NCBI GenBank assembly: GCA_038199185.1
Contig: JBBPZE010000060.1
Span: 5,066-69,065, forward strand
DNA: 64,000 bases
From: Solirubrobacterales bacterium
GTDB lineage: Bacteria > Actinomycetota > Thermoleophilia > Solirubrobacterales > Solirubrobacteraceae
Reading direction: 5' to 3'
Positions 1 to 64,000 of this stretch are shown here, one piece after another. Made by a program: the position numbers and the translations under genes. Numbering within the stretch: position 1 is the first letter of the stretch; every line of letters begins with the position of its first letter. The notes beneath the pieces were generated by a model. That model worked only from the letters and a program-made list of their open reading frames with translations, ran no database searches and was not told the origin of the DNA.

Positions 1-869
1 CGTTGCTCACCGGTGAGCGAGTCGACGTAGCCATGCACCAGTGCTGCGCGATCCTCTGGCAGCGGTCGGGCGACCCTTTCGAGCTCGTCGGGATCGAGCA
101 CTGCCACCAACGACCCGAGCGTCACCCGTTGCCCCGCCGCACGCAGCGTGCGCGTCGCCTGTGCGACGTAGCGCTGCGCCTGCCGAAGGTAGTGCGGCTC
201 GGTGTAGGTCTCGCCCGCCAGGGCCTTGTCGGCCAGCTCGGAGTCCGACCCGTGGGCGAAGGGGTTGTAGGAGTGCGGGCCGTCCGGCGTCCACAATGCG
301 AAGTCGCGCCCGTTTCGCTGCGCCGCGGCGTGCAGCTCGGAGACCAGCAGGGGGTCGCCCTTCGGATCGACACAGACGACCGCCTGGCCCGCGTCGATCG
401 CACGCGACAGCATCCAGGCCTGCGTCACGGTCTTGCCGGCTCCGGTAGCGCCGAGTACCAGTGTGTGCGTCACGCGCGCGCAGGTGGGCACGCGCACAGG
501 TTTGTGCTGCTGGTCGTGTCCGACGAGCATTCCGGCTGAGGTCACGGAGCGGCCGACGTTTCGCCGGGCGACGAGGCGGCGGGCAAACGCCAGCGGCCCG
601 GGCCGCGCCGCGAGTTGGGCAGCGACGTCGCCTCCGGCACGTCGGCGGTCGTGGGTCGAGCGCCACGCGATCGCCGAGCAGACCAGGACCGCGGCCGTGA
701 CGGTCGCACCCGCGATTGGGCTCAGCAGCCAGATCGGACTGACGGCGCCGAGGAAAGACAGCGGCCAGGTCCAGCGCACACCGAGATAGGGAAGTACGAA
801 TCCGAGGGTCCCCGCGACCAGAATGACCGCCGAGATCTTCACCAGCAGCGCCAGGTTGTCCGGCTCCAT
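1..869 (-). CDS. Type IV coupling protein (TraD/TraG/VirD4/TrwB-like conjugative DNA-transfer ATPase). The C-terminus runs off the left window edge. It is not in the supplied ORF track.
   Basis: Hand translation of the third minus frame from ATG at 869 gives MEPDNLALLVKISAVILVAGTLGFVLPYLGVRWTWPLSFLGAVSPIWLLSPIAGATVTAAVLVCSAIAW, which forms two hydrophobic helices. Further on are THTLVLGATGAGKT (Walker A, nt 429-452), AVVCVDPKGD and SYNPF. There is no stop down to nt 1. Listed ORFs 3..539(+) and 7..885(-) are Arg/Pro-rich off-frame artefacts. Confidence 0.8.
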   Translation of the reverse strand, partial: MEPDNLALLVKISAVILVAGTLGFVLPYLGVRWTWPLSFLGAVSPIWLLSPIAGATVTAAVLVCSAIAWRSTHDRRRAGGDVAAQLAARPGPLAFARRLVARRNVGRSVTSAGMLVGHDQQHKPVRVPTCARVTHTLVLGATGAGKTVTQAWMLSRAIDAGQAVVCVDPKGDPLLVSELHAAAQRNGRDFALWTPDGPHSYNPFAHGSDSELADKALAGETYTEPHYLRQAQRYVAQATRTLRAAGQRVTLGSLVAVLDPDELERVARPLPEDRAALVHGYVDSLTGEQ

Positions 870-912
870 CAGCTCGGCGAGCCATCCCCTCGGCGGGCCC
901 CCGGTCGCATGA

Positions 913-1659
913 TCAGGATGCTTTCTCATAAGGACCTCCGTTTGATGATTGGCGTCCGGCCCACGACAGCGGGCGGACCTCTATGACGTCCTCCGCCCGC
1001 ACGGCACGCATGGCCCGTTCGAGCGCCCGCGCCGGTGCTGGCGCGGCGTAGTAGCGGACGCGCGCGATGTGCCGGGCTCGCGCCCACGCTCGGCAGATCG
1101 CCTCCAGCCGCCGCGGCGACTTGACCGACAGCTCGACCTCGACTGCGATCGGCGCCCGCTCAGCCCCGCACTGCAGGACGAGGTCGGGGCGATGCAGCCG
1201 GTCGGACTGCCCGACGCGGACGCTGGCAATCAGCCGGCCGGACTCGAGCTCGGCGGCCCGTAGCTCGCGCTCGCTCCACACGGGTTGCCCGCTCGCTCCG
1301 AGCGCCGCGGCCAGTCGAGCGCAGGCCTGCCAATGAGCGAACTCGCCGACGCTCACCCGGCACGGACCAAGCTGCTCGAGTCCGGTCCAACGCAGCCCGC
1401 GCCGAGTGGCGACGTACAGCCCCGGCTCGCCGTGCAGCAGCCGCACCTGCTCGAGCAGCCCCGCCTCCACGGCCACCGCGAGGCGTCGGTAGCCGACCGT
1501 CCGGCCAAGGCCAAAGCGCACCATGACGTCCTCCGCTCCCGCAGCCCCGAGCCGCGCCACCCAGGCGACCATCTCGCGATCGCGCGCCGTCACCACTGGA
1601 GTGCCCCGCGAACCCTTCGCACCACCCTGCAGGGCGCGGATCGCCACTACCTCCCGCAC
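913..1659 (-). CDS. Replication-relaxation family protein: N-terminal winged-helix plus a PD-(D/E)xK-like C-terminal core, of the type found on Gram-positive conjugative plasmids/ICEs.
   Basis: 248-aa ORF. It contains TARDREMVAWVARLG...GYRRLAVAVEAGLL (wHTH-like) and HRPDLVL...IAVEVELSVK (D...E.K). It lies directly upstream of, and on the same strand as, the coupling protein. Family assigned from recalled pattern only. Confidence 0.6.
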   Translation of the reverse strand: MREVVAIRALQGGAKGSRGTPVVTARDREMVAWVARLGAAGAEDVMVRFGLGRTVGYRRLAVAVEAGLLEQVRLLHGEPGLYVATRRGLRWTGLEQLGPCRVSVGEFAHWQACARLAAALGASGQPVWSERELRAAELESGRLIASVRVGQSDRLHRPDLVLQCGAERAPIAVEVELSVKSPRRLEAICRAWARARHIARVRYYAAPAPARALERAMRAVRAEDVIEVRPLSWAGRQSSNGGPYEKAS

Positions 1660-1728
1660 TTCCTCCCTAGATGATGCTGTTTGGCTCCCTGAAATGCTTC
1701 TGCTTCCTACCGGTATCTCGACTGCTGA

Positions 1729-1861
1729 GGTCCACCGCCGTACCCACGATCACGATCTCTGCCTGACCGACCGCTGACCCCGTCACACACATCGTGTAGG
1801 GGCGGGGTCAGCGGTCGGGAGGGCCCACCCACGCCGGCATCCCGGGGGACGGCGGTGGACC
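1729..1861. repeat. Nested perfect inverted repeats in the divergent intergenic region. This is a candidate oriT or operator.
   Basis: Outer arms are ggtccaccgccgt (1729-1741) and acggcggtggacc (1849-1861). Inner arms are ccgaccgctgaccccg (1767-1782) and cggggtcagcggtcgg (1803-1818), with a 20-nt loop that itself contains acac/gtgt. The motif cacgatc occurs three times (tandem at about 1745-1757, again at about 1874-1880). Confidence 0.6.
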
Positions 1862-1983
1862 GTCAATCCACAGCACGATCCATAGGTCAGCCACCGACAG
1901 GCTTCGCGTGAACTTCGCCAGCCCAGACCCGTCGGCGCCAGCAACCGCCATGCAGTCCCCGGACATGCGATCTTTGCGCACGC

Positions 1984-4659
1984 ATGACGCTGCGAGAGAT
2001 CGAAGAGCGCGTTGCGGCGATCGAGCCGCGTCCAGGAGTCGAGTACCTGGGGGACCTACTGCTCGCCTACGGATTACCGCGGGCCTCGGTCTCTCGGCTC
2101 ATGTCGGGCACGTACGACAAGGCCGACACCGCCGACGAGCGGCTTTGGAAGGACAAGGTCTACTTTCGCTACATCGAGGGCCCCGACGAAGCCCTCTACG
2201 AGGCCATCGATGGCGCGCGCGGCGACGAGCGCGTGATCAAGCATCGGCCGAGGTTCCTGATCGTCAAGAACGATGGACGTCTGCTGGCCCGGGATCAAAA
2301 GGACGGCCAGACGCGCGACATCGAGGTCGGAGAACTCGCGTCGAACGTGACCTTCTTCGGCGCCTGGGCGGGGTTCGAGAAGACCCAGCTCGAGAACCTC
2401 AACTACGCCGATCGCAAGGCCGCGGAGAGGATGGCCAAGCTCTACGACGAGGTCATCAGGCACAACAGCATCGAGACCGATGACGCCATCCACGACCTGA
2501 ACGTCTTCTTCTCGCGACTCCTGTTCTGCTTCTTCGCTGAGGACACCGGGGTGTTCGAAACTGGTTCGTTCACCAACGCGCTCGGCTCCTACACACGGGA
2601 GTCGGGCGAGGACACACACAGCTTCCTCGACCAACTCTTCGAGGTGCTCGACACGGAACCCGCCGAACGCGCAGGACTCCCCGAGCACCTGGGCGCCTTC
2701 GGCTACGTCAACGGCAACCTCTTCGAGCGCCGCTGTCCGGCACCGCGTTTCTCGGCCAAAGCGCGCGCGGTCATCCTCGAGTGTGGGACGCTCGACTGGT
2801 CACAGATCAACCCCGACATCTTCGGGTCGATGATCCAAGCGGTCGTACATCCGGGCCAGCGGGCCGGCCTCGGGATGCATTACACGTCGGTCGAGAACAT
2901 CATGAAGGTGATCCGCCCGCTGTTCCTCGACGAGCTCGAGGCGTCCTTCGAGGCGGCCGACACGGTCAAGAAACTCGATGCGCTGCTGGCGCGGATCGCG
3001 GCGATCCAGGTCTTCGACCCGGCATCAGGCTCGGGGAACTTCCTGGTGATCGCGTACAAGGAGCTGCGCCGGCTCGAGCACCAGATCCTGCAGCGGACGA
3101 CCGAGCTCGAACCGCACCGCGCGGCGCTGTTCACCGACTCCCGGCTGCGGCTGGACAACTTCTTCGGAATCGAGATCGACGACTTCGCCCACGAGATTGC
3201 GATCCTCTCCCTTTGGTTGGCCAAGCACCAGATGAACGTCGCCTTCGAAGAGCTGTTCGGTGCGGAGATCCCGCTGATCCCGCTGCGGGAGGCGGGCAAC
3301 GTCGTGTGCGCGAACGCGACGCGGATCGAATGGACGGAGGTCTGTGATCCGGTCGGAGAGACCTATGTGCTGGGGAACCCGCCGTATGCCGGTTCGTCGA
3401 TGCAGAGCCCAGAGCAGAAAGCGGAGTTCGTGGACTACTTCGGCACCGCCAGGTATCCAAAGAACCTCGATTACGTCTCCCTCTGGTTCTTCAAGGGGGC
3501 CGAGTTCGTGAACCAAGGGCCCGACGTAGCGGTGGCGTTCGTCGCTACGAACTCGATCAGCCAGGGAGATCATGTAGGGCTGATGTGGCCGCGCGTGTTC
3601 GCGTCGGGCGGACAGATCTCCTTCGCGCACCAGTCATTCCGCTGGTCGAACCAGGCCCGGAGAAACGCCGGAGTGACTTGCGTGATCGTCGGACTGATCG
3701 CCAGAGGGCAACCCGTCAAGAACGTGCTCTACCTCGACGGCGTCCGCCGTGTCGTCCACGAGATCAGCCCGTACCTGACCGTGGGTGCGCGCGAGCTGAT
3801 CGTCCATTCCCGCCGACTTCCTCCGCCGGGGCTACCGCCGATGGTGTTCGGGAGCAAGCCCACCGACGGAGGGTTTCTGAACATGCTGCGTCAGGAGCGC
3901 GACGAACTCCTCGCCGCGGCGCCAGACGCCGCCCGTTTCATCCGGCGGTACGTGGGCGCTGCTGAATTGCTGAACGGTAAGGAACGCTATTGCTTGTGGA
4001 TCGAGGATCACGAAGCGGACGTTGCGGCAGGCATCCCATTGATCAGACGTCGGCTCGATCAGGTCGCCGCGGCGCGAAGGCGCGGGTCGACGACTGCCCA
4101 GGCCATGGCCGACAGGCCCTACCGCTTCCTGCAGCGAGCGCACAAGGCGACGAGCGCGATCGTTGTGCCCGAGGTCACCTCCGAGCGGCGCGACTACGTG
4201 CCACTCGACTTTGTCGGCCCCGAAACCGTCATCTCGAACAAGGCGTTCGCGATCTATGACGGTGACCCATGGCTCTTCGGCCTACTTCATTCGCGCATGC
4301 ACATGACCTGGGTCAGGGCGGTAGGCGGACGCATGAAGACAGACATCAGCTATTCCTCGATCCTCGTTTACAACACGTTCCCCGTGCCCGAGATCCCAGA
4401 GGATCAGCGCGCAACACTCACCCACGCGGCCGTGGCAGTGCTTGGGGCCCGCGAGCAGTTCTCTGGTCAGACCCTCGCCGAGCTCTACGACCCGGACAAG
4501 ATGCCCCCGGTCCTGCGCTCGGCCCATCGAAATCTCGACGACGCCGTCGACGCGCTCTTCCGCTCCAAGCCGTTCGAGTCCGACGCTGCACGGCTTGAGC
4601 TCCTGTTCGAAATGTACGAGTCGGCAACCCGCGACGAGCCGGCGACCGCCCATGCCTGA
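1984..4659 (+). CDS. MmeI-family (type IIG/IIL-like) N6-adenine DNA methyltransferase with target-recognition domain. The MmeI N-terminal D-x12-ExK nuclease motif was not found.
   Basis: 891 aa. Motifs read: RLLFCFFAEDTGVF, LDWSQINPDIFGSMIQ, GMHYTSVENIMKVIRPLFLDEL, VFDPASGSGNFLV (SAM motif I), LGNPPYAGS (motif IV), VATNSISQGDHV, LVYNTFPVP, LAELYDPDKMP. These are colinear with MmeI as I recall it. Confidence 0.85.
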   Translation: MTLREIEERVAAIEPRPGVEYLGDLLLAYGLPRASVSRLMSGTYDKADTADERLWKDKVYFRYIEGPDEALYEAIDGARGDERVIKHRPRFLIVKNDGRLLARDQKDGQTRDIEVGELASNVTFFGAWAGFEKTQLENLNYADRKAAERMAKLYDEVIRHNSIETDDAIHDLNVFFSRLLFCFFAEDTGVFETGSFTNALGSYTRESGEDTHSFLDQLFEVLDTEPAERAGLPEHLGAFGYVNGNLFERRCPAPRFSAKARAVILECGTLDWSQINPDIFGSMIQAVVHPGQRAGLGMHYTSVENIMKVIRPLFLDELEASFEAADTVKKLDALLARIAAIQVFDPASGSGNFLVIAYKELRRLEHQILQRTTELEPHRAALFTDSRLRLDNFFGIEIDDFAHEIAILSLWLAKHQMNVAFEELFGAEIPLIPLREAGNVVCANATRIEWTEVCDPVGETYVLGNPPYAGSSMQSPEQKAEFVDYFGTARYPKNLDYVSLWFFKGAEFVNQGPDVAVAFVATNSISQGDHVGLMWPRVFASGGQISFAHQSFRWSNQARRNAGVTCVIVGLIARGQPVKNVLYLDGVRRVVHEISPYLTVGARELIVHSRRLPPPGLPPMVFGSKPTDGGFLNMLRQERDELLAAAPDAARFIRRYVGAAELLNGKERYCLWIEDHEADVAAGIPLIRRRLDQVAAARRRGSTTAQAMADRPYRFLQRAHKATSAIVVPEVTSERRDYVPLDFVGPETVISNKAFAIYDGDPWLFGLLHSRMHMTWVRAVGGRMKTDISYSSILVYNTFPVPEIPEDQRATLTHAAVAVLGAREQFSGQTLAELYDPDKMPPVLRSAHRNLDDAVDALFRSKPFESDAARLELLFEMYESATRDEPATAHA

Positions 4660-6568
4660 CCTCGTCCGTGTCGAGTACGGCCAGGACGGTCGCAGCACGG
4701 CTACCGACGCGCTCGGCATGCGCGAGATGCAGACGCGCGCGTTCGCTGCACGTGACAGCCAATACCTGCTGATCAAGGCGCCGCCGGCCTCGGGCAAGTC
4801 GCGCGCGCTGATGTTCATCGCGCTCGACAAGCTGTTCCACCAAGAGCTGAAGAAGGTGATCGTCGCCGTCCCCGAACGCTCGATCGGCGCCTCGTTTGCT
4901 CCTACGCCGCTCACCGAGTCCGGCTTCTTTGCCAACTGGGAGATCTCGGACGAGAACAACCTGTGCACGCCCGGCGGGGACGCGAGCAAGTTCGCGGCGG
5001 TGCAGCGCTTCCTCGCAGGGCCCGACGCGGTGCTCGTCTGCACCCACGCGACGCTCCGCTTCGCCCACGACGCGATCGACGAGCGCCTGCTCGACGACAC
5101 CGTTCTGGCCATCGACGAGTTCCACCACGTCTCGGCGTCGGACGACAGCCGGCTCGGCGAGCTGCTGCGGTCGGTGATCCGCAACACCTCGGCGCACGTC
5201 GTCGCGATGACCGGCTCCTACTTCCGCGGCGACGCCGTTCCTGTCCTCGACGCCGAAGACGAGGCCCGCTTCACCAAGGTCACCTACAACTACTACGACC
5301 AGCTCAACGGCTACACGCACATGCGGTCGTTGGGGATCGGCTACCACTTCTATCAGGGCCGCTACACCGAGGCGATCGGGGAGATCCTCGACACCGACAA
5401 GAAGACGATCCTCCACATCCCGAGCGTCCAGTCGGGCGAGTCGACAAAGGACAAGCTGCGCGAGGTCGACACGATCCTCGACTCGATCGGCGTGTACGAC
5501 GGTCAGGACCCAACGACCGGCGTTATCCGCGTCCGTCGACCAGACGGCAAGCTGCTCAAGGTCGCCGACCTGGTCAACGACGACCCGGCCCAACGGCCAA
5601 AGATCGTCGAGTACCTGCGCACGATGCGCGAGCTCGACGACATGGACCTCATCATCGCGCTCGGGATGGCCAAGGAAGGCTTTGACTGGCCCTGGTGCGA
5701 GCACGCGCTCACCGTGGGCTACCGCGGCTCGTTGACGGAGATCATCCAGATCATCGGGCGCTGTACGCGTGACTCACCCAACAAGACGCACTCGCAGTTC
5801 ACGAACCTCATCGCCCAGCCAGACGCGGGCGACGAGGCGGTCAAGGTCGCCGTCAACAACATGCTCAAGGCCGTCACCGCCTCGTTGCTGATGGAGCAGG
5901 TGATGGCGCCAAACTTCAACTTCAAGACCAAGCGCTCGTCCGATGACATCTCAGGGCTCGGCGAGCTCAAGATCGGCGGCTTCAAGGAGCCGTCAAGCGC
6001 CCGCGTCACTCAGATCGTCGAGTCTGACCTCAACGACCTCAAGGCCCAGATCCTGCAGGACCCGACGATGCTCAAGGCGATGCCAGGGAACATCGACCCT
6101 GAAGTGATGAACAAGGTCCTGATCCCTCAGATCATCCGCGCGCGCTACCCGGACATCTCTGAGGCCGAGGTCGAGGAGGTCCGCCAGCACGTGGTCACGG
6201 ACTCAGTCGTCAAGAACGGCGAGGTCAAGGACGTCGGTGACAAGCGATTCGTTCTGATGGCGGGACGCTTCGTCAACATCGACGACCTGCACATCGACCT
6301 GATTGACACGGTCAATCCCTTCCAGAAGGCCTTCGAGGTGCTGTCGAAGTCGGTGACCAAGCAGGTGCTGAGGCTGATCCAGGACGCGATCGAGACGACG
6401 CGTGTCGACATGAGCGAAGACGAGGCGCTCCTGCTATGGCCGAAGCTTCAGGCGTTCGTGAGAACGAACGGAGATCGGCCTGACGTTCGCTCGGCTGATC
6501 CTCTCGAGCAACGGCTGGCCGGAGCCCTGCTGCTGCTTCAGAAGCAGAGGCGCGAGCAGAACCTGTGA
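4652..6568 (+). CDS. SF2 DEAD/DEAH-type helicase/translocase (restriction-subunit-like) with a ~260-aa helical C-terminal extension.
   Basis: Motif I IKAPPASGKSRAL, motif II AIDEFHH, motif III AMTGSYFRGD, motif VI QIIGRCTRD. The ATG at 4652 overlaps the methyltransferase stop (ATGCCTGA). The track start at 4442 lies inside the upstream gene. Confidence 0.85.
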   Translation: MPDLVRVEYGQDGRSTATDALGMREMQTRAFAARDSQYLLIKAPPASGKSRALMFIALDKLFHQELKKVIVAVPERSIGASFAPTPLTESGFFANWEISDENNLCTPGGDASKFAAVQRFLAGPDAVLVCTHATLRFAHDAIDERLLDDTVLAIDEFHHVSASDDSRLGELLRSVIRNTSAHVVAMTGSYFRGDAVPVLDAEDEARFTKVTYNYYDQLNGYTHMRSLGIGYHFYQGRYTEAIGEILDTDKKTILHIPSVQSGESTKDKLREVDTILDSIGVYDGQDPTTGVIRVRRPDGKLLKVADLVNDDPAQRPKIVEYLRTMRELDDMDLIIALGMAKEGFDWPWCEHALTVGYRGSLTEIIQIIGRCTRDSPNKTHSQFTNLIAQPDAGDEAVKVAVNNMLKAVTASLLMEQVMAPNFNFKTKRSSDDISGLGELKIGGFKEPSSARVTQIVESDLNDLKAQILQDPTMLKAMPGNIDPEVMNKVLIPQIIRARYPDISEAEVEEVRQHVVTDSVVKNGEVKDVGDKRFVLMAGRFVNIDDLHIDLIDTVNPFQKAFEVLSKSVTKQVLRLIQDAIETTRVDMSEDEALLLWPKLQAFVRTNGDRPDVRSADPLEQRLAGALLLLQKQRREQNL

Positions 6569-7737
6569 CGATCGACGCCGACACGCTCAGGGCGATGATC
6601 GCTGCGGACGAGCTCGGTCTGCTGGAGCTTCCGGTGAAGGTGCGGGCGATCACCACCGACGAGCGCCTGGCGGCGAACTTCGACGAGATCACCGAGTTCG
6701 TGCGTGCGCACGGCCGCGAGCCGGCGCCAGGCAGCTCCGACGTGGCCGAGATCAAGCTCCACGCCCGTCTCCAGGCGCTACGCGACCACGACGAGGCGCG
6801 CGAGGCGCTCGCCGACCGCGACGACTTCTCCCTGTTGGTCGAGCCCGAGGCGCCCGCCTCCGTTGCGCAGGCCGCGGCTGACGACCCCCTCGGGCTGCTC
6901 GATGCCGGAGCCGAAGACGTCTTCACTCTGCGCCACGTGCCGAAGGCACCCGCGGCACAGCCCGAGCGGGTGGCGCAGCGCAAGCCCTGCGCGGACTTCG
7001 AGCTCTTCGAGCCCTTGTTCAAGCGCTGTCATGTCGAGCTGCGCGCGGGCACCCGGAAGGTCGTCCGATTTCGCAACGAGCAGGAGATCCGAGAGAACGC
7101 GTTCTACGTGCACCGCGGCGTGCTGACCTATGTCGCAGAAGAGGGCGAACGTCGGATCGAGCACGGGCGCCCCAATGCTCGGCTGCGCTGCATCTTCGAG
7201 AACGGCACCGAGGCCGACCTGCTCCTGCGCTCCTTCGCCAGCCAGCTCTACCGCTTCGGCAGGCAGGTGACCGATCCGGACGAGGTGACCAACGACGCGG
7301 TGGAGATGCAGCTCGACGGACGGACCGGCTACGTCTACGTACTTCGCTCGCTGTCCGAGGACCAAGCGGTCCAGGCGATCCCCGACCTATACAAGATCGG
7401 GTTCACGACGTCGGACGTCGCGAAGCGGACGAGCGGTGCCCGCCGGCACGCGACGTTCCTGGGCGCAGCCGTCGAGGAGGTCTCCCTCTATGAGATGCCG
7501 GCAGCGATGGCTCGTGGGGTGGAGACCCTGCTGCACCGCTTCTTCGCGCTGGCGGGGATCGACGCGTGGTTCGAGCACGCCGGCGTCTCAACGGCAGAGG
7601 TCAGGGAGTGGTTCTCGGTTCCCCTGGGCGCGATCGATCAGGCGATCGACCTCCTGCAGGCCGAATCAATCGAGAACTTCGAGTACGACCCGGAGACGCG
7701 GACCATCCAGCTCAGCGGAGCTCGCGGCGGATCCTGA
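6565..7737 (+). CDS. T5orf172 / MUG113-type GIY-YIG-superfamily domain protein (putative nuclease) with an uncharacterised ~250-aa N-terminal region.
   Basis: The C-terminus reads GYVYVLRSLSEDQAVQAIPDLYKIGFTTSDVAKRTS...LLHRFF...REWFSVP. The GTG start overlaps the helicase stop (GTGA, 6565-6568). Confidence 0.7.
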   Translation: MTIDADTLRAMIAADELGLLELPVKVRAITTDERLAANFDEITEFVRAHGREPAPGSSDVAEIKLHARLQALRDHDEAREALADRDDFSLLVEPEAPASVAQAAADDPLGLLDAGAEDVFTLRHVPKAPAAQPERVAQRKPCADFELFEPLFKRCHVELRAGTRKVVRFRNEQEIRENAFYVHRGVLTYVAEEGERRIEHGRPNARLRCIFENGTEADLLLRSFASQLYRFGRQVTDPDEVTNDAVEMQLDGRTGYVYVLRSLSEDQAVQAIPDLYKIGFTTSDVAKRTSGARRHATFLGAAVEEVSLYEMPAAMARGVETLLHRFFALAGIDAWFEHAGVSTAEVREWFSVPLGAIDQAIDLLQAESIENFEYDPETRTIQLSGARGGS

Positions 7738-7757
7738 TCGCTGATCGGCTGCCCGGA

Positions 7758-7784
7758 CTCGGTATCCGAGGGGCCCGATACGAG
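7758..7784 (+). terminator. Hairpin cluster just after the T5orf172 gene stop. This is a possible operon boundary.
   Basis: ctcgg-tat-ccgag (7758-7770), then the gggccc palindrome and an imperfect outer pairing ctcggtatc/gatacgag. There is no U-tract. Confidence 0.3.
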
Positions 7785-8015
7785 CGTGGCGTCCACTTGG
7801 GCGCCCAGATAGGAGCGCGTCGGCATGCGCGCTTTGCATGGCAAGCGGAAGTAGGCGATCGAGGCGGCCTGGAGCGCCACCCCCGCCTGGCCACCCCGAC
7901 TGAACGGGCAAGCCGGCTCCGCGGCGCGCGACCGAGGCACCACGGCAACGACGTCGTCGCCGTCCGCGATCCTTGCCGGGTGGCCCAGGATCGCCCGCAG
8001 ATCGTCATCCCCGGC

Positions 8016-9854
8016 ATGGTTCAGCTGAAGAGCGGGCTGATCGTGCCGAGCTACCTGGCGAGCCTCGGCCAGGAGCGGGCAGGTCCAGGGCTTCATCTCC
8101 CGCCCGCACGCATTCCCGACGACTCGCTGCTCGTGGTCGGCCAGCCACCAAGTGATCTCGACGCCTTCTTCGTAGCTCCTGACCCGGAAGCGCTCGGACA
8201 GCCGAACCCGAGCCTAGAAGCCATCTGTCGAACGCTGAGCGTGGTGCCCGTCGAGCCAGCCATGTTCGGTCTGGCCGGTATCGCCGCGGCGACGTGGCAT
8301 GCCGGCACCGACCAGGCCAAGCACCTCAAGCTGGCCGAGGAGATCTTCGTCGGGCGCCCGGTTCTGGATCTGCTCCGGGAGTTCGTCAAGGAGGACCGCA
8401 ACCACGTCCTTTTCAACGAGCAGCACCTGACAATCCTGACCCGTCTACTGCTCATCCACGGTGCCGAGGGTGATGCCAAGGTCGACATGACTGGTGAGCA
8501 GGTCAATGCGCTGCTGACGGCGATGCTCGCGGTCGGCGGCTTGACTGCCAGACACGCCGACCCGGAGGCCAGCGGCGAGAAGCCGATGGGGTGGGTCCCG
8601 TGGATGGTGCGTTCGGGCCTCTACTTCGATCGATCGAACTTGGGCAGCGATCAGGCACGCGCTCGTGCGTTGTTCGTCGATGTGGCGGCGGGCGCCGATC
8701 CGTCAGGAGCGCACTGGTGCGACGTCGGCGCCTGGGCGGCCGAGGATCTGGCGCCGGTCGAGCGCCAGTTCGGCTACGGCTTCTCCATGGGCGCGTTTTC
8801 GAAGGCTCTCTTCCCCGACGTCGAGACGACGGACCGCTTCGTGGGGATCGTCGCCGATGGCCTGCTCGCCGACAACATGGGCGCCGCCCAGGTCGAGCGG
8901 CTGGTGAGCGCGAGCAGCTCGACGCGCCAGGAGTACATCGATGCATTCGCCGAAAACGACGACGTCGACCACCTTCTTTGGGACCGGACGCCGTTCGAGC
9001 GCAGGCCGTTCTTCCGTGTCGGTGACGGGCGGCTCCTGTTGCTCAGCCCTCGCTTCCTCCACAGCTGGATGGGCGAGGGGATCTACTACCGCCTGCTCGA
9101 CGCCGCCATGAGCCGCCCCGATCCTCGACGGCCAGAGCGCAAGGCCACCCTGAGGTTCACCCAGTTCCAGGGTGAACTCATGGAGAGCTATCTCCAGCGG
9201 CTCACCGAGCGGTCCCATGCCGAACAGCTCCGCGCCGGCATCGTCGACATCAACGGCGAGCAGCAGTATGTCGGCGAGCAGGGCAGCGAACGGAAGAGCC
9301 CGGACCTTACCCTGGGATTTGCAACGGACCTCGTGGCGATCGAGATCACCGGCGGACGACCGTCTCGCCGCACCCGGGTTCTGTCAGACCCTTCGCTGAT
9401 CGAGAAGGAACTTGACGACCGTGTGATCGGCAAGCTGCAAGAGCTCGACAGGGCGCTCGTCGATGTCCTTGACGGCACTGCCCGCGTCCCCGATCTCCGG
9501 CTGAATCTTGTCGAGCGTGTGTGGCCCGTCTTGATCGTCCCGGCGACGATCGTGCAGAGCGACCACGTCTGGGGCTACATCGAGGGAAAGGCACCAGATC
9601 TCTTCACGCACCACCCGGCGCTGCAGCCCCCGACGCTGTTCTCCATCGAAGACTTCGAACGTGCGTTGGCCGCCGTGGAGGCTGGTGCCGGGCTGCACGC
9701 GGTTCTCGGCACTCGCCTGGGTTCCGTGTATCGGCGGATGCCGCCCTCTCATTTCTTCGAAAGACACTTCCAGAGCGATTCGCGGCCGGCCTACCTCGAA
9801 GAACAGCTGGCGCTGGTCGCGGACGAGGCCAAGGCGGCACTGTCGCTGCTCTGA
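8016..9854 (+). CDS. Hypothetical 612-aa protein with no family recognised. The start is uncertain: ATG 8016, or downstream GTG/ATG up to about 8262.
   Basis: Long ORF with coding-like composition from about 8016 onward. The upstream part of the track ORF (7566-8015) is Arg-rich and overlaps the preceding gene. A weak PD-(D/E)xK-like string KSPDLTLGFATDLVAIEITGG lies at about nt 9296-9355. Confidence 0.6.
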   Translation: MVQLKSGLIVPSYLASLGQERAGPGLHLPPARIPDDSLLVVGQPPSDLDAFFVAPDPEALGQPNPSLEAICRTLSVVPVEPAMFGLAGIAAATWHAGTDQAKHLKLAEEIFVGRPVLDLLREFVKEDRNHVLFNEQHLTILTRLLLIHGAEGDAKVDMTGEQVNALLTAMLAVGGLTARHADPEASGEKPMGWVPWMVRSGLYFDRSNLGSDQARARALFVDVAAGADPSGAHWCDVGAWAAEDLAPVERQFGYGFSMGAFSKALFPDVETTDRFVGIVADGLLADNMGAAQVERLVSASSSTRQEYIDAFAENDDVDHLLWDRTPFERRPFFRVGDGRLLLLSPRFLHSWMGEGIYYRLLDAAMSRPDPRRPERKATLRFTQFQGELMESYLQRLTERSHAEQLRAGIVDINGEQQYVGEQGSERKSPDLTLGFATDLVAIEITGGRPSRRTRVLSDPSLIEKELDDRVIGKLQELDRALVDVLDGTARVPDLRLNLVERVWPVLIVPATIVQSDHVWGYIEGKAPDLFTHHPALQPPTLFSIEDFERALAAVEAGAGLHAVLGTRLGSVYRRMPPSHFFERHFQSDSRPAYLEEQLALVADEAKAALSLL

Positions 9855-10292
9855 ACGTGTCACCGGCACGCGAGCGGTCGCCAGTCGATGCAGCCGGGGC
9901 AGCTCGGACGGCCTCCGATTCCGCCACCGCGAACGCCCGTGGCGGATCCCGGATGTTGAGCCCATGAGCGAAGGCTCGGTACGCAGGATCCAGCGACGCG
10001 TGTGGTCAGGCACGCCGTTGCGGAGGTTGCGCGCATAGGAGGTGCTGCTGTTCGCGGCCAGCGAGACCGGGCTCACGCAGATCGACGACGTGATTGCTCT
10101 CGTCGCGGCTCGACCCAGGGTGGCTTCCGGCGGCGCTCGCGCAGTTCGGGCTGCCCTCGCGAGGTGACATCCTGGAGGTGCCCCCAGGGCAAGGCCACGT
10201 CGAGCGAAACACAGGGGCCTACCTCTCATCACCAGCGCAACGACGACGCGACCATGAGCCGCAACCCGGCCAATCCCGAAGGAGAGAGCCCC

Positions 10293-13200
10293 ATGACCGG
10301 CTTGGGCGAGTACGCAGCGGGCAAGAGCATCGGCTGGGGCATCAAGTTGATGACCTACGGGGTCCGGGAGCTCCTCAAGCGCGACGCGCTCGGCCGCCTG
10401 TTGCTAATGCTGCATTCCGAGTTCGGCGAGCGCACACAGCTCGGGCGAGACGTGTTCGACAGCTGGCGCGCACGGCCGGACCTGGAGGCGGCGCTCTGCG
10501 CCGTGCTCGCCGGGCAGGCGCCGGAAGCCGCGTTCAAGAGTTCACTGACCGCGCTGATCTCCGAGCGTCTCGTTCGCACAGACCCGCCGGACCGGGCGGC
10601 ACTGGCGGCCGAGATCGCAGACGCGGTGTTCGAGGCCGCTCCAGCCGCCGCCGACGGCGGCAACCAAGCCCTGGCCATGATGCTCGTCCGCATCGAGCAG
10701 GGGCAGGGCAGCCTCATGGAAGCCATCGAGAAGGCCTCGCTGTCGGGGCCGCCGGCTCCCACCGACGGGGGCCCGGCCGACGGCCCGAACCTCGCCCAGG
10801 CCCTGGTTGTCGGGCCGGTGAAGGCGGTCGGGGCCGTCGACGCGGTCGCTGATGCCGAACGACTTGCCGAGGGAGGCGACCAGCTCGCCGCAGGGCGCGC
10901 GCTGATCGATGTTTCCCGTCGCCTCGCCGAGCGCGACCTGACCTATGCTGCCGAGAACCTCCGTGAGCGCGCCGCCGCCCACCTCGCCGCCGGCGGCGCG
11001 ATCGACGACGCCGCCGCCGTGCTGATGGAGATCGCGTTGGCCCGCATCGACCGGGGCGCATCACGCTCCGGCGCGATGCTCGTCCACGCGGTACGTGATC
11101 TTCTCGATCCGAGTGAGGTCTGGCTGGCGGACGGGATCGCGGCCCGGGCTGGCTGGGCCGAACAGGGCGAGGCGGCTGTCGAGGCACTTTCCGCAGCCGC
11201 GCTGGCCGCAACGTCCGCTGGCCGCGACGACTCCACGTACTGGGTCGCTGCGCATGTCGAGCTCCTTGCGGTCGACGAGCGCTGGCCGGATGTCGTCGAG
11301 GCCGCAGGCGCCGTGGCCGACGCCGACCCAGAGGAAGGGCCGGTCCTCGCTGTCATCCTCGACGTGTTCGACGCTCGCGAGGCGATCGACGGTGCCGATT
11401 CGACCGAGAAACGCTGGTTGGGTCTGTTGCGCTGGGCCGACGCGGAAGCGCCGCCGCGGGCACAGGCCGTCGTCTGGCAGCGCCGGGGCACCGTCCTTGC
11501 TCGGCGGGAGAAGGTGGCGCAGGCGTCCGACGCTTTCCGGCGCGCGATGGCGGCGTGGGCTGGCATCCCGGGCCATGAGGAGCAGGCAGCTGACGCGTTC
11601 TTCTGCCTCCAGGCGACCGCCATCATCAACGCCAAGCCGATTCCCGACATGGAGTTGCGAGCCCTCGCCTGGACCGTTCGCGGTGCCGCCGGGACGCCCG
11701 TAGCCGTCACCGACCGGCTCGACCGCGACGCGATGGCCCGCCGCTTGAACAAGCAGCTTCCGGACGCCCGGGTCGGCTACATGGAGGCCTACCTGATCAA
11801 CCGCAGGGTCGGGAGCCTTCAGGGGTGCCTGGAGACTTCGGAGCGCTTGGCCGAGCTCTACCAGCACGCGGGCGAGCTCGGGGAGGCGCTGACCTTTTTC
11901 ATCCGTGCCGGCAAGGGCAAGGAGGCCGCCCAGGTCGCCGCCCAGATGCCGGGCGATGCGGTCACCGCACGGCTCAGCGTCAGCGGCCCCCGGTGGGAGC
12001 GCGCGGCGGCCCTGCATGTGATCGCGGAGTGCGGCCGGGGCCTGCCGTCGGAGTTCGTCGCCTTGATGACGCAGAGCCTGCTCGACGAGGCCGCGGGTGA
12101 GCCTGACGCGATGGTGGCGCCCCAGCCGGTGTCGGCGGCGCGGCGCGCGCTGGCCACGGTGTTCCTGTCGGTGCCAGAGGAGATGCGGGACGAGGTTTTC
12201 GGACGGCTCGTCGAGTACCTGACCTGCGGTCTGTTTGATCTCATGCACCACAGCGCCCGCGCACTGGTCCTGGCGACGCGCGCCGGAATCGTTGACGCCC
12301 GGCCTCAGCTGGTTGCCCGTTTCATCGAGGATCCGTACAACAGCTCGATCAGTTGGGCGTGGCTGGCCCGCGAGGCCGAGAAGCACGAGTCGGTTCGCGA
12401 CGCACTGCTCGCCGCGGCCCGCGACGGCAAGGACGCGATGCTCGAACCCCTTGCTGCGGCGGGCCTCATCGGCAACGGCGAGCTGCAGGACCGCGTCGAT
12501 GCGGTGACGATTGCGACGTCGCAGGTGGTGACTGTCGAGCGCACGATCGACGAGGAGACCGGCAAGACGAACATCTCGGCGGGCTTCGGGTTCTCGTTCG
12601 AGGGCCCCGCGGTCGTCGCCCGAGGCGCGAGCGCTGAGCCGCGCGCGGCATTGGTCGCCCGAATGCTCGAAGTCCTCACCAGCACCGAAGAGCCGGAGCT
12701 CAATCGTTCGGGCGCTGCGGGCGCACTGTTCAACATCGCCCCGTCGCTGGAGCTGCAGCAGGCCCAGGAAGTCGCTGCGGCCATCACGCCGCTTGCGCTC
12801 GGCGAGTACGAGCGCTCGCAGCTGGACGTCGAGCAGAACCACCCGCTGTCGCGAGTACAGATCAGCTTCGGGGCGCCCAACCAGCTGCGGGTCTCGGCGA
12901 TCGGAACGCTCGCCCAGCTCGTGTCCAATCACTCCGAGCTCGACGTCGAGCCTCTGCGGGAGGCGGTCACCGGCGCTGTTCGCACGAACGTGGGCTCGGT
13001 GGTCGGCGCCGCGTTCGACGCCGCCGCCCGGCTGCCGCTGGTCGACTTCGGCATCGACCCCGAGGACGGGTTCTTCCACCCGGACTCGGCCGTGCGGATC
13101 CACGCGCTCGTCGCGTGGGCGGCACGCAGCGAGGGACTGCCCGCGGACGGGTTGGTCGAGCGACTCGCCACCGACGCCGACATCAATGTGCGGCTGCAGC

Positions 13201-13337
13201 TGACCGCCATGGCCGGGCACGCCGGGGAGGCTGGCGCGGCGCTGCTCGAACGTCTCGCCCGGGGCGATGCCGATGCGTTCGTGCGTGCCAAGTCGGTGTT
13301 CTGGCTGCGCCAAGGCGCAGATCACGCGGCCGAATGA
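10293..13337 (+). CDS. Large (1014-aa) Ala/Leu-rich alpha-helical repeat protein (TPR/HEAT-like). Function unknown.
   Basis: The ATG at 10293 is preceded by gaaggagag (SD) 8 nt upstream. C-terminal HEAT-like units are DSAVRIHALVAWAARS, DADINVRLQLTAMAGH and DADAFVRAKSVFWL. The track start at 10002 adds an Arg-rich, non-coding-like leader. Confidence 0.7.
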   Translation: MTGLGEYAAGKSIGWGIKLMTYGVRELLKRDALGRLLLMLHSEFGERTQLGRDVFDSWRARPDLEAALCAVLAGQAPEAAFKSSLTALISERLVRTDPPDRAALAAEIADAVFEAAPAAADGGNQALAMMLVRIEQGQGSLMEAIEKASLSGPPAPTDGGPADGPNLAQALVVGPVKAVGAVDAVADAERLAEGGDQLAAGRALIDVSRRLAERDLTYAAENLRERAAAHLAAGGAIDDAAAVLMEIALARIDRGASRSGAMLVHAVRDLLDPSEVWLADGIAARAGWAEQGEAAVEALSAAALAATSAGRDDSTYWVAAHVELLAVDERWPDVVEAAGAVADADPEEGPVLAVILDVFDAREAIDGADSTEKRWLGLLRWADAEAPPRAQAVVWQRRGTVLARREKVAQASDAFRRAMAAWAGIPGHEEQAADAFFCLQATAIINAKPIPDMELRALAWTVRGAAGTPVAVTDRLDRDAMARRLNKQLPDARVGYMEAYLINRRVGSLQGCLETSERLAELYQHAGELGEALTFFIRAGKGKEAAQVAAQMPGDAVTARLSVSGPRWERAAALHVIAECGRGLPSEFVALMTQSLLDEAAGEPDAMVAPQPVSAARRALATVFLSVPEEMRDEVFGRLVEYLTCGLFDLMHHSARALVLATRAGIVDARPQLVARFIEDPYNSSISWAWLAREAEKHESVRDALLAAARDGKDAMLEPLAAAGLIGNGELQDRVDAVTIATSQVVTVERTIDEETGKTNISAGFGFSFEGPAVVARGASAEPRAALVARMLEVLTSTEEPELNRSGAAGALFNIAPSLELQQAQEVAAAITPLALGEYERSQLDVEQNHPLSRVQISFGAPNQLRVSAIGTLAQLVSNHSELDVEPLREAVTGAVRTNVGSVVGAAFDAAARLPLVDFGIDPEDGFFHPDSAVRIHALVAWAARSEGLPADGLVERLATDADINVRLQLTAMAGHAGEAGAALLERLARGDADAFVRAKSVFWLRQGADHAAE

Positions 13338-14569
13338 GCACGCCCCTGATCCAGACGCGGCTGGAAGCCGGCGAGACGGTCACCGGAATGTTCGCCCCGG
13401 CCGGAGCCGACTTCGCCACCCCCGGCGTCCTCACTTGGTCGGCCCCCGGCGGGGCGCTGCTCGAACTCGCCGGCCGCGACGACCCTTGGCCGAGCGACAC
13501 CGAGACCGGGTTCACCGTGCACGGAACCCCGCACGAGGGCGACCTGGTGACGCTGTTGGACTGCGGGATCCGTCGCTGGAGGTTCCACGACACCGTCTCG
13601 CATCTCTCCAGCTCGACGTTTGCCATCGGCGAACACACCGACAACGCCGAGCCCTGGGCCAAAGCCAACTTCCGTCCCGTGCTGCTGCATCAGTGGCTGC
13701 CGGAGACCGGATTGTCGCTGGACCGCGGCGAGAACGAAGACGACCACGACTCCTTCGCTCTGAACTACAACCGGCCGTCGAGGCGGGTCATCGAGTTCGA
13801 TGACGACGAAGTCGCGATCTGGGCCGGCGCCGATTACACGTGGGCCTACTCGCCGGATTGGGGCATCAAGACCACGCTGACCTTCGGCGTTACGCCGGAG
13901 GACGCGCTTTCGATGAACGGCCATTACGCGCGGTTCGGCCATCCGCTGCTGGGCTTCTGCGTGTTCGCCGCCGATGAGGCCGACGATCTCCTGCTGGAGT
14001 CCTACTTCAACCCGTCAGACAGACGCCGCGTGGCCGTCCTTCGCGCAGGGCGCCGCCCTTCGCGGCGGCAGTGGAGACCCCGAGACGAACGCTTTCTGTT
14101 CCGTGCCGAGCACGTCGCCGACGTTCCGGGAACGATCCGCCGCTGGGTCGACGTGTGGCATGCCAGCTCGCCGGCTCTCGGCCTATACATGGAGACGATC
14201 GCTGAGAGCACCTACTCAGCGCCCAGGTTCCTGACGCTCTACACCGCTGCCGAGACGTATTACAGGCGGCTGCACGCCCACCGCGGGCCGTGGAGCCCGC
14301 GCGCCTTCGCCGAGCTGGCCGACCTCGATCCCGCGCTGACGGGCGCGACGCAAAACGCCGTTGCGACGATCGGCCAGCTGCGGGCCTATCATGCGCACGG
14401 GAACGCGATCGGCCCGGGCAACGGCGACGACGAGCACCTGCTCACATTCGACGCCACCCGCCGGCTTCAGGCACTTTTTCAGGTGTGCGTCATGCGTGAC
14501 ATCGGCATCGACACCGCCACGATCGAAGAGCGCATGAAACTTCACTACCGGGCGTGGCCGCTTCCCTGA
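13334..14569 (+). CDS. ApeA-like protein: beta-rich N-terminal domain plus a C-terminal HEPN-like domain (putative RNase effector).
   Basis: The ATG at 13334 overlaps the upstream stop (ATGA). The N-terminus reads GMFAPAGADFATPGVLTWSAPGGALLELAG. An R-x4-H motif occurs in LRAYHAHGN (nt 14381-14398) and a second in RRLHAH. The assignment comes from recalled ApeA_NTD/HEPN_Apea patterns, not from a search. Confidence 0.5.
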   Translation: MSTPLIQTRLEAGETVTGMFAPAGADFATPGVLTWSAPGGALLELAGRDDPWPSDTETGFTVHGTPHEGDLVTLLDCGIRRWRFHDTVSHLSSSTFAIGEHTDNAEPWAKANFRPVLLHQWLPETGLSLDRGENEDDHDSFALNYNRPSRRVIEFDDDEVAIWAGADYTWAYSPDWGIKTTLTFGVTPEDALSMNGHYARFGHPLLGFCVFAADEADDLLLESYFNPSDRRRVAVLRAGRRPSRRQWRPRDERFLFRAEHVADVPGTIRRWVDVWHASSPALGLYMETIAESTYSAPRFLTLYTAAETYYRRLHAHRGPWSPRAFAELADLDPALTGATQNAVATIGQLRAYHAHGNAIGPGNGDDEHLLTFDATRRLQALFQVCVMRDIGIDTATIEERMKLHYRAWPLP

Positions 14570-14904
14570 GAATCGAGCACGGTCGGTGGGATGGCGAGGT
14601 GGACGCCTTCTGCGGCGTCGGGCCGGTGCCCAGCCGGTGTCGATGGCGGCCACGCATAGGGCAGAGCACGGACCGCCGGAAGTCTCCGGTCATGTCTTCC
14701 TCCTGAAGCCCATAGCCCGACGATGCGTGTGGCGCTTCGGCTTGGGCCCTATGTGCTCGCTCCCGCTTTGGATAAGCAGCACCGATCGGCGCGACGCGAA
14801 CGGTGTTGACGACATCGACGGCCGCGACGGGAGACGCCAGTCTGGTACTCGCCGCTGGTACTCGAGGCGTATCGTGGCCTCCGATGGGCAACCCCACAAA
14901 CACC

Positions 14905-14930
14905 GAAGGCCCCGCAATAGCAGGGCCTTC
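14905..14930 (-). terminator. Stem-loop immediately 3' of tRNA-Asp.
   Basis: gaaggccc (14905-14912) pairs with gggccttc (14923-14930), leaving a 10-nt loop. Confidence 0.4.
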
Positions 14931-14936
14931 GTGGGA

Positions 14937-15010
14937 CGGGAGCGACGGGACTCGAACCCGCGACCTCCGGCGTGACAGGCCGGCGCTCTAACCGACTGAG
15001 CTACGCCCCC
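14937..15010 (-). tRNA. tRNA-Asp (anticodon GUC).
   Basis: The reverse complement is GGGGGCGTAGCTCAGTCGGTTAGAGCGCCGGCCTGTCACGCCGGAGGTCGCGGGTTCGAGTCCCGTCGCTCCCG. It folds as a cloverleaf with anticodon loop CTGTCAC. Confidence 0.95.
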
Positions 15011-15118
15011 GTAGGCGACGGCGCACAGTAAAGCAACATCACCGCGCGCAACTCCCCAGGAGCGCCAGGGTTCCAGGAGCCGGAAACGGCACCCGACCTC
15101 TATCAAGGGAGCAGGACC

Positions 15119-16093
15119 ATGAAGGCCACACGCAGAGCGCCGGCAGCGGTCATGACCGCACTGGCAGGACTGGCGGCCACGGCCGCCATCGCCACCGCCG
15201 CGACGATCACCGGCACGCCGGCCGCCGAACGTCTCGTGGGCACGCCTAACGTGGACAACATCGACGCGCTGGCCGGTGACGACCGCGTGCTCGCCAGGGC
15301 CGGCGATGACGTGGTCACGCTCGGCGCGGGCGACGACCGCGCCTTCGGAGGCCTCGGGATCGACACGATCTCAGGCGACGCGGGCGACGACACCATCGCG
15401 GGCGGCGCAGGCAATGACGTGCTCGCCGGCGGTCCCGGCCACGACCGGCTGTTCGGCGGAGCCGGAGACGACACGATCAAGGGCCTGCAGGGCGGCGACC
15501 TCATCGTGGGCAACGCGGGCAACGACACGCTCGAGGGCGACGTGCCCGGTGCAGGCGACCTCGTGAGCCGCGACCGGATCTTCGGGGGCCGGGGCGACGA
15601 CACCGTCATCGGTGGCGACGGCCGTGACCGGCTGCACGGTGGTAGTGGCAACGACACCATGCGAGGCAACGCCGGACGCGACTTCATGTCCGGCGGCGCC
15701 GGCAACGACACGCAGTACGGGGGCGCCGGCAACGACCGCATCTTCGCCAACCAGGGCGTCGACACGACCATGGGCGGCGACGGCAACGACGACCTGTGGG
15801 CGCTGTCGCAGAAGGACGTCGCCCCGGGACCCGGGATCGACACGGTCGGCGACACGCTGATCGGGGAGGCGGGCAATGACACCTTCCACACCCGTGACGG
15901 TGAGATCGACCGCGTCGACTGCGGCGCCGGCAACGACGTCGCGCTGCTCGACAACGTCGACGTGATCATCGACGCGACCACCGAGAACCCCAACGGCTCG
16001 TGCGAGACGGTCATCCGCCGGGCGCCCTCGCCGGCCGACGCGCAGACCGAGGACGCGACGCAGACCCAGCCCGGCGACACCGCGCACGCCTGA
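15119..16093 (+). CDS. Secreted calcium-binding RTX/hemolysin-type repeat protein.
   Basis: Signal-like N-terminus MKATRRAPAAVMTALAGLAATAAIATA, followed by many GGxGxD nonapeptides (GGAGNDVLAGGPGHDRLFGGAGDDT and others). Confidence 0.85.
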   Translation: MKATRRAPAAVMTALAGLAATAAIATAATITGTPAAERLVGTPNVDNIDALAGDDRVLARAGDDVVTLGAGDDRAFGGLGIDTISGDAGDDTIAGGAGNDVLAGGPGHDRLFGGAGDDTIKGLQGGDLIVGNAGNDTLEGDVPGAGDLVSRDRIFGGRGDDTVIGGDGRDRLHGGSGNDTMRGNAGRDFMSGGAGNDTQYGGAGNDRIFANQGVDTTMGGDGNDDLWALSQKDVAPGPGIDTVGDTLIGEAGNDTFHTRDGEIDRVDCGAGNDVALLDNVDVIIDATTENPNGSCETVIRRAPSPADAQTEDATQTQPGDTAHA

Positions 16094-16110
16094 GTGGAAG
16101 GGCACTGACA

Positions 16111-16146
16111 GCGGCGGCGGCCAGGAGGTCCTCGGGTCGCCGCCGC
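16111..16146 (+). terminator. GC-rich hairpin downstream of the RTX gene.
   Basis: gcggcggcg (16111-16119) pairs with cgccgccgc (16138-16146). The loop contains an inner agga/tcct pairing. Confidence 0.4.
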
Positions 16147-16198
16147 CGTCGTTCCCGGGTCGCCGCCACGTCACGGCTGGCGACCCGCGCCGGTAGCC

Positions 16199-17563
16199 TT
16201 GCGCGCCATGTCCCTCACCGGGCCGCAGCCCGTCTCGAGCAACCCCGTCGCCCGCCTGGCCTCGGACCTCCGAGCGGAGAGGTCGGCCACCGTGCCGTTT
16301 CCGCAGGGAGACACCAACTTCAGCGCCAGGCGGACCCGGCGGGCGCTCGTCGACCCGCTGCACCTGTTCCTCGAGGCCTATGCCGACCACGGGCCGATCT
16401 TCACCGTGCGCATCCTCCACGCGCGCGTGGTCTTCATGCTGGGCCCGGAGGCCAACCACCACATGCTCGTCTCCCACGCCCAGGACTTCTCCTGGCGCGA
16501 GGGCCATTTCGCCGACCTCATCCCGCTGCTCGGTGACGGCCTGCTGACCATCGACGGGGAGTTTCACCGCCGCTCGCGACGGATCATGCTTCCCGCCCTG
16601 CACCACGAGCGCATCGCGGCCCTCGCCGACCTGATGGCCGACGAGGTCGACCGCGCGGTGGACCCGTGGCGCCCGGGAGCAGAGCTCGACCTCTACGCCT
16701 GGACGCGCCACCTGGCGATGCGCATCGCCATGCGGGCCCTGTTCGGCATGGACCCCGATCGCGCCGCGGGGCGCCCGGACGCCGCGGAGCAGTTCGAGAG
16801 GGCCCTGGGCTTCTGGGGCCAGCCCTACGGCGTGCAGCTGCTGCGCGGGCCCTTGACCCCCTGGGCGCGGATGCAGCGTGCCCGCCGCGAGCTCGACGAG
16901 CTGATCTACGCGGAGATCGACGCGCGGCGGGCCGGCGGGAAGCGCGGCGAGGACATCCTCTCGCTTCTCCTCGACGCCTCCGACGACGAGGGAGAGACGC
17001 TCTCCAGGCGCCAGATCCGCGACGAGGTCATGACGCTGCTGTTCGCCGGACACGACACGACGACCTCGACCGTGACGTTTCTCTTCCACGAGCTGGCCGG
17101 CGCGCCCGGATGGGCGGACCGCGCGGCGGGCAGCGCCGAGGACCTCGAGCTGTGCCTCGACGAGACGCTGCGCATGTTCCCTCCCGCGTGGGTGGGGCCT
17201 CGACGGGCCCTGACCGACTTCGAGTTCGCCGGCCAGAGCGTGCCCGCCGGCGCGTTCGTCAACTACAGCTCGTGGGTCAGCCACCACCTCCCCGATGTGT
17301 GGGATGAGCCGTTCTCCTTCCGGCCCGAGCGATTCGCCGCGGGGGCGCGCGAGCGGATCCCCAAGGGTGCCTATGTGCCGTTCGGCGGCGGCTCGCGGAC
17401 CTGCATCGGGATGCGCTTCGGCCAGCAGGAGATCCGGACGATCGCGCGGCGGGTCCTGCGCGACTTCCGACTGGAGCTCCCCGCCGGCCACGAGCTCAAG
17501 ATCCGCCAGACGCCGACCATCGGCCCGGTGGGAGGGCTGCCGGTCCGGCTTCGCGCCGCGTGA
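16199..17563 (+). CDS. Cytochrome P450.
   Basis: Heme-binding motif FGGGSRTCIGMRFG and I-helix AGHDTT. ATG 16208 is an alternative start. Confidence 0.9.
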   Translation: MRAMSLTGPQPVSSNPVARLASDLRAERSATVPFPQGDTNFSARRTRRALVDPLHLFLEAYADHGPIFTVRILHARVVFMLGPEANHHMLVSHAQDFSWREGHFADLIPLLGDGLLTIDGEFHRRSRRIMLPALHHERIAALADLMADEVDRAVDPWRPGAELDLYAWTRHLAMRIAMRALFGMDPDRAAGRPDAAEQFERALGFWGQPYGVQLLRGPLTPWARMQRARRELDELIYAEIDARRAGGKRGEDILSLLLDASDDEGETLSRRQIRDEVMTLLFAGHDTTTSTVTFLFHELAGAPGWADRAAGSAEDLELCLDETLRMFPPAWVGPRRALTDFEFAGQSVPAGAFVNYSSWVSHHLPDVWDEPFSFRPERFAAGARERIPKGAYVPFGGGSRTCIGMRFGQQEIRTIARRVLRDFRLELPAGHELKIRQTPTIGPVGGLPVRLRAA

Positions 17564-18444
17564 GCGAGCGACCGCCCGTCGACGTCGTCGTCCCCTTCGC
17601 CGGGACCGCCGACGAGCTGCGGGCGCTGATCGGACGGCTGGGCGCGGTGGCCACCCGCCCGGGCGACACGGTCGTCGTCGCCGACAACCGCGGGGTCGGC
17701 GTCGTCGGCAGCGACCGCGTACGCGTCGTCGACGCGCACGGGCGCCGCGGCTCCTACCACGCCCGCAACGTAGGAGCGCGCACGGGTGCGGCCCCGTGGC
17801 TGCTGTTCGTCGACGCCGACGTCGAGCCCGCTCGCGACCTGCTCGACCGCCTGTTCGAGCCCTCTCCCGGCGAGCGCACGGCCGTGTTGGCGGGTGCGGT
17901 GGTCGACGAACCGCCTCCCGCCGGCGGGAACGCCCCGGCCGCTCTGCGCTACGCGTGGCTGAAGTCGTCGATGAGCCAGGAGAACACCCTCGGGCGCGAC
18001 AGCTGGGCTTTTGCGCAGACCGCGAACTGCGCGGTGCGCCGGGGCGCGTTCGCCGAGGTCGGCGGCTTCTGTGACGAGGCCGTCTCGGGCGGCGACGCCG
18101 ACCTGTGCTTCCGGCTCGAGGCCGCGGGGTGGCGGCTCGAGTCGCGGCCCGGCGCAACGGTGCTGCACCGCAACCGCACGACCATCTCCCGCATGCTCGC
18201 CCAGCGCGCTCGCCACGGAGCCGGGGCCGCGTGGCTCGCCCGGCGCCACCCCGGGGCCCTCCCACCGCGGCGACCGGCCGGGCTGGCGTGGTGGAGCATG
18301 CGCCGCGCGGCCGGCGGGCTGGGCGCGCTGCTGCACGGCGATCGCGACGCGGCGCTCGTCGGGCTGCTCGACGGGCCGGCCGTGTGGGCCTTCGAGCTCG
18401 GGAGGCGGCTTCCGGCCCGGCTCCTGGGTCAGCCGCGCCGATAG
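17560..18444 (+). CDS. Glycosyltransferase family 2, translationally coupled to the P450.
   Basis: VDVVVPFAGT..., FVDADV, and a GGDADLCFRL-type region. A GTGA overlap joins it to the P450 stop. Confidence 0.75.
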   Translation: MSERPPVDVVVPFAGTADELRALIGRLGAVATRPGDTVVVADNRGVGVVGSDRVRVVDAHGRRGSYHARNVGARTGAAPWLLFVDADVEPARDLLDRLFEPSPGERTAVLAGAVVDEPPPAGGNAPAALRYAWLKSSMSQENTLGRDSWAFAQTANCAVRRGAFAEVGGFCDEAVSGGDADLCFRLEAAGWRLESRPGATVLHRNRTTISRMLAQRARHGAGAAWLARRHPGALPPRRPAGLAWWSMRRAAGGLGALLHGDRDAALVGLLDGPAVWAFELGRRLPARLLGQPRR

Positions 18445-19313
18445 GGATCGCGGCGACCGAGGAGCGTCCGCAGGACCGGCACGGCGAGCATCGTCCGCCG
18501 GCGCCCCGCCGGCAGGAGTGCCCGGGCCTCCCGGTAACGGCCGGCGCGGATCATGCCCTCGGCCTCGCCGGCACGGTCGCGCCCGGCCGCCAGCGCGCGC
18601 AGCTCGGGTGAGACGGCGGCGGCATGGCGGGCGTGCAGCTCGCCCGTGGCGCGGGCGAGCGTGGTGAGCTGCGCCGACATCGCGTGGGAGTGGCGGCGGT
18701 AGCGGACGACGGCATCGGGAACCGACACCCACGAGCCGCCGGCGGTCGTCATTCGCAGCCACAGCTCCCAGTCCTCCGCGCTGCGGTAGGAGGTGTCGAA
18801 CCCGGCGAAGGCGCTGCGGCGCAGCACGACGCTCGACATCGGAACCGGGTTGCGCTCGTAGAGCGCGGCGACGTCATCGAAGCTGCCCGGCGGCGGACCG
18901 TCCCAGCGCTCGCCCGTCTCGCGCCCGTCGGCGCCGACGATGCGCGCGCTGCCGAAGGCGCCGAGGGCCCACGGCGCGCGCTCCAGCGCGTGGACCCGCG
19001 CAGTGAGGCTTCCGGGCTCCCAGGCGTCGTCGCCGTCGCAGAAGGCGATCAGCTCGACACCCTCTCCCAGCGCGGCGGCGCCGTGGTTGCGCGCACCCGG
19101 GAGGAAGAGCCGCTCGTCGCTGCGCACGAGCCGGACACCCTGCGCCACGTGGTCGGGATGCAGGACGACGGGGTCCTCGGACGCATCGTCGACCACGACC
19201 ACCTCCGACGGCTCCTCAGCGAGGATGCAGTCGAGCGCCTCGGCGAGGTAGGGCGCCCAGCCGCGAACAGGAACGACGACGCCGACGGTCACGATGCGTG
19301 ACGGTAGCCTCAC
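18429..19313 (-). CDS. Glycosyltransferase family 2.
   Basis: VGVVVPVRGWAPYLAEALDCIL, VVVVDDASEDP, FCDGDD. Confidence 0.8.
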   Translation of the reverse strand: MRLPSRIVTVGVVVPVRGWAPYLAEALDCILAEEPSEVVVVDDASEDPVVLHPDHVAQGVRLVRSDERLFLPGARNHGAAALGEGVELIAFCDGDDAWEPGSLTARVHALERAPWALGAFGSARIVGADGRETGERWDGPPPGSFDDVAALYERNPVPMSSVVLRRSAFAGFDTSYRSAEDWELWLRMTTAGGSWVSVPDAVVRYRRHSHAMSAQLTTLARATGELHARHAAAVSPELRALAAGRDRAGEAEGMIRAGRYREARALLPAGRRRTMLAVPVLRTLLGRRDPYRRG

Positions 19314-19319
19314 GCTGTC

Positions 19320-19393
19320 GGGCGCTTAGCTCAGCTGGTCAGAGCACCACGTTTACACCGTGGGGGTCGCTGGTTCGAGTCCAGCAGCGCCCA
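19320..19393 (+). tRNA. tRNA-Val (anticodon UAC).
   Basis: GGGCGCTTAGCTCAGCTGGTCAGAGCACCACGTTTACACCGTGGGGGTCGCTGGTTCGAGTCCAGCAGCGCCCA, with anticodon loop TTTACAC. Confidence 0.95.
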
Positions 19394-19449
19394 TCGTCGT
19401 CGCGCGACCGGTGGCTGTGACATGTCGCGACGTGATACGTAGTGGCTAC

Positions 19450-19875
19450 GTGAGACGTCTCGTGCTCGTGATTCTTGCCGGCGGCCTGACGGCTTGCGGC
19501 TCCGGCGTGGACGCAGCGGCGCCGCGCGGCGGATCGGTGACGGCGGCAAGCGTGGCGCTCTCCGCGCACACCCACCACGGGGCCGACGCGCTGAGCGCGC
19601 TTCGCGTCAGCGGGCGCTGCCTCACGGGACGGGTCTGGGTCATCGTCGGCCACGAGCCGCCCTACGAGCCGCTTCGCCGCACGGGCTCCCCCGCGATCGA
19701 CCGCACGCGTCCCCCCACCCACGCCCGGCTGGCCACGCCGTGTCACGGCGGGCGCTTCACCGTTCGCAGGAAGCAGCTCGCGGTCCGCTGGGGCGACTCC
19801 CCGCTGCGGGCCCGGACCTCCACCGAGCACGGGGACGGGGTCGAGGTGACCACCCACACGTACGCCATCGAGTAG
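19450..19875 (+). CDS. Putative small lipoprotein.
   Basis: A GTG start gives (M)RRLVLVILAGGLTACGSG, with lipobox LTAC. The track start at 19360 would overlap tRNA-Val. Confidence 0.4.
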   Translation: MRRLVLVILAGGLTACGSGVDAAAPRGGSVTAASVALSAHTHHGADALSALRVSGRCLTGRVWVIVGHEPPYEPLRRTGSPAIDRTRPPTHARLATPCHGGRFTVRRKQLAVRWGDSPLRARTSTEHGDGVEVTTHTYAIE

Positions 19876-19909
19876 CCCGCGGGCTACTTCGAGTAGCCCA
19901 CGGGCTGCT
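19868..19909. repeat. Two 21-nt direct repeats.
   Basis: tcgagtagcccgcgggctact followed by tcgagtagcccacgggctgct. Each contains a short GC palindrome. Confidence 0.7.
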
Positions 19910-19915
19910 GCCCGC

Positions 19916-19956
19916 GACCTGAACTGTATACCCACCCGGGGTATACAGTTCAGGTC
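19916..19956. repeat. Perfect 18-bp inverted repeat with a 5-nt loop. Could be a terminator or an operator.
   Basis: gacctgaactgtataccc (19916-19933), loop acccg, then gggtatacagttcaggtc (19939-19956). Confidence 0.8.
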
Positions 19957-20009
19957 ATGGCCGATCGTCATGCTGGGCGACCATCGCGTCTGCCTGTGAT
20001 GATCGGGAC

Positions 20010-20759
20010 ATGGACCTGGGGCTCACGGGCCGCGCGGCGCTCGTCACGGGTGCGTCGCAGGGAATCGGCCGCGCGATCGCGGCCGAGCTGGTGGCCGAGG
20101 GTGCTGACGTCGCGATCAGCTCGCGCTCGCCCGAGCGCATCGGGGCGGCCGCCGCAGAGATCGGAGCGACCGGCTTCACCTGGGACTCGGCCGATCTGGA
20201 CGGAGCCTCGCGGCTGTTGCGCGACGTCGAGGCGAAGGTCGGGCCCATCGAGATCCTGGTCTGCAACACGGGCGGCCCACCGGCGGGGGCCAGCTCGCTG
20301 GACTTCACTCCTGAGCAGTGGGAGGAGGCCTACCGCTCGCTGGTGCTCTCACCGATGGCGCTCGTCCAACGCGTCGTCGGCGGGATGCGGCGACGGGGGT
20401 GGGGCCGGATCCTCAACGTCGTGTCCACGACTGTGCGCGAGCCCGTGCCCTACCTCATGCTCTCCAATACCCACCGCGCCGCGATGCTCGCGGCGTTCAA
20501 GACCGTGTCGAGCGAGGTCGCCTCCGACGGCGTGACGCTCAACTCGATCCTGCCGGGCCGGATCGGAACGGAACGGCTCGTGTCGCTGTACGGATCCCGG
20601 GAGGCGGCCGACGAGGTCGGCCGCACCGAGGTCCCCGCCGGGCGACTGGGGACCGTGGAGGAGATGTCGGGCGCTGCCGCGTTCCTCGTCTCCGAGCGGG
20701 CCGGCTACATCACCGGCCAGTGGCTGGCGGTTGATGGCGGCATCATGAAGTCCATCTGA
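20010..20759 (+). CDS. Short-chain dehydrogenase/reductase (SDR) family oxidoreductase.
   Basis: LVTGASQGIGRAIA Rossmann motif. 249 aa. Confidence 0.9.
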   Translation: MDLGLTGRAALVTGASQGIGRAIAAELVAEGADVAISSRSPERIGAAAAEIGATGFTWDSADLDGASRLLRDVEAKVGPIEILVCNTGGPPAGASSLDFTPEQWEEAYRSLVLSPMALVQRVVGGMRRRGWGRILNVVSTTVREPVPYLMLSNTHRAAMLAAFKTVSSEVASDGVTLNSILPGRIGTERLVSLYGSREAADEVGRTEVPAGRLGTVEEMSGAAAFLVSERAGYITGQWLAVDGGIMKSI

Positions 20760-20798
20760 AGTCCCGGCAAAATGCCCGATTCGCGGGCTCATCTCGAG

Positions 20799-21122
20799 TG
20801 GGTCGCTTGGGACTCGAACCCAAATCTGACGGATTAACTTGCCGCACCGGCTTTCACCGGCCACCCGCCTGGCGGGCTTGCGGTCTGGACCATCTCTTCG
20901 CCCTCGACTCGACGTTAGGGCGGGCGGCGTATGGCCTCTGAGGGCTCTCCGCTCTCACGGGTTGCCTGCTGATCGCCCAATCCCTCGGATTTTCACCGCG
21001 CTCGCGCGCTGGTACCTCGGGCTCTCAGGGGGTTCCAGCAAACAGCCGCCGACATACCAGTGGTTTCCCTACTGGCGCTCCTTTCGTGAAGTCCGTTGCT
21101 CTACCAATTGAGCTAGCGACCC
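20799..21122 (-). tRNA. tRNA-Lys (anticodon UUU) interrupted in the anticodon loop by a group I intron.
   Basis: The 5' exon (21122-21089) is GGGTCGCTAGCTCAATTGGTAGAGCAACGGACTT. The 3' exon (20837-20799) is TTAATCCGTCAGATTTGGGTTCGAGTCCCAAGCGACCCA. Joined, they give a 73-nt cloverleaf with loop CTTTTAA. Confidence 0.85.
20838..21088 (-). ncRNA. Group I intron (IC3-like, tRNA-anticodon-loop type), 251 nt, with no internal ORF.
   Basis: The 5' exon ends in U and the intron ends in G. It contains CCAGUAGGGAAACCACUGG (GAAA-capped P2-like hairpin). The core GCCCUAACGUCGAGUCGAGGGCGAAGAGAUGGUCCA closely parallels the cyanobacterial tRNA-Leu intron core as I recall it. A terminal GCCGGUGAAAGCCGGUGC hairpin is also present. 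Confidence 0.8.
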
Positions 21123-21123
21123 A

Positions 21124-21196
21124 TACCCCCAGCCGGACTCGAACCGGCGATCTTCTGCGTGAAAGGCAGACGTCCTGACCACTAGACCATGGGGGC
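21124..21196 (-). tRNA. tRNA-Glu (anticodon UUC).
   Basis: GCCCCCATGGTCTAGTGGTCAGGACGTCTGCCTTTCACGCAGAAGATCGCCGGTTCGAGTCCGGCTGGGGGTA. Its 3' end lies 1 nt from the tRNA-Lys 5' end. Confidence 0.9.
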
Positions 21197-21235
21197 CCAC
21201 GGGGGGATTCTACGCCGCAACGTCCGAGGCTGGTG

Positions 21236-21249
21236 CGAACATGTGTTCG
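21236..21249. promoter_or_regulatory. Candidate LexA (Cheo/SOS) box.
   Basis: CGAAC-ATGT-GTTCG is a perfect match to the Gram-positive CGAAC-RNRY-GTTCG core. It lies about 55 nt upstream of the HNH gene ATG. Confidence 0.45.
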
Positions 21250-21302
21250 TGCGCAGGATCGCCGGCCGGCCCTCCCCTCCGAGACCCGATGACCGCAATG
21301 GG

Positions 21303-21656
21303 ATGTGCAAGCGGCATGGCCGGGGGATCTTCCGGCGCTATGGCGACCGCTGGAGGTGTCGGCGTTGCGTCAGCGAAGCGGTCACCCGCCGACACCGGGT
21401 GGTCCGAATGCTGCTGGTCGCCGAGGCCGGCGGTTGCTGTGCGATCTGCGGCTATGCCCGCTGCGGGTGGAACCTGCATTTCCACCATGTCGATCCTGCC
21501 GAGAAGTCGTTCGCGATGACCATGGCCAGCGGCAAGGGCCTGGCGCAGTACCGGACCGAGGCGACGAAGTGCGTTCTGCTCTGCGCGAACTGTCACGGAG
21601 AGGTCGAGGCGGGCCTCATCCCCAGCCCACCCACCGGCGCGGTATTCGCCGCCTGA
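21303..21656 (+). CDS. HNH endonuclease family protein.
   Basis: CCAICGY...NLHFHHVDPAEK...CVLLCANCHGEVE. The track start at 21189 overlaps tRNA-Glu, so ATG 21303 is preferred. Confidence 0.7.
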   Translation: MCKRHGRGIFRRYGDRWRCRRCVSEAVTRRHRVVRMLLVAEAGGCCAICGYARCGWNLHFHHVDPAEKSFAMTMASGKGLAQYRTEATKCVLLCANCHGEVEAGLIPSPPTGAVFAA

Positions 21657-23362
21657 CGCGCCGCCGCGCGGCGACGGGCCGATGGAGAGCGGAGGGCGTC
21701 GAACAGCAGGTCGATCGAGCGGTCGAGCTGGTCGATCGTGGCTTCCTGTACGCGGGTGACGCCCACCTCGCGGTTGACCCACGCGTTGATCTCCGCCGGG
21801 GGGCGCCCCGTGCTGCGGCCGAGATCGGTCACGAGGCGGCGGCGGTCCTCGCGCAGTCGCTTACGCCGCTCGAACGCCGACACGGCGGGGACCGGTTCCG
21901 GGGCGGCGACCGCCGGGGCCGCCGTGAGTGCCGCTGCGGGCGGGGACGGCCCGCCGCCGAAGAGCGCCATCTGCGGCGCGACATCCGCGGAGAGGGCGAC
22001 GAAGGCGGGCGCCTCCGTCTGCTCGCTCTCGCCGCCCTCCGGCGGCTCGTCGAGCAGCGCCTCGGCGGCATCGGCAGGGGCGAGGACGTGCAGCAGCTCG
22101 CGCTCGACGTCGGCCGCATGGGCCTGCAGGACGGGGTCGCCCGGGAGGTAGAGCCAGCTGCACTCCACGCGCGCTCCCGCGATGACCCGGACGAAGCGGC
22201 CGACGATCTGGCGGAAGATGAGCGCGGTCTTGGCCGCCGTCGCGTAGACACCGACCCGCAGCCGCGGGATGTCGACGCCCTCGGAGACCATGTTGACCGC
22301 CACGATCCAGCGGCGATTGCCGTTGCGAAACGCCTCGAGCTTGGCGTGCGCGCGAGGGTCGGTGTGGACGACCACCGTCGGCGCCTCGCCGGAGATCTCG
22401 CGGAGGACCATCGCCACCCGCCGGGCGTGGGCGGCGTCGGCGGCCACGACCAGGCCCCCGGCGTCGCGGTGGCCGCCGGATCTGCGCACGTCCTCGAGCC
22501 GTGCGTGCGCCTCGCGCAGGATCCGGGGCAGCCCGTTCTCCAGCTCGGTGGAGATCGCGGTGCGGTAGCGGCGCGAGGACTCGCGGGCCGTGAGCACGTC
22601 GTTGAACCCGGCCTCGATCACGTCGTCGCCGTTGCGCCACTGCAGCGTGCCGTCGAACGGGATGAAGGTGACGGGCCGGCAGATCCCGTCGCGCACCGCG
22701 TCGTCGTAGCCGTAGGTGAAGTCCGGAACCGCCACGCCGTCGTGGCCGTAGTGCACGCCCGGAATCGGCGTCGCGTCCGAGCGGAAGGGCGTCCCCGTCA
22801 ACAGCAGCCGGCGGCCCGCGGCGGCGAACGCCTGCTCGAAGGCGTTGCCCCACGCGAGGTCGTCTCCGAGGTGGTGGACCTCGTCGGCGATGACCAGCGT
22901 GCCGGGGGTGCACGTCCGCATGAAGGCGGCCACCGCACCCGCGACCCGCGCATAGGTCACCGCCACCCCGTGGAAGTCGCGCGGAGGTCTGAGGTCGGGC
23001 GCGTCCGGCGCGAGCTGCAGCCCCAGGCGCCCGGCGGCCCTGGCCCACTGCCGGGTGAGCGGGCTCGTCGGGCAGACGACTGCGACCCGCGTGATCGCGC
23101 CGGACTTCAGGAGTCCCCCGGCCAGCTCCAGCGCGGGGCGCGTCTTTCCCGCACCGGGTGCCGCGTTGAGGAGAAAGCAGCCGGAGCTCCACGTCGCCAT
23201 GCGCTCGAGCACATCGGTCTGCCAGCCGCGGAGGGTTGTCACAGGCTGGGCCGGCAGCGAAAGGAGACCATCGAGAGCGGGCAGTGTGCGACGCGGTCCG
23301 GACGGACAGGGCAAACCCCTGCACACGGGGCCACGCGGGTGCCCGCCTTCGATCGCCCGCAC
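21593..23362 (-). CDS. SF2 DEAD/DEAH-box helicase.
   Basis: LNAAPGAGKTR (motif I), IADEVHHLG (motif II), LLLTGTPFRSD (motif III), VNMVSEGVDIPRL. Confidence 0.8.
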   Translation of the reverse strand: MRAIEGGHPRGPVCRGLPCPSGPRRTLPALDGLLSLPAQPVTTLRGWQTDVLERMATWSSGCFLLNAAPGAGKTRPALELAGGLLKSGAITRVAVVCPTSPLTRQWARAAGRLGLQLAPDAPDLRPPRDFHGVAVTYARVAGAVAAFMRTCTPGTLVIADEVHHLGDDLAWGNAFEQAFAAAGRRLLLTGTPFRSDATPIPGVHYGHDGVAVPDFTYGYDDAVRDGICRPVTFIPFDGTLQWRNGDDVIEAGFNDVLTARESSRRYRTAISTELENGLPRILREAHARLEDVRRSGGHRDAGGLVVAADAAHARRVAMVLREISGEAPTVVVHTDPRAHAKLEAFRNGNRRWIVAVNMVSEGVDIPRLRVGVYATAAKTALIFRQIVGRFVRVIAGARVECSWLYLPGDPVLQAHAADVERELLHVLAPADAAEALLDEPPEGGESEQTEAPAFVALSADVAPQMALFGGGPSPPAAALTAAPAVAAPEPVPAVSAFERRKRLREDRRRLVTDLGRSTGRPPAEINAWVNREVGVTRVQEATIDQLDRSIDLLFDALRSPSARRRAAARQAANTAPVGGLGMRPASTSP

Positions 23363-23755
23363 CTAATCGGAGTCAGCGACGCACGCGGTCGCCTCGACCT
23401 CAACGAGCATGCGCGGGCCGATCAGCCCGGCCACCTGCACCATCGCGGAGGCCGGCGGCGCCGCACCGAATGCGTCCGCGTGGGCACGGCCGATGTCCGG
23501 CCAGCACGAGACGTCCGTCACGTAGACGCGCGTCTGGACCAGGTCGCCCGGTCCAGCGCCCGCCTGGGCGAGCGCCGCGACGACATTGCGACACGCCTGC
23601 GCGGTCTGCTCGTAGGCGTCATCGGAGACCAGCTCGCCGTCGGCCCCCACCCCCGTGCAGCCGGCCACGAACACCAGCCGGCCCGCACGGACGGCCCGGC
23701 TATAGCCGATCGCCTGCTCCCAGCGCCCTCCGGAGGCGAAGCGCTCGATGCTCAA
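23363..23755 (-). CDS. ridA: RidA/YjgF family reactive-intermediate deaminase.
   Basis: A TTG start gives SIERFASGGRWEQAIGYSRAVRAGRLVFVAGCTG...VQVAGL. Only the 3' third of track ORF 23363..24094 is coding-like. Confidence 0.75.
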   Translation of the reverse strand: MSIERFASGGRWEQAIGYSRAVRAGRLVFVAGCTGVGADGELVSDDAYEQTAQACRNVVAALAQAGAGPGDLVQTRVYVTDVSCWPDIGRAHADAFGAAPPASAMVQVAGLIGPRMLVEVEATACVADSD

Positions 23756-25293
23756 TGCCGGAAGTGCCGGCGACGGGTGAACACCATCGCGATGCCGGCC
23801 TCGTCGGCCGCCGCGACGACATCGCCGTCGCGAACCGAGCCACCCGGCTGGATCACGGCCGTCACGCCTGCCTCGATGGCCAGCTCCGGGCCGTCGGCGA
23901 ACGGGAAGAACGCGTCGGACGCGAGCGCCGCGCCCCCCAGGTCCTGCTGCGCCTTCTCGACGGCCAGGCGCACCGAGTCCACGCGGCTCATCTGTCCCGC
24001 GCCGATTCCGACCGTGGCCAGGTCCTTGGCCAGCACGATCGCGTTGGAGCGAACGTGCCGGGCCACGCTCCAGGCGAAGAGCATGTCGCTCCACTCCGGT
24101 TCGGTCGGCGACCGCTGCGTGACGACCTCCATCGAGGTTCGCTCGTCCGCGCCGCTGTCAGCGTCCTGGACGAGCAGGCCGCCGAGCACCTGCTTGAGCT
24201 CGGGCTCGCCCGTGTTCGGCAGGCGCTGCTCGTCGTTCTGCAGGATGCGGATGTTCGGCTTCTGTGTGAGGACCTCGAGCGCGTCATCCTCGTAGCCCGG
24301 CGAGAGGATGACCTCCACGAACTGCGCGGAGATCGCCTCGGCGAGCTCGCGATCGATGGGCCGATTGACGGCGATCACCCCACCGAAGGCGCTCTGCGGG
24401 TCGGTGGCGAACGCGCGCCGGTAGGCGTCCAGCGGCGTGCTCCCCAGCGCCGCGCCGCACGGGTTGTTGTGCTTGACGATCACGCACGCCGGGGCATCGA
24501 AGCCCGCCACCAGCGCACGCGCCGCATCAAGGTCGAGCAGGTTGTTGAACGACAGCTGCTTGCCGTGGTGCTGGCGGACCATCGAGAGCAGGTGCATCCG
24601 CGCCCCCACCCGCTGGTAGTACGCGGCCCGCTGGTGGGGGTTCTCGCCGTAGGGCAGGTCGACGACCTTCTCGAACGCGCGCACGAGCAGCGGCGGGAAG
24701 TCCTCGCCCTTCTCGGCGAACCAGCGGGCGATCGCGGTGTCGTAGCGCGCGGTCAGCGCGAACGCGTCCCCCGCCAGGTGCTCGCGCGTCGGCATCGAGA
24801 GATGGGCGCCGGACGATCGCAGCTCCTCCATCACCGCGTCGTAGCTCTCGGGGCTCACCACCACCGCCGTGAATGCATGGTTCTTGGCGGCCGCCCGGAT
24901 CATCGTCGGCCCGCCGATGTCGATGTTCTCGATGATGTCCTCGTCAGCGGCGTCGCGGCGCGCCGCGGTCCGCTCGAACGGATAGAGGTTCACGCACACG
25001 AGATCGACCATCTCGACACCGTGGTGATCAGCCTGTTCGAGGTGCTCGGGGTTCGAGCGGACGGCGAGCAGACCCGCGTAGAGCTTGGGGTGCAACGTCT
25101 TGACGCGGCCGTCCATGATCTCCGGAAAGCCCGTGAAGTCCTCCACCGCCCACACCTCGAGGCCCGCCTCGCGCAGCGTCTGGGCCGTGCCCCCCGTGGA
25201 GATCAGCTCGATGCCGAGCTCCGCGAGGCCGCGAGCGAAGTCGACGATCCCGCGCTTGTCCGAAACCGAGAGAAGAGCGCGACGGACCCGCAC
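23752..25293 (-). CDS. purH: Bifunctional AICAR formyltransferase / IMP cyclohydrolase.
   Basis: RRALLSVSDKRGIVDFA, STGGTA, ...DAFFPFADG...HFRH. GTG 25293 gives 513 aa; the alternative ATG 25371 leaves only about 30 nt to the divergent gene. Confidence 0.9.
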   Translation of the reverse strand: MRVRRALLSVSDKRGIVDFARGLAELGIELISTGGTAQTLREAGLEVWAVEDFTGFPEIMDGRVKTLHPKLYAGLLAVRSNPEHLEQADHHGVEMVDLVCVNLYPFERTAARRDAADEDIIENIDIGGPTMIRAAAKNHAFTAVVVSPESYDAVMEELRSSGAHLSMPTREHLAGDAFALTARYDTAIARWFAEKGEDFPPLLVRAFEKVVDLPYGENPHQRAAYYQRVGARMHLLSMVRQHHGKQLSFNNLLDLDAARALVAGFDAPACVIVKHNNPCGAALGSTPLDAYRRAFATDPQSAFGGVIAVNRPIDRELAEAISAQFVEVILSPGYEDDALEVLTQKPNIRILQNDEQRLPNTGEPELKQVLGGLLVQDADSGADERTSMEVVTQRSPTEPEWSDMLFAWSVARHVRSNAIVLAKDLATVGIGAGQMSRVDSVRLAVEKAQQDLGGAALASDAFFPFADGPELAIEAGVTAVIQPGGSVRDGDVVAAADEAGIAMVFTRRRHFRH

Positions 25294-25402
25294 GTCGCCG
25301 GGGGCTATCCCCCCGGGACCCGGCGGATCGAACGATTCGGTGGCGGGGGGCTCGGAGATGAGAGCGAGCATAAACGGCGGCCCTCCCGGGAAGCCCGTAC
25401 CC

Positions 25403-25663
25403 ATGGACTCTGACCCGGAGAAGGCCATCGAACGCGACGCCGACGAGCTCGAGCAGCGGGTCGAGCGACTGGGCGAGCACATCGACGAGGCGAAGGATCA
25501 CCTCGAACAGCGCGCCAAGGACGCTCAGCGCCTTGGTCAGGCGGAGGACGTCGCCGGCGACTGGGACCAGACCGACGACCAGGCGGGCGGCGAGGACCCG
25601 GTCGGCGCCCACACCGAGCACGACGAGGCCTCCGAGGACGAACGGCCCGGCAACGGCGGGTAG
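25403..25663 (+). CDS. Small acidic coiled-coil protein, hypothetical.
   Basis: 86 aa, MDSDPEKAIERDADELEQRVERLGEHIDEAKDHLEQRAKD... GC3 is high in this frame. Confidence 0.5.
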   Translation: MDSDPEKAIERDADELEQRVERLGEHIDEAKDHLEQRAKDAQRLGQAEDVAGDWDQTDDQAGGEDPVGAHTEHDEASEDERPGNGG

Positions 25664-26262
25664 TCAGCCCACGAGCAGCCGCCGTGGGTTCGACGGGTCG
25701 CGCCGCACCGCTCCGCGGGCGATCATCCGGACCGCCTCGGGCAGCAGGGCGTGCTCGAGCGGTCGCAGGCGATCGTGCACGAGAGCGGGATCGGACGCGT
25801 CGGGGATCTCGATCGCGGCCTGCAGGAGGATCGGCCCGGTGTCGACACCCTCGTCGACGAGGTGAACGGTCACGCCGAAGACCTTCACGCCGTAGCGCAC
25901 GGCCTGCCCGATCGCGTCGACACCGGGAAAGGCCGGCAGCAGCGCGGGGTGGACGTTGACCACGCGGTCGGGGAACCGGGCCAGGAAGGTTCCGCTGAGC
26001 AGTTGCATGTAACCCGCGAGGACAACCAGGCCGACGCCGTTGCCCACCAGCCAGTCGGCCATCGCGCTGTCGCGCGCCTCGCGGTCGGCGAACGCCTCGC
26101 GGCCGAACACGCGCGTCGACACGCCGAGGCGTGCGGCGCGATCCAGGGCCGGTGCGCCGGCCCTGTCGCTGGCCACCGCCGTGACCTCGACCTCGCGGCC
26201 GTGCACGGTGTCGAGCAGCGCCTGGAGGTTGGTCCCGGCGCCGGACGCCAGGACGCCGAGCT

Positions 26263-26266
<4 letters not shown>
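25664..26266 (-). CDS. purN: Phosphoribosylglycinamide formyltransferase.
   Basis: LGVLASGAGTNLQAL, NVHPALLPAFPG, VHLVDEGVDTGPIL. The GTG start overlaps the recQ stop (GTGA). Confidence 0.9.
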
Positions 26267-28080
<1,814 letters not shown>

Positions 28081-28124
28081 AGCGACGCGGGCGGCCGCAT
28101 CGGCCGGCCTGTGCAGAGTCGTTG

Positions 28125-28138
28125 CGAAGCGCGGTTCG
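28125..28138. promoter_or_regulatory. SOS-box-like palindrome upstream of recQ, with one mismatch.
   Basis: CGAAG-CGCG-GTTCG (minus strand: CGAAC-CGCG-CTTCG). It lies 45-60 nt upstream of the recQ start. Confidence 0.25.
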
Positions 28139-28162
28139 CGCGGTGGGAAACGAGGACCTGCG

Positions 28163-29614
28163 CTACGCGTGGACGACCGGCAGCTCGAGGGCGTACTTGC
28201 CGTCGCCCTCGGCCAGCGCGAGCGGATACTCCCCCGAGAAGCAGGCGTCGCAGTGCTCGCCACGGTCGCCGCCGATCGCCTCGTAGACGCCGGCGAGCGA
28301 GAGGTAGGCGAGCGAGTCGCAGCCGAGCTCGGCGGCGACCTCGTCGACCGTCCGGTTGTGGGCGATCATCTCCTCGCGCGTGGACATGTCGATCCCGTAG
28401 TGGCAGGGATGCTTGATCGGGGGGGCGCTGATTCGCAGGTGGACCTCGCGCGCACCGGCATCGCGCAGCATCTGGACGATCTGGCGGGTCGTGTTGCCGC
28501 GCACGATGGAGTCGTCGACGACCACCAGCGAGCGGCCGGCGACGATCTCGGGCAGCGGGTTGAACTTCAGGCGCAGGCCCTGCTTGCGCAGCTCCTGCCC
28601 GGGCTGGATGAACGTCCGCGCCACGTAGCGGTTCTTGACGAACCCGTCGTCGGTCGGCAGGCCCGCGCCGCGCGAGTAGCCACGGGCGGCGGCGTTGCCC
28701 GAGTCCGGGACGGGGATGACCAGGTCGGCACCGGGCGCCGGGGCCTCGCGGGCGAGGATCTCGCCCATCCGCCCGCGCGCGGCCTGCAGCGACTGGCCGC
28801 CCATGCGCGAGTCGGGCCGCGCGAAGTAGATGTACTCGAAGACGCAGAACGCCCGGCGGCTGCCCTCCACGGCGATCCGCGACTCGAGGCCGCGCGCGCT
28901 CAGCGAGACGACCTCGCCCGGCTCGACGTCGCGCAGCAGCGTCGCGCCGATGATGTCCAGCGCGCAAGACTCGCTGGCCACGCAGTAGCGGTCGCCGAGC
29001 TGGCCGATGACCAGGGGGCGCAGGCCGGCCGGATCGCGGAACGCCACCACCCGGTCGTTGGTCATGACGACCGTCGAGAAGGCGCCGTGCATGCGGGGCA
29101 TGACGTCGGCGACCGCGTCCTGCACGGAATCGAGCTCGTGGGTGGCCAGGAGCGCGGCGATGATCTCGGAGTCCGACGTCGAGCGGAACGCCACGCCCGC
29201 CTCGCGCAGCTCGGAGTGCAGCTCGACCGCGTTGACCAGGTTGCCGTTGTGGGCCAGCGCGATCTCGCGGCGGTTGCCGCCGTCGCCCGCCGACCGGTGT
29301 ACGGGCTGGGAGTTCTCCCAGGCGCTCGAGCCGGTCGTCGAATAGCGCACGTGCCCGATGGCGAGGTCGCCGGCGAGCGTGCGCAGGTCGTGCTCGGTGA
29401 ACACCTGGCTGACCAGGCCCTGGTTGCGCAGCGTCATGACGTGCCCGCCCTGGTCGGCAGCGGCGATCCCGGCCGACTCCTGACCGCGGTGCTGCAGGGC
29501 GTATAGCGCGAAATAGGCGAGTCGCGAGACGTCGTGCTCGGGTCCGTAGATACCGAAGACGCCACACTCGTCGCGGGGTCCATCGCGCGGGTCGAAGAGA
29601 GGTAGAGGCTGCAT
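28163..29614 (-). CDS. purF: Amidophosphoribosyltransferase.
   Basis: MQPLPLFDPRDGPRDE propeptide followed by CGVFGIYG (Ntn Cys). PRPP loop VVVDDSIVRGNT. C-terminal Cys residues are present. Confidence 0.9.
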   Translation of the reverse strand: MQPLPLFDPRDGPRDECGVFGIYGPEHDVSRLAYFALYALQHRGQESAGIAAADQGGHVMTLRNQGLVSQVFTEHDLRTLAGDLAIGHVRYSTTGSSAWENSQPVHRSAGDGGNRREIALAHNGNLVNAVELHSELREAGVAFRSTSDSEIIAALLATHELDSVQDAVADVMPRMHGAFSTVVMTNDRVVAFRDPAGLRPLVIGQLGDRYCVASESCALDIIGATLLRDVEPGEVVSLSARGLESRIAVEGSRRAFCVFEYIYFARPDSRMGGQSLQAARGRMGEILAREAPAPGADLVIPVPDSGNAAARGYSRGAGLPTDDGFVKNRYVARTFIQPGQELRKQGLRLKFNPLPEIVAGRSLVVVDDSIVRGNTTRQIVQMLRDAGAREVHLRISAPPIKHPCHYGIDMSTREEMIAHNRTVDEVAAELGCDSLAYLSLAGVYEAIGGDRGEHCDACFSGEYPLALAEGDGKYALELPVVHA

Positions 29615-29756
29615 GGCAGCGACTTGAGCGAGTGTAGCGTCGGGGTCGGGCGGAGCCGTGGCGGCTCGGGCCGCCCCCCGGCTTGGGGGCGCCGTCCTGC
29701 TTGAAGGTCCTCTGGCCACCTCTATCCAGGACGGGACGCGGCGAAACCGCGGGCGA

Positions 29757-31976
29757 TCACGGAAACAGCGGCGCGAGCGCGGCGTGGGCCTCGCGAAGCG
29801 AGGCGAGCGTCCAGGAGACGCCGACGGCCTCGAGGGCGTCGCCGCCGACCGTGCCGATGATGCGCGCGTCCGGCAGCGCCCGCAGCGCGTCGCGAGAGCC
29901 CGACACGACGAACCCCCCGGTCCCCTCGCCGAAGAGCAGATCCTCCGCGTCGCCGCCCAGGTCCAGGCGCGCGCCGATCCCTCCCGCCAGGCGCGCGCCG
30001 ATCCCTCCCTGCCGGCCCCCGCCGATCCCTCCCGCCAGGCACGACTCGGCCACCGCGACGAGCACACCGCCCTCGGCGACGTCGTGGGCGCTGGCGAGGA
30101 CTCCCGCTCGCACGGCGTCGCGGATCGCCTCCTGGACCCCCCGGACCACGGCCACGTCGGTCTCGGGCAGCTCGCCCGGCAGGGCCTCGCCGCGCAGCTT
30201 GGCCAGCTCGGATCCGGGCACCCGCGGGGAGAACGCGCCCACCAGGGCGATGGCGTCGCCCTCGCGACAAAAGCCGAGGCGGCCCGCGGCGCGCGGATTG
30301 GGGAGCTCGCCTACGAGCCCGACCACGGGCGTCGGGTAGATCGGGCCGTCGGCTCCCTCGTTATAGAGCGAGACGTTGCCCCCCACCACGGGGATGCCGA
30401 GCGCCCGGCAGGCGTCCCCGAGGCCGCGTATCGATTCGGTCAGCTGCCAGGCGATGTGGGGCTTCTCCGGGTTGCCGAAGTTCAGGCAGTTGGTCAGGCC
30501 CAACGGCTCGGCCCCGACGCACGCGAGGTTCGCGGCGCACTCCAGGACGGCCTCCACCGTCCCCCGGTAGGGGTCGATCGCGACGCGGCGCCCGCTGCCG
30601 TCGATCGACACGCCGATCCCCCGGCCGTTGGGCAGCGCGAGCACCGCGGCGTCGGCCTGCTCGGGGCGCCGCGCGGTGCGGGCGCCGACCAGGCAGTCGT
30701 ACTGCTCGAACAGCGGGCGCCGCGAGGCGATGTTGGGCGAGGCCAGCAGCGCGAGGAGGATCTCGCGCACGGACCGGCCGCCTTCGAGGATCGCCCGGGG
30801 CGCTGCATAAATGGGCGCGGAGGGGGGTTCGGGAGCGAGGTCGTAGAGCGGGCAGTCGTCGACCAGGGCCTCGACGGGGATGTCGCCCACGACCTCGTCG
30901 CCGCGCAGGATGCGCATGCGGCGGGTGGCGGTGACCTGCCCGACGACGGTGCCGTGCACCTCCCACTTCTCACACACGCGGAGCACCTCGTCCACGCGCC
31001 CGGGCTCGGCGACGCACAGCATCCGCTCCTGGGACTCCGAGACCATTATCTCGAAGGGCGCCATGTCGTCCTCGCGCAGCGGCACGCATGCGACGTCGAG
31101 GTCAATGCCGACCCCGCCGGCGCTGGCCATCTCGCTGGCGCTCGACGTCAGCCCCGCCGCGCCCAGGTCTTGCAACGACACCAGGAGCCGGCGCTCGAGC
31201 AGCTCGAGCGAGCACTCGATCAGCTTGTTCTCGGTGAACGGGTCACCGACCTGGACCGACGGGCGCTTGGAGTCGTCGTCGTCCTCGAGCTCGGCGGAGG
31301 CGAGCACGGACGCGCCGCCGATCCCGTCGCGGCCGGTGGAGGCGCCGAACAGGATGACCGGGTTGCCGACGCCGGCGGCCGCGCTGCGGATCATGTCGTC
31401 GCGGCGGGCGAGGCCGAGCGCCATCGCGTTGACCAGGCAGTTGGTCTCGTAGGGGCCTTCGAAGTAGACCTCGCCGCCGACCGTCGGCACGCCCACGCTG
31501 TTGCCGTAGTGGCCGATGCCGGCGACCGCGCGATCGAGCAGGTAGCGCGACCGCTCCGAGGTCGGCTCGCCGAAGCGCAAGGAGTCGAGCACGGCGATCG
31601 GCCGCGCGCCGATCGCGAAGATGTCGCGCAGGATGCCGCCTACGCCGGTGGCCGCTCCCTGGAATGGCTCGACCGCGCTCGGGTGGTTGTGGGACTCGAC
31701 CTTGAACGCAACCGCCCAGCCGTCGCCGACGTCCACCGCCCCCGCGTTCTCCCCGGGGCCCATCACGACCCGCGCGCCCTCCGTGGGGAGCGTGCGCAGC
31801 AGCCGCTTGGAGTGCTTGTAGGCGCAATGCTCGCTCCACAGGAGGCTGAACATCGCCAGCTCGACCTCGTTGGGCTCCCGCGCGAGCTTCTCGCACACCA
31901 GCGCGTACTCTTCCCGGGTCAGGCCCAGCGCGACGGCCCGCCCGACGCCGGGGACGGCCGCGGTCTCAGCGGGCAA
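29757..31976 (-). CDS. purL: Phosphoribosylformylglycinamidine synthase subunit PurL.
   Basis: [17 protein letters not shown], and AIR-synthase-like duplicated domains. 739 aa. Confidence 0.9.
29964..30035. repeat. Three in-frame 24-nt tandem repeats inside purL.
   Basis: Units are caggcgcgcgccgatccctcccgc, caggcgcgcgccgatccctccctg and ccggcccccgccgatccctcccgc. They encode [24 protein letters not shown]. Confidence 0.85.
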
Positions 31977-32610
31977 GCGCGCCCTCGGCGGCCGATTCGA
32001 ACAGCTTCATTCCGTCCTCCGAGCCGTGCAGCAGGTCGACCGCGTGCTCGGGGTGCGGCATGAGGCCCACGACGTTGCCGGCCTCGTTGGCCACCCCCGC
32101 GATGTCCTCCTGCGAGCCGTTGGGATTGGCGCCTCGCGTGTAGCGAAAGACGACGCGGACCGGGTCGGGGCAGTAATACCGGCCGGTCGTGTGCTTGACC
32201 GGAACGGAGAGCTCCTCGTCGCGGGCGCACGCGCGCGTGAAGGCGGTCTCGTCGTCGACGACCACGATGCCCACCTGGCGGCAGACGAAGCGCAGCGACG
32301 CGTTGGGCAGCAGCGCCCCCGGGAGCAGCCCCGCCTCACACAGCACCTGAAAGCCGTTGCAGATCCCCAACACCGGCCCCCCGTCGCGGGCGAACGCGGC
32401 CACCTCCTGCATGACGGGCGAGAAGCGGGCGATCGAGCCGACCCGCAGGTAGTCGCCGAAGGAGAACCCGCCCGGGACCACCACGGCGTCGACCCCTCCG
32501 AGATCGTGGTCGCCGTGCCACAGGAGCTGCGCCTCTCCGACGCGCTCGCACGCCGCGATCGCGTCGACCTCGTCGCAGGACCCCGGGAACTGGACGACGC
32601 CGAACCTCAC
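31966..32610 (-). CDS. purQ: Phosphoribosylformylglycinamidine synthase, glutaminase subunit PurQ.
   Basis: [27 protein letters not shown]. The GTG start overlaps the purS stop (GTGA). Confidence 0.9.
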
Positions 32611-32837
32611 GAGGGCTCGAGGATCTCGATCTCGTAGTCCTCGATCAGGGTGTTGGCCAGGAGCTTCTGACACAGGGAGTGCAGCTGCGCCTCGTCGCCC
32701 ACGTCGAGCTCGATCATCCGGCCGACGTGGACGTTGCCCGCATCCGCGAAGCCGAGCGCCGGGAGCGCGCGCTCGACGGCCGTTCCCTGCGGGTCGAGGA
32801 TGCCGGCCTTCGGGCGCACGAGCACACGTGCCCTCAC
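32607..32837 (-). CDS. purS: PurS subunit of FGAM synthase.
   Basis: VRARVLVRPKAGILDPQGTAVERAL... GTG 32837 forms a GTGA overlap with the purC stop. The track start at 32861 is the alternative. Confidence 0.8.
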   Translation of the reverse strand: MRARVLVRPKAGILDPQGTAVERALPALGFADAGNVHVGRMIELDVGDEAQLHSLCQKLLANTLIEDYEIEILEPS

Positions 32838-33712
32838 GAGGGCGCGGTCCGATCGAGCCACGCCGCGAACGGCTCTCCCGTGAGGCGCTCGTAGGCCTCG
32901 ACGTACAGCGCACGCGTCCGGTCGACGACCTCGGGCGGGACCTCCGGAGCAGGCGGGGCCTTGTCCCAGCCGGTGCCCGCCGCCCAGTCGCGCACGAACT
33001 GCTTGTCATAGCTGGGCTGGCTCCGGCCGGCCTGGAAGCCGTCGGCCGGCCAGAAGCGCGAGGAGTCGGGGGTCAGGACCTCGTCGCCGACGGTCAGCAC
33101 GTCGTCGTCGTCCAGGCCGAACTCGAACTTCGTGTCCGCCAGGATCACCCCCCGGGCCGCGGCGTGCTCGGCCGCGTGGGAGTAGAGGGCGATCGAGACG
33201 TCGCGCAGCTGCCCCATCAGATCCCGGTCGCCCACCTCGGCGGCCGCCTGATCGAAGGAGATGGTCTCGTCGTGGCCCTCCTGCGCCTTGGTCGAGGGCG
33301 TGAAGATCGGCGTCGGCAGCTTCTCGGACTCCTGCAGGCCGGGCGGCAGCCCGATCCCGCTGACCGCGCCCGTCGCCTGGTAGTCCTTCCACCCCGAGCC
33401 GGTGATGTAGCCGCGCACGACGCACTCCACCGGCAGCATCCGCAGCTTGCGCGCGACGATCGCGCGACCGCGTACCTGGTCGGGAACGCCCTGGGTGGCG
33501 CTCTCGAAGTGGTTGGGAACGATGTGCCCGGTCCGCGAGAACCAGAACACGGAGAGCCCGGTTAGCACCTTGCCCTTGTCCGGGATCGGGTTGGGGTGGA
33601 CGACGTCGTAGGTCGAGATCCGGTCCGAGGCCACCATCAGCAGGCGGTCCCCCATGTCGTACATCTCGCGGACCTTGCCCGAGGCGAGGAGGGGCAGGTC
33701 GACAGCGGCCAC
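32834..33712 (-). CDS. purC: SAICAR synthase.
   Basis: LLASGKVREMYD, LMVASDRISTYD, ILADTKFEFG. Confidence 0.9.
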   Translation of the reverse strand: MAAVDLPLLASGKVREMYDMGDRLLMVASDRISTYDVVHPNPIPDKGKVLTGLSVFWFSRTGHIVPNHFESATQGVPDQVRGRAIVARKLRMLPVECVVRGYITGSGWKDYQATGAVSGIGLPPGLQESEKLPTPIFTPSTKAQEGHDETISFDQAAAEVGDRDLMGQLRDVSIALYSHAAEHAAARGVILADTKFEFGLDDDDVLTVGDEVLTPDSSRFWPADGFQAGRSQPSYDKQFVRDWAAGTGWDKAPPAPEVPPEVVDRTRALYVEAYERLTGEPFAAWLDRTAPS

Positions 33713-33757
33713 GGGCGCGATGCTACCAGCGGGTTATGTCGCCCCGGGTGGGCGGCT

Positions 33758-35038
33758 TCACCGCGGGCTGATCGCGTCCAGGCGGCCGACGATCTCGGCC
33801 GCGTGTCGCGTGTAGGCGTTGTAGTCGAAGACCGTGTCGAGGTCGAGCCCGAGCTGCTGGGAGTCGAGCAGGTCGCGCAGCGGGACGCCTCGATCCCACG
33901 CCTCCTGGGCGGACTCCTGGAGGATGCGGTAGGCGTCGTCGCGCTGCATGCCGCCCTCGACGAGGGCGAGCAGGGCGCGCTGGCTGAACAGCGCGCCGTG
34001 GGTGATCTCGAGGTTGGCCCGCATGCGGTCCTCGTGGACCACCAACCCGGAGACGACGCGCACCGCCAGCGACTGCATGTAGTCCAGGAGGATGGTTGCG
34101 TCGGGAAGCGCGACGCGCTCGGCCCCGGAGTGCGAGATGTCGCGCTCGTGCCACAGCGCCACGTTCTCGACACCGGCCGTCGCGTAGCCGCGCAGCAGCC
34201 GGGCGAGGCCGGTGATGCGCTCCGTGGCGATCGGGTTGCGCTTGTGGGGCATCGCGCTGGAGCCCTTCTGCCGCCCGGACCGAAACGGCTCCTCGACCTC
34301 GCGCACCTCGGTGCGCTGGAGGTGGCGGATCTCGGTGGCCAGGCGCTCGAGCCCGGCGCCCGCCAGCGCGATCGCCTGGAGCAGCTCGGCGTGGCGGTCG
34401 CGCGGGACGACCTGCGTCGAGATGTCCTCGCGCCGCAGGCCGAGCGCGTCGAGCACCCGGGCCTCGAAGTCGGGGCCCAGCGACGCGTAGGTGCCGACGG
34501 CCCCGCTCAGCGCGCCGACCGACGCGCGCGCGAACGCCTGCTCGAGGCGCCCGGCGTTGCGGTGCGCCTCGAACGCGAAGCCGGCGAGCTTGATCCCGAA
34601 CGTCGTGGGCTCGGCGTGCACGCCATGGGTGCGCCCCACGCAAACGGTGTCGCGATGGGCTCGCGCCTGGGCGATCAGCGCCTCGGTCAGCTCTCGCGCC
34701 CCGCGCAGCACGATCTCGCCGGCCGCCCGGATCTGGAGGCCCAGCGCGGTGTCGAGCACGTCCGAGCTGGTGAGGCCGAAGTGGATCCAGCGCCCGGCCT
34801 CCCCGGCGCTCGCGCTGAGCACGTCGACGAACGCGGCGACGTCGTGATCGGTCACCCGTTCGCGCTCGAAGACGGACTCGACGTCGAAGGTCGCGCCGCG
34901 AATCGACTCGATGTCGTCCTTCGTGGGGCCCTGGGCGAGCCCCTCGGCCGCCGCGACCTCGACGCGCCGCCAGGTCTCCATGCGCGTCTCGTCGGTCCAT
35001 ACCGCCCCGATCTCCGGCCGGGTGTAGCGGGCGATCAC
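33758..35038 (-). CDS. purB: Adenylosuccinate lyase.
   Basis: MIARYTRPEIGAVW, and the fumarate-lyase signature GSSAMPHKRNP. Confidence 0.9.
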   Translation of the reverse strand: MIARYTRPEIGAVWTDETRMETWRRVEVAAAEGLAQGPTKDDIESIRGATFDVESVFERERVTDHDVAAFVDVLSASAGEAGRWIHFGLTSSDVLDTALGLQIRAAGEIVLRGARELTEALIAQARAHRDTVCVGRTHGVHAEPTTFGIKLAGFAFEAHRNAGRLEQAFARASVGALSGAVGTYASLGPDFEARVLDALGLRREDISTQVVPRDRHAELLQAIALAGAGLERLATEIRHLQRTEVREVEEPFRSGRQKGSSAMPHKRNPIATERITGLARLLRGYATAGVENVALWHERDISHSGAERVALPDATILLDYMQSLAVRVVSGLVVHEDRMRANLEITHGALFSQRALLALVEGGMQRDDAYRILQESAQEAWDRGVPLRDLLDSQQLGLDLDTVFDYNAYTRHAAEIVGRLDAISPR

Positions 35039-35054
35039 GCCGGACCCGTGGGGC

Positions 35055-35579
35055 TCACGCGTTGAGGATGCGCAGCGCGAGGTGCGCCGCGTTGCGCGGG
35101 TTGTCCAGGCCCACCGCCGCGACCGGCACGCCCGGCGGCATCTGAATCACCGACAGGATCGCGTCGAGGCCCCCCGCCGCCGACAGCCGCGAGGAGAGCG
35201 GGACGCCGATGACCGGCAGATCGGTGTGCGCGGCGGCGACGCCGGGCAGCGCCGCGGACAGGCCGGCCCCGGCGATCAGGACCCGCAGGCCGCGCATCCG
35301 CGCGTTGCGGCAGTAGTCGGCCACGACGTCGGGCTCACGGTGGGCGGACATGACGCGGATCTCGTAGAGCACGCCGGCCTCGTGCAGGACGTCGCCGGCC
35401 TTCTGCATCTCGTCCATGTCGGACTTCGACCCCATGATGATCCCGACACGAGGAGCATCGGCGGCCATCCCGTCGAGGTTCTCCAGGGTCTCGGCCTGCG
35501 CTTCGGTCTCGGCCTGGACCTCGGGCTCGGGCTCGGGCTGGTTGGGGGTCTCCGTCTGGATCGAGGGCTGCTCGGTCAT
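35055..35579 (-). CDS. purE: N5-CAIR mutase, with a low-complexity N-terminal extension.
   Basis: [36 protein letters not shown]. Confidence 0.9.
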
Positions 35580-36838
35580 GCCACGCGCTCCACCGCCCGC
35601 TGCGCGATGTCGCGACGCAGCTGTCGGCCGTTGTAGGTGATCATCTCGGCGCCAGCATAGGCCGCCTCGCGGGCCGTGGCGGGATCATCGCCGAGCGCCG
35701 TCACGGCCAGGACGCGACCGCCCGCGGTGACGACCTCGCCACCCGCCATGGCCGTGCCCGCATGGGTGACCTCGAGGTCGGGGGGCAGGTCGGCGAGCCC
35801 GCTGATGAGGTCGCCCGTCGACGCGCCGGCGGGATAACCCGCGCTGGCCAGCACGACCGTCACGGCCCATCGCTCGTCCCAGTCGAGCTCCACATCCACC
35901 AGCCCACCGGGCCGCGTCGTGGCCACCAGCAGGTCGACCAGGTCCGAGCGCAGGCGGGGCAGGACCGCCTGCGCCTCGGGGTCGCCGAAGCGGACGTTGT
36001 ACTCGAGCACCTTCACGCCGTCTGGGGTCATCATCAGCCCGGCGTACAGCACGCCGTGGAAGGGGGTGCCCCGCCGCGCCAGCTCGTCGAGGATGGGCTG
36101 GTGCACCAGCATCGCCGTCTGCTGCGCCCGGGCGCGATCCCACCCGGGGACCGGCGAGAACGCGCCCATACCGCCCGTGTTGGGGCCCGCGTCCCCGTCG
36201 AAGATGCGCTTGTAGTCCTGGGCGGGCGCGAGCGGGATCGCCCGCTGCCCGTCGCAGAGGGCGAGCAGCGAGATCTCCTCGCCGTCGAGGAACTCCTCGA
36301 CGATCACGTCGGTCCTGCCGAACACGTTGCGTTCGAGCATGTCGGTCAGCGCCGCACGCGCCTCCTCGGCGTCGGCGGCGATCACCACCCCCTTGCCCGC
36401 GGCCAGGCCGTCGGCCTTGACGACCACGGGGTAGTCGTCGATCGCGGCCATGCCCTCGTCGACGGTGCTCACCCGGCTCCAGACCGCGGTGGGCACCCCG
36501 GCGGCCTGCATGACCTCCTTGGAGTAGGCCTTGGAGCCCTCCAGCCGCGCGGCCGCCATGCGTGGCCCGAAGACCGTGATCCCGCAGTCGCGCAGCTCGT
36601 CGACGGCGCCGGCCACCAGCGGGACCTCGGGGCCGATGACCACGAGGCCGACCCTCTCGGCCCGCGCGAGATCGCAGAGGCCCTGCAGGTCGTCGGCGGC
36701 CACGTCCAGGCAGCGCGCGTCGTGGGCGATCCCCGCGTTGCCCGGCGTGCACAGCAGCTCGGGCCGCTGCGGCGAGCGGGCGAGTGCCCGGACGATCGCG
36801 TGCTCGCGACCGCCCGAGCCGACGACGAGGATCCTCAC
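35576..36838 (-). CDS. purD: Phosphoribosylamine-glycine ligase.
   Basis: [15 protein letters not shown], and an ATP-grasp core. An ATGA overlap joins it to purE. Confidence 0.9.
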
Positions 36839-37120
36839 CTAGAGATTGGCGATGAAGTCGTCGATGGGGATCGCCGCGAGCGTCTCGTAGCGGCCGGTTC
36901 CGCGCGAGCCCATCTCGACCGACACCCGGGCCATCGTCGCCTCGTCGGGCGCCTCGATGACGTTGATGAAGTCGAAGCGGCCCAGTGTGGCCCACTGGGA
37001 CTTCACGCTGGCTCCCAGCTGCTCGATCTCCTTGTTGACCTCCCGGATGCGCGACGGGTTGTTCTTGACCGTCTGGACGCCCTCCGGGGTGAGCGTCGTG
37101 AGCATGATGTAGGTGGGCAT
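36839..37120 (-). CDS. GYD domain protein.
   Basis: [22 protein letters not shown]...[13 protein letters not shown]. The internal ATG 37120 is preferred over the track start at 37168. Confidence 0.65.
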
Positions 37121-37171
37121 GCGCTGGAGTCTGCCAGGGAGAGCGCAGGCGGAGGGCTGAGGCGTCAACCG

Positions 37172-39712
37172 CTACGCCGCGGCGGCGGGCGCGAGCGCCT
37201 TCTCGAAGGACAGCCCGCCGTCGGCCACGCCGACCTCCACCACGTCGCCCTCGCAAAACGTGCCCTCGAGGATCCCCAGCGCCAGCCGGTCGACGAGCTG
37301 CTTCTGGATGACGCGCTTGAGCGGCCGCGCACCGTAGGTGGGGTCATAGCCGAGGTTGCCCAGAAGCGTGCGGGCGTCGTCGCTGAGCACGACCTCGATG
37401 CCGCGCTCCCGGACGCGCCCCAGCACCAGGTCGACCTGCAGGTCGACGATCGTCCCGATCTGATCGCGGTCGAGCGAGTGGAACTCGATGATGTCGTCGA
37501 GCCGATTGATGAACTCGGGCTTGAAGTGGCCCTCGGCGCCGATGCGGCCCCCGGGGATGTTCGAGGTCATGATCAGCACGGTGTTCTTGAAGTCGACCGT
37601 GCGCCCCTGGCCGTCGGTCAGGCGCCCGTCGTCCATCACCTGCAGCAGCACGTTGAAGACGTCGGGGTGGGCCTTCTCGATCTCGTCGAGAAGGACGACG
37701 CAGTAGGGGCGGCGGCGAACGGCCTCGGTCAGCTGCCCGCCCTCGTCGTAACCCACGTAGCCGGGGGGCGCGCCGATCAGCCGGCTGACGGCGTGCTTCT
37801 CCATGTACTCCGACATGTCGATGCGGATCATCGCGTCGGAGGAGTCGAACATGAACTCGGCCAGGGCGCGGGCCAACTCCGTCTTGCCCACGCCGGTGGG
37901 CCCCAGGAACAGGAAGCTGCCGATGGGGCGGTCGGGATCCGAGAGGCCCGCCCGGGAGCGGCGCAGCGCGGCGCTGACGGCGCCGACGGCGTCGTGCTGG
38001 CCGACCACCCGCCGGTGCAGGCGTTCCTCCATGTGCACGAGCTTCTCCGTCTCGCCCTCCAACAGGCGGCTGACGGGGATCCCGGTCCAGCGGCCGACGA
38101 CCTCGGCGACGTCCTCGGCGTCGACCTCGCGCTTGAAGAAGCGGAAGTCCTCGGTGTCGGCGGCCTCGAGCTCGGCCATACGGGCCTCGAGCTCGGGGAT
38201 GCGGCCGTACTGCAGCTCGGCGGCCCGAGCGAGATCCGACTCGCGCTGGGCCTTCTCGAGCTCGGTGCGTGCGATCTCGAGCTCGCGTTTGACCTCGCTC
38301 ACACCCTCGATCGCGTCCTTCTCGCGCTGCCACTCGGCCCGCATGCCGCCGGCCTGCTCGCGCAGCTCGGCCAGCTCACGGTCGATCGCGGCGCTGCGCG
38401 CCGCGGAGGGGTCGTCGGACTCCTTCTCCAGCGCGGCGGCCTCGATCTCGAGCTGCATGATGCGCCGCTCGACCTCGTCGATCTCGGTGGGCACCGAGTC
38501 GACCTCGATGCGCAGCCGCGACGCGGCCTCGTCGATCAGGTCGATGGCCTTGTCGGGCAGGAAGCGGTCGGCGATGTAGCGATCGCTCAGCGTGGCGGCG
38601 GCGATCACCGCGGAGTCCTGGATCCTGACGTCGTGGTGGACCTCGTAGCGCTCCTTCAGCCCGCGGAGGATCGCGATCGCGTCCTGCACGCTCGGCTCGC
38701 CGACCATGACGGGCTGGAACCGGCGCTCGAGCGCGGCGTCCTTCTCGATGTGCTTGCGGTACTCGTCGAGCGTGGTGGCGCCCACCGCCCGCAGCTCGCC
38801 GCGGGCGAGCATCGGCTTGAGCAGGTTGGCGGCGTCGACCGCGCCCTCGGCCGCGCCCGCGCCGACGATCGTGTGCAGCTCGTCGAGGAAGAGGATCACG
38901 CCGCCCGATGCGTCGGAGACCTCCTTGAGAACGGCCTTGAGGCGCTCCTCGAACTCACCGCGGTACTTCGAGCCGGCCAGCAGCGCCCCGATGTCGAGGC
39001 TGATCACGCGGCGGTCGCGCAGCGACTCGGGGACGTCGCCGGAGACGATGCGCTGGGCGAGGCCCTCCACGATCGCGGTCTTGCCCACGCCGGGTTCGCC
39101 GATGAGAACCGGGTTGTTCTTGGTGCGGCGGCTGAGAACCTGGATGACGCGGCGGATCTCGTCGTCGCGGCCGATGACCGGGTCGAGCTCCCCACCCTCG
39201 GCGCGAACGGTCAGATCGATGCCGAACTTCTCGAGCGCCTGAACCGTGTCCTCGGGCGACTGGCTCGTGACCCGGTGGCTGCCGCGCACCTCCGCGATCG
39301 CCTCCAGCAGCGTTGCCGCGGAGGCACCGGCGCGGCGCAGCGCCTCTCCGGAGGAGGTGTCGGCATCGGCGAGGGCGAGCAGCACGTGCTCGGTGGAGAC
39401 GTACTCGTCCTTGAGGTCGCGCATGTGCTTCTCGGCGGCGCGCAGGACGCTCAGCAGCTCGGGGGCGGTCGTGGGCTCGGCGGGCCGGTCGAGGGTCGGA
39501 AGGGCGTCGAGCACCGCGCTGACGTCGGCGCGCAGCGGCTCGACGGTGACCCCGAGCTTGCGCAGCACCGGCACGACGAGGCCGTCGGCCTGCTCGAGCA
39601 GGACCGCGAGCAGGTGCTCGGGTGAGACCTGCGCGTGGCGACGATCGGCGGCCAGCGCGATGGCGGCCTGGATGGCCTCCTGGGACTTGATGGTGAAGCG
39701 ATCGGGCTGCAT
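37172..39712 (-). CDS. clpB: ATP-dependent chaperone ClpB.
   Basis: Two AAA+ modules, [15 protein letters not shown] and [15 protein letters not shown], separated by a coiled-coil middle domain. Confidence 0.95.
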
Positions 39713-39716
39713 CTAG

Positions 39717-39739
39717 ATCTCAGTGTAGTCGACTGAGAT
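39717..39739. promoter_or_regulatory. HAIR-like HspR operator candidate overlapping a putative clpB promoter.
   Basis: ATCTCAGT-N7-ACTGAGAT is a perfect 8-bp inverted repeat ending 5 nt from the clpB ATG. On the minus strand, TTGAAA-16 nt-TACACT brackets it. Confidence 0.45.
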
Positions 39740-39796
39740 TTCGTTTCAAGCCAAAGGTGGGGGGAACGCGGGCCGGTCCGTGGGTATGCACGACCC

Positions 39797-39985
39797 ATGG
39801 AACACGACGAGCACGCCGACGAGCCCCTGGGTCCGATGACCCCCGACGACGAGACCGACCTGGGCGACACGCCCGAGGCCCACGACGAGATCAGCCCCCA
39901 CGACCTCCCCAAGGACCACCCGGGGCGACACCAGGCGGAGCGCGACGCCGGCGGGGAGGGCGGCACCACGCAGGGCAACGTCTAG
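39797..39985 (+). CDS. Small acidic hypothetical protein.
   Basis: 62 aa, MEHDEHADEPLGPMTPDDETDLGD... GC3 is high in this frame. Confidence 0.4.
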   Translation: MEHDEHADEPLGPMTPDDETDLGDTPEAHDEISPHDLPKDHPGRHQAERDAGGEGGTTQGNV

Positions 39986-39988
39986 CGG

Positions 39989-40489
39989 TCACCGCGGCCG
40001 CGAACCGCCCTGGCCGTCGTCGCGGCGGACGGGGATCTTGAACGGAGAGCGCGCGTCCTGCGCACGAACGATGTCCCCGGTCTTGGGCATGTGGACGAGA
40101 TCGGCACGCACGCGCTCGCGCACGGCCTCGAGCTGGGCGATCTGCGCCTGCAACTCGACCGCGCGACGCTCCAGCGCCTCGACGCGCCGCTGGGCGCGGG
40201 TGAGCTTCTCCTCCATCTCCAGCACGCGCTCCACGCCCGCGAGGTTGAGGCCGAGCTGGTTGGTCATCTGCTGGATGCGGCGAAGCCGCTCGACATCCTG
40301 CTGCGAGTACAGGCGGGTGCCCTTGGGAGAGCGCTTGGGCTCGATCAGCCCGCGGGCCTCGTACATGCGCAGGGTCTGTGGGTGCATCTCGGCCAGCTCC
40401 GCTGCCACCGAGATCATGAACACCCCGCGGTCGGCGGAGACCTCGACGCGCGTCGTGGTGCGACGGGTGCGGCGGGGCGGCATGCTCAT
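39989..40489 (-). CDS. hspR: MerR-family heat-shock repressor HspR.
   Basis: [47 protein letters not shown]. It is the last gene of the dnaK operon, with an ATGA overlap to dnaJ. Confidence 0.85.
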
Positions 40490-41607
40490 GCGAACAACCT
40501 CGCTCGTGGGTTGCCGTTCATGACCTCCGAGAGCTTGTCGACCGCCTCGGACTGCTCCGCAGACAGCTTGGCGGGGATCTCGATCACGAAGCGGTAATGG
40601 ATGTCGCCGCGGGGGGGCCGCGATCCCGTCCCCAGCTTGGGTGGGCCCTCGGCCCGCAGGCGCTGCACCGTGCCGTGCCGGGTGCCCGCGGGCACCCGCA
40701 GCTTCTTGCGGCCGTTGAGCGTCGGCACCTCGACCTCGGCACCGCGGATCGCCTCGGGGATGGTGAGCGGAACCTCGACCTCGACGTTGTCGCCCTTGCG
40801 GGCGAAGATCGCCGACGGCGAAACGCGGGTGATCACGTAGAGATCCCCCGGCGCGCCTCCGTTGCGGCCGGGATCGCCCTTGCCCGACAGCCGGACCCGG
40901 CTGCCGTCGCGGACGCCGGCCGGGATGTTCACGCGGTACTTCTTGACGGTGCGCGTGGCTCCGCTGCCCTGGCACGTCGGGCACGGCTCCTCGATCACCG
41001 TGCCGCTGCCGTGGCACCGCGAGCAGGGTTGGGAGATCGAGAAGAGGCCCTGTCCCTCGCTCTCGACGCCCCGGCCCTGGCAGCGCGGGCAGGTCTTCGG
41101 GCTTGTCCCCGGCTTGGCACCCGTCCCGGTACAGGTGGAGCACATCTGCGAGATCGGCACGGCGAGCGCGATCTGCGCGCCCTGGACGGATTGCTCGAAG
41201 GAGATCGAGGCCTCGGCCTCCAGGTCGCGGCCTCGCTCCTGGCGCGGAACGCGGCGCCCCGCGCCGGTGCGCGCCCCGGCACCGGCCGCGCCACCGAACA
41301 GGTTCGAGAGGATGTCGCCGAGCCCGCCGGCGTCGAAGCCGCCCGGAAAGCCCTGGCCGCCCGCCGTCCCCTGGCCGCCCCCGAAGAAGGCTCCGAGGCC
41401 TCCGCGGTCGTACTGCTTGCGCTTCTCGGGATCGCCCAGGACGTCGTAGGCCGCCGAGATCTCCTTGAACCGCGTCTCGGACTCCTTGTCCCCGGGGTTC
41501 TTGTCCGGGTGGTAGCGCCGCGCGAGCTTGCGGTAGGCCTTCTTGATCTCCTCAGGCGTCGCCTTGCGGTCGACGCCGAGCACCTTGTAGAGGTCCCGCT
41601 CGGCCAT
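40486..41607 (-). CDS. dnaJ: Chaperone DnaJ.
   Basis: J-domain DLYKVLGV...YHPDKNPGD, and four CxxCxGxG zinc-finger repeats. Confidence 0.95.
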
Positions 41608-41609
41608 CG

Positions 41610-42173
41610 CTATGCCGCCACGACCACCTTGGCCGCTCGCAGGACGTCGTCTCCGAGCCGGTAGCCGGCCTGGTAGACCTCGACGACGGTGCCGCTCTGC
41701 GCCCCGTCGACGGGCGTCGTCGCGACGGCCTCGTGCTGGTGGGGATCGAACGCCTCGCCCCTGGGCGAGAACGACTCGATGCCGGCCCGCCGCAGCGCGG
41801 CGAGCATCTGCTCCTGGACGAGGCGGATGCCCTTCGTCAGCGTGTGCTCGGCGTCGGACTCCTCGGCCTCGGCGTGCGCGAGCGCCCGTTCGAAGTCGTC
41901 GAGCGCGGGGAGTATCTCCGACGCCACGCGCTTCATCCCGTCGCGTGTCGCCTTCTGGACCCGCTGCGCCGTCTGCTTGCGGAGGTTCTCGACCTCCGCC
42001 GCCTTGCGGTGCGCGAGGTCCTTCCAGTCGGGCTCCTCGGGGGCGGGCTCTGGTCCATCCTCCGCGGGCTCCGCCCCCTCCGCCGCGGGCTCCGCCTCCG
42101 GTTCGGAGGTCGTCTCGGCCTGACCCTCGGGCCCGGGTTCCACCTCGACGACGTTGTCCTGCTCGGAAGCCAC
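41610..42173 (-). CDS. grpE: Nucleotide exchange factor GrpE.
   Basis: Position between dnaK and dnaJ, and the C-terminus ...HEAVATTP...[23 protein letters not shown]. Confidence 0.9.
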
Positions 42174-42176
42174 GGA

Positions 42177-44084
<1,908 letters not shown>

Positions 44085-44165
44085 GATGCTGGGTTCTCCT
44101 TGGTCGAACCTTGAACCGCTTACGTACGAAAAATCTCTGTCTTGTTATAGCAGATGTTTGATCCG

Positions 44166-44861
44166 TCACGAGCGCGACCTCGGGACCGATTCCCGGGCCC
44201 GAGGCGCGGCCGCGGAGGGGCACATCCTCCGCAGCGGGCACTCATCGCAACGCGGTCGCTGGGCGTGGCACGTCCGGCGGCCGTGGCGCAGGAGGTTGAC
44301 GTGGAACTCGAGCTCGGCGCCGGGGGGCGTGAGCGCGAGCATGGCGTCGTGCACCGCGTTGGCATTCCCGTTCGCGGGGAGCAGACCGAGCCGGGCGCAG
44401 ACACGCCCGACGTGGGTGTCGACCGGCACGTCGCGCATACCGTGGGAGAACAGCAGCACGCACGCGGCCGTCTTGCGCCCCACGCCCGGCAACGCGGTCA
44501 GCAGCGCGCGGCCCTCGTCCACGGGCAGGTCCGGGAGCGCATCGAGCGTGGGCTCGCCGCCCGGCGTGTGAGGCAGCGCCCGCAGGATCGCCTGGATGCG
44601 CGCGGACTTGACCTTCGAGATGCCGCCCGGCCGGATCGCCTCCTCGACGGCCGCGACCGGCGCGTCGCGCACGTCGCTCCAGTCGGCGAAGCGATCGCGC
44701 AGCCGCAGGTAGGCGACATCGCGGTTGCGGTCGTTGGTCGACTGGGACAGCACGGTGAGGACGAGCTCGGCGATCGGGTGGCCGTGAGGAGGCAGGCGCG
44801 GCACGCCGTAGGTCTCGGCCAGGCGAGCCCGGATGCGCCGGATGCGCGCCCGGTCGATCAC
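44166..44861 (-). CDS. nth: Endonuclease III / HhH-GPD base-excision glycosylase with a 4Fe-4S cluster.
   Basis: LPGVGRKTAACVLLF, VDTHV, CHAQRPRCDECPLRRMC. GTG 44861 forms a GTGA overlap with the upstream kinase stop. Confidence 0.85.
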   Translation of the reverse strand: MIDRARIRRIRARLAETYGVPRLPPHGHPIAELVLTVLSQSTNDRNRDVAYLRLRDRFADWSDVRDAPVAAVEEAIRPGGISKVKSARIQAILRALPHTPGGEPTLDALPDLPVDEGRALLTALPGVGRKTAACVLLFSHGMRDVPVDTHVGRVCARLGLLPANGNANAVHDAMLALTPPGAELEFHVNLLRHGRRTCHAQRPRCDECPLRRMCPSAAAPRARESVPRSRS

Positions 44862-45769
44862 GAGCCGTGAGAGCGAAGGGCCCCGAAGTGCTCGGTCGCC
44901 CGGGCACCACGCTCGACTGCCTCGGGCAGGGCCGCCGCCAGGGTGGCCGGATAGAACGCGCTCGCAGCAAGCCGGGCCAGCAGCGTGCCCATCAGCGTGT
45001 CGCCGGCGCCCGTGGTGTCGACCGTGCGGGCGGACACGCCCGGCACGTCGAGCCGCATTCCCCCTCCGCGCAGCAGCGCGCCGGCGGCGCCGAGCGTGAC
45101 CACGACGTGCTGCGCGCCGCCGGCGAGCAGGGCCTCGGCCGCTGCGGCGGGGTCGTGCTCCCCCGTGAGGACCTCGGCCTCCTCGCGGTTGCAGCGCACG
45201 AGCAGCGCGCCCGCGACCAGGTCGCGCGCCGCCGTGGCCGCGCGCGTGGCGGTGGGCCAGCGGTGCAGGCGCAGGTTCGGATCGAAGACGAACGGCCGCC
45301 CGGCCGCGAGGGCGCGCTCGCGCGCCGTCATCGTCACCGCGCGCTCCTCCTCGTGCACGAGCGTGTTGGACGAGACGAAGAGCGCGTCGCACGCGTCGAC
45401 CGCCCCCTCGATCTCGTCGGCCAGGGCGGCGACGGTGGCGGCGGTGTCCTGGCCGTAGACGAGGAAGTCACGCTCGCCGCCGGCGTCGACCGTCACGAAC
45501 GCCACCGGCGTCTGGACTCCCGCCCGCAGCCCGAACCACTCCAGGCCCACGCCGTCGCCGGCGAGGCTGTCGCGCAGCCACGCCCCCCACGGGTCGTCGC
45601 CCGCCCCGCCCGCAAGCTCCACATCGGCACCGAGACGGGCCGCCACGGCGGCCACGTTGGCCACCGATCCACCGGGATGGGGCACGAAGGAGCCGGCCTG
45701 CCCGAACCCCGCCACCGGGTGCTCGCACACGAGGTCGACGAGGGCGTCTCCGAGCAACAGGATGCGCAT
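44858..45769 (-). CDS. PfkB-family carbohydrate kinase.
   Basis: MRILLLGDALVDLV, GGSVANVA, TTGAGDTLMG. Confidence 0.8.
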   Translation of the reverse strand: MRILLLGDALVDLVCEHPVAGFGQAGSFVPHPGGSVANVAAVAARLGADVELAGGAGDDPWGAWLRDSLAGDGVGLEWFGLRAGVQTPVAFVTVDAGGERDFLVYGQDTAATVAALADEIEGAVDACDALFVSSNTLVHEEERAVTMTARERALAAGRPFVFDPNLRLHRWPTATRAATAARDLVAGALLVRCNREEAEVLTGEHDPAAAAEALLAGGAQHVVVTLGAAGALLRGGGMRLDVPGVSARTVDTTGAGDTLMGTLLARLAASAFYPATLAAALPEAVERGARATEHFGALRSHGS

Positions 45770-46559
45770 GGAGACGGACGCTATCGTCCGCCCGCGGATG
45801 CCCACGGCGCAGCTCGGCGAGCAGCTCGTCCATTGGATCGCCGAGGGCGACGCGCCGATCCTCTACCTGCACGGCGTGCCCAACGGCGCCGTCATGTGGA
45901 AGCCGTTCCTCGAGCGCAGCGGCGGGGTCGCGGTGGACCTTCCCGGCTTCGGGCACAGCGGAAAGCGCGGCGATCTCGATGCGGGCTTTCAGTCCATGGG
46001 GCGCTTCGTCGGCGCGTTTGCCGATCACCTCGGGCTCGAGCGCGTGCGCTTGTGCATGCACGACTGGGGCGCGGTCGGCCTCCTGTGGGCAATGGCGCAA
46101 CCCCATCGGGTCGAGCGCATCGTCCTCATCGACGCGGTCCCGTTCCTGCCGGGATACCGCTGGCACTTCCTCGCCCGCCAGTGGCGCCGACGCGTTCTCG
46201 GCGAGCTGATGATGGGATCAACCGTCCGCGCGACCGCCGGGCGCCTGCTGCCCGCGCCGTTGGTCGACGACGTCCTCGAGACCTTCGACGTGGGCACCCA
46301 GCGCACGATCCTGCGGCTCTACCGAAGCGCACCCGAGCGCGCACTCGCGCTCGCCGGGGAGCGGCTGGCCCGCATCGCCGCGCCCGCGCTGGTCGTCTGG
46401 GGCGAGCGTGACCCGTACATCGCGCCCTCCTTCGCGGCGGCGTACGCGCAGGCCCTGGGCGGCGACGCGGAGGTCCGTGTGGAGCCCGGAGCGGGCCACT
46501 GGCCCTGGCTCGATGCACCGGAAATTGTGACGACAGTCACCGACTTCCTCCTCCGCTAG
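45768..46559 (+). CDS. Alpha/beta-fold hydrolase.
   Basis: ILYLHGVPNGAVMW, MHDWGAVG (nucleophile elbow with Asp), GAGHWPW. The start is uncertain: ATG 45768, 45762 or 45798. Confidence 0.75.
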   Translation: METDAIVRPRMPTAQLGEQLVHWIAEGDAPILYLHGVPNGAVMWKPFLERSGGVAVDLPGFGHSGKRGDLDAGFQSMGRFVGAFADHLGLERVRLCMHDWGAVGLLWAMAQPHRVERIVLIDAVPFLPGYRWHFLARQWRRRVLGELMMGSTVRATAGRLLPAPLVDDVLETFDVGTQRTILRLYRSAPERALALAGERLARIAAPALVVWGERDPYIAPSFAAAYAQALGGDAEVRVEPGAGHWPWLDAPEIVTTVTDFLLR

Positions 46560-46629
46560 CCTCGCGGACTCCGTTCCGAGGCAGACCGGATGCTGTCCAC
46601 TCCCCGGCCCCAACCAGGAGGACTGCAAC

Positions 46630-47067
46630 ATGCCCGCCGCCCACCCCCCGGCACATCACTCCGCGGCACATCAGCCCGCGCGATGCGCCGAACACACCGT
46701 CGTGCGCGCGCTCAACGCAGCTCGCCGACTTCACGGGCTCGCGCCACTGCGCCTCGTCGAGAACCTGTCCCGCGTCGCCCACCTGCATTCACGCGATCTC
46801 GCCGAGCACAACCTCCTCTCGCACTCCGGCAGCGACGGAACCACGTTCGACACCCGTATCCGACGGGCCGTCGCCGCTCGGACTGTCGGCGAGACCGTGA
46901 TCGAGCTGGGCGGCCGCTGCACCGGCCGCGCGATCGTCCGTACCTGGCTCCGGTCACCACCGCACCGCGTCGACGTCCTGGCGCCAGGGTTCGGCCGCGT
47001 GGGTGTGGGCCGGGCAAGCATCCGCGGCGCCAGCATCATCACGGCGGACTTCGCCAGCGGCCACTAG
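46630..47067 (+). CDS. CAP/SCP (YkwD-like) domain protein.
   Basis: LNAARRLHGLAPLRLVENLSRVAHLHSRDLAEHNLLSHSGSDG...RTWLRSPPHRVDVL. An AGGAGGA SD lies upstream. Confidence 0.65.
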   Translation: MPAAHPPAHHSAAHQPARCAEHTVVRALNAARRLHGLAPLRLVENLSRVAHLHSRDLAEHNLLSHSGSDGTTFDTRIRRAVAARTVGETVIELGGRCTGRAIVRTWLRSPPHRVDVLAPGFGRVGVGRASIRGASIITADFASGH

Positions 47068-47116
47068 CCAAACCATTCCCCGTATCAGCGCAGGCGAGCG
47101 GCCGTATCGTCGATGC

Positions 47117-48658
47117 ATGCTGGCGATAGCTGTCGCCGCGGTCCTCGCCGCGCTGTATCTGGTCCTCGATCCCCCCAGCGCGGACCTGGCCGCCCAGACC
47201 TACCGCGTCGGCCTGTTCGACCGCCAAGGCTTCGCCGTCTGGGACAACAACTGGTACGGCGGTCACCACCTCCCCGGGTACAGCGTGCTCTTTCCGCCGC
47301 TCGCGTCGCTTCTCGGGCTCCGCGTGGTCGCGGCGCTGAGCCTCGTCGCGGCCACGGCCGCGTTCGCCCACCTGGCGCAGCGCTGGTTCGAGGGGAGGGC
47401 GGCGACCGCGGCAGGGCTGTGGTTCGCAGCGGGCATGGCCGGCACGGTCATCAGCGGGCGGCTGGCCTTCGCGCTGGGCCTCGCCATCGCGACGGCCGCC
47501 CTCGCGGCGGTGGCGGCAGGGCGGCGGGGCTGGGGCGCCCTGCTCGGCATGCTCACGGCGTTGACCAGCCCGGTGGCGGCCCTGTTCCTGGCGGTGATCG
47601 CCATCGCCGCGGCGCTGCCCGCGCTCCGATCGGCCGCGATCCGCGGCGGGACTCACGGCGAACCGCAGCGCGATCCTCATGCGAGCGCGGCCGCAGCGGC
47701 CCTGGCCGGGGCCACGGTGACCGCCGCCGGGCTGGTGCTGGCCTTTCCGGAAGGCGGCACGGAGCCCTTCGCCGCATCCGCCTTCTGGCCGGCGCTCGTC
47801 GCCACGGCGATCGCAGCGGCGCTCGGCAGTCCAGCCGTGAGGACAGGGGCGCTGCTGTACGCGGCGCTGCTGGCCGCCGCGTTCGCCGTCCCCACACCGG
47901 TCGGCGGCAACGCCGCGCGCCTCGGCGCCCTGCTCGCCGGCCCGCTGGCGGCCGGACTCCTGTGGCACGGCCGTCGCGGGCTCCTGCTCCTGCTCTCGCT
48001 GCCCATGGCCTACTGGGTCCTCTATCCACCCATCCGCGACTGGAGCCAGGCCGCCGGAGATCCCGCGCGCCCCGCCGCCTACTACGAGCCACTGCTCGCC
48101 CGCCTGCGCGGACAGCCCGTCGGCCGCCTGGAGATCCCGTTCACGCAGGGCCACTGGGAGAGCGCCCGCGTCGCGCCGGTGATCCCGCTGGCGCGCGGCT
48201 GGGAGCGCCAGCTCGACCGCAGGCGCAACGCCCTGTTCTATGAGGGCACTCTGAGCCCCGCCCGCTACCGCGCATGGCTCGACGACAACGCGATCCGGTG
48301 GGTCGCGTTGCCCGACGCGCCGCTCGACCCTTCGGCACGGGCGGAGGCCGCGCTCATCCGCGGCGGCCTTCCCTACCTGCGCGAGGTCTGGCATTCCGAG
48401 CACTGGCGGCTGTTCGAGACCCGGCGGCCCACGCCGCTCGGGGCGATCGCGATCGGCACGGACTCGTTCACCACCCTCGGCGGCCTCGTGCGCATCCACT
48501 GGACCTCGTACTGGTCCATCACCAAGGGCCATGGATGCGTCCAGCACGCGGCGGGGGACTGGACCGACGTCGCGCCCGATCCCGCCGGCTCGCCCGTCCG
48601 CGTCGGCATCCGGGCGACACCGGATCGAGCCCTGTTCCGCGGCCGCCGCTGCCGCTAG
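47117..48658 (+). CDS. Polytopic membrane protein of unknown function, possibly a GT-C-like glycosyltransferase.
   Basis: MLAIAVAAVLAALYLV..., WDNNWYGGHHLPGYSVLFPP, and about 10 Ala/Leu-rich hydrophobic segments followed by a soluble C-terminus. Confidence 0.55.
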   Translation: MLAIAVAAVLAALYLVLDPPSADLAAQTYRVGLFDRQGFAVWDNNWYGGHHLPGYSVLFPPLASLLGLRVVAALSLVAATAAFAHLAQRWFEGRAATAAGLWFAAGMAGTVISGRLAFALGLAIATAALAAVAAGRRGWGALLGMLTALTSPVAALFLAVIAIAAALPALRSAAIRGGTHGEPQRDPHASAAAAALAGATVTAAGLVLAFPEGGTEPFAASAFWPALVATAIAAALGSPAVRTGALLYAALLAAAFAVPTPVGGNAARLGALLAGPLAAGLLWHGRRGLLLLLSLPMAYWVLYPPIRDWSQAAGDPARPAAYYEPLLARLRGQPVGRLEIPFTQGHWESARVAPVIPLARGWERQLDRRRNALFYEGTLSPARYRAWLDDNAIRWVALPDAPLDPSARAEAALIRGGLPYLREVWHSEHWRLFETRRPTPLGAIAIGTDSFTTLGGLVRIHWTSYWSITKGHGCVQHAAGDWTDVAPDPAGSPVRVGIRATPDRALFRGRRCR

Positions 48659-48714
48659 ACCAATGGCCGGTCATCCCGGCGTCCGGCCATAGGCTCTAGG
48701 ATCACACGGTTCAC

Positions 48715-49488
48715 ATGCACCGCGTCCGAGCACTCCAGGCGCGGCTGCTGCCTCACGGATGGTCCGATCTCGTGCGGCAGGTGCTGCTCTTCTTCCTGGC
48801 CTACAACGGCTACCGCCTGGTGCGGGGCCTGGCCGACGACCCCGGTGTCACCGCGGCGGCGTTCGACCACGCGCGCAACCTGATCGGGCTGGAGCGCGGG
48901 CTGCACATCTTCATCGAGCCCAGCGTGCAGGCCTGGGCCACTGGCACGCACTTCCTGGCCGATGTGGCGAGCTGGCTGTACATCAACGTGCAGACCTCGG
49001 TGACCCTGGGGGCGCTCGCGTTCCTGTACCTCTTCCACAACCGCAGCTTCTACTTCGTCCGCAACATGTTCATGGTCGCCATGGGCATCGCTCTGATCGG
49101 CTACACGGTCTACCCGACCGCCCCACCGCGCTTCCTGCCCGAGTGGGGCTTCACCGACTCCGTCTCGAGCTTCACCGGGGTGACGCACGACAACGTCACC
49201 GTCAACGCGCTGTTCAACCCCTACGCCGCAGTGCCGTCCATGCACGTGTGCTTCGCGCTGTTGATCGGGCTTCCGCTGTCGCGGCTCGTGTCCAATCGCG
49301 CCAGCCGGGTGTTCTGGACGATCTACCCGCTGCTCGTGGTGTTCGTGATCGTGGCCACCGGCAACCACTTCCTCTCCGACGCCTTCTTCGGCGCCTGCAC
49401 GGCCGGCCTGTCGGCCTACGCGGCCTCGTGGCTCGCGCGCGCCCGCCCCGCGGCGTGGGCCTTCAGCCGGTCACGCGTCACCGCCTGA
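48715..49488 (+). CDS. PAP2-superfamily membrane phosphatase / phosphotransferase.
   Basis: Multiple transmembrane segments, with AVPSMHV and TGNHFLSD motifs. Confidence 0.7.
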   Translation: MHRVRALQARLLPHGWSDLVRQVLLFFLAYNGYRLVRGLADDPGVTAAAFDHARNLIGLERGLHIFIEPSVQAWATGTHFLADVASWLYINVQTSVTLGALAFLYLFHNRSFYFVRNMFMVAMGIALIGYTVYPTAPPRFLPEWGFTDSVSSFTGVTHDNVTVNALFNPYAAVPSMHVCFALLIGLPLSRLVSNRASRVFWTIYPLLVVFVIVATGNHFLSDAFFGACTAGLSAYAASWLARARPAAWAFSRSRVTA

Positions 49489-50099
49489 TGGCGCGCCGCT
49501 CGGCCCCCGGCGAGCGTCGCGCGCTCGTCCGCGACGCCCTCATCGAGTCACGGCTGACGCCCAACGCGATCTCGATGACGGGCCTCGTCCTCAACGTCGC
49601 CGCGGCCGCGCTGGTGTGGCAGCGCTACTTCTTCCTCGGCGGCATCGCGTTCATCGTCGGCTCGATCATGGACACCCTCGACGGGCGCTACTCGAGGATG
49701 AGCGGCAAGGGCACCCAGTTCGGCGCCTTCCTGGACTCCTCACTGGACCGCATCGAGGAGGCGATCGTGCTCACCGCGGTGGCCGCCTACTTCGCCTCGC
49801 GCAGGATGGACGTGGCCGTCGCGGCCACGGCCGTGGCCATCGGCGCCTCGCTGCTGGTCTCCTACACACGGGCCCGCGCGGAGGCCCTCGGGGTCGAGTG
49901 CAAGGTCGGCATCGCGACCCGGGCCGTGCGCGTCGTGATCCTCTCCGTGGGACTGATCTTCGCCAAAGGTGCTTCACTGGGGGACTTCGAACTGCTCGAG
50001 CCGGCGGTCTACGTCCTGGCCGGGCTGAGCGTCGTCACCACCCTTCAGCGCATCATGCATGTCCGCTCCGCGCTCGCCGCGGGCGGCAGCGGTGTGTAA
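49488..50099 (+). CDS. CDP-alcohol phosphatidyltransferase, likely of the phosphatidylinositol-phosphate synthase type.
   Basis: DTLDGRYSRMSGKGTQFGAFLDSSLDRIEE fits D-x2-DG-x2-AR...G-x3-D-x3-D. The start overlaps the PAP2 stop (TGATG), and ino1 is adjacent. Confidence 0.8.
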   Translation: MARRSAPGERRALVRDALIESRLTPNAISMTGLVLNVAAAALVWQRYFFLGGIAFIVGSIMDTLDGRYSRMSGKGTQFGAFLDSSLDRIEEAIVLTAVAAYFASRRMDVAVAATAVAIGASLLVSYTRARAEALGVECKVGIATRAVRVVILSVGLIFAKGASLGDFELLEPAVYVLAGLSVVTTLQRIMHVRSALAAGGSGV

Positions 50100-50159
50100 C
50101 TCCCGAGGTCCGGGCCTGTAGGTCCACCAGACTTCTGAAACCGCAGAGGAGCATCCAAC

Positions 50160-51386
50160 TTGACTTCCAACGGCAACGGCGCGACCAACGGCGCAGCCGC
50201 TTCCTCATCCAACGGCGCCGGGCGGTATCAGCACGACAAGGTGCGCGTCGCGATCATCGGCGTGGGCAACTGCGCCAACTCGTTCGTCCAGGGCGTCCAT
50301 CACTACGCGAAGGCCGACGGGAGCGAGCCGGTGCCCGGCCTCATGCACGTCGATCTCGGGGGCTATCACGTCTCGGACATCGAGTTCACCTGCGCCTTCG
50401 ACATCAACAAGAAGAAGGTCGGCAAGGACCTCGCCCAGGCGATCTGGGCCGATCCCAACAACACGATCAGGTTCACCAACAAGGTCCCCAAGAAGCTCGG
50501 CGTCACCGTCCACCGCGGGATGACGCACGATGGCCTCGGCAAGTACCTCAAGGAGAAGATCGTCAAGGCTCCCGGGGAGACGGCCGACATCGTCAAGATC
50601 CTCAAGGACACCCGCACCGACGTCGTCGTCTCCTACCTGCCCGTGGGCTCAGAGGCGGCCACGAAGTGGTACGTCGAGAAGTGCCTCGAGGCCGGTGTGG
50701 GCTTCGTCAACTGCATTCCCGTGTTCATCGCCCGCGAGCCGTACTGGGACAACCGGTTCAAGAAGGCCGGGCTACCCATCGTCGGCGACGACATCAAGTC
50801 GCAGGTCGGCGCCACGATCGTCCACCGCACCCTCGCCCGTCTGATGCACGAGCGCGGCGTCAAGATGCTGCGCACCTCGCAGCTCAACGTCGGCGGCAAC
50901 ATGGACTTCTACAACATGCTCGAGCGTGAGCGCCTGGAGTCCAAGAAGATCTCCAAGACCAACGCGGTCACGTCGGTCATGGGCCACACGCTGCCCGACG
51001 ACGACGTCTACATCGGTCCCTCCGACTACGTGCCGTGGCTGACCGATCGCAAATGGGCGCACGTCCGGCTCGAGGGCCAGGCCTTCGGAGACGTCCCGCT
51101 CAACATGGAGCTCAAGCTCGAGGTCTGGGACTCCCCCAACTCGGCCGGCATCGTCATCGACGCGGTGCGCTGCTGCAAGCTGGCCCTCAACCACGGGCTG
51201 GGCGGGCAGATCGACGGCCCCAGCTCCTACCTGATGAAGTCGCCGCACAACCAGCGCCCCGACGACCAGGCGCGCGAGGCGACCGAGAAGTTCATCGCCA
51301 AGTACGGCGGCAAGACCGGACCCGGCACGCGCCCGAAGGGCCGCACCGCGCCCGCGCGCAAGCGCCCCTCGGCGGCCAAGGCCTAG
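50160..51386 (+). CDS. ino1: myo-Inositol-1-phosphate (inositol-3-phosphate) synthase.
   Basis: [38 protein letters not shown]. It has a basic C-terminal tail. Confidence 0.9.
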
Positions 51387-51417
51387 CCGGGGGTCCCGAG
51401 GTGGCGGCGGGCCTACC

Positions 51418-53292
51418 ATGCCCGCCGTGGCCCCGTTGACGATCGCGCAGGTCTCCCCCTATGAATGGGGCGCCGAGAACGAGGTCAACAACGCGATTGC
51501 ACGGACGTCCGACGAGCTCGCCCGGCGCGGACATCGCGTGGCGATCGTCGCCCCGTCCGGTTCGCAGACGGCCGTGCGCGAGACACGGCGGCGTCTACGC
51601 GACGGTCGCGTGTGGGGATCGGGGGGGCCGGAGGTGCTTGCCGTCTCGGAGGCCCTGGGACCCGGCCCCACCGCCCGCCGAGCGGCGCTTCCCGTCGATG
51701 TCGGGCGCACGATCGATTCGCTGTTCGAGGCCGTGTCGTTCGACGTCGTCCACGTGCACGAGCCATGGGCCCCCAGCGTGGCCAGCGCCGCGCTGCGCTC
51801 GTCGCCCTATCTCAACGTCGGGACCTTCCACGCGCCGACCGAACGCGTGGTTGCCACGCAGGTCGCCCGCAAGCTGGTCGGGCTCGTCTTCGGCCGCATC
51901 GACGCCCGCATCGCCAGCTTCGAGGCGACCGCGGAGCTGATGCGGCGATTCTTCCCCGGGGACTACCGCGTGGTCCTGCCCGGCGCCGACGCCGCGGGCC
52001 GTCGTGAGCCGGGGGAGCGCCCGAGGATCGTCTTCTTCGACGTGGAGGAACGTCGCGCGATGCGACTCTTCCTCCGCGCCCTGCGCCGGCTCGACGCGAA
52101 ACTGGACTGGGAGGCGACCGTCATCAGTGCCCGCGGCCCCTCGTCGTCGACCCCTCTGCGGGCCCAGCTGCGCGAGCGAATCGCCTTTGCCGAGAATGGG
52201 AGCGCGGAGGCGCTCGCCTCCGCCGACGTCGTCGTGGCCGCCAGCGACGGCGCAGCGCCCGTACCGGGCGTGATCGTCCGCGCCCTCTCCGCGGGGGCCG
52301 TGCCGCTGGCCGCCCGGCTGCCGGCCTACGAGGAGCTCGTCGACGGGCGCGGACTGCTCTTCGAGCCCGACGACAGTCAGGTCCTCGCCGCCCAGCTCGA
52401 ACGGCTCATCACCGACGACACGCTGCGAGGGCGGCTTCGCGCCGGAGGCGACGAGCTCCGAGCACGGCTGACCTGGAGCCGTATGACCGACGAGCTCGAG
52501 CGCGCCTACGCGGAGCTCGTCGCCCGGCGCCATTCGGATCAGGGTTCGGCGGCGGTCCGCTCCCGTCTGCGCCGGCGCAAGCTCATCGACGTCGACCTGC
52601 ACATGCACACCGACCACTCCCCCGACTGCGCGACACCCGTCGAGGTGCTGCTGGACACCGCCAGGGAGCAGGGACTCGGCGCGATCGCCGTCACCGACCA
52701 CAACGAGGTCTCGGGCGCGCTGGCCGCCGCCGAGATGGCCGCGCGCTTCGGCGTCAAGGTGATCGTCGCCGAGGAGGTCAAGACGGCCGAGCAGGGCGAG
52801 GTCATCGGCCTGTTCCTCTCCGAGAGGATCGCGCGGGGGATGACGCTGGCCGAGACCGTCGCGGAGATCAAGCGCCAGGGCGGACTCGTCTACGTGCCCC
52901 ACCCGTTCGACCGCATGCACGCGGTCCCCGACTACGAGCACCTGCTGACGATCCTCGACGACATCGACGCGATCGAGATCTACAACCCGCGCGTCGCGAT
53001 CGGCTCGTTCAACGAGGAGGCGGAGCGGTTCGCCCGCAAGTACCGGATCGTTGCGGGCGCGGGCAGCGACTCGCACGTCGCCCAGGGGCTGGGGTCGGTG
53101 CGCATCCGCATGCAGGACTTCGACGGGCCCGTGGAGTTCCTCGAGTCGCTGCGAGCCGCCGACATCATCACCAAGCCCTCGAGCCTGCTCTACGTCCAGG
53201 CCCTGAAATTCCTGGAGACCAAGGCCACTCCGGCCGGCGCGCGGGCCGCGCGCAAGCAGCGGCGCGTCCGCCGGGCCACCCGCAAGGCCTGA
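51418..53292 (+). CDS. Fusion protein: GT4 (PimA-like) glycosyltransferase plus a C-terminal PHP-domain phosphoesterase.
   Basis: The N-terminus reads IAQVSPYEWGAENEVNN...HVHEPW. The C-terminus reads IDVDLHMHTDHSPDC...AVTDHNEVSG...YVPHPFD...GSDSH. Confidence 0.8.
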   Translation: MPAVAPLTIAQVSPYEWGAENEVNNAIARTSDELARRGHRVAIVAPSGSQTAVRETRRRLRDGRVWGSGGPEVLAVSEALGPGPTARRAALPVDVGRTIDSLFEAVSFDVVHVHEPWAPSVASAALRSSPYLNVGTFHAPTERVVATQVARKLVGLVFGRIDARIASFEATAELMRRFFPGDYRVVLPGADAAGRREPGERPRIVFFDVEERRAMRLFLRALRRLDAKLDWEATVISARGPSSSTPLRAQLRERIAFAENGSAEALASADVVVAASDGAAPVPGVIVRALSAGAVPLAARLPAYEELVDGRGLLFEPDDSQVLAAQLERLITDDTLRGRLRAGGDELRARLTWSRMTDELERAYAELVARRHSDQGSAAVRSRLRRRKLIDVDLHMHTDHSPDCATPVEVLLDTAREQGLGAIAVTDHNEVSGALAAAEMAARFGVKVIVAEEVKTAEQGEVIGLFLSERIARGMTLAETVAEIKRQGGLVYVPHPFDRMHAVPDYEHLLTILDDIDAIEIYNPRVAIGSFNEEAERFARKYRIVAGAGSDSHVAQGLGSVRIRMQDFDGPVEFLESLRAADIITKPSSLLYVQALKFLETKATPAGARAARKQRRVRRATRKA

Positions 53293-53945
53293 TGCAGGGC
53301 GAGGGAGGCTCACCTCCACCGTCGAACCTCGTGGCACCCATGCCCGCGACCGACGACGAGATCCGCGAGAAGTACCTGGAACGCGCCATCCGGGAGATCA
53401 ACGCGCTGACCCGCGAGCTGCAGTCCTGCGATCTGTGCCCGCGCGGAAGCCGCGTGCCCGTCCTGGGATCCGGACATCCCCAGGCCGACATCCTGCTGCT
53501 CAAGTACGGGCCGCGTACCTCCGAGGTCGAGGAGGGCGTCGCGTTCTACGGACGCAGCGGGACCGCCCTCATGAAGTCGCTCAAGCGCCTGGGCATCGAT
53601 CCGCTGGCCGTCTACGGCACGCTGTGCGTGAAGTGCCCGGTGGCCGATCCGGCCCTGGCCGACCCCGGCTGCGTCGCTCGCCTGGCCGAGGAGTTCGCGA
53701 TCGTCCAACCACGGATGGTGGTCGTCATGGGCGAGGACGCGCTCGCCGTGCTCAACGACCTCGACCTCCCGCTCTCGCGACCGGTCGTCGGCACCCCGGG
53801 CGTGATCCAGACCCTCACCCCGTCGATGGAGGCGCTCGTCGTGGCCAACATCGACGACTCCCTCGACGAGGAGGCGGCCAAGCGCGAGTTCTGGTCGTCC
53901 TTCAAGGCCCTCGGCGAGTGGTACGCGGACCTGCCGCCCTGGTAG
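53292..53945 (+). CDS. Uracil-DNA glycosylase superfamily protein (family 4/5-like, with a divergent motif A).
   Basis: CDLCPRGSRVPVLGSGHPQADILLLKYGP...FYGRSGTALMKSL. ATG 53340 is an alternative start. Confidence 0.6.
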   Translation: MQGEGGSPPPSNLVAPMPATDDEIREKYLERAIREINALTRELQSCDLCPRGSRVPVLGSGHPQADILLLKYGPRTSEVEEGVAFYGRSGTALMKSLKRLGIDPLAVYGTLCVKCPVADPALADPGCVARLAEEFAIVQPRMVVVMGEDALAVLNDLDLPLSRPVVGTPGVIQTLTPSMEALVVANIDDSLDEEAAKREFWSSFKALGEWYADLPPW

Positions 53946-54628
53946 GCGCGAGCCTCCTCGCGCTGACCTACTTCCTCGCCGCGGGAGACCTACCGGACCT
54001 CGGCGGTGGCACCACCGCGGCGCTCGTGGCGGGTCTGGCCGGGGGCGGCCTGGTCGCGGCCGTCGTCCTGGGCGTCACCCACGCCGGCGACGCCATCCTT
54101 CCTCTCGTGCTGCTGCTCGCCGGGAGCGCCCTGCTCGTCGCCGGCATGGACGCGGCCGGAGCGGGCGCAAGCGTGACGACGTTCGAGGCCCTGGCCGCGG
54201 GCTCGTTCGGGGCTCTCCTGGGCCGAGCGCTGGCGGCACCCGCGGTGGCCCTGGCCATACCGGTGTTCGTCGCGGTCGTCGAGGTCTACAACGTCGCCGG
54301 CGGGGCGGGATCGCGGCTCTCGCACGGCGCGCCGCGGGGAGCGGCCGAGCTGACCTTCGACCTCCCGTCGTGGGGAGGGGTGCCCGGCGCGGCGTCTCGG
54401 CTCGGGATGACCGACGCGATCTTCCTGGCCATGTTCTCGGTCTGGGCGGCGCGCTTCGGCCTGCGCACCCGCGCGACAGCGATCGGCATGGCCCTGGGAC
54501 TCGTGTCGTCCGTGGTCCTCTCCGTCGCGCTGGACCGTGCGATCCCCGCCCTGCCGCTGATCGCCGTGGGCTACTGGCTGCCGAACCTCGACCGGTTCGG
54601 AGCGATGCTGCGCGGCGAGCGGGCGTGA
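53918..54628 (+). CDS. Hypothetical multi-pass membrane protein.
   Basis: Gly/Ala/Leu-rich hydrophobic segments. The start is uncertain: GTG 53918 or GTG 54026. Confidence 0.45.
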   Translation: MVRGPAALVGASLLALTYFLAAGDLPDLGGGTTAALVAGLAGGGLVAAVVLGVTHAGDAILPLVLLLAGSALLVAGMDAAGAGASVTTFEALAAGSFGALLGRALAAPAVALAIPVFVAVVEVYNVAGGAGSRLSHGAPRGAAELTFDLPSWGGVPGAASRLGMTDAIFLAMFSVWAARFGLRTRATAIGMALGLVSSVVLSVALDRAIPALPLIAVGYWLPNLDRFGAMLRGERA

Positions 54629-54631
54629 TCG

Positions 54632-55597
54632 TCACATCGTGAGGACTACCTTGCCGAGCTTTCCGCCGGCCGTGAAGCGCTCGTAGGCGCCGTCGACCTC
54701 CTCGAGCGGGAACGTCGCCGCGACCGGGACCCGGAGCCCGCCGGCCCCTGCCCCGCCTTCGGCTCCCGCTCCGAACAACGGCAGGACGTGGCGTTCCATC
54801 GCGCGCGCGGTGGCGGCCTTCTCCTCGAGCGGGCGGGCGCGCAGCGTCGACGCGCGCAGGCTGGCGCGCTTGCCCATCAGCGACAGCAGGTTGACCTCGG
54901 CCTGGAAGCCCGCCCCGACGCCGATGACCACGATCCGCCCGGCGGTGCCCACCGCCTTGAGGTTCTCCGGCATGTTGGGCGCGCCGACGAGCTCGAGGAT
55001 GACGTCGAACGGCCCGTGGGAGGCAAAGCCATCCGGTTCGACGACCTCGTGCGCGCCGAGCTGCGCGACGCCGTCGCGCAGGTCGCCGTTGCGCACGGTG
55101 GCCGTGACGTGCGCGCCGGCCGCCCGGCCCAGCTGGACCGCCGCGGTGCCCACACCGCCCGCGGCTCCGTGGACGAGCAGCCGCTCCCCGGCCCGGAGGG
55201 CGCACTGCGTGAAGACGGCGTCGTGCGCGGTCGTGAACACCTCGGGCAGGCCGCCGGCCGCCGGCCAGTCGAGGTCTTCCGGCACCGGCATCAGCTGGCG
55301 CTCGTGGACGACCGCGAGCTGCGCCTGGCCTCCGCCTCCGACGATCGCCATGACGCGATCGCCCTCGGCGAAGCGCGTGACCCCCGGGCCCAGCGCCGCG
55401 ACCTCGCCGGCGAGCTCGAGCCCCGGGATGTCCTCGGGTGAGCCGGGCGGAGCCGGGTAAGCCCCCTTGCGCTGCAGGATGTCGGCGCCGTTGAGACCGG
55501 CGGCGCGGACGCGGACGAGGATCTCGCCGGAGCCCGGCTGAGGATCGGGATGGTCTTCGACGAGGACCTCGCCGTCGCGGACGGTGGCTGCACGCAT
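54632..55597 (-). CDS. NAD(P)H:quinone oxidoreductase (MDR/zeta-crystallin family).
   Basis: GLNGADILQRKGAYP, HGAAGGVGTAAVQL. Confidence 0.85.
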   Translation of the reverse strand: MRAATVRDGEVLVEDHPDPQPGSGEILVRVRAAGLNGADILQRKGAYPAPPGSPEDIPGLELAGEVAALGPGVTRFAEGDRVMAIVGGGGQAQLAVVHERQLMPVPEDLDWPAAGGLPEVFTTAHDAVFTQCALRAGERLLVHGAAGGVGTAAVQLGRAAGAHVTATVRNGDLRDGVAQLGAHEVVEPDGFASHGPFDVILELVGAPNMPENLKAVGTAGRIVVIGVGAGFQAEVNLLSLMGKRASLRASTLRARPLEEKAATARAMERHVLPLFGAGAEGGAGAGGLRVPVAATFPLEEVDGAYERFTAGGKLGKVVLTM

Positions 55598-55659
55598 GCG
55601 CGGAGTCTGTCATCCGCGGGGCCGCATGCTGGAGCCGCTCAGCGCGGCTGGAACAACAG

Positions 55660-57030
55660 CTAGCCCGACACGCGCTCGAGCACCGCGACGCACTCCACGT
55701 GATGGGTCTGGGGGAACATGTCCACGGGGCGGACCCTGCGCAACGCGTAGCCCGCCTGGACGAGCTGCGCCGCGTTGGGCGCCAGCGTCGTGGGGTTGCA
55801 GGAGACGTAGACGATCCGCTTCGGGGCGGCCTCGATGATGCGGCGCACGATCTTCTGGGAGAGGCCGGCGCGCGGCGGATCGACGACGAGGACGTCGGGG
55901 CGCCCGGCGCGCGCCACCAGCTCGCGCATGGCCAGGCGCACGTCGCCCGCGAAGAACCGGGCATTGGAGATCTCGTTGGTCCGGACGTTGGCGATCGCGT
56001 CGGACACCGCCTCCTCGACGACCTCCACGCCCCAGACCTCCCCCGCACGGCCGGCGAGGGTCAGGCCGATCGTCCCGATCCCGCAGTACAGGTCGAACAC
56101 GCGGTCCCACCCGCGCAGGTCCGCGTACTCGGCGGCGACCGCGTAGAGCTGCTCGGCCATCTCCGTGTTGGTCTGAAAGAACGCGTCGGGGCTGATGGCG
56201 AAGCGCAGACCGCCGAGCTCCTCCTCCAGCGCCGGACCACCCGCGATGTGCTCGGTGTCACCGCCGGCCGTCGTCTCGGCCACCCCGGCCGCCTGGGTCC
56301 AGAAGACGCCTTCGGCCGGGACCGCCTCGGCGAAGGCCGCGCCGTCCAAGGACCCCGTGCTCGTCACCAACCGGATCTGGAGCTGGCCGGTCCGGCGCCC
56401 CTCGCGGATGATGAGGTTGCGCAGGAACCCCGTATGGTCGCGGCGGTCCCACGCCTGCAGGTTCTGCTCACGGCAGAACTCCAGCGCCGCACGGCGCGCC
56501 GCGTTGACGCGCTCCGAGACGAGCAGGCAGTCGCCGACGTCGACGATCCGCTCCCAGCTGCCGGGCGCGTGAAAGCCGCAGACGAGCTCTCCGCCGTCGC
56601 CGCTTCCGAACGAGAACTCGACCTTGTTGCGGTAGCGCCAGCGCTCGACCGCCGGCACGATCGGCTCCATGACGAACCCGTCGAGCTTGCCGATGCGGCG
56701 CAGGGCGTCCTCGACCTGCTCTGACTTGATCTCGAGCTGGCGCTCGTAGGGCAGGACCTGCCACGGCGCGCCCGGGTGATCGGCAAGAGGTGGGATGCGT
56801 TCGGAGCTCGGGGTCAGGATCGCGGCCACGCGCGCCTCGCCGTAGGCGCGCTTGCGCTTGGTGACGACCGCCCGCACGCGGTCGCCCGGCAGCGCGTCGC
56901 GCACGAAGAGCACGTAGCCGTCCACCCGCGCGACCCCCGCGCCGCCGTGCGCGAGCGAGTCGATCGTCACGTCGACCTCCGCGCCCATCTCCGGACGGGC
57001 GGCGGTGTGAGGATGGGTGGGCGTGGTCAT
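55660..57030 (-). CDS. TRAM-domain class I SAM-dependent RNA (uracil-5-)-methyltransferase (RlmD/TrmA family).
   Basis: FFQTN, DLYCGIGTIGL, VDPPRAG, YVSCNP. Confidence 0.8.
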   Translation of the reverse strand: MTTPTHPHTAARPEMGAEVDVTIDSLAHGGAGVARVDGYVLFVRDALPGDRVRAVVTKRKRAYGEARVAAILTPSSERIPPLADHPGAPWQVLPYERQLEIKSEQVEDALRRIGKLDGFVMEPIVPAVERWRYRNKVEFSFGSGDGGELVCGFHAPGSWERIVDVGDCLLVSERVNAARRAALEFCREQNLQAWDRRDHTGFLRNLIIREGRRTGQLQIRLVTSTGSLDGAAFAEAVPAEGVFWTQAAGVAETTAGGDTEHIAGGPALEEELGGLRFAISPDAFFQTNTEMAEQLYAVAAEYADLRGWDRVFDLYCGIGTIGLTLAGRAGEVWGVEVVEEAVSDAIANVRTNEISNARFFAGDVRLAMRELVARAGRPDVLVVDPPRAGLSQKIVRRIIEAAPKRIVYVSCNPTTLAPNAAQLVQAGYALRRVRPVDMFPQTHHVECVAVLERVSG

Positions 57031-57578
57031 CCCAGCGCGCGGTCGAGCGCGGTGAGGACCGACTTGCGGTTGGCGTTGCGCCGCTCGTGGTCGCGCACCT
57101 TTCGCAGCTCCGCGGCAGAGAGATCGGACAGCCGGTCGGCCACCTGCGCGGCGGTCAGCTCGTCGTAGCCCAGAATCGGGAACGCCGGGCCGATGCCCGC
57201 TGCCCGCCGTGCCCTGTCGACCTGGCGCACCAGCGCATCCGTGCTCTCCGAGGTGCGGCGGCGGCCCGTGCCGAGCAGCGCCTCGACGTCGGTGAGCATG
57301 TCCTGGGCCTGGCGGCGGCCGATCCCGATGAGGCTCGCGGTGAGCTCCTCGGCGTCCTCGCGGGTGATCCGACCGCGGCGGACGGCGTCCTCGAGCGTCT
57401 CGGTGATGCGCTCGCGAGTCAGGACGATCCCACGGCCCAGGGTCTCTCGCAGGACGGTCAGCGACTCGCGCAGCGTGGCATCGGCGCCGCTCGGCGCCGC
57501 GGGCGGCCTCGGGGACGCGGCCGTCGAAACGGGCGCGCGCCTGGTCGGCGAGGACCGCGACTTCCTGGGCTGCGGCAT
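57027..57578 (-). CDS. Phasin-like / lipid-droplet-associated-type protein.
   Basis: A basic N-terminus followed by ...ILGYDELTAAQVADRLSDLSAAELRKVRDHERRNANRKSVL. An ATGA overlap joins it to the downstream gene. Confidence 0.5.
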   Translation of the reverse strand: MPQPRKSRSSPTRRAPVSTAASPRPPAAPSGADATLRESLTVLRETLGRGIVLTRERITETLEDAVRRGRITREDAEELTASLIGIGRRQAQDMLTDVEALLGTGRRRTSESTDALVRQVDRARRAAGIGPAFPILGYDELTAAQVADRLSDLSAAELRKVRDHERRNANRKSVLTALDRALG

Positions 57579-57588
57579 GGCTGCGAGG

Positions 57589-58482
57589 CTACCCCCTCGC
57601 CTCGGGAGCGGACAGCAACAGCTCCAGGAGCGCCTTCTGGGCGTGCCGGCGGTTCTCGGCCTGGTCCCAGATCCGCTGGCGCGGGCCGTAGAGCACGTCG
57701 GCCGTGATCTCCTCACCCGGATGGGCGGGGAGGCAGTGCAGCGCGATCGCGCCCTGCGCGGCCCCGTCGAGAAGGCGATCGTCGACGCGATAGGGAGCGA
57801 GCGCGGCGCGGCGCTGCTCTGCGGTCTCCTCGTCGCCCATGCTGACCCAGACGTCGGTGTAGACGGCCTGGGCGCCCATGACGGCCTCGCGGGGGTCGCG
57901 GACCAGGCGGGCGCCGTGCGGGTCGCCCTGCAGCTCGTAGCCCTCCGGGGAGGCGATGACGACCTCGATGCCCGTGAGCGCCCCGGCGACGGCGAGGGAG
58001 CGGGCGACGTTGTTGCCGTCGCCGACATAGGCCAGCTTGAGCCCGTCGAGCTCGCCCACGGCCTCCTGGAGGGTGAGCAGGTCGGCCAGTGCCTGAACCG
58101 GATGATGGTCGTCCGTCAGCATGTTGAACACCGGAATCGAGCCGTGCTCGGCGAGCTCCTCGAGGTGCTGGTGGGGGCCCGTGCGCACGCCGATGGCCTG
58201 CACGTGGCGCGACAGGACAAGGGCCGTGTCGCGAACGGACTCGCCCCGGGCGAGCTGCAGCTCACCGGGCCGCAGCACCATCGGGTGGCCGCCGAGCTCG
58301 ACGACACCGCTCTCGAACGAGAGTCGTGTGCGCGTCGAGGGGCGCTCGAACAGCAGCGCTACGACCTTTCCGGCGAGTGCTGCGGAGGACCGAGGGGCAA
58401 GCTTGAGCTCGGCGGCACGGCCGAGCAGGGCGGTCAGCTCGCCCGGGGTCAGCTCCCGGCCGGTGAGAAAATGCCGCGTCAA
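57589..58482 (-). CDS. argF: Ornithine carbamoyltransferase.
   Basis: (M)TRHFLTG, FERPSTRTR, HPVQALAD, DVWVSMG, HCLPAH. The TTG 58482 start matches the usual N-terminus; ATG 58500 is the alternative. Confidence 0.88.
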   Translation of the reverse strand: MTRHFLTGRELTPGELTALLGRAAELKLAPRSSAALAGKVVALLFERPSTRTRLSFESGVVELGGHPMVLRPGELQLARGESVRDTALVLSRHVQAIGVRTGPHQHLEELAEHGSIPVFNMLTDDHHPVQALADLLTLQEAVGELDGLKLAYVGDGNNVARSLAVAGALTGIEVVIASPEGYELQGDPHGARLVRDPREAVMGAQAVYTDVWVSMGDEETAEQRRAALAPYRVDDRLLDGAAQGAIALHCLPAHPGEEITADVLYGPRQRIWDQAENRRHAQKALLELLLSAPEARG

Positions 58483-58503
58483 GGAGAAGACCCTAGTCAT
58501 CCG

Positions 58504-59187
58504 ATGCTCGTCCTGACCTGGAACCTCTACCACGGGCGCGCCGTCCCCCCGGCGGGCCGCGACCTGCTCGGCGAATACGCCCGAACCCTCGCCGGGTGGG
58601 AGTGGGACGTCGCGATCCTGCAGGAGGTGCCGCCCTGGTGGCCACCCCGGCTGGCGCAGGCGGCCGGGGCGCAGCAGCGCACCGTGCTGACATCCCGCAA
58701 CACCGGCCTGCCGGTACGCCGCTGGGCGGCGAGGCGCTGGCCCGACCTGATCCGATCCAACGGCGGCGGTGCCAACACGATCCTCGTGCGCAACCACCCC
58801 ACCCGCTCGATCACCGAGCACCGGCGCCGCCGGCTGCGGTGGTGGCCCGAGCGGCGGATGGTCCATGCAGTGCGGCTGCACGAGGGGCCGTGGGTGGGCA
58901 ACCTCCACGCCCAGGTGCACTCCGAGGAGCGTGCGCAGGCGGACCTGGCGGCCGCGATCGCCGCGCTGCGGGGCTGGAGCGCGGGCGCCCCGTTCGTCCT
59001 GGGAGGCGATCTCAACGTCCGCGAGCCCCGCGCGGCCGGGCTGGAGCGCGCTGGGGGATACGGCGTCGACCACGTGCTGGCTGAGGGATTCTGCGCGGAG
59101 GACGGGGCGCGGGTGCTGGAACGCGGACGGCTGTCCGACCATGCGCCCGTCGTCGTCGCCGTGCGGGAAGGATGCTCTCCGCGCTAG
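58504..59187 (+). CDS. Endonuclease/exonuclease/phosphatase (EEP) family protein.
   Basis: MLVLTWNLYHG, VAILQEV, LGGDLN, SDHAPV. Confidence 0.75.
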   Translation: MLVLTWNLYHGRAVPPAGRDLLGEYARTLAGWEWDVAILQEVPPWWPPRLAQAAGAQQRTVLTSRNTGLPVRRWAARRWPDLIRSNGGGANTILVRNHPTRSITEHRRRRLRWWPERRMVHAVRLHEGPWVGNLHAQVHSEERAQADLAAAIAALRGWSAGAPFVLGGDLNVREPRAAGLERAGGYGVDHVLAEGFCAEDGARVLERGRLSDHAPVVVAVREGCSPR

Positions 59188-59197
59188 CGTCTCCCCC

Positions 59198-59561
59198 ATG
59201 AGAGCCCCCCTCGCCCTGCCCGTGCTGATCGCCGCCCTCGCCGTCGCCGGCTGCGGATCGAGCGGCGGCGACAAGGGCTCCTCCTCCCCGGCCGCCTCCA
59301 CCCCGGCGACGCCGTCGGGCGGCGTGAGCGCCAACGCCGTGGAGATCAAGGACTTCGCCTACAACCCGGACCCGGTCACGGTCAAGGTCGGCCAGAAGAT
59401 CACGTGGACGAACGCCGATTCGGTCGCCCACAATGTCGTCGCCGACGACGGCTCGTTCAAGTCCGCCACGCTGAACCAGGGCGACACGTACTCCTTCACG
59501 CCCAAGAAGGCCGGGACGTTCGCCTACGTCTGTACGTTCCACGCGCAGATGAAGGGGACGC

Positions 59562-59578
<17 letters not shown>
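59198..59578 (+). CDS. Cupredoxin-like (plastocyanin/amicyanin-type) copper lipoprotein.
   Basis: Lipobox LAVAGC. Copper ligands VAHNV and YVCTFHAQM. Confidence 0.8.
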
Positions 59579-61016
<1,438 letters not shown>

Positions 61017-61023
<7 letters not shown>

Positions 61024-62150
61024 GCTCCGACCTCCGCGAAGCGCCCGGGCGCGAACGCCGCCGCCTCCGGGGGCAGCGCGTGCCCGGCGAGCAGGGAGGC
61101 GACCGCGTCGCCGGTCAGCGGGGCGAGCAGCATCCCGTTGCGATGGTGACCCGCGGCCCAGACGACGCCGTCGGGCGCCGCGCCGATGAGCGGGCCGTTG
61201 TCGGGCGTGCCCGGGCGCAACCCGGCGGCCGCCTCCTCCAGGACGAGCTCGTCGATCCCCGGCACGACCAGCTGCGCCTCCCGCAGGAGATCGCGCACGC
61301 CGCCGGCCGTCACGGTGGTGTCGAAGCCCCGTTCCTCCACCGTCGCGCCGAGGACATATCGGCCGTCGCCGCGGGGCACGAGGTAGCCGGCCGTTCCGCC
61401 TGCGCCGGACCCGAAGCGGACCACGCGCTCGAGCAGTCCCGGCCCGTCGGGGTCACGCAGCCTGAGGATCTGTCCCTTGACCGGGCGGACCGGCGCTCCC
61501 GCCCACGCCCCCGTGGCGAGCACCACGCTCCGGGCGCGCAGCGTGCGCCCGCCGGCCAGCCCGACGTGGTCGCCCGCAAGGCTCACCATCTCCTCGCCCG
61601 GCCGCAGCGCCACGCCGGCGCGCTCACAGGCCAGCGCCAGCGCTCCGAGCAGGAGGCGCGGGTCGACCGCGTGGTCGCCGGGGGCATCGAGCGCCGCGCG
61701 CACGCCGGGAGCCAGCCCCGGCTCGAGCCGGCGCGCCTCGCTGCCGCGCAGGATCGCCGCCTCCAGCCCGAGCTGCTCGCGCAGCGCGCGCTCGCGGTCG
61801 AGCGCGACCGCCTCGTCGGCGTCGCGGGCGACGACCAGCGTCCCGCAGCGGCGGTAGCCGGCCGGGGTTCCCGAGGCCTCCTCGAGCTCCGCCGCGAACG
61901 AGGGCCATCGCGCCGCGCTCGCCAGCCCGGCGCGCAGGAGGGCGGGCTCTCCCGCATCGGCCTCCGACACCGGCGCGAGCATGCCGGCGGCGATCCGCGA
62001 GGTCCCGTCACCCAGAGCTCCGCGATCGAGCACGGTCACGGCCATCCCGCGGCGCGCGGCCGCCCACGCCACCGACAGCCCGATCACCCCGCCGCCGATG
62101 ACGGCGGCGTCGGGTGATGAGGTGGGTGGGGGGGCTCCCTTCGCCGGCAT
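61017..62150 (-). CDS. thiO: Glycine oxidase ThiO (FAD-dependent).
   Basis: AAVIGGGVIGLSVAW dinucleotide fold. The only in-frame canonical start upstream of this motif is the ATG at 62150, which lies inside the riboswitch aptamer. Confidence 0.85.
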
Positions 62151-62246
62151 TGTCCGGAGCAGGTTGTGACGGTCGGCAGGTCGAGGCCCACGGCTACGCG
62201 GTGGGTACTCGGTGCCCTCTCAGCCCGAAGGCTCCCGTGCCTTGCC
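62133..62246 (-). promoter_or_regulatory. TPP (THI-box) riboswitch.
   Basis: The minus strand reads GGGAGCCTTCGGGCTGAGAGGGCACCGAGTACCC...AACCTGCTCCGGACAATGCCGGCGAAGGGAGCC. CUGAGA and ACCUG-N-CCGGAnAAUGCCGGCG-AGGGA are the recalled consensus blocks. An extra CCCAC...GUGGG hairpin is inserted. Confidence 0.75.
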
Positions 62247-62921
62247 ATGCTAATGCGCGTGAGCAGCGTTCACGAGCGGCTCGGCGCCGCGAGGCTGTAC
62301 TTCGTCTGCGACCGCATGCCGGGCGGGCGGCCGCTGGCCGAGGTCCTGCCCGCAGCGCTGCGCGGAGGCGTGGACGTGTTTCAGCTGCGCGACAAGCTGG
62401 CGAGCGACACCGAGGTGCTCGAGGTCGCGGCCGGGGTGCGGGAGCTCTGCGACGCCGTGGGGGCGCTGTTCATCGTCAACGACCGGCCCGACCTGGCGGT
62501 CGCCGCCGGGGCCGACGGCGTGCATGTCGGGCAGGACGACGGCAGCATCGCCCGGGCCCGGTCGCTCGTGGGACCGCGACGGATCGTGGGGCGCTCCACG
62601 CACGAACCGGCGCAGCTCGCGGCGGCCCGGGAGCCGCCCGCCCCCGACTACGTGGCGGTCGGCCCGGTCCACGCCACGCCGACCAAACCCGGTCGGTCGG
62701 CGGCCGGTATCGGCTACGTCCGCCACGCGGCGGCCCACGCGCGCGGCATCCCCTGGTTCGCCATCGGCGGGATCGACACGGAGAACGTGGGCGAGGTGGT
62801 CTCCGCGGGCGCGCGGCGCATCGTGGTCGTACGCGCGATCGCCGAGGCCGAGGATCCCGAGCAGGCCGCCCGCCGGCTGCGCACGGCCCTCGGTGCGGAG
62901 GACCTCGTTGGGGCGCCGTAG
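62247..62921 (+). CDS. thiE: Thiamine-phosphate synthase.
   Basis: RLYFVCD, VFQLRDK, FIVNDRPDLA, GVHVGQDD, FAIGGI. ATG 62247 is preferred; the track start at 62166 would overlap the riboswitch. Confidence 0.88.
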   Translation: MLMRVSSVHERLGAARLYFVCDRMPGGRPLAEVLPAALRGGVDVFQLRDKLASDTEVLEVAAGVRELCDAVGALFIVNDRPDLAVAAGADGVHVGQDDGSIARARSLVGPRRIVGRSTHEPAQLAAAREPPAPDYVAVGPVHATPTKPGRSAAGIGYVRHAAAHARGIPWFAIGGIDTENVGEVVSAGARRIVVVRAIAEAEDPEQAARRLRTALGAEDLVGAP

Positions 62922-63414
62922 CCGTAAGCGCAAGCCCTCGGCCGCGAGGCCGCCCGCGGGGCCACCGGACAAGAACGCGGCGCTGTCGGAACGATACGCG
63001 CGGTCGCGCGCGAGGGACGACGAGGCGCGCGCGGCGCTCGAGCCGCTGGCCGACGGGGAGCGCCCCGGCGCGGTGACGGTCGCCGCGATCGTCGCGATCG
63101 TCATGGCCGTCGCCAACGTGGCCGCCGCGGTGGCGGGTGAGGCGCTCGGCAGCCAGGCGACGTCGTTCACCGTGCTCTCGACCATGATCCTCCTGGCCTG
63201 CGCCGCCGGCATGTGGTTCGGCGCGCGCTACTGGGCGGTGCTCGGGTTCATGATGGTGCTCGTCTTTCAGATCCTCAGCCTGTCGTTTGCGCTCATCCGC
63301 GTGCGACACTGGTGGGGCGCTCTGATCATCCTCGTGGTCCTGGGCCTGCTGGGCTGGATCTTCTTCAGGCTGATCCGCGCGCTCGCCCGGATCCAGATGC
63401 CCCAGCGCCCCTAG
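62908..63414 (+). CDS. Hypothetical membrane protein with a basic N-terminus and 3-4 transmembrane segments.
   Basis: A TTG start gives GRRSRKRKPSAARPP..., followed by AVTVAAIVAIVMAVANVAAAV and later hydrophobic helices. Confidence 0.45.
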   Translation: MGRRSRKRKPSAARPPAGPPDKNAALSERYARSRARDDEARAALEPLADGERPGAVTVAAIVAIVMAVANVAAAVAGEALGSQATSFTVLSTMILLACAAGMWFGARYWAVLGFMMVLVFQILSLSFALIRVRHWWGALIILVVLGLLGWIFFRLIRALARIQMPQRP

Positions 63415-63494
63415 CCACCGGCGCGCCGGCGGCCGAACGCCAGTGGGCCGACGTTGAGGTGAAACGTTTGCGGACGGCCACTAGGGTCCAGCGC

Positions 63495-64000
63495 ATGGCC
63501 GCAACGTCCTATGACTGCGTCGTCATCGGCTCCGGGCCGGGCGGTTACGTGGCCGCCATCCGGGCCGCTCAGCTCGGGATGAAGACCGCCGTGATCGAGA
63601 AGGACGCCATCGGTGGCCGCTGCCTGAACTACGCCTGCATCCCCGCCAAGGCGGTCCTGCGCGTCGCCGACATCCTGCAGGAGGTCCGGGACGCCGGGGA
63701 GTTCGGCATCACCGTGGGCGAGCCGAGCGTCGACTTCGCGGCGGTGGGCGCGCGGCGCCAGAAGGTGGTCCAGACGCTGACCGGCGGCGTCGCCGGCCTG
63801 ATGAAGAAGAACGGCATCGAGGTCATCGACGGTCATGGCTCGGTCACGGCCGAGGGGAACGTGAAGGTCGGCGGCTCGTTCGACGGCACGGAGATCGAGG
63901 TCGCCAGGGCGGCCATCCTCGCCACCGGGAGCGTCAAGAAGCCGATCCCGGGCACGGCGTTCGGCGGGCGCGTCATCGGGACCGAGGAGGCGTGGGCGCT
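63495..64000 (+). CDS. lpd: Dihydrolipoyl dehydrogenase, 5' part; it runs off the right edge and is absent from the ORF track.
   Basis: Hand translation gives MAATSYDCVVIGSGPGGYVAAIRAAQLGMKTAVIEKDAIGGRCLNYACIPAKAVL... This shows an FAD fold and the redox-active CxxxxC. Confidence 0.85.
   Translation, partial: MAATSYDCVVIGSGPGGYVAAIRAAQLGMKTAVIEKDAIGGRCLNYACIPAKAVLRVADILQEVRDAGEFGITVGEPSVDFAAVGARRQKVVQTLTGGVAGLMKKNGIEVIDGHGSVTAEGNVKVGGSFDGTEIEVARAAILATGSVKKPIPGTAFGGRVIGTEEAWA

Follow-up and report, generated by a model that had tools for sequence, protein, structure and literature searches.

What kind of system is formed by three overlapping genes in a 64,000-nucleotide stretch of Solirubrobacterales DNA (the window), coding for an MmeI-like methyltransferase, a helicase and a T5orf172-domain protein? 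A sequence-only reading had taken them for a Type ISP restriction enzyme split into three genes, of possibly new architecture. All three are on the + strand. Gene 1 (1984-4659; 891 aa) encodes a DnmA/YeeA-type, MmeI-family gamma-class N6-adenine methyltransferase with a target recognition domain (TRD), gene 2 (4652-6568; 638 aa from the ATG at 4652) a YeeB-type SF2 helicase/translocase, and gene 3 (6565-7737; 390 aa, GTG start) a YeeC-type protein. The gene 1 stop and gene 2 start overlap by 8 bases (ATGCCTGA at 4652-4659), the gene 2 stop and gene 3 start overlap by 4 bases (GTGA at 6565-6568), and the chosen starts fit the lengths and N-termini of homologues. The overlapping same-strand layout is as that reading described it, and its statements about the sequences of the three genes have all been verified.

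By sequence, the trio is an intact member of the already described dnmA(yeeA)-yeeB-yeeC family, and its architecture is not new. BLASTP aligns gene 1 over its full length with Bacillus subtilis DnmA/YeeA (44% identity, E=0), gene 2 with YeeB (62% identity over 599 aa, E=0), and gene 3 with YeeC (39% identity, E 1e-79); the B. subtilis locus (L093) was recognised by its DNMA_BACSU/YeeA names and its yeeD-yezG-yeeF neighbours. The features of the family are present, namely an MmeI-homologous methyltransferase-TRD protein that has lost ExK, with a YeeB-like helicase and then a YeeC-like T5orf172 protein downstream. Methyltransferase motifs I and IV are intact, and one-strand m6A at an asymmetric site is predicted. 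Morgan et al. (2009) described a second group of MmeI homologues without the nuclease motif that are "invariably" beside genes for a DEAD helicase like YeeB and a GIY-YIG protein like YeeC, and proposed that such trios are Type I-like multi-subunit restriction enzymes (PMC2731913). A named cluster therefore already exists, and the suggested novelty does not hold. Defence-specific models do not supply the name: the PADLOC HMMs call gene 1 alone, as 'Type IIG REase-MTase' (938 bits), and none of them is specific for gene 2 or gene 3, so annotation of the defence-finder style mislabels the trio.

A co-occurrence check proposed with the sequence-only reading was run: 80 genome loci from many phyla (Actinomycetota, Bacteroidota, Bacillota, Pseudomonadota, Planctomycetota, Chlamydiota, Campylobacterota, CPR, and others) carry the trio with order and strand conserved. 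Gene 3 directly follows gene 2 in 77 of the 77 loci with room, and 70 loci have gene 1 upstream in the same orientation. Further copies of the trio lie on plasmids of Bacillus, Proteus, and E. coli and on metagenome contigs with unrelated flanks. Since all related loci with room show this arrangement, the grouping is not due to chance, and the three genes are supported as one conserved unit.

Gene 1 matches all five MmeI domains of Pfam in MmeI order: MmeI_N (residues 1-157; 1984..2454; E 5e-16), the helical spacer (residues 170-247), MmeI_Mtase (residues 324-575; 2953..3708; E 3e-93), MmeI_TRD (residues 603-804; 3790..4395; E 7e-76), and the C-terminal domain (residues 806-882). A phmmer comparison with MmeI (5hr4) gives E 2.5e-174 with only residues 73-883 aligned, and the colinearity claimed from the sequence is thus borne out. 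Motif I (FDPASGSGNFL, residues 344-354; 3013-3045) and motif IV (NPPY, residues 465-468; 3376-3387) are both present; F344/D345 and N465/P466 are invariant across 59 homologues, and BLASTP aligns Y468 with the catalytic Y465 of DnmA (PMC7261158).

The N-terminal domain is homologous to the MmeI nuclease domain and differs from it at the catalytic motif. Stand-alone MmeI-like enzymes keep D..ExK (e.g. 'GYIDLFWPGVMLAEHKS'), whereas the equivalent stretch of gene 1 (2134-2181) reads 'DERLWKDKVYFRYIEG' in the alignment. Positions of D-x9-ExK in the trio-type proteins were compared with those of stand-alone enzymes on this alignment, using a manual register anchored on W, which places E52...R62-Y-I64 of gene 1 at the nuclease motif; among the 59 trio-type sequences in this register, 41 have K and nine have R at the metal-binding Glu position, and the residue at the catalytic Lys position varies. 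MAFFT columns instead put the E of ExK opposite Y63 and the K opposite E65. Neither register yields an ExK in gene 1, so that its N-terminal domain is a catalytically degenerate relic, and the earlier remark that the first ~120 aa lack a D-x(n)-ExK signature agrees with both the alignment and the column counts over 59 homologues.

All four helicase motifs ascribed to gene 2 were located: Walker A PPASGKS (residues 44-50; 4781-4801), DEFHH (residues 155-159; 5114-5128), TGS (residues 187-189; within 5207-5221), and motif VI QIIGRCTR (residues 366-373; 5747-5770), and the key residues of motifs I, II, III, and VI are invariant in 83 homologues. Pfam gives weak DEAD, ResIII, and Helicase_C matches, and neither Pfam nor the PADLOC HMMs find a nuclease domain. 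The structure model is poor (pLDDT 61), and a fold search with it returns generic SF2 helicase matches; LlaBIII, LlaGI, and HsdR are among these, with scores from this poor model no better than those of Pol theta, MDA5, Hjm, and HamB. A gene 2 profile search matched no Type ISP or HsdR sequence.

Gene 3 has three domains: a helical one at the N-terminus, a small beta-barrel in the middle, and at the C-terminus (7327-7653) a T5orf172/GIY-YIG-superfamily domain, which the sequence-only reading had also noted; the AF2 model of the protein has a pLDDT of 80. Pfam matches T5orf172 (residues 255-363; E 1.3e-7) and MUG113 (E 6.6e-8), both of which we take to belong to the GIY-YIG superfamily, where they are generally placed. 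Y258, K277, G279, R288, E320, and E348-W-F are invariant in 73 homologues and H324 is kept in 72 of them; Y258, K277-I-G279, R288, E320, and E348, together with H324, are residues such as a GIY-YIG active site would be expected to have. The model has no significant neighbour among PDB structures (best E 9e-3), and a gene 3 profile matches no PDB sequence. Because of these null searches, and because T5orf172 entered the literature as a DNA-binding module (PMC9973331), the reading of gene 3 as a putative nuclease is founded on Pfam family membership and the conserved residues.

The trio is carried on horizontally acquired DNA, an island with lower GC content than the remainder of the window and a tRNA-Asp at its border, and an ApeA-like defence gene lies next to the trio. 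Published function data for the family are mixed. DnmA by itself methylates the asymmetric sequence GACGAG on one strand (PMC7261158), and its methylation regulates promoters in B. subtilis. The yeeAB genes of Vibrio crassostreae 7F1_18 confer defence against some phages, whereas deletion of dnmA, yeeB, or yeeC in B. subtilis leaves transformation and phage sensitivity unaltered (PMC7261158, PMC9973331). In the present analysis that yeeB allele has an in-frame stop ~40 codons early. The trio of the window shares with the B. subtilis and V. crassostreae systems the proteins, their order and strand, the loss of PD-ExK, the T5orf172 C-terminus, and a location in acquired DNA; it differs from B. 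subtilis in its full-length helicase (638 aa) and in its overlapping genes, which in B. subtilis are separated by gaps of 11 and 112 bp.

The TRD residues of gene 1 also differ from those of DnmA, and a different site is therefore predicted. By the published two-residue recognition code of MmeI (PMC2731914), the pairs E730/N752, K753/S789, and K785/D787, which map to MmeI E751/N773, A774/R810, and E806/R808, predict 5'-NNCCAG-3' with m6A; the code derives from nuclease-bearing MmeI enzymes and was checked on a single trio-type protein, DnmA, where it retrodicts positions 3-6 (CGAG) of GACGAG (PMC7261158). Among 59 gene 1-type proteins there are 37 different six-residue specificity combinations, with paired residues obeying the code (K/R+D or E+R) in 58, and mean identity to homologues is 45% for gene 1 and 66% for the helicase; specificity in the family appears to be diversifying.

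Is the trio nonetheless a Type ISP enzyme that has come apart? LlaGI and LlaBIII likewise combine a nuclease, an SF2 ATPase, a gamma-class methyltransferase, and a TRD and have, as published (PMC4666363), an asymmetric site methylated on one strand; both are also among the fold matches of the gene 2 model. However, they are single polypeptides (Mrr nuclease, SF2 motor, coupler, methyltransferase, TRD) whose domain order of nuclease-helicase-methyltransferase is the reverse of the gene order here, and the trio has three ORFs with a T5orf172/GIY-YIG nuclease candidate. MmeI is the sole match of gene 1 among PDB sequences by phmmer, LlaBIII and LlaGI giving none at E<=0.001, and 4xqk and 5ffj are not matched by genes 1 and 2 with phmmer or profiles. 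With gene 2 not specifically ISP-like either, kinship by sequence was rejected, there being no detectable sequence relation of genes 1 and 2 to LlaGI/LlaBIII beyond general folds, and the MmeI nuclease-domain relic points instead to descent from an MmeI-like fusion. A literal fission with a swap of nuclease is thus very improbable, and since genes 1 and 2 lack a specific Type ISP match and the candidate nuclease has a fold that is not Mrr-type, Type ISP serves only as a functional analogy. Another view, that gene 1 is a plain Type IIL enzyme lying by chance beside unrelated helicase and GIY-YIG genes, could appeal to the PADLOC Type IIG model matching it end to end, and MmeI (Type IIL/IIG) does share with gene 1 the colinear spacer, gamma-class methyltransferase, TRD, and C-terminal domain as well as the two-residue code; one-strand m6A of an asymmetric site would be expected by analogy. 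MmeI, however, cuts with a D70-x9-E80-x-K82 nuclease at its own N-terminus and lacks a motor, whereas gene 1 has lost this site and is no stand-alone gene, its partners being overlapping in the window and syntenic in ~80 loci; the four stand-alone plasmid genes that do keep ExK (L008-L011) have no helicase neighbour. Synteny and motif data already refute this view.

We consider it probable that the trio is a three-subunit, MmeI-related, ATP-dependent defence operon of restriction-modification type, an intact DnmA(YeeA)-YeeB-YeeC member on an acquired island. The most likely functional reading, essentially that of Morgan et al. 2009 (PMC2731913), has recognition and modification, the ATP motor, and a putative non-PD-ExK nuclease on separate subunits; this much of the sequence-only proposal of an ATP-driven, split-subunit defence system stands, while novelty and Type ISP descent do not. 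Gene 1 would bind an asymmetric site of 6-7 bp and place m6A on the adenine of one strand. At unmodified sites its relic N-terminal domain may recruit or license the YeeB motor and YeeC nuclease, which would travel along the DNA at the expense of ATP and cleave it. As the mark would be on one strand only, a requirement for two unmodified sites in a set orientation is proposed, by analogy with Type ISP and Type III enzymes, and would probably avoid self-cleavage after replication. There is a somewhat less than even chance that the family forms a class of ATP-dependent restriction enzymes with a mechanism of its own, in which a relic nuclease domain docks or licenses, a highly conserved stand-alone SF2 motor works with a separate GIY-YIG-superfamily nuclease, and one-strand methylation protects via site orientation. 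If so, such enzymes could be new in their subunit stoichiometry, in how communication takes place (by translocation or by sliding), and in the geometry of cleavage, and the intact trio of the window is a good test case for the family.

Two further readings dispense with cutting. Methylation-guided exclusion in the style of BREX, with YeeA marking self, YeeB and YeeC blocking replication of unmarked DNA, and T5orf172 acting in the DNA-binding role first given to it, would suit the lack of structural matches between gene 3 and solved GIY-YIG nucleases in the PDB, the published finding that the DnmA motif is not avoided by phage genomes, and a methyltransferase core held in common with PglX and DrmMI. 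We regard it as unlikely, since the invariant gene 3 residues are of the kind expected in a GIY-YIG active site and other BREX or DISARM components are absent; BREX and DISARM were themselves rejected as assignments, with weak partial matches to the PglX and DrmMI methyltransferase cores only and no partner families in the five ORFs scanned (PADLOC, NCBIfam). Alternatively, gene 1 might matter alone, as an orphan epigenetic methyltransferase acting on gene expression beside two decaying partners, as B. subtilis DnmA has been interpreted ('relic of an RM system'). The truncated yeeB, the promoter regulation, and the lack of a restriction or defence phenotype in B. subtilis all fit this, yet the Vibrio yeeAB genes are active and the three window ORFs are full length, overlap, and keep all catalytic residues that are invariant across 59-83 homologues. 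The helicase is moreover the most conserved of the three, unlike a decaying gene, and the locus lies on an acquired island with another defence gene next to it; an orphan role is quite unlikely here.

The multi-subunit restriction operon preferred above resembles Type I R-M systems such as EcoKI and EcoR124I in its several subunits and in a motor-nuclease presumed to depend on the methyltransferase and recognition part. It differs in having recognition and methylation on one protein with no HsdS, separate motor and nuclease, a nuclease candidate that is GIY-YIG-type and not PD-ExK, and a site that is asymmetric and continuous. Assignment to Type I was rejected: the TRD is fused to the methyltransferase, gene 2 has no nuclease domain, and there is no HsdS- or HsdR-like neighbour. 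Passenger genes (RhuM, Fic/DOC, AlbA_2-HATPase_c_4, and YhcG/DUF1016) are embedded in loci related to the trio, and Type I R-M operons tolerate the same ones.

The trio lies on the forward strand with overlapping junctions, as the sequence-only reading had described. Gene 1 (1984–4659, an 891 aa ORF) encodes an MmeI-like methyltransferase-TRD protein, gene 2 (4652–6568, 638 aa counted from the ATG at 4652) an SF2 helicase, and gene 3 (6565–7737, 390 aa with a GTG start) a T5orf172/GIY-YIG-type protein. The gene 1/gene 2 junction reads ATGCCTGA (4652–4659) and that of genes 2 and 3 GTGA (6565–6568), and many homologues have lengths and N-termini consistent with the chosen start codons. The domain assignments also hold: five Pfam MmeI domains are matched in gene 1 in MmeI order (MmeI_N, residues 1–157; hel, 170–247; Mtase, 324–575; TRD, 603–804; C, 806–882), gene 2 contains the helicase motifs PPASGKS, DEFHH, TGS, and QIIGRCTR, and the C-terminal domain of gene 3 is matched by Pfam as T5orf172/MUG113. 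The window contains a methyltransferase-TRD, an SF2 ATPase, and a GIY-YIG-type domain, all three intact, which are translationally coupled and conserved family-wide.

Genes of this kind have been described before. Morgan et al. (2009, PMC2731913) reported that MmeI homologues fall into two sets, one keeping the nuclease motif and the other partnered by a YeeB-like DEAD-family helicase and a YeeC-like GIY-YIG-motif protein, and speculated that specificity and protective modification come from the MmeI-like subunit, whose N-terminal domain would contact separate helicase and endonuclease subunits. In B. subtilis, YeeA (renamed DnmA) methylates GACGAG, and no restriction of transformation was found (Nye et al. 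2020, PMC7261158). Fernandez et al. (2023, PMC9973331) showed conservation of the dnmA-yeeB-yeeC order, noted that YeeC has a T5orf172 domain, and detected no phage defence in B. subtilis. In Vibrio crassostreae the yeeAB genes confer resistance to one group of phages (Piel et al. 2021, bioRxiv 10.1101/2021.05.05.442762), and a search of the literature for later names of the trio or biochemical work on it returned nothing beyond these four reports. We recovered B. subtilis DnmA as DNMA_BACSU/YeeA, at a locus with the expected yeeD, yezG, and yeeF neighbours, and by BLASTP gene 1 is 44% identical to DnmA over its full length, gene 2 is 62% identical to YeeB over 599 aa, and gene 3 is 39% identical to YeeC (E 1e-79). 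The possible novelty of the architecture, raised by the sequence-only reading, is therefore not borne out; its publication in 2009 and the genetic work on members from B. subtilis and Vibrio make the finding largely ordinary as a discovery. The window trio is an intact, previously undescribed member of an already known but mechanistically uncharacterised family.

B. subtilis yeeB (599 aa) terminates at an in-frame stop (about position 11449 of locus L093, within the yeeB 3′ region at 11380–11620), and beyond the stop the frame continues as EFYRSTGRRPDSKSEDPLERRMGEAVLYMQELRRKRENGK, which fits the family C-terminal consensus. Judged by this continuation, a nonsense mutation appears to have removed about 40 residues from the YeeB C-terminus, a truncation that may explain the reported absence of restriction and defence in B. 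subtilis. The restriction mechanism of the family has never been shown biochemically and its best-studied member is the one with the truncated helicase, so intact members such as the window trio are better candidates for reconstitution.

More than 8000 helicase relatives are present in the protein collection, as protein clusters from metagenomes; the top 120 are 76–94% identical to gene 2 and almost all are 637–643 aa long, and the contigs encoding relatives carry the same trio with unrelated flanks. Bacillus, Proteus, and E. coli plasmids also carry it, annotated as ‘DNA methyltransferase / DEAD/DEAH box helicase / GIY-YIG nuclease family protein’. A one-genome-per-species scan gave at least 580 helicase relatives, of which the best 80, from many phyla, were examined as loci. 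By tblastn gene 3 is directly 3′ of gene 2 at 77/77 loci with room for it, and gene 1 is upstream on the same strand at 70 of these best 80 of at least 580, so that the three genes do co-occur elsewhere; most loci lacking gene 1 are truncated by the end of the contig, L081 being the only one where 6 kb of upstream sequence is available and gene 1 is absent. Key helicase motif residues are invariant in 83 sequences, and gene 3 shows no variation at Y258, K277, G279, R288, E320, and E348-W-F among 73 homologues, with H324 present in 72/73.

Homologues of gene 1 share on average 45% identity with the window protein, those of gene 2 66%, and those of gene 3 37%. Gene 2 is unusually conserved, at 59–77% identity across the 80 loci, whose hosts include Actinomycetota, Bacteroidota, Bacillota, Pseudomonadota, Planctomycetota, Chlamydiota, CPR, and other phyla, whereas its partners are far lower (about 45% and 37%), suggesting a strongly constrained motor and extensive horizontal transfer.

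At 28/70 related loci a gap of 0.6–5.8 kb, mostly occupied by same-strand passenger genes, lies between the methyltransferase and helicase genes. In this gap RhuM is found at L013, L031, L040, L064, L072, L074, and L085, and AlbA_2+HATPase_c_4 (Schlafen) at L035, L057, L068, L071, and L087; passengers are also present at L055, L086, L024, L071, and others, and further types are Fic/DOC-HTH, YhcG/DUF1016, HTH_3+ImmA/IrrE, and a DEAD helicase. The same hitchhikers are known inside Type I R-M operons. Gene 3 is never parted from gene 2, which it immediately follows. In the A. baumannii plasmid NZ_CP018144.1 (L092:5079–7695) an ISAba1-bounded blaOXA-23 transposon contains an ISAba1-truncated YeeB-type helicase, 64% identical to window gene 2 residues 150–614, with a YeeC homologue in two ORFs downstream of it; the helicase and YeeC homologues in Tn2009/Tn6206 are labelled ‘YeeB, YeeC’ in the literature, and many Acinetobacter plasmids have only fragments. 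The two ORFs (about 95 aa and about 304 aa, labelled ‘hypothetical’ and ‘GIY-YIG nuclease family protein’) occur both here (L092:6489–7695) and in a Proteus plasmid (L005:7936–9141), and could reflect either a frameshift or a true split.

The N-termini of trio-type proteins were aligned with those of four stand-alone plasmid MmeI-like genes (L008–L011) that have no helicase neighbour. The stand-alone enzymes carry the MmeI-type D..ExK (e.g. GYIDLFWPGVMLAEHKS), where window gene 1 shows DERLWKDKVYFRYIEG. Using a W-anchored manual register, the first acidic position is usually E in 59 trio-type homologues, K occupies the metal-binding Glu position in 41/59 and R in 9/59, and the catalytic Lys position is variable; MAFFT columns shift ExK two to three residues onward, opposite Y63 and E65. 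ExK is absent from the gene 1 N-terminus in both registers, confirming the earlier observation that gene 1 lacks a nuclease signature and arguing against an intact PD-ExK nuclease there. The domain is still matched by MmeI_N (E 5e-16) and on these sequence grounds is a relic homologous to the MmeI nuclease domain rather than unrelated sequence; the alignment of gene 1 with MmeI itself (PDB 5hr4, E 2.5e-174) begins only at residue 73. Methyltransferase residues F344, D345, N465, and P466 are invariant in the 59 homologues, and other motif positions are nearly so.

The trio had been likened to a Type ISP enzyme split into three genes, such enzymes having, as outlined in PMC4666363, an Mrr-family nuclease, SF2 ATPase, coupler, methyltransferase, and TRD in one chain. 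This is a reasonable functional analogy but is not supported as a line of descent. MmeI is the sole match to gene 1 among PDB sequences, and gene 2, searched against PDB both as a single sequence and as a profile, finds no Type ISP or HsdR chain and nothing useful; these results lend no support to fission of a Type ISP enzyme. The AlphaFold model of gene 2 is poor (pLDDT 61) and in a fold search matches Pol theta, MDA5, Hjm, HamB, HsdR, LlaBIII, and LlaGI about equally, a generic SF2 pattern, so that placing gene 2 near Type ISP or HsdR by fold was rejected. The MmeI-only match, the lack of a Type ISP or HsdR match, and the relic nuclease domain together argue that the ancestor was an MmeI-like fusion protein, with a motor and a nuclease gained as separate partners.

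In the gene 3 model (pLDDT 80) a helical N-domain and a disordered linker precede a small beta-barrel (about residues 166–235), and the alpha/beta T5orf172 domain forms the C-terminus. A fold search with it against PDB gives no significant neighbour (best E 9e-3), the best matches being only SH3/Tudor-like barrels (eIF5A, EF-P) for the middle domain, and a profile search against PDB gives no match. We thus infer the GIY-YIG assignment and nuclease activity from Pfam family membership and conserved residues.

Among 59 gene 1-type proteins there are 37 different six-residue specificity combinations, evidence that diversifying pressure acts on recognition, as would be expected for a restriction system. 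The position-6 determinants are K/R+D or E+R in 58/59, and the paired specificity positions obey the published MmeI residue-to-base code (Morgan and Luyten 2009, PMC2731914). By this code the DnmA residues S/N, L/R, and K/D give NNCGAG, fitting the known GACGAG, and with DnmA as the one validation case the code appears to transfer to the trio-type subfamily. For window gene 1 (E730/N752, K753/S789, K785/D787) it predicts recognition of 5′-NNCCAG-3′ and methylation of the adenine; such transfer, if true, would allow methylation motifs, here NNCCAG, to be predicted from sequence alone.

By analogy with its relatives gene 1 would generate one-strand m6A at an asymmetric site, and the trio may provide phage defence as in Vibrio. 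The relic N-domain would recruit YeeB and YeeC, with ATP-driven communication along the DNA, YeeC as the putative DNA-cutting subunit, and a two-site orientation rule that would shield newly replicated host DNA. Restriction or defence by separate subunits, as originally proposed, is a reasonable reading, but it was published by Morgan et al. in 2009.

The family is very widespread, yet current defence-annotation HMM sets register only a one-gene ‘Type IIG’ enzyme. PADLOC models do not name the trio as a system: its Type IIG model matches gene 1 alone (938 bits), and neither PADLOC nor NCBIfam has a model specific for gene 2 or gene 3, so automated tools would report a one-gene Type IIG enzyme and miss the partners.

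The window is 71% GC, with a stretch at about 1750–14900 where GC is 62–69% and GC3 is also lower; it ends at a tRNA-Asp gene (14934–15011, reverse strand) with its 3′ end towards the stretch. The window contains no att-like copy of the tRNA 3′ end of the kind that would mark the far island border. The stretch is probably an integrated island and has the look of a defence island that extends beyond the window at its other end; promoter, terminator, and Rfam scans of the region identify tRNAs only. Downstream of the trio are two forward-strand ORFs without a confident family, at 8034–9854 (about 606 aa) and 10257–13337 (about 1026 aa), with only a weak GapS1 match (E 8e-4) and sub-threshold TPR matches. 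A third forward-strand ORF (13115–14569, 484 aa) matches Pfam ApeA_NTD1 (E 1.6e-7) and PADLOC PDC-S58 (E 2.2e-17), and probably represents an ApeA-like defence gene in its own right, carried on the same island. All three were rejected as extra trio components, being present at 0/91 other loci, and the first two therefore lie outside the system. Past the tRNA-Asp there are genes with high GC3 for an RTX calcium-binding repeat protein (15032–16093) and a cytochrome P450 (16109–17563), which appear to be ordinary host genes.

Follow-up and report, generated by a model that had tools for sequence, protein, structure and literature searches.

Does a very large helical repeat protein command the ApeA-like HEPN protein encoded directly behind it, or are the two genes neighbours that each act in defence on their own? 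This question is raised by two overlapping genes, here called A and B, on a contig of a Solirubrobacterales bacterium (JBBPZE010000060.1), of which a stretch of 64,000 nucleotides, hereafter the window, was analysed. An earlier note on this DNA had proposed that they form a sensor-effector module with B subordinated to A.

Architecture of gene A

Gene A (10293..13337, plus strand) encodes a protein of 1014 aa, with ATG 10293 as start and 13335-13337 as stop codon. The GGAG of a Shine-Dalgarno-like sequence (gaaggagag, 10278..10286, plus strand) ends 8 nt before this ATG, and length, start and ribosome-binding site are all as first read. An upstream GTG at 10002 is disfavoured as start codon, because homologues begin at the residue encoded by ATG 10293. 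The product is rich in Ala (19.8%), Leu (10.7%), Gly and Arg (8.0% each), Glu (7.8%) and Asp (6.4%), and its AlphaFold2 model is all-helical (pLDDT 77).

Three parts can be distinguished along the protein. The first is a helical head of about 140 aa, the N-module (aa 1-140, 10293..10712, plus strand), which is a separable module that also stands N-terminal to NB-ARC(+TPR) in five proteins (P0144, P0148, P0152, P0155, P0161). The N-module has neither a Pfam family match nor a PDB sequence relative, and the homologue alignment shows no catalytic-type invariant residues in it. A low-confidence linker (about aa 141-172, 10713..10808, plus strand) connects it to the remainder; model pLDDT is below 50 across residues 121-172. 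The third part is an alpha-solenoid (about aa 173-1014, 10809..13334, plus strand) that is TPR-like and then HEAT/ARM-like as judged by DSSP on the model. TPR matches in Pfam were sub-threshold, and Foldseek retrieved generic solenoids only (CAND1, PP2A-A, importins; TM about 0.2). The HEAT-like C-terminal units suspected from the sequence (about aa 880-1010, 12930..13322, plus strand) were recovered, as A-family profile positions 867-994 match designed alphaRep HEAT-like proteins (E 7e-41) and the C-termini of some relatives match Pfam HEAT_2. Model, Foldseek and alphaRep match agree with a large HEAT/TPR-like solenoid, which plausibly serves as a sensor, as had been suggested.

No NTPase domain was found by Pfam and defence-model profile searches, and A likewise has no NB-ARC or P-loop domain, in line with the initial reading. 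The segment GEYAAGKS (residues 5-12) fits a Walker-A regular expression, but its Lys and Ser are unconserved in homologues and its place is a helix predicted right at the start of the protein; we treat it as a chance match.

The A family and its alternative heads

Judged from its sequences, the A family is a large, unannotated and modular family of NTPase-less proteins that combine a head with an alpha-solenoid. An exhaustive profile search retrieved 455 cluster representatives at E<=1e-3, of which 133 also pass E<=1e-30, the closest being P0002 with 64% identity. Among 153 classified proteins, the combination of N-module and solenoid is found in 40, and in a further 40 the head is a different one of 100 aa or more. 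The solenoid of about 850 aa is also found behind heads of SIR2 (SIR2_2 in P0070), DUF4062 (P0065, P0067, P0071, P0085), DUF4365 (P0090, P0117; up to 107 bits) or Mrr type (Mrr_cat in P0123), and these alternative heads join it at family profile positions of about 145-190, i.e., at the linker. The SIR2 and DUF4062 heads are of the NAD-degrading kind, those of DUF4365 and Mrr type of the nuclease kind. Since the relatives bear their own SIR2, DUF4062, DUF4365 and Mrr_cat heads, the effector of A-family proteins would normally be provided in cis.

Several known defence systems resemble this design. DSR2, in which SIR2 is joined to an alpha-solenoid that recognises the tail tube of the phage (PMC11850899, PMC10981675), shares with A an N-terminal effector position, a long alpha-solenoid sensor and the lack of an NTPase, and P0070 even has the SIR2 head, whereas A of the window does not. 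As A matched no DSR model in PADLOC and the A-family profile gave no DSR2 match among PDB sequences, the likeness is one of design and not shown homology. For DUF4062, a role as NADase effector has been shown by experiment, and in Vulcan a DUF4062/NIR NADase and HEAT repeats form a one-protein defence system that is activated by a phage protein (bioRxiv 10.64898/2026.09.04.749371). This TIR-like NADase head is common to Vulcan and at least four A-family members, and A resembles Vulcan, compared by description only, in joining head and repeats in a single protein. The head of P0065 also matches that of PDC-S60 (E 3.5e-20); of the 906 profile positions only 3-174 are covered, and the solenoids hence have no detectable relation. 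In contrast to Vulcan and PDC-S60, A of the window carries a head of another kind that looks non-enzymatic. In the five bacterial NLR-like STAND proteins named above (NB-ARC plus TPR, with Avs-type logic) the N-module takes the N-terminal effector position and repeats act as sensors as in A, but A lacks the NB-ARC or P-loop domain.

A housekeeping or structural scaffold without immune function, placed beside a toxin gene by chance, would account for the generic eukaryotic scaffolds that are the only Foldseek matches of A, and for the lack of any PADLOC model matched by its product. This origin is nevertheless improbable given the SIR2, DUF4062, DUF4365 and Mrr_cat heads fused to A-type solenoids and the occurrence of the A head in NB-ARC/TPR proteins. 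Patchy distribution, variable defence-rich neighbourhoods and frequent decay of the A family also speak against it.

Gene B and its relation to ApeA

Profiles, alignment and model identify the product of gene B (13334..14569, plus strand; 411 aa, start codon in agreement with the family alignment) as an ApeA-like HEPN protein, of the type that PADLOC lists as PDC-S58, in which a beta-rich ApeA_NTD1 domain is followed by a predicted HEPN_Apea domain with R350 and H355. The AlphaFold2 model (pLDDT 85) places beta strands at residues 16-237 and helices at 264-407, consistent with the beta-rich and helical halves described before. ApeA_NTD1 (Pfam PF18862; aa 17-197, 13382..13924, plus strand) is matched with 32.1 bits (cutoff 25.5) and by 16/16 B-family members. 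The helical HEPN_Apea-like domain (aa 264-407, 14123..14554, plus strand) is recognised at family level, with 13/16 members matching HEPN_Apea at E<=0.01, while B itself scores 15.9 bits and stays under the 24.4 cutoff. The best database match is PDC-S58 (E 1.1e-17, aa 25-314); Cas13-ApeA of PADLOC matches aa 265-316 (E 8.5e-7). The ApeA and HEPN similarity first surmised for B is thereby confirmed.

Two R-x4-H motifs had been singled out, with different outcomes. RAYHAH (R350-H355; 14381..14398, plus strand) is near-invariant and the candidate HEPN catalytic motif, with R350, Y352, H353, A354 and H355 at least 90% conserved among the 16 B-family members; RRLHAH (residues 311-316) shows no conservation in this alignment. 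B contains four R-x4-H motifs where shuffling predicts 1.5 (P about 0.05); such a count is weak evidence by itself, so the argument is carried by the conservation of R350 and H355.

ApeA is a single-protein tRNA anticodon nuclease that is activated via its own ligand pocket, and E. coli ApeA is divided into N-terminal, Mid and split-HEPN domains, with the HEPN of Ec2ApeA ending at residue 583 (bioRxiv 10.64898/2026.01.26.701840). B resembles the one-gene abortive-infection proteins E. coli Ec1-4ApeA and Thr1ApeA in its C-terminal Apea-type HEPN with the conserved R-x4-H and, at family level, in its ApeA_NTD1/HEPN_Apea Pfam membership; the B family and ApeA also both occur stand-alone on mobile elements and in defence islands. 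B differs in its 411 aa and beta-rich N-terminal domain, whereas a mostly helical structure is described for the characterised E. coli proteins. Furthermore, B leaves the PADLOC model named ApeA unmatched and hits PDC-S58 and Cas13-ApeA only, and it falls short of the HEPN_Apea cutoff. The doughnut oligomer, dinucleotide-binding pocket and tRNA cleavage are features of ApeA, whereas B is known here from sequence and model. Even its closest database match, PDC-S58, a predicted single-gene candidate defence system in PADLOC, stops short of the C-terminal 100 aa of B.

Genomic setting of the locus

The A-B locus lies within a defence island flanked by tRNA-Asp. Upstream, the window encodes an MmeI-type restriction-modification gene, a helicase-like gene and a T5orf172 gene, and GC content dips to 0.64-0.66 over 2-10 kb. 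On the right, the island is bounded by tRNA-Asp(GTC) (14934..15011, minus strand; ARAGORN), beside which a terminator scan detected a 12-bp hairpin (14904-14931). Related loci have similar surroundings: L001 carries an AspBHI/Mrr-type restriction endonuclease, L010 carries DUF5677 and Shedu genes, and conjugative or integrative elements host B homologues.

Linkage of genes A and B

The stop codon of A overlaps the start codon of B in ATGA (13334..13337, plus strand), as the earlier note had read. In three further loci (L001, L012, L015), a 1-nt spacer separates the ATG of B from the stop codon of A or an A remnant, and a tight junction is hence kept across about 60% protein divergence. As the junction is kept while the flanks differ, A-B has behaved as a cassette that was either moved or retained. 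The ATGA ties translation of B to the upstream ORF, which is coupling of expression and no evidence of functional dependence.

Synteny was judged in a small sample (8 A loci, about 16 B loci), in which many contigs are short metagenomic fragments. A loci were judged from gene calls or DNA (the P0002 contig from gene calls alone), and the sequence of the 14 B loci judged extends upstream of B by about 650 bp or more. B lies downstream of A in only two of the eight A-family loci, the window and L001; A occurs without B on the P0002 contig and in L002, L003, L008, L010 and L011. Conversely, A or its remnant lies upstream of B in only 3/14 B-family loci (L001, L012, L015), which all belong to a single sister lineage of the window, and 11 loci (L004-7, L016-19, L022-24) encode B without A. 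The partner is missing from six A loci and 11 B loci among those that could be judged (about eight independent contexts), and adjacency is limited to one narrow clade. Even within this clade, P0002 is an intact A without B, and L015 has an intact B that retains RSYHAH behind an A cut to about 35 residues. Otherwise the A loci have no flanking gene in common, and no flanking gene is found repeatedly in independent B lineages. As the relatives of A and B mostly live apart, they are better described as two neighbouring defence genes than as one sensor-effector machine.

The latter would be an obligate two-gene system in which the solenoid senses and then activates or scaffolds a HEPN RNase split off in trans, replacing the fused enzymatic head. 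The ATGA overlap, the stop/start junction kept in L001, L012 and L015, and the finding that A and B are the sole genes common to the window and L001 would fit such a system. The head of A has no recognisable enzyme activity or catalytic-type conserved residues, which leaves A alone without evident killing activity and makes a trans effector such as B conceivable, against independence of the two genes. Still, we consider obligate pairing unlikely. Besides the restriction to one clade and the many loci without partner, proteins of the N-module plus solenoid type (40 representatives) have no conserved neighbour in the six loci with DNA, and ApeA proteins are autonomous and ligand-activated. A second N-module copy is absent from the window and from the 17 related loci examined; with no copy in B or neighbouring genes, there is no homotypic adaptor link between A and B. 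The subordination of B to A as initially envisaged thus largely fails on synteny, and it also conflicts with the head-bearing A relatives and the intact B of L015.

Gene order and translational coupling also recall toxin-antitoxin operons, with A as upstream antitoxin or inhibitor that silences the HEPN RNase B. Such a role is very improbable, as the majority of B homologues occur without A and L015 encodes a full-length B with its catalytic motif next to the A remnant; moreover, its 1014 aa and the nuclease or NADase heads of its relatives make A an implausible antitoxin.

Proposed mode of action

We therefore favour, with some reservation, that A and B are two autonomous defence genes that became co-transcribed in one island in this lineage and probably do not form an obligate pair. 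By analogy to DSR2 and Vulcan, the head at the N-terminus of A would be switched on once the solenoid (about 850 aa) has bound a protein of phage origin. We infer that this head is a non-enzymatic effector that acts, e.g., by membrane disruption or oligomerisation; a role as adaptor is less likely. B, by analogy to ApeA, would dimerise via its HEPN domains and be activated via the N-terminal region of B itself; cleavage of tRNA or other RNA by B would then abort the infection.

A family of head-swapping solenoid proteins

Here, we find that gene A (10293-13337, plus strand) uncovers a large unannotated family of head-swapping solenoid proteins, together with a head that is common to NLR-like proteins. 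Its ORF of 1014 amino acids runs from an ATG at 10293, behind a Shine-Dalgarno-like gaaggagag read from the sequence (10278-10286, plus strand), to a stop at 13335-13337. In an ATGA tetranucleotide (13334-13337, plus strand), this stop and the start codon of gene B (13334-14569, plus strand, ORF of 411 amino acids) overlap. Both ORFs, the gaaggagag and the overlap were found where the earlier note had placed them, and alignments of homologues back the start codons of A and of B. The two genes would be co-transcribed, with the translation of B coupled to that of A. A sigma-70 promoter scan over 9700-15300 returned zero sites, which is uninformative for an actinobacterial-type genome of 70% GC.

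The A protein contains 19.8% alanine and 10.7% leucine. Its AlphaFold2 model (pLDDT 77) is helical throughout except for one small hairpin and forms a continuous alpha-solenoid, which follows a helical N-terminal module of about 140 amino acids (the N-module, or head). Pfam returned TPR_2, TPR_12 and TPR_1 only, all under their cutoffs, and NCBIfam, PADLOC and single-sequence PDB searches gave no match. Foldseek aligned the model to generic HEAT/ARM solenoids (CAND1, PP2A A subunit, importins) with TM-scores near 0.2. The last ~130 positions of the A-family profile match designed alphaRep HEAT-like repeat proteins (E 7e-41), which confirms the HEAT-like end of A and, together with the helical model, bears out its previous description as a largely helical repeat protein. 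The reported lack of an NTPase domain also held, as Pfam, PADLOC and NCBIfam scans yielded zero matches to NB-ARC, AAA or NACHT. A Walker-A-like GEYAAGKS at residues 5-12 (10305-10328) was dismissed as a chance match, being unconserved and located in the predicted N-terminal helix. The N-module alignment contains zero invariant polar residues; near-invariant are G10, R35, W58, G74 and several leucines and alanines. Neither a comparison of the N-module profile with the PDB nor a word-indexed protein search with the N-module alignment produced a match.

With only 4 relatives in a word-indexed search, A had the appearance of an orphan. This was overturned by an exhaustive HMMER scan of the A-family profile against 1.84 billion cluster representatives, which recovered 455 proteins with E<=1e-3, 133 of these with E<=1e-30, mostly of about 1000 amino acids. 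We re-mapped the A-family proteins listed onto the profile and sorted 153 by architecture. Forty combine the window-type N-module with the solenoid, and in an equal number an unrelated head of 110-310 amino acids precedes the solenoid, which then begins at profile position ~150; the remainder have a short N-terminus only (21), the N-module without the solenoid (11), or are fragments (41).

DUF4062 heads form a cluster of 14 proteins. The four scanned (P0065, P0067, P0071, P0085) all match Pfam DUF4062, above cutoff in P0085 only, and the P0065 head additionally matches the PADLOC PDC-S60 head (3.5e-20). DUF4365, which PADLOC labels as an Argonaute-associated REase, supplies the heads of a cluster of 4 (107.7 and 85.6 bits with Pfam for P0090 and P0117), and Mrr_cat-like heads those of a cluster of 9 including P0110 and P0123 (21.7 bits for P0123, cutoff 21). 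P0070 has a SIR2_2 head (43.8 bits), and five clustered proteins have undescribed heads of ~155-200, mostly ~190, amino acids. By sequence inspection only, P0145 has a 307-amino-acid head with a glycine-rich hydrophobic stretch at residues ~10-45 (AGIGLGFVVASSTFLGPLGGIIAGIGGNLIS), a hint that this solenoid family also includes a membrane-active head. Five of the proteins that have the N-module but not the solenoid run on into NB-ARC, two of them then into TPR_10/TPR_12 arrays. In tblastn searches, A and B had no match among PLSDB plasmids, nor A among phage records; the match of P0065 to plasmid genes is confined to its DUF4062 head.

Enzymatic death-effector heads that are swapped on a constant repeat chassis, together with one head common to two chassis types, are the recognised hallmark of modular immune sensors. 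NADase and nuclease heads exchanged on a conserved solenoid have repeatedly revealed antiphage sensors, for example Avs, DSR2 and Vulcan. DSR2 (PMC11850899, PMC10981675) joins SIR2 to an alpha-solenoid, to which the phage tail tube binds. Vulcan unites DUF4062 and HEAT repeats in one protein triggered by a small phage protein, DUF4062 being a TIR-like NADase effector also present in Swarozyc, Evangelion and Avs2 (bioRxiv 10.64898/2026.05.01.722283, 10.64898/2026.09.04.749371).

The window's A differs from each of these. The SIR2 NADase head of DSR2 is absent from it according to Pfam and PADLOC, SIR2_2 being present in its relative P0070 only. The two solenoids share a fold class, but PADLOC gave no DSR match and the A-family profile did not match the DSR2 chains in the PDB. 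The N-terminal DUF4062 (NIR) domain of Vulcan/PDC-S60, with its catalytic Glu, is likewise missing from the window's A, in contrast to P0065, P0067, P0071 and P0085, and PDC-S60 resembles the A family in the head alone, not in the solenoid. STAND or NLR-like proteins (Avs, NB-ARC-TPR) possess a central P-loop NTPase, whereas A has none. Judged by sequence comparison, the A solenoid is without detectable homology to that of DSR2 or Vulcan, and A is best regarded as a variant of the known design of head plus solenoid sensor with a previously undescribed head. By analogy with DSR2 or Vulcan, the solenoid would bind a phage-derived protein and this binding would activate the head by conformational change or oligomerisation; the head of the window's A would be a non-enzymatic effector or adaptor. 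No Pfam, NCBIfam or PADLOC model covers the family marked by A, which numbers at least 455 clusters (50% identity). It would contribute a sensor chassis devoid of an NTPase, from soil Actinomycetota (four genome loci, all in metagenome-assembled genomes, MAGs, of Solirubrobacterales), and a candidate effector or adaptor head common to NLR-like STAND proteins.

An ApeA-like HEPN protein

B is ApeA-like and belongs to the PDC-S58 type, a PADLOC candidate single-gene system; it is no close homologue of characterised ApeA proteins. PADLOC matched it to PDC-S58 (two models; 1.1e-17) and Cas13-ApeA (8.5e-7) only, and the PADLOC model named ApeA gave no match. Residues 17-197 match Pfam ApeA_NTD1 (PF18862) above its cutoff of 25.5, with 32.1 bits (E 1.1e-7); HEPN_Apea scored 15.9 bits over residues 341-394, under its cutoff of 24.4. 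A family search of a 5.8-billion-protein set returned 19 proteins, the window's own included. Of the 16 that were aligned, every one has a match to ApeA_NTD1 and 13 have one to HEPN_Apea at E<=0.01 (best 9.9e-7). Within R350-AYHA-H355, the positions R350, Y352, H353, A354 and H355 are each at least 90% conserved in this alignment, as is the SAPRFLTLYTAAE block in the long helix that precedes the motif. These findings uphold the proposal that B is ApeA-like. For the motif, the evidence is its conservation and not its number, as R-x4-H occurs four times in B against a shuffled expectation of 1.5. RRLHAH, put forward as a further motif of this kind, lies in a variable segment, is unconserved in the family alignment and was rejected as a second HEPN motif. 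The AlphaFold2 model (pLDDT 85, pTM 0.83) has beta strands at residues 16-237 and helices at residues 264-407, with the R350-H355 motif at the end of helix 340-355, and thereby confirms the beta-rich N-terminal and helical C-terminal halves that had been read from the sequence. No solved structure resembling B was found by single-sequence PDB search, with the B family profile or by Foldseek on the model.

Anantharaman et al. 2013 (PMC3710099) portrayed ApeA-NTD1 as a region of about 300 amino acids, mainly beta strands, in fusion with the Apea HEPN domain, and B fits this description. The ApeA proteins of E. coli studied by experiment, in contrast, are described as mainly helical and assemble into doughnut-shaped oligomers of HEPN dimers. 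They are activated by 5'-phosphorylated deoxydinucleotides bound in a pocket of their own and then cleave tRNA anticodon loops, all in one protein (bioRxiv 10.64898/2026.01.26.701840). With 411 amino acids and a beta-rich N-terminal half, B does not share their helical N/Mid/HEPN architecture. As in ApeA, B would dimerise via HEPN, with R350 and H355 in a composite site, would be switched on via its own ApeA_NTD1 region and, once activated, would cleave RNA and lead to abortive infection.

One system or two

The earlier note had combined a sensor or scaffold (A) and a subordinate ApeA-like HEPN effector (B) into a two-gene defence module. This proposal holds in part. B is ApeA-like and A resembles a sensor; a dedicated role of A with B largely does not stand, as the synteny of the two genes mostly broke down and the neighbourhood survey placed the pairing in one clade only. 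On the contig of the closest A relative (P0002, 64% identity), only two small minus-strand genes lie downstream of A, and the neighbours of the A homologues at loci L002 and L003 are unrelated. A locus search with a 13-sequence A alignment led to four genome loci (L008, L009, L010, L011), all in Solirubrobacterales MAGs. L009 ends inside the A gene and so does not bear on the pairing. At L008, L010 and L011, tblastn found no B-like sequence; their neighbours were a weak EACC1 match, DUF5677 with Shedu SduA_C, and a weak DUF4435 match. The only surveyed A locus besides the window with B directly downstream is L001 (A 59% identical), where the A stop lies 1 nt before the B ATG and B is split by a frameshift.

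B homologues are similarly found in other company. L004-6 belong to a conjugative element, where 4 nt separate the end of a DUF4238 gene from B; at L007 and L016 B lies in integrase-bearing islands, and at L017 (Conexibacter stalactiti) it follows a 357-nt gap and is located beside DUF4926, DUF5677 and TraG/TrwC genes. Among eight more metagenomic loci with a B homologue, the five that have at least 700 bp upstream contain no A-family sequence there. Altogether, the partner is missing at 6 other A loci and at 11 other B loci with sufficient upstream sequence. No gene besides B is common to the A-locus flanks and no partner besides A is conserved around the B loci. A homotypic adaptor link of the EAD type via the N-module was also rejected, as no second N-module copy is present near A, on B or on neighbours in the window and 17 loci.

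Some neighbours were recorded in passing. The conjugative element (L004 8950-11233; also L005 and L006) encodes TraG/TrwC, SSB and ArdC, with DUF4238 as the tight upstream partner of B. The stop of the Conexibacter B homologue is overlapped by a 64-amino-acid DUF4926 ORF. DUF5677 recurs beside both families, at an A locus, where Shedu SduA_C accompanies it (L010 9847-12832), and at a B locus (L017 9227-10404).

Within the clade, A-B adjacency occurs in two lineages about 60% apart, that is, the window and the group of L001, L012, L014 and L015. At L012 (1639-2421), an internal deletion has joined residues 1-216 of A in frame to its last ~45, and both the A and B genes contain frameshifts; at L014, B is 5'-truncated. 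L015 retains an intact B of 414 amino acids with RSYHAH, 86% identical to the B protein of L012, and before it a mini-ORF (454-657) made of the first 8 and last ~27 residues of A. The remnants at L012 and L015 keep the A start, as well as the A stop 1 nt before the B ATG, which fits a dependence of B translation on translation of an upstream ORF. The B genes of this sister lineage are frameshifted at different positions or 5'-truncated (L001 5025-6259; L012 2423-3663; L014 1934-2662). These lesions could reflect decay of a costly toxin gene or assembly error.

The conserved junction amid differing flanks indicates that the two genes travelled together, as would be expected of an obligate two-gene sensor-effector system. 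We nevertheless consider such a system unlikely, because, among the loci surveyed, A and B co-occur only in the window and the L001/L012/L015 lineage, and A-only and B-only loci exist elsewhere. Even in the clade, the B-only locus L015 and the A-only P0002 demonstrate that neither gene needs its partner in order to be retained, and these survivors refute A as an essential antitoxin of B. We therefore favour, with some reservation, A and B as two autonomous defence genes in one operon; A may still modulate B where the two occur together. A more far-reaching and quite improbable proposal is that the N-module is a new immune head, common to NTPase-less solenoid sensors and NB-ARC/TPR proteins, which acts as a death-fold-like adaptor or else as an effector that forms pores or oligomerises, and that in the window lineage the solenoid protein has been coupled in trans with the ApeA-like HEPN RNase. 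If true, B would be the first effector of the ApeA type under the control of a sensor on another protein. With its intact pairs, A-only and B-only variants, the locus is a natural test case for ApeA biology, which can show if ApeA-like RNases of this short, beta-rich kind act autonomously or can come under a separate sensor.

Genomic setting

Upstream of the pair lie a complete MmeI-family type IIL restriction-modification gene (1984-4659), a DEAD/ResIII-like helicase ORF (4442-6568), a T5orf172/MUG113 protein with a GTGA overlap (6565-7737) and a 762-amino-acid protein with a weak GapS1 match only (7566-9854), all on the plus strand. These genes may be a multi-gene defence cluster of their own and are separated from gene A by a 440-bp gap. 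GC content is 0.64-0.66 over 2-10 kb and 0.70-0.75 elsewhere in the window. Directly after B follows a tRNA-Asp(GTC) (14934-15011, minus strand), adjoined by a 12-bp GC-rich hairpin (14904-14931). This arrangement suggests a tRNA-flanked defence island; an att-type direct repeat of the tRNA-Asp end was not found within 1-16000. Downstream of the tRNA, genes for an RTX-repeat protein, a P450 and a glycosyltransferase were identified. The RTX-repeat protein (15119-16093, plus strand, 324 amino acids) has seven matches to calcium-binding RTX nonapeptide repeats (HemolysinCabind, E 1.5e-46), which also show in the DNA at 15360-15767 as a family of 36-nt repeats.

Follow-up and report, generated by a model that had tools for sequence, protein, structure and literature searches.

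A probable Lys.3Ug-class group I intron between U34 and U35 of a tRNA-Lys(UUU) gene in a Thermoleophilia-type actinobacterium

Introduction

On the minus strand of the 64,000-nt stretch of DNA analysed here (the window), the two halves of a tRNA-Lys(UUU) gene lie some 250 nt apart. Are these halves the exons of a working gene, and, if so, what kind of intron separates them, how widely is it shared, and does the endonuclease gene next to it have a part in its spread? An earlier, sequence-only reading of the window had proposed a group I intron akin to those of cyanobacterial tRNA-Leu genes, and its claims are weighed here against profile searches, covariation and comparison with related loci.

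The split tRNA-Lys(UUU) gene

The 5' exon, tRNA nucleotides 1-34, occupies 34 nt of the minus strand from 21122 to 21089 (GGGTCGCTAGCTCAATTGGTAGAGCAACGGACTT) and ends in ...ACGGACUU, U34 being its last base. It is followed by an insert of 251 nt (21088-20838; CACGAAAGGAG...GGCAAG), whose first base is C (21088) and whose last is the omega-G (20838), and then by a 3' exon of 39 nt (20837-20799; TTAATCCGTCAGATTTGGGTTCGAGTCCCAAGCGACCCA), which supplies nucleotides 35-73, runs from UUAAUCCGU to GCGACCCA and does not encode CCA. Both exons were defined from the sequence together with ARAGORN, which calls a tRNA-Lys(ttt) with a canonical cloverleaf from the joined exons and, when introns are allowed, places a 251-nt intron at position 35. 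The coordinates and calls bear out the sequence-only reading on three counts, namely that two tRNA halves lie on the minus strand 251 nt apart, that they join into a canonical 73-nt tRNA-Lys(UUU), and that the insertion falls between nucleotides 34 and 35, following a U and ending in G. At the split site, neither default ARAGORN nor Rfam at its gathering threshold makes any call.

An intronless tRNA-Lys contig of another organism, recovered as DNA from one metagenome run, skips exactly 20838-21088, so that the intron boundaries coincide with a natural exon junction. The exons are intact in nearly all intron-bearing relatives, the exception being one contig (L151) in which the halves of the anticodon stem are mutually mismatched, and the same sequence was found in independent assemblies. 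One base upstream of the split gene, on the same strand, lies a tRNA-Glu(UUC) gene (21124-21196) detected by default ARAGORN and by Rfam; the two are probably co-transcribed, and their pairing recurs in relatives (L138 and L241-L245). The insert holds no credible ORF, as had been claimed: neither the 90-aa plus-strand ORF at 20839-21111 nor the minus-strand ORF starting at 20864 has a match in Pfam, and relatives differ by 1-2-nt indels.

Group I identity and anatomy of the intron

The Rfam family Intron_gpI (RF00028) aligns with the insert end to end (model positions 1-253) at 43.3 bits and E 8.5e-10, in a 551-nt search run in E-value mode. The match is thus full-length and significant, but its score stays under the curated gathering score of 50 bits, so that default pipelines overlook the intron and the tRNA alike. 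According to Williams (bioRxiv 10.1101/2020.01.27.920355), the RF00028 seed contains no bacterial sequence. One homologue (L235) clears the gathering score at 58.8 bits, and an nhmmer profile built from the relatives only, with the window left out, finds the intron at E 1.5e-70 as its single match in the 64 kb.

Helices P1 to P9 were drawn by hand, and 11 related tRNA-Lys introns were aligned to test the drawing. Across these 11 sequences, 92.3% of the cells are paired, as against 36-49% in slid-partner controls, and both-sided (compensatory) change occurs in 20 pairs; values as high came up in none of 500 shuffles. U(-1) sits in an invariant U·G pair in 11/11 aligned family members, the omega-G at 20838 is kept in all relatives, and each of the two pseudoknot helices, P3 and P7, shows covariation. 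Four features, namely the splice-site U·G pair, the omega-G, the covarying P3-P8 core and the alignment to RF00028, mark the insert as a genuine group I intron, and the identity first proposed for it stands.

P1 (21078-21091) pairs the exon CUU and the first intron base C with the internal guide GGAG; its U34·G wobble marks the 5' splice site, and its 4 bp, the full length of the helix, hold in 11/11 sequences. P2 (21056-21076; GGGAAACC) is the GAAA-capped hairpin that the earlier reading had picked out, with the tetraloop (L2) at 21064-21067 and four pairs that change on both sides. The 5' strand of P3 (21045-21050) and the P4-P6 domain together span 20943-21050, the latter comprising P4, P5, P5a, P5b, P5c (with a GCGA loop), P6 and P6a. 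Two pairs of P3 change on both sides, one of them with four pair types, and P4 and P5 are invariant. The P5a extension is 7 bp long, with one tandem mismatch (G·A/A·G) in the window copy; P5a, P5b and P5c are all present and covary (helices 6-7). The P3-P4 stretch reads GGCUGUUUGCUGGAAC, the P5a/P5b/P5c extension carries GUGAAAAUCC, P4'-P6 reads GAUCAGCAGGCAAC, and J6/7-P7 reads CUCAGAGGCCAUACGC.

The P3/P7 pseudoknot region (20923-20938) holds J6/7 with the 5' strand of P7 (GAGGCCAU, with its bulged A; 20931-20938) and the 3' strand of P3 (GCCGCC; 20923-20928). P7 is 97% paired, with C-G to U-A and G·U to A-U changes. In group I introns a G-C pair of P7 holds the guanosine, and the G-C pair beside the bulged A is presumed to be that binding site here. 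The P8 hairpin (CCCUAAC...GAGGG; 20901-20920), identified from the sequence and from covariation (helices 10-11), has the form of an IC3-type GNRA-tetraloop receptor and is likely the docking site of L2. J8/7 (GAAGAG) and the 3' strand of P7 (AUGGUCC; 20887-20893) lie at 20887-20900, as placed by the Rfam alignment and covariation. The P9 three-way domain (20838-20883), in which four pairs change on both sides (helices 12-13), consists of P9 itself (20879-20883 with 20842-20846), a P9a hairpin (20863-20877), a P9b hairpin with a GAAA loop (20847-20860) and a CAAG tail that runs to the omega-G; in P9a, a metatranscriptome relative shows the compensatory change C20874U/G20866A.

Membership of the Lys.3Ug class

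The sequence-only reading had set the locus against a textbook list of four bacterial tRNA hosts (tRNA-Leu, fMet, Ile and Arg). That list has been superseded: where four intron-bearing tRNA settings were classical, Williams (bioRxiv 10.1101/2020.01.27.920355) counts 21, and the seed alignment of that work includes Mle24.Lys.3Ug, Mpe6.Lys.4Ug and Dba165.Lys.2Ug. Mle24.Lys.3Ug alone matches 21084-20845 of the window at E 6.4e-23 (nhmmer). The window intron shares with the Lys.3Ug class a tRNA-Lys host, an insertion between anticodon-loop positions 3 and 4 (nucleotides 34/35), the U(-1)/omega-G pair of boundary bases and homology to the seed.

Mle24.Lys.3Ug, whose seed line reads CUUCA...cagg, occupies the same site of the same host tRNA (CUU / intron ...g / UUAA, with U(-1) and omega-G), and has in common with the window intron a P1 of the form CUUC...GGAG, a P4-P6 with the P5 extension GUGA(C/A)AAUCCGAGGGAUUGGG, a J6/7-P7 stretch beginning UCAGAG and the layout of P9. 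The two align with compensatory changes between them, although their segment similarity is only about 55% (112/204). They differ in P8, which is of the IC3 type in the window (CCCUAAC/GAGGG) and reads CACCUGAC.../GAAGGUG in Mle24, and in the sequences of P2 and P9a. An intron of this type at tRNA-Lys(UUU) 34/35 is already catalogued in the 2020 preprint, the window providing a further member; the class is documented in a preprint only.

Relation to IC3 tRNA introns and to 23S rRNA introns

Classical IC3 introns, such as Sel1.Leu.3Ug, Ncf2.Leu.3Ug, those of tRNA-fMet and the Azoarcus Aol6.Ile2.5Ug, resemble the window intron in being small and ORF-less and in having a GAAA loop on P2 and another in the P9 region, and those of tRNA-Leu(UAA) are inserted at the same site, after CUU between nucleotides 34 and 35. 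The L2-P8 contact of group I introns is dominated by the IC3-type receptor (PMC11571812), and the window intron has both partners, a GNRA L2 (GAAA) and an IC3-type P8 receptor (CCCUAAC/GAGGG) also present in Sel1.Leu.3Ug and Tpc1.fMet.2Ug (CCCUAACG...CGAGGG); the docking itself is one that we infer. The likeness does not extend to the core. P5(a-d) regions are absent from IC3 introns (PMC11835236), in which a short P5 accompanies the core AAAUUCGGGGAA / AAUCCCGAGCCAAG / GUAGAGACUAGACGG / AAGGGAUAGUCC, whereas the window intron has P5a-c and the core GUUUGCUGGAAC / GAUCAGCAGGCAAC / CUCAGAGGCCAUACGC / GAAGAGAUGGUCC; it thus has neither the compact P4-P6 with short P5 nor the classical core sequence of IC3.

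In a segment-wise comparison of 44 introns with a maximum score of 204, the family of tRNA-Lys introns to which the window belongs (family A, see below) scored 114-178, Mle24.Lys.3Ug 112, 23S rRNA introns 69-100 and classical IC3 introns 54-65. Sel1.Leu.3Ug, the cyanobacterial representative, had the lowest total (54) and was also lowest over P3-P7, tied with two others in each case, with ORF-less 23S rRNA introns scoring higher over P3-P7; its only notable similarity to the window intron lies in P8 (11/24). The earlier claim of a core nearly superimposable on that of the cyanobacterial tRNA-Leu IC3 intron therefore fails for P3-P7 and is sustained only in the P8 receptor and in part of J8/7. 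An origin by reverse splicing, in which a tRNA-Leu(UAA) intron of cyanobacteria would have entered the similar ACGGACUU context, was considered and rejected for this family, because its core is least like that of the Leu introns.

Haugen et al. (2007, PMC1995217) characterize the bacterial 23S rRNA introns at L1917/L1931 as IC1-like and as having a complex P5. Introns inserted at about these sites share the P4-P6 architecture of the window intron, along with P3-P4, a P5 extension GGUAC...GUGACAAUCC, P4'-P6 (CAAUCAGCAGG), J6/7-P7 (CUCAGAGRCYAYACGC) and J8/7 (GAAGAKAURGUCC), and their ORF-less members rank directly under the Lys introns in the segment comparison. Unlike the window intron, they reside in rRNA, often contain LAGLIDADG-type ORFs, have a P9 of the form GAUCUGCAUGGCGACAUGCAG and no L2-P8 pair, and are described as lacking P2. 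Given the core scores and the P5a-c extension unlike IC3, the window intron was not filed as IC3; it is best termed group IC-like, with no subgroup assigned, and by its sequence appears to join the L2-P8 contact of IC3 introns to a core with a complex P5.

Distribution, host and inheritance

Species-representative genomes were scanned with an exon-anchored pattern that was permissive, most of the 120 matches listed being chance hits or tRNA-Ile(UAU)/Arg(UCU) genes. Among these 120 matches are at least ten tRNA-Lys(UUU) genes split after U34, under four phylum-level group names. Family A, to which the window belongs, is represented among the matches listed by two metagenome-assembled genomes (MAGs) of Thermoleophilaceae (L073, L076) and by two Rhodothermales (L106, L118); family B, with an Azoarcus-like core, by Pseudomonadota/Alphaproteobacteria (L031, L066, L100, L102) and by a cultured actinobacterium, Nesterenkonia alkaliphila (L107). 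The remaining split copy, from Gemmatimonadaceae (L041), is in neither family list. Position 34/35 of tRNA-Lys(UUU) is thus used by two distinct intron families, of which family A has the core that resembles 23S rRNA introns. A core-pattern scan of metagenomes, whose 120 matches listed are mainly 23S rRNA introns, added at least nine further family-A tRNA-Lys loci, and ten more lie beside homologues of the HNH gene described below. Related intron-bearing loci number more than 20 in total, mostly at a syntenic Thermoleophilia-type locus. With this many loci, and at least ten split tRNA-Lys(UUU) genes among the 120 matches listed, calling the host "uncommon", as the sequence-only reading had done, was an overstatement.

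The family-A orthologues comprise the two Thermoleophilaceae MAGs (L076, CAWBLN010000009.1; L073, DATFQM010000026.1) and soil metagenome contigs (L138, L175, L188, L216, L241-L245, L250, L257-L259). Like the window, they have the intron at the syntenic locus, on the purH side and in a tRNA-Glu/Val cluster, with the same helices; they differ from it in the loop lengths of P5c, P6a and P9a, in intron length (242-299 nt) and, in some, in the lack of an HNH gene. The flanking genes at 23759-31549, purH among them, have 73-77% DNA identity to those of L076, L073, L151 and L146, versus 82-87% identity of tRNA plus intron to the Thermoleophilaceae loci. This flanking identity indicates that the host is a Thermoleophilia-type actinobacterium that has kept the intron at a syntenic locus, and agrees with the high-GC Gram-positive-type genome that had been surmised. 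The intron has no endonuclease gene of its own, and in this lineage, where it occupies a syntenic locus, it looks mainly vertically inherited.

Proposed splicing mechanism and demand for the tRNA

Only the anatomy is observed here; the splicing chemistry is read onto it from established knowledge of group I introns and would run as follows. A tRNA-Glu/tRNA-Lys precursor would be transcribed from the minus strand, and the intron would fold into P1-P9 with the P3/P7 pseudoknot, L2 (GAAA) docking on the IC3-type receptor in P8 and the GAAA loop of P9b probably on the P5 region. The internal guide GGAG would pair with the exon CUU and the first intron C, leaving U34 in the U·G wobble. A free guanosine, held at the P7 G-C pair beside the bulged A, would attack after U34; the omega-G (20838) would then take the same site, the 3'-OH of U34 would attack before U35, and the exons would be joined into a tRNA with the anticodon UUU. 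Exon alignment in the Anabaena pre-tRNA-Leu is aided by the anticodon stem. Here, P10 is weak (about 2 bp), and the anticodon stem ACGGA/UCCGU probably plays the same part.

Contigs of public RNA runs contain no ligated junction of the window tRNA; soil metatranscriptome contigs do cover relatives of the intron. Candidate exon joints in the RNA-run contigs were set aside as intronless tRNA-Lys genes of other organisms rather than spliced products.

In about 10,700 likely-coding codons, AAA occurs 7 times versus 215 for AAG, and this rarity of AAA suggests that the window tRNA-Lys(UUU) is in low demand. The tRNA would still be required if it is the sole UUU isoacceptor, and a low demand may make the intron cheap to carry.

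The neighbouring HNH endonuclease gene

On the opposite strand, 53 nt upstream of tRNA-Glu, lies a gene for a 135-aa HNH endonuclease (21249-21656, plus strand), whose GTG start is overlapped by a LexA-type box (CGAACATGTGTTCG; 21236-21249), the two together spanning 21236-21656. The protein matches the PHROGs family phrog_2255 (HNH endonuclease) at E 1.9e-22 and has no match in Pfam, NCBIfam or a PDB sequence search. A 996-aa ORF at 21305-24295 was rejected as a gene: it has no Pfam match and shares part of its extent with a helicase-like gene of the opposite strand, and was therefore treated as spurious.

More than 1200 homologues of the HNH protein were found, at 63-80% identity. Twenty-one of the homologue loci were sampled; in 20 of them the HNH gene has a tRNA-Lys(UUU) gene as its direct neighbour, and the 21st (L242) is cut off ahead of the expected position of the tRNA-Lys. 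Half of these 20 tRNA genes are split by a family-A intron and stand on the strand opposite to HNH; the other ten, six of which come from one protein cluster, are intronless, stand on the same strand and end about 25-35 nt before the HNH gene. Farther out, the gene content around the sampled loci takes at least five different forms. The HNH gene is missing at five intron-bearing loci (L073, L076, L138, L151, L175) and frameshifted in another (L188).

This linkage, the variety of outer contexts and the missing or frameshifted gene beside other intron copies speak for the reading that intron and HNH gene form a two-part mobile system, in which an SOS-induced free-standing homing endonuclease has its target in or beside the tRNA-Lys(UUU) gene ("collaborative homing"). 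The candidate target would be an intronless tRNA-Lys(UUU) with a ACGGACTTTTAATCCGT arm; alleles with the intron would be immune, their anticodon-loop DNA being split by it, intronless neighbours would carry divergent, resistant tRNA-Lys genes (the L246-L251 alleles are divergent), and repair of the cut would spread endonuclease gene and intron together. We regard such a system as doubtful. The simpler reading is that the linkage of HNH and tRNA-Lys is old synteny, since purH recurs nearby.

Alternative explanations

The evidence assembled above makes it very probable that the split gene is a working tRNA-Lys(UUU) gene and that the 251 nt between U34 and U35 are an ORF-less group I intron of the Lys.3Ug class. 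The gene might instead be a copy in decay: either the intron or the split gene would then be non-functional, and the work would fall to a second tRNA-Lys(UUU) gene, intact, at another place in the genome. Selection on the tRNA may indeed be weak, with 7 AAA codons against 215 AAG, and Rfam scores the intron under its gathering threshold. Decay is nevertheless hard to reconcile with core helices that are all intact and show compensatory changes across lineages whose flanks have diverged to 73-77%, with exons that keep a perfect cloverleaf, and with an intron region whose conservation exceeds that of the protein genes nearby. Moreover, intronless relatives have an intact tRNA-Lys(UUU) at a similar place, next to tRNA-Glu and the HNH gene, which suggests that this is the regular tRNA-Lys(UUU) locus of the lineage. 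A decaying copy is accordingly improbable.

About equally improbable is that the intron is a real group I intron whose splicing in the cell relies on a protein helper, such as a chaperone or a maturase-like factor. Many group I introns require proteins in vivo, and a short P1 and P10 and the tandem G·A mismatch in P5a of the window copy would fit such a need. However, the contacts associated with self-sufficiency in small bacterial tRNA introns are present (the GAAA of L2, the IC3-type P8 receptor and the GAAA loop of P9b), and no conserved partner gene travels along with the intron, its HNH neighbour being missing in L073, L076, L138, L151 and L175. Finally, the window comes from a metagenome-derived genome, and the mismatched exon halves of the related contig L151 could themselves reflect an assembly chimera, so that a chimeric contig fusing tRNA halves to an unrelated ribozyme has to be considered for the window as well. 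Such an artefact is scarcely credible in view of the same arrangement in contigs of at least three independent runs, in several MAGs and in more than 20 metagenome loci, and of the exactness of the exon boundaries. An authentic, functional split tRNA-Lys(UUU) gene is thus the reading that we retain.

Significance

Since both the intron and the tRNA are overlooked by default tRNA finders and at the Rfam gathering threshold, Thermoleophilia-type genomes that carry the intron appear to be without tRNA-Lys(UUU), an apparent absence that distorts tRNA censuses and completeness checks. The main value of the finding lies in closing this annotation gap, while knowledge of how group I introns work is unchanged. 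To a class so far known from a preprint, the window adds a well-supported example from the Actinomycetota that appears to have been maintained vertically.

HNH Gene Beside tRNA-Lys(UUU)

On the plus strand of the window, a LexA-type box (CGAACATGTGTTCG) is followed by a small HNH endonuclease gene whose start overlaps the box (both within 21236-21656), and in most of the HNH loci read a short motif, CCGTCCG(G), lies immediately upstream of this box. A tRNA-Lys(UUU) gene directly adjoins the HNH homologue in 20 of the 21 loci sampled (L241-L261), the sequence of the twenty-first (L242) being cut off there. Ten of these tRNA genes are interrupted by an intron of the same family as the window's group I intron, and ten are intact. 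The outer surroundings of the sampled loci comprise at least five different gene contexts. In the window, a ResIII/Helicase_C-like gene lies on the minus strand between the HNH gene and purH (21593-23362 and 23752-25482), and the same order, SDR/tRNA/HNH/helicase/RidA/purH, is found again in L241 and L242. In L076, a Thermoleophilaceae locus carrying the intron, purH is only about 415 nt from the tRNA.

Introns Related to and Sharing the Site of the Window's Intron

Variants of the tRNA-Lys intron occur in two Rhodothermales loci (L106, 6036-6410; L118, 646-1040), where P6 holds a structured insertion of 110-130 nt and the IC3-type P8 receptor is absent. Additionally, the metagenome contig Ga0126313_10000213 (L151) carries an intron identical to that of the Thermoleophilaceae locus L073, and its anticodon stem is mismatched (3' exon half TCCGT versus 5' half AGGGA); exon recombination may account for this, or the assembly may be chimeric across the conserved intron.

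An unrelated second family of introns also uses site 34/35 of tRNA-Lys(UUU); these introns have an IC3 core resembling that of Azoarcus (L031, L066, L100, L102, and L107 among the genome-contig matches listed), and their hosts among these matches are Alphaproteobacteria/Pseudomonadota MAGs and a cultured actinobacterium, Nesterenkonia alkaliphila F10. The P1 of this family (CUUCAAUAGGAG) matches that of the Rba190.Arg.3Ug seed (Williams, 2020 preprint).

Outside tRNAs, the P3-P7 core nearest to that of the window's intron, among the matches listed, belongs to metagenome contigs (at least 13: L121, L153, L156, L161, L166, L182, L186, L198, L200, L208, L226, L228, and L237) on each of which two cores of group I introns are separated by a few hundred bases. 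The flanks are often 23S rRNA, around positions 1917-1951, and many of the intron copies contain LAGLIDADG-like ORFs.

Separately, Shewanella benthica DSM 8812 (L072, 6813-7500) contains three tRNA-like 5' halves in tandem (TGGTAGAGCAAGTGACTT). The sequence after each half is not that of a tRNA, and an intron-aware ARAGORN run did not resolve the halves.

Lysine Codon Use

The window has a GC content of 71%, and AAA is almost unused across 20 likely-coding frames (7 occurrences versus 215 of AAG). By these window counts, the tRNA that hosts the intron is the least-used lysine isoacceptor.
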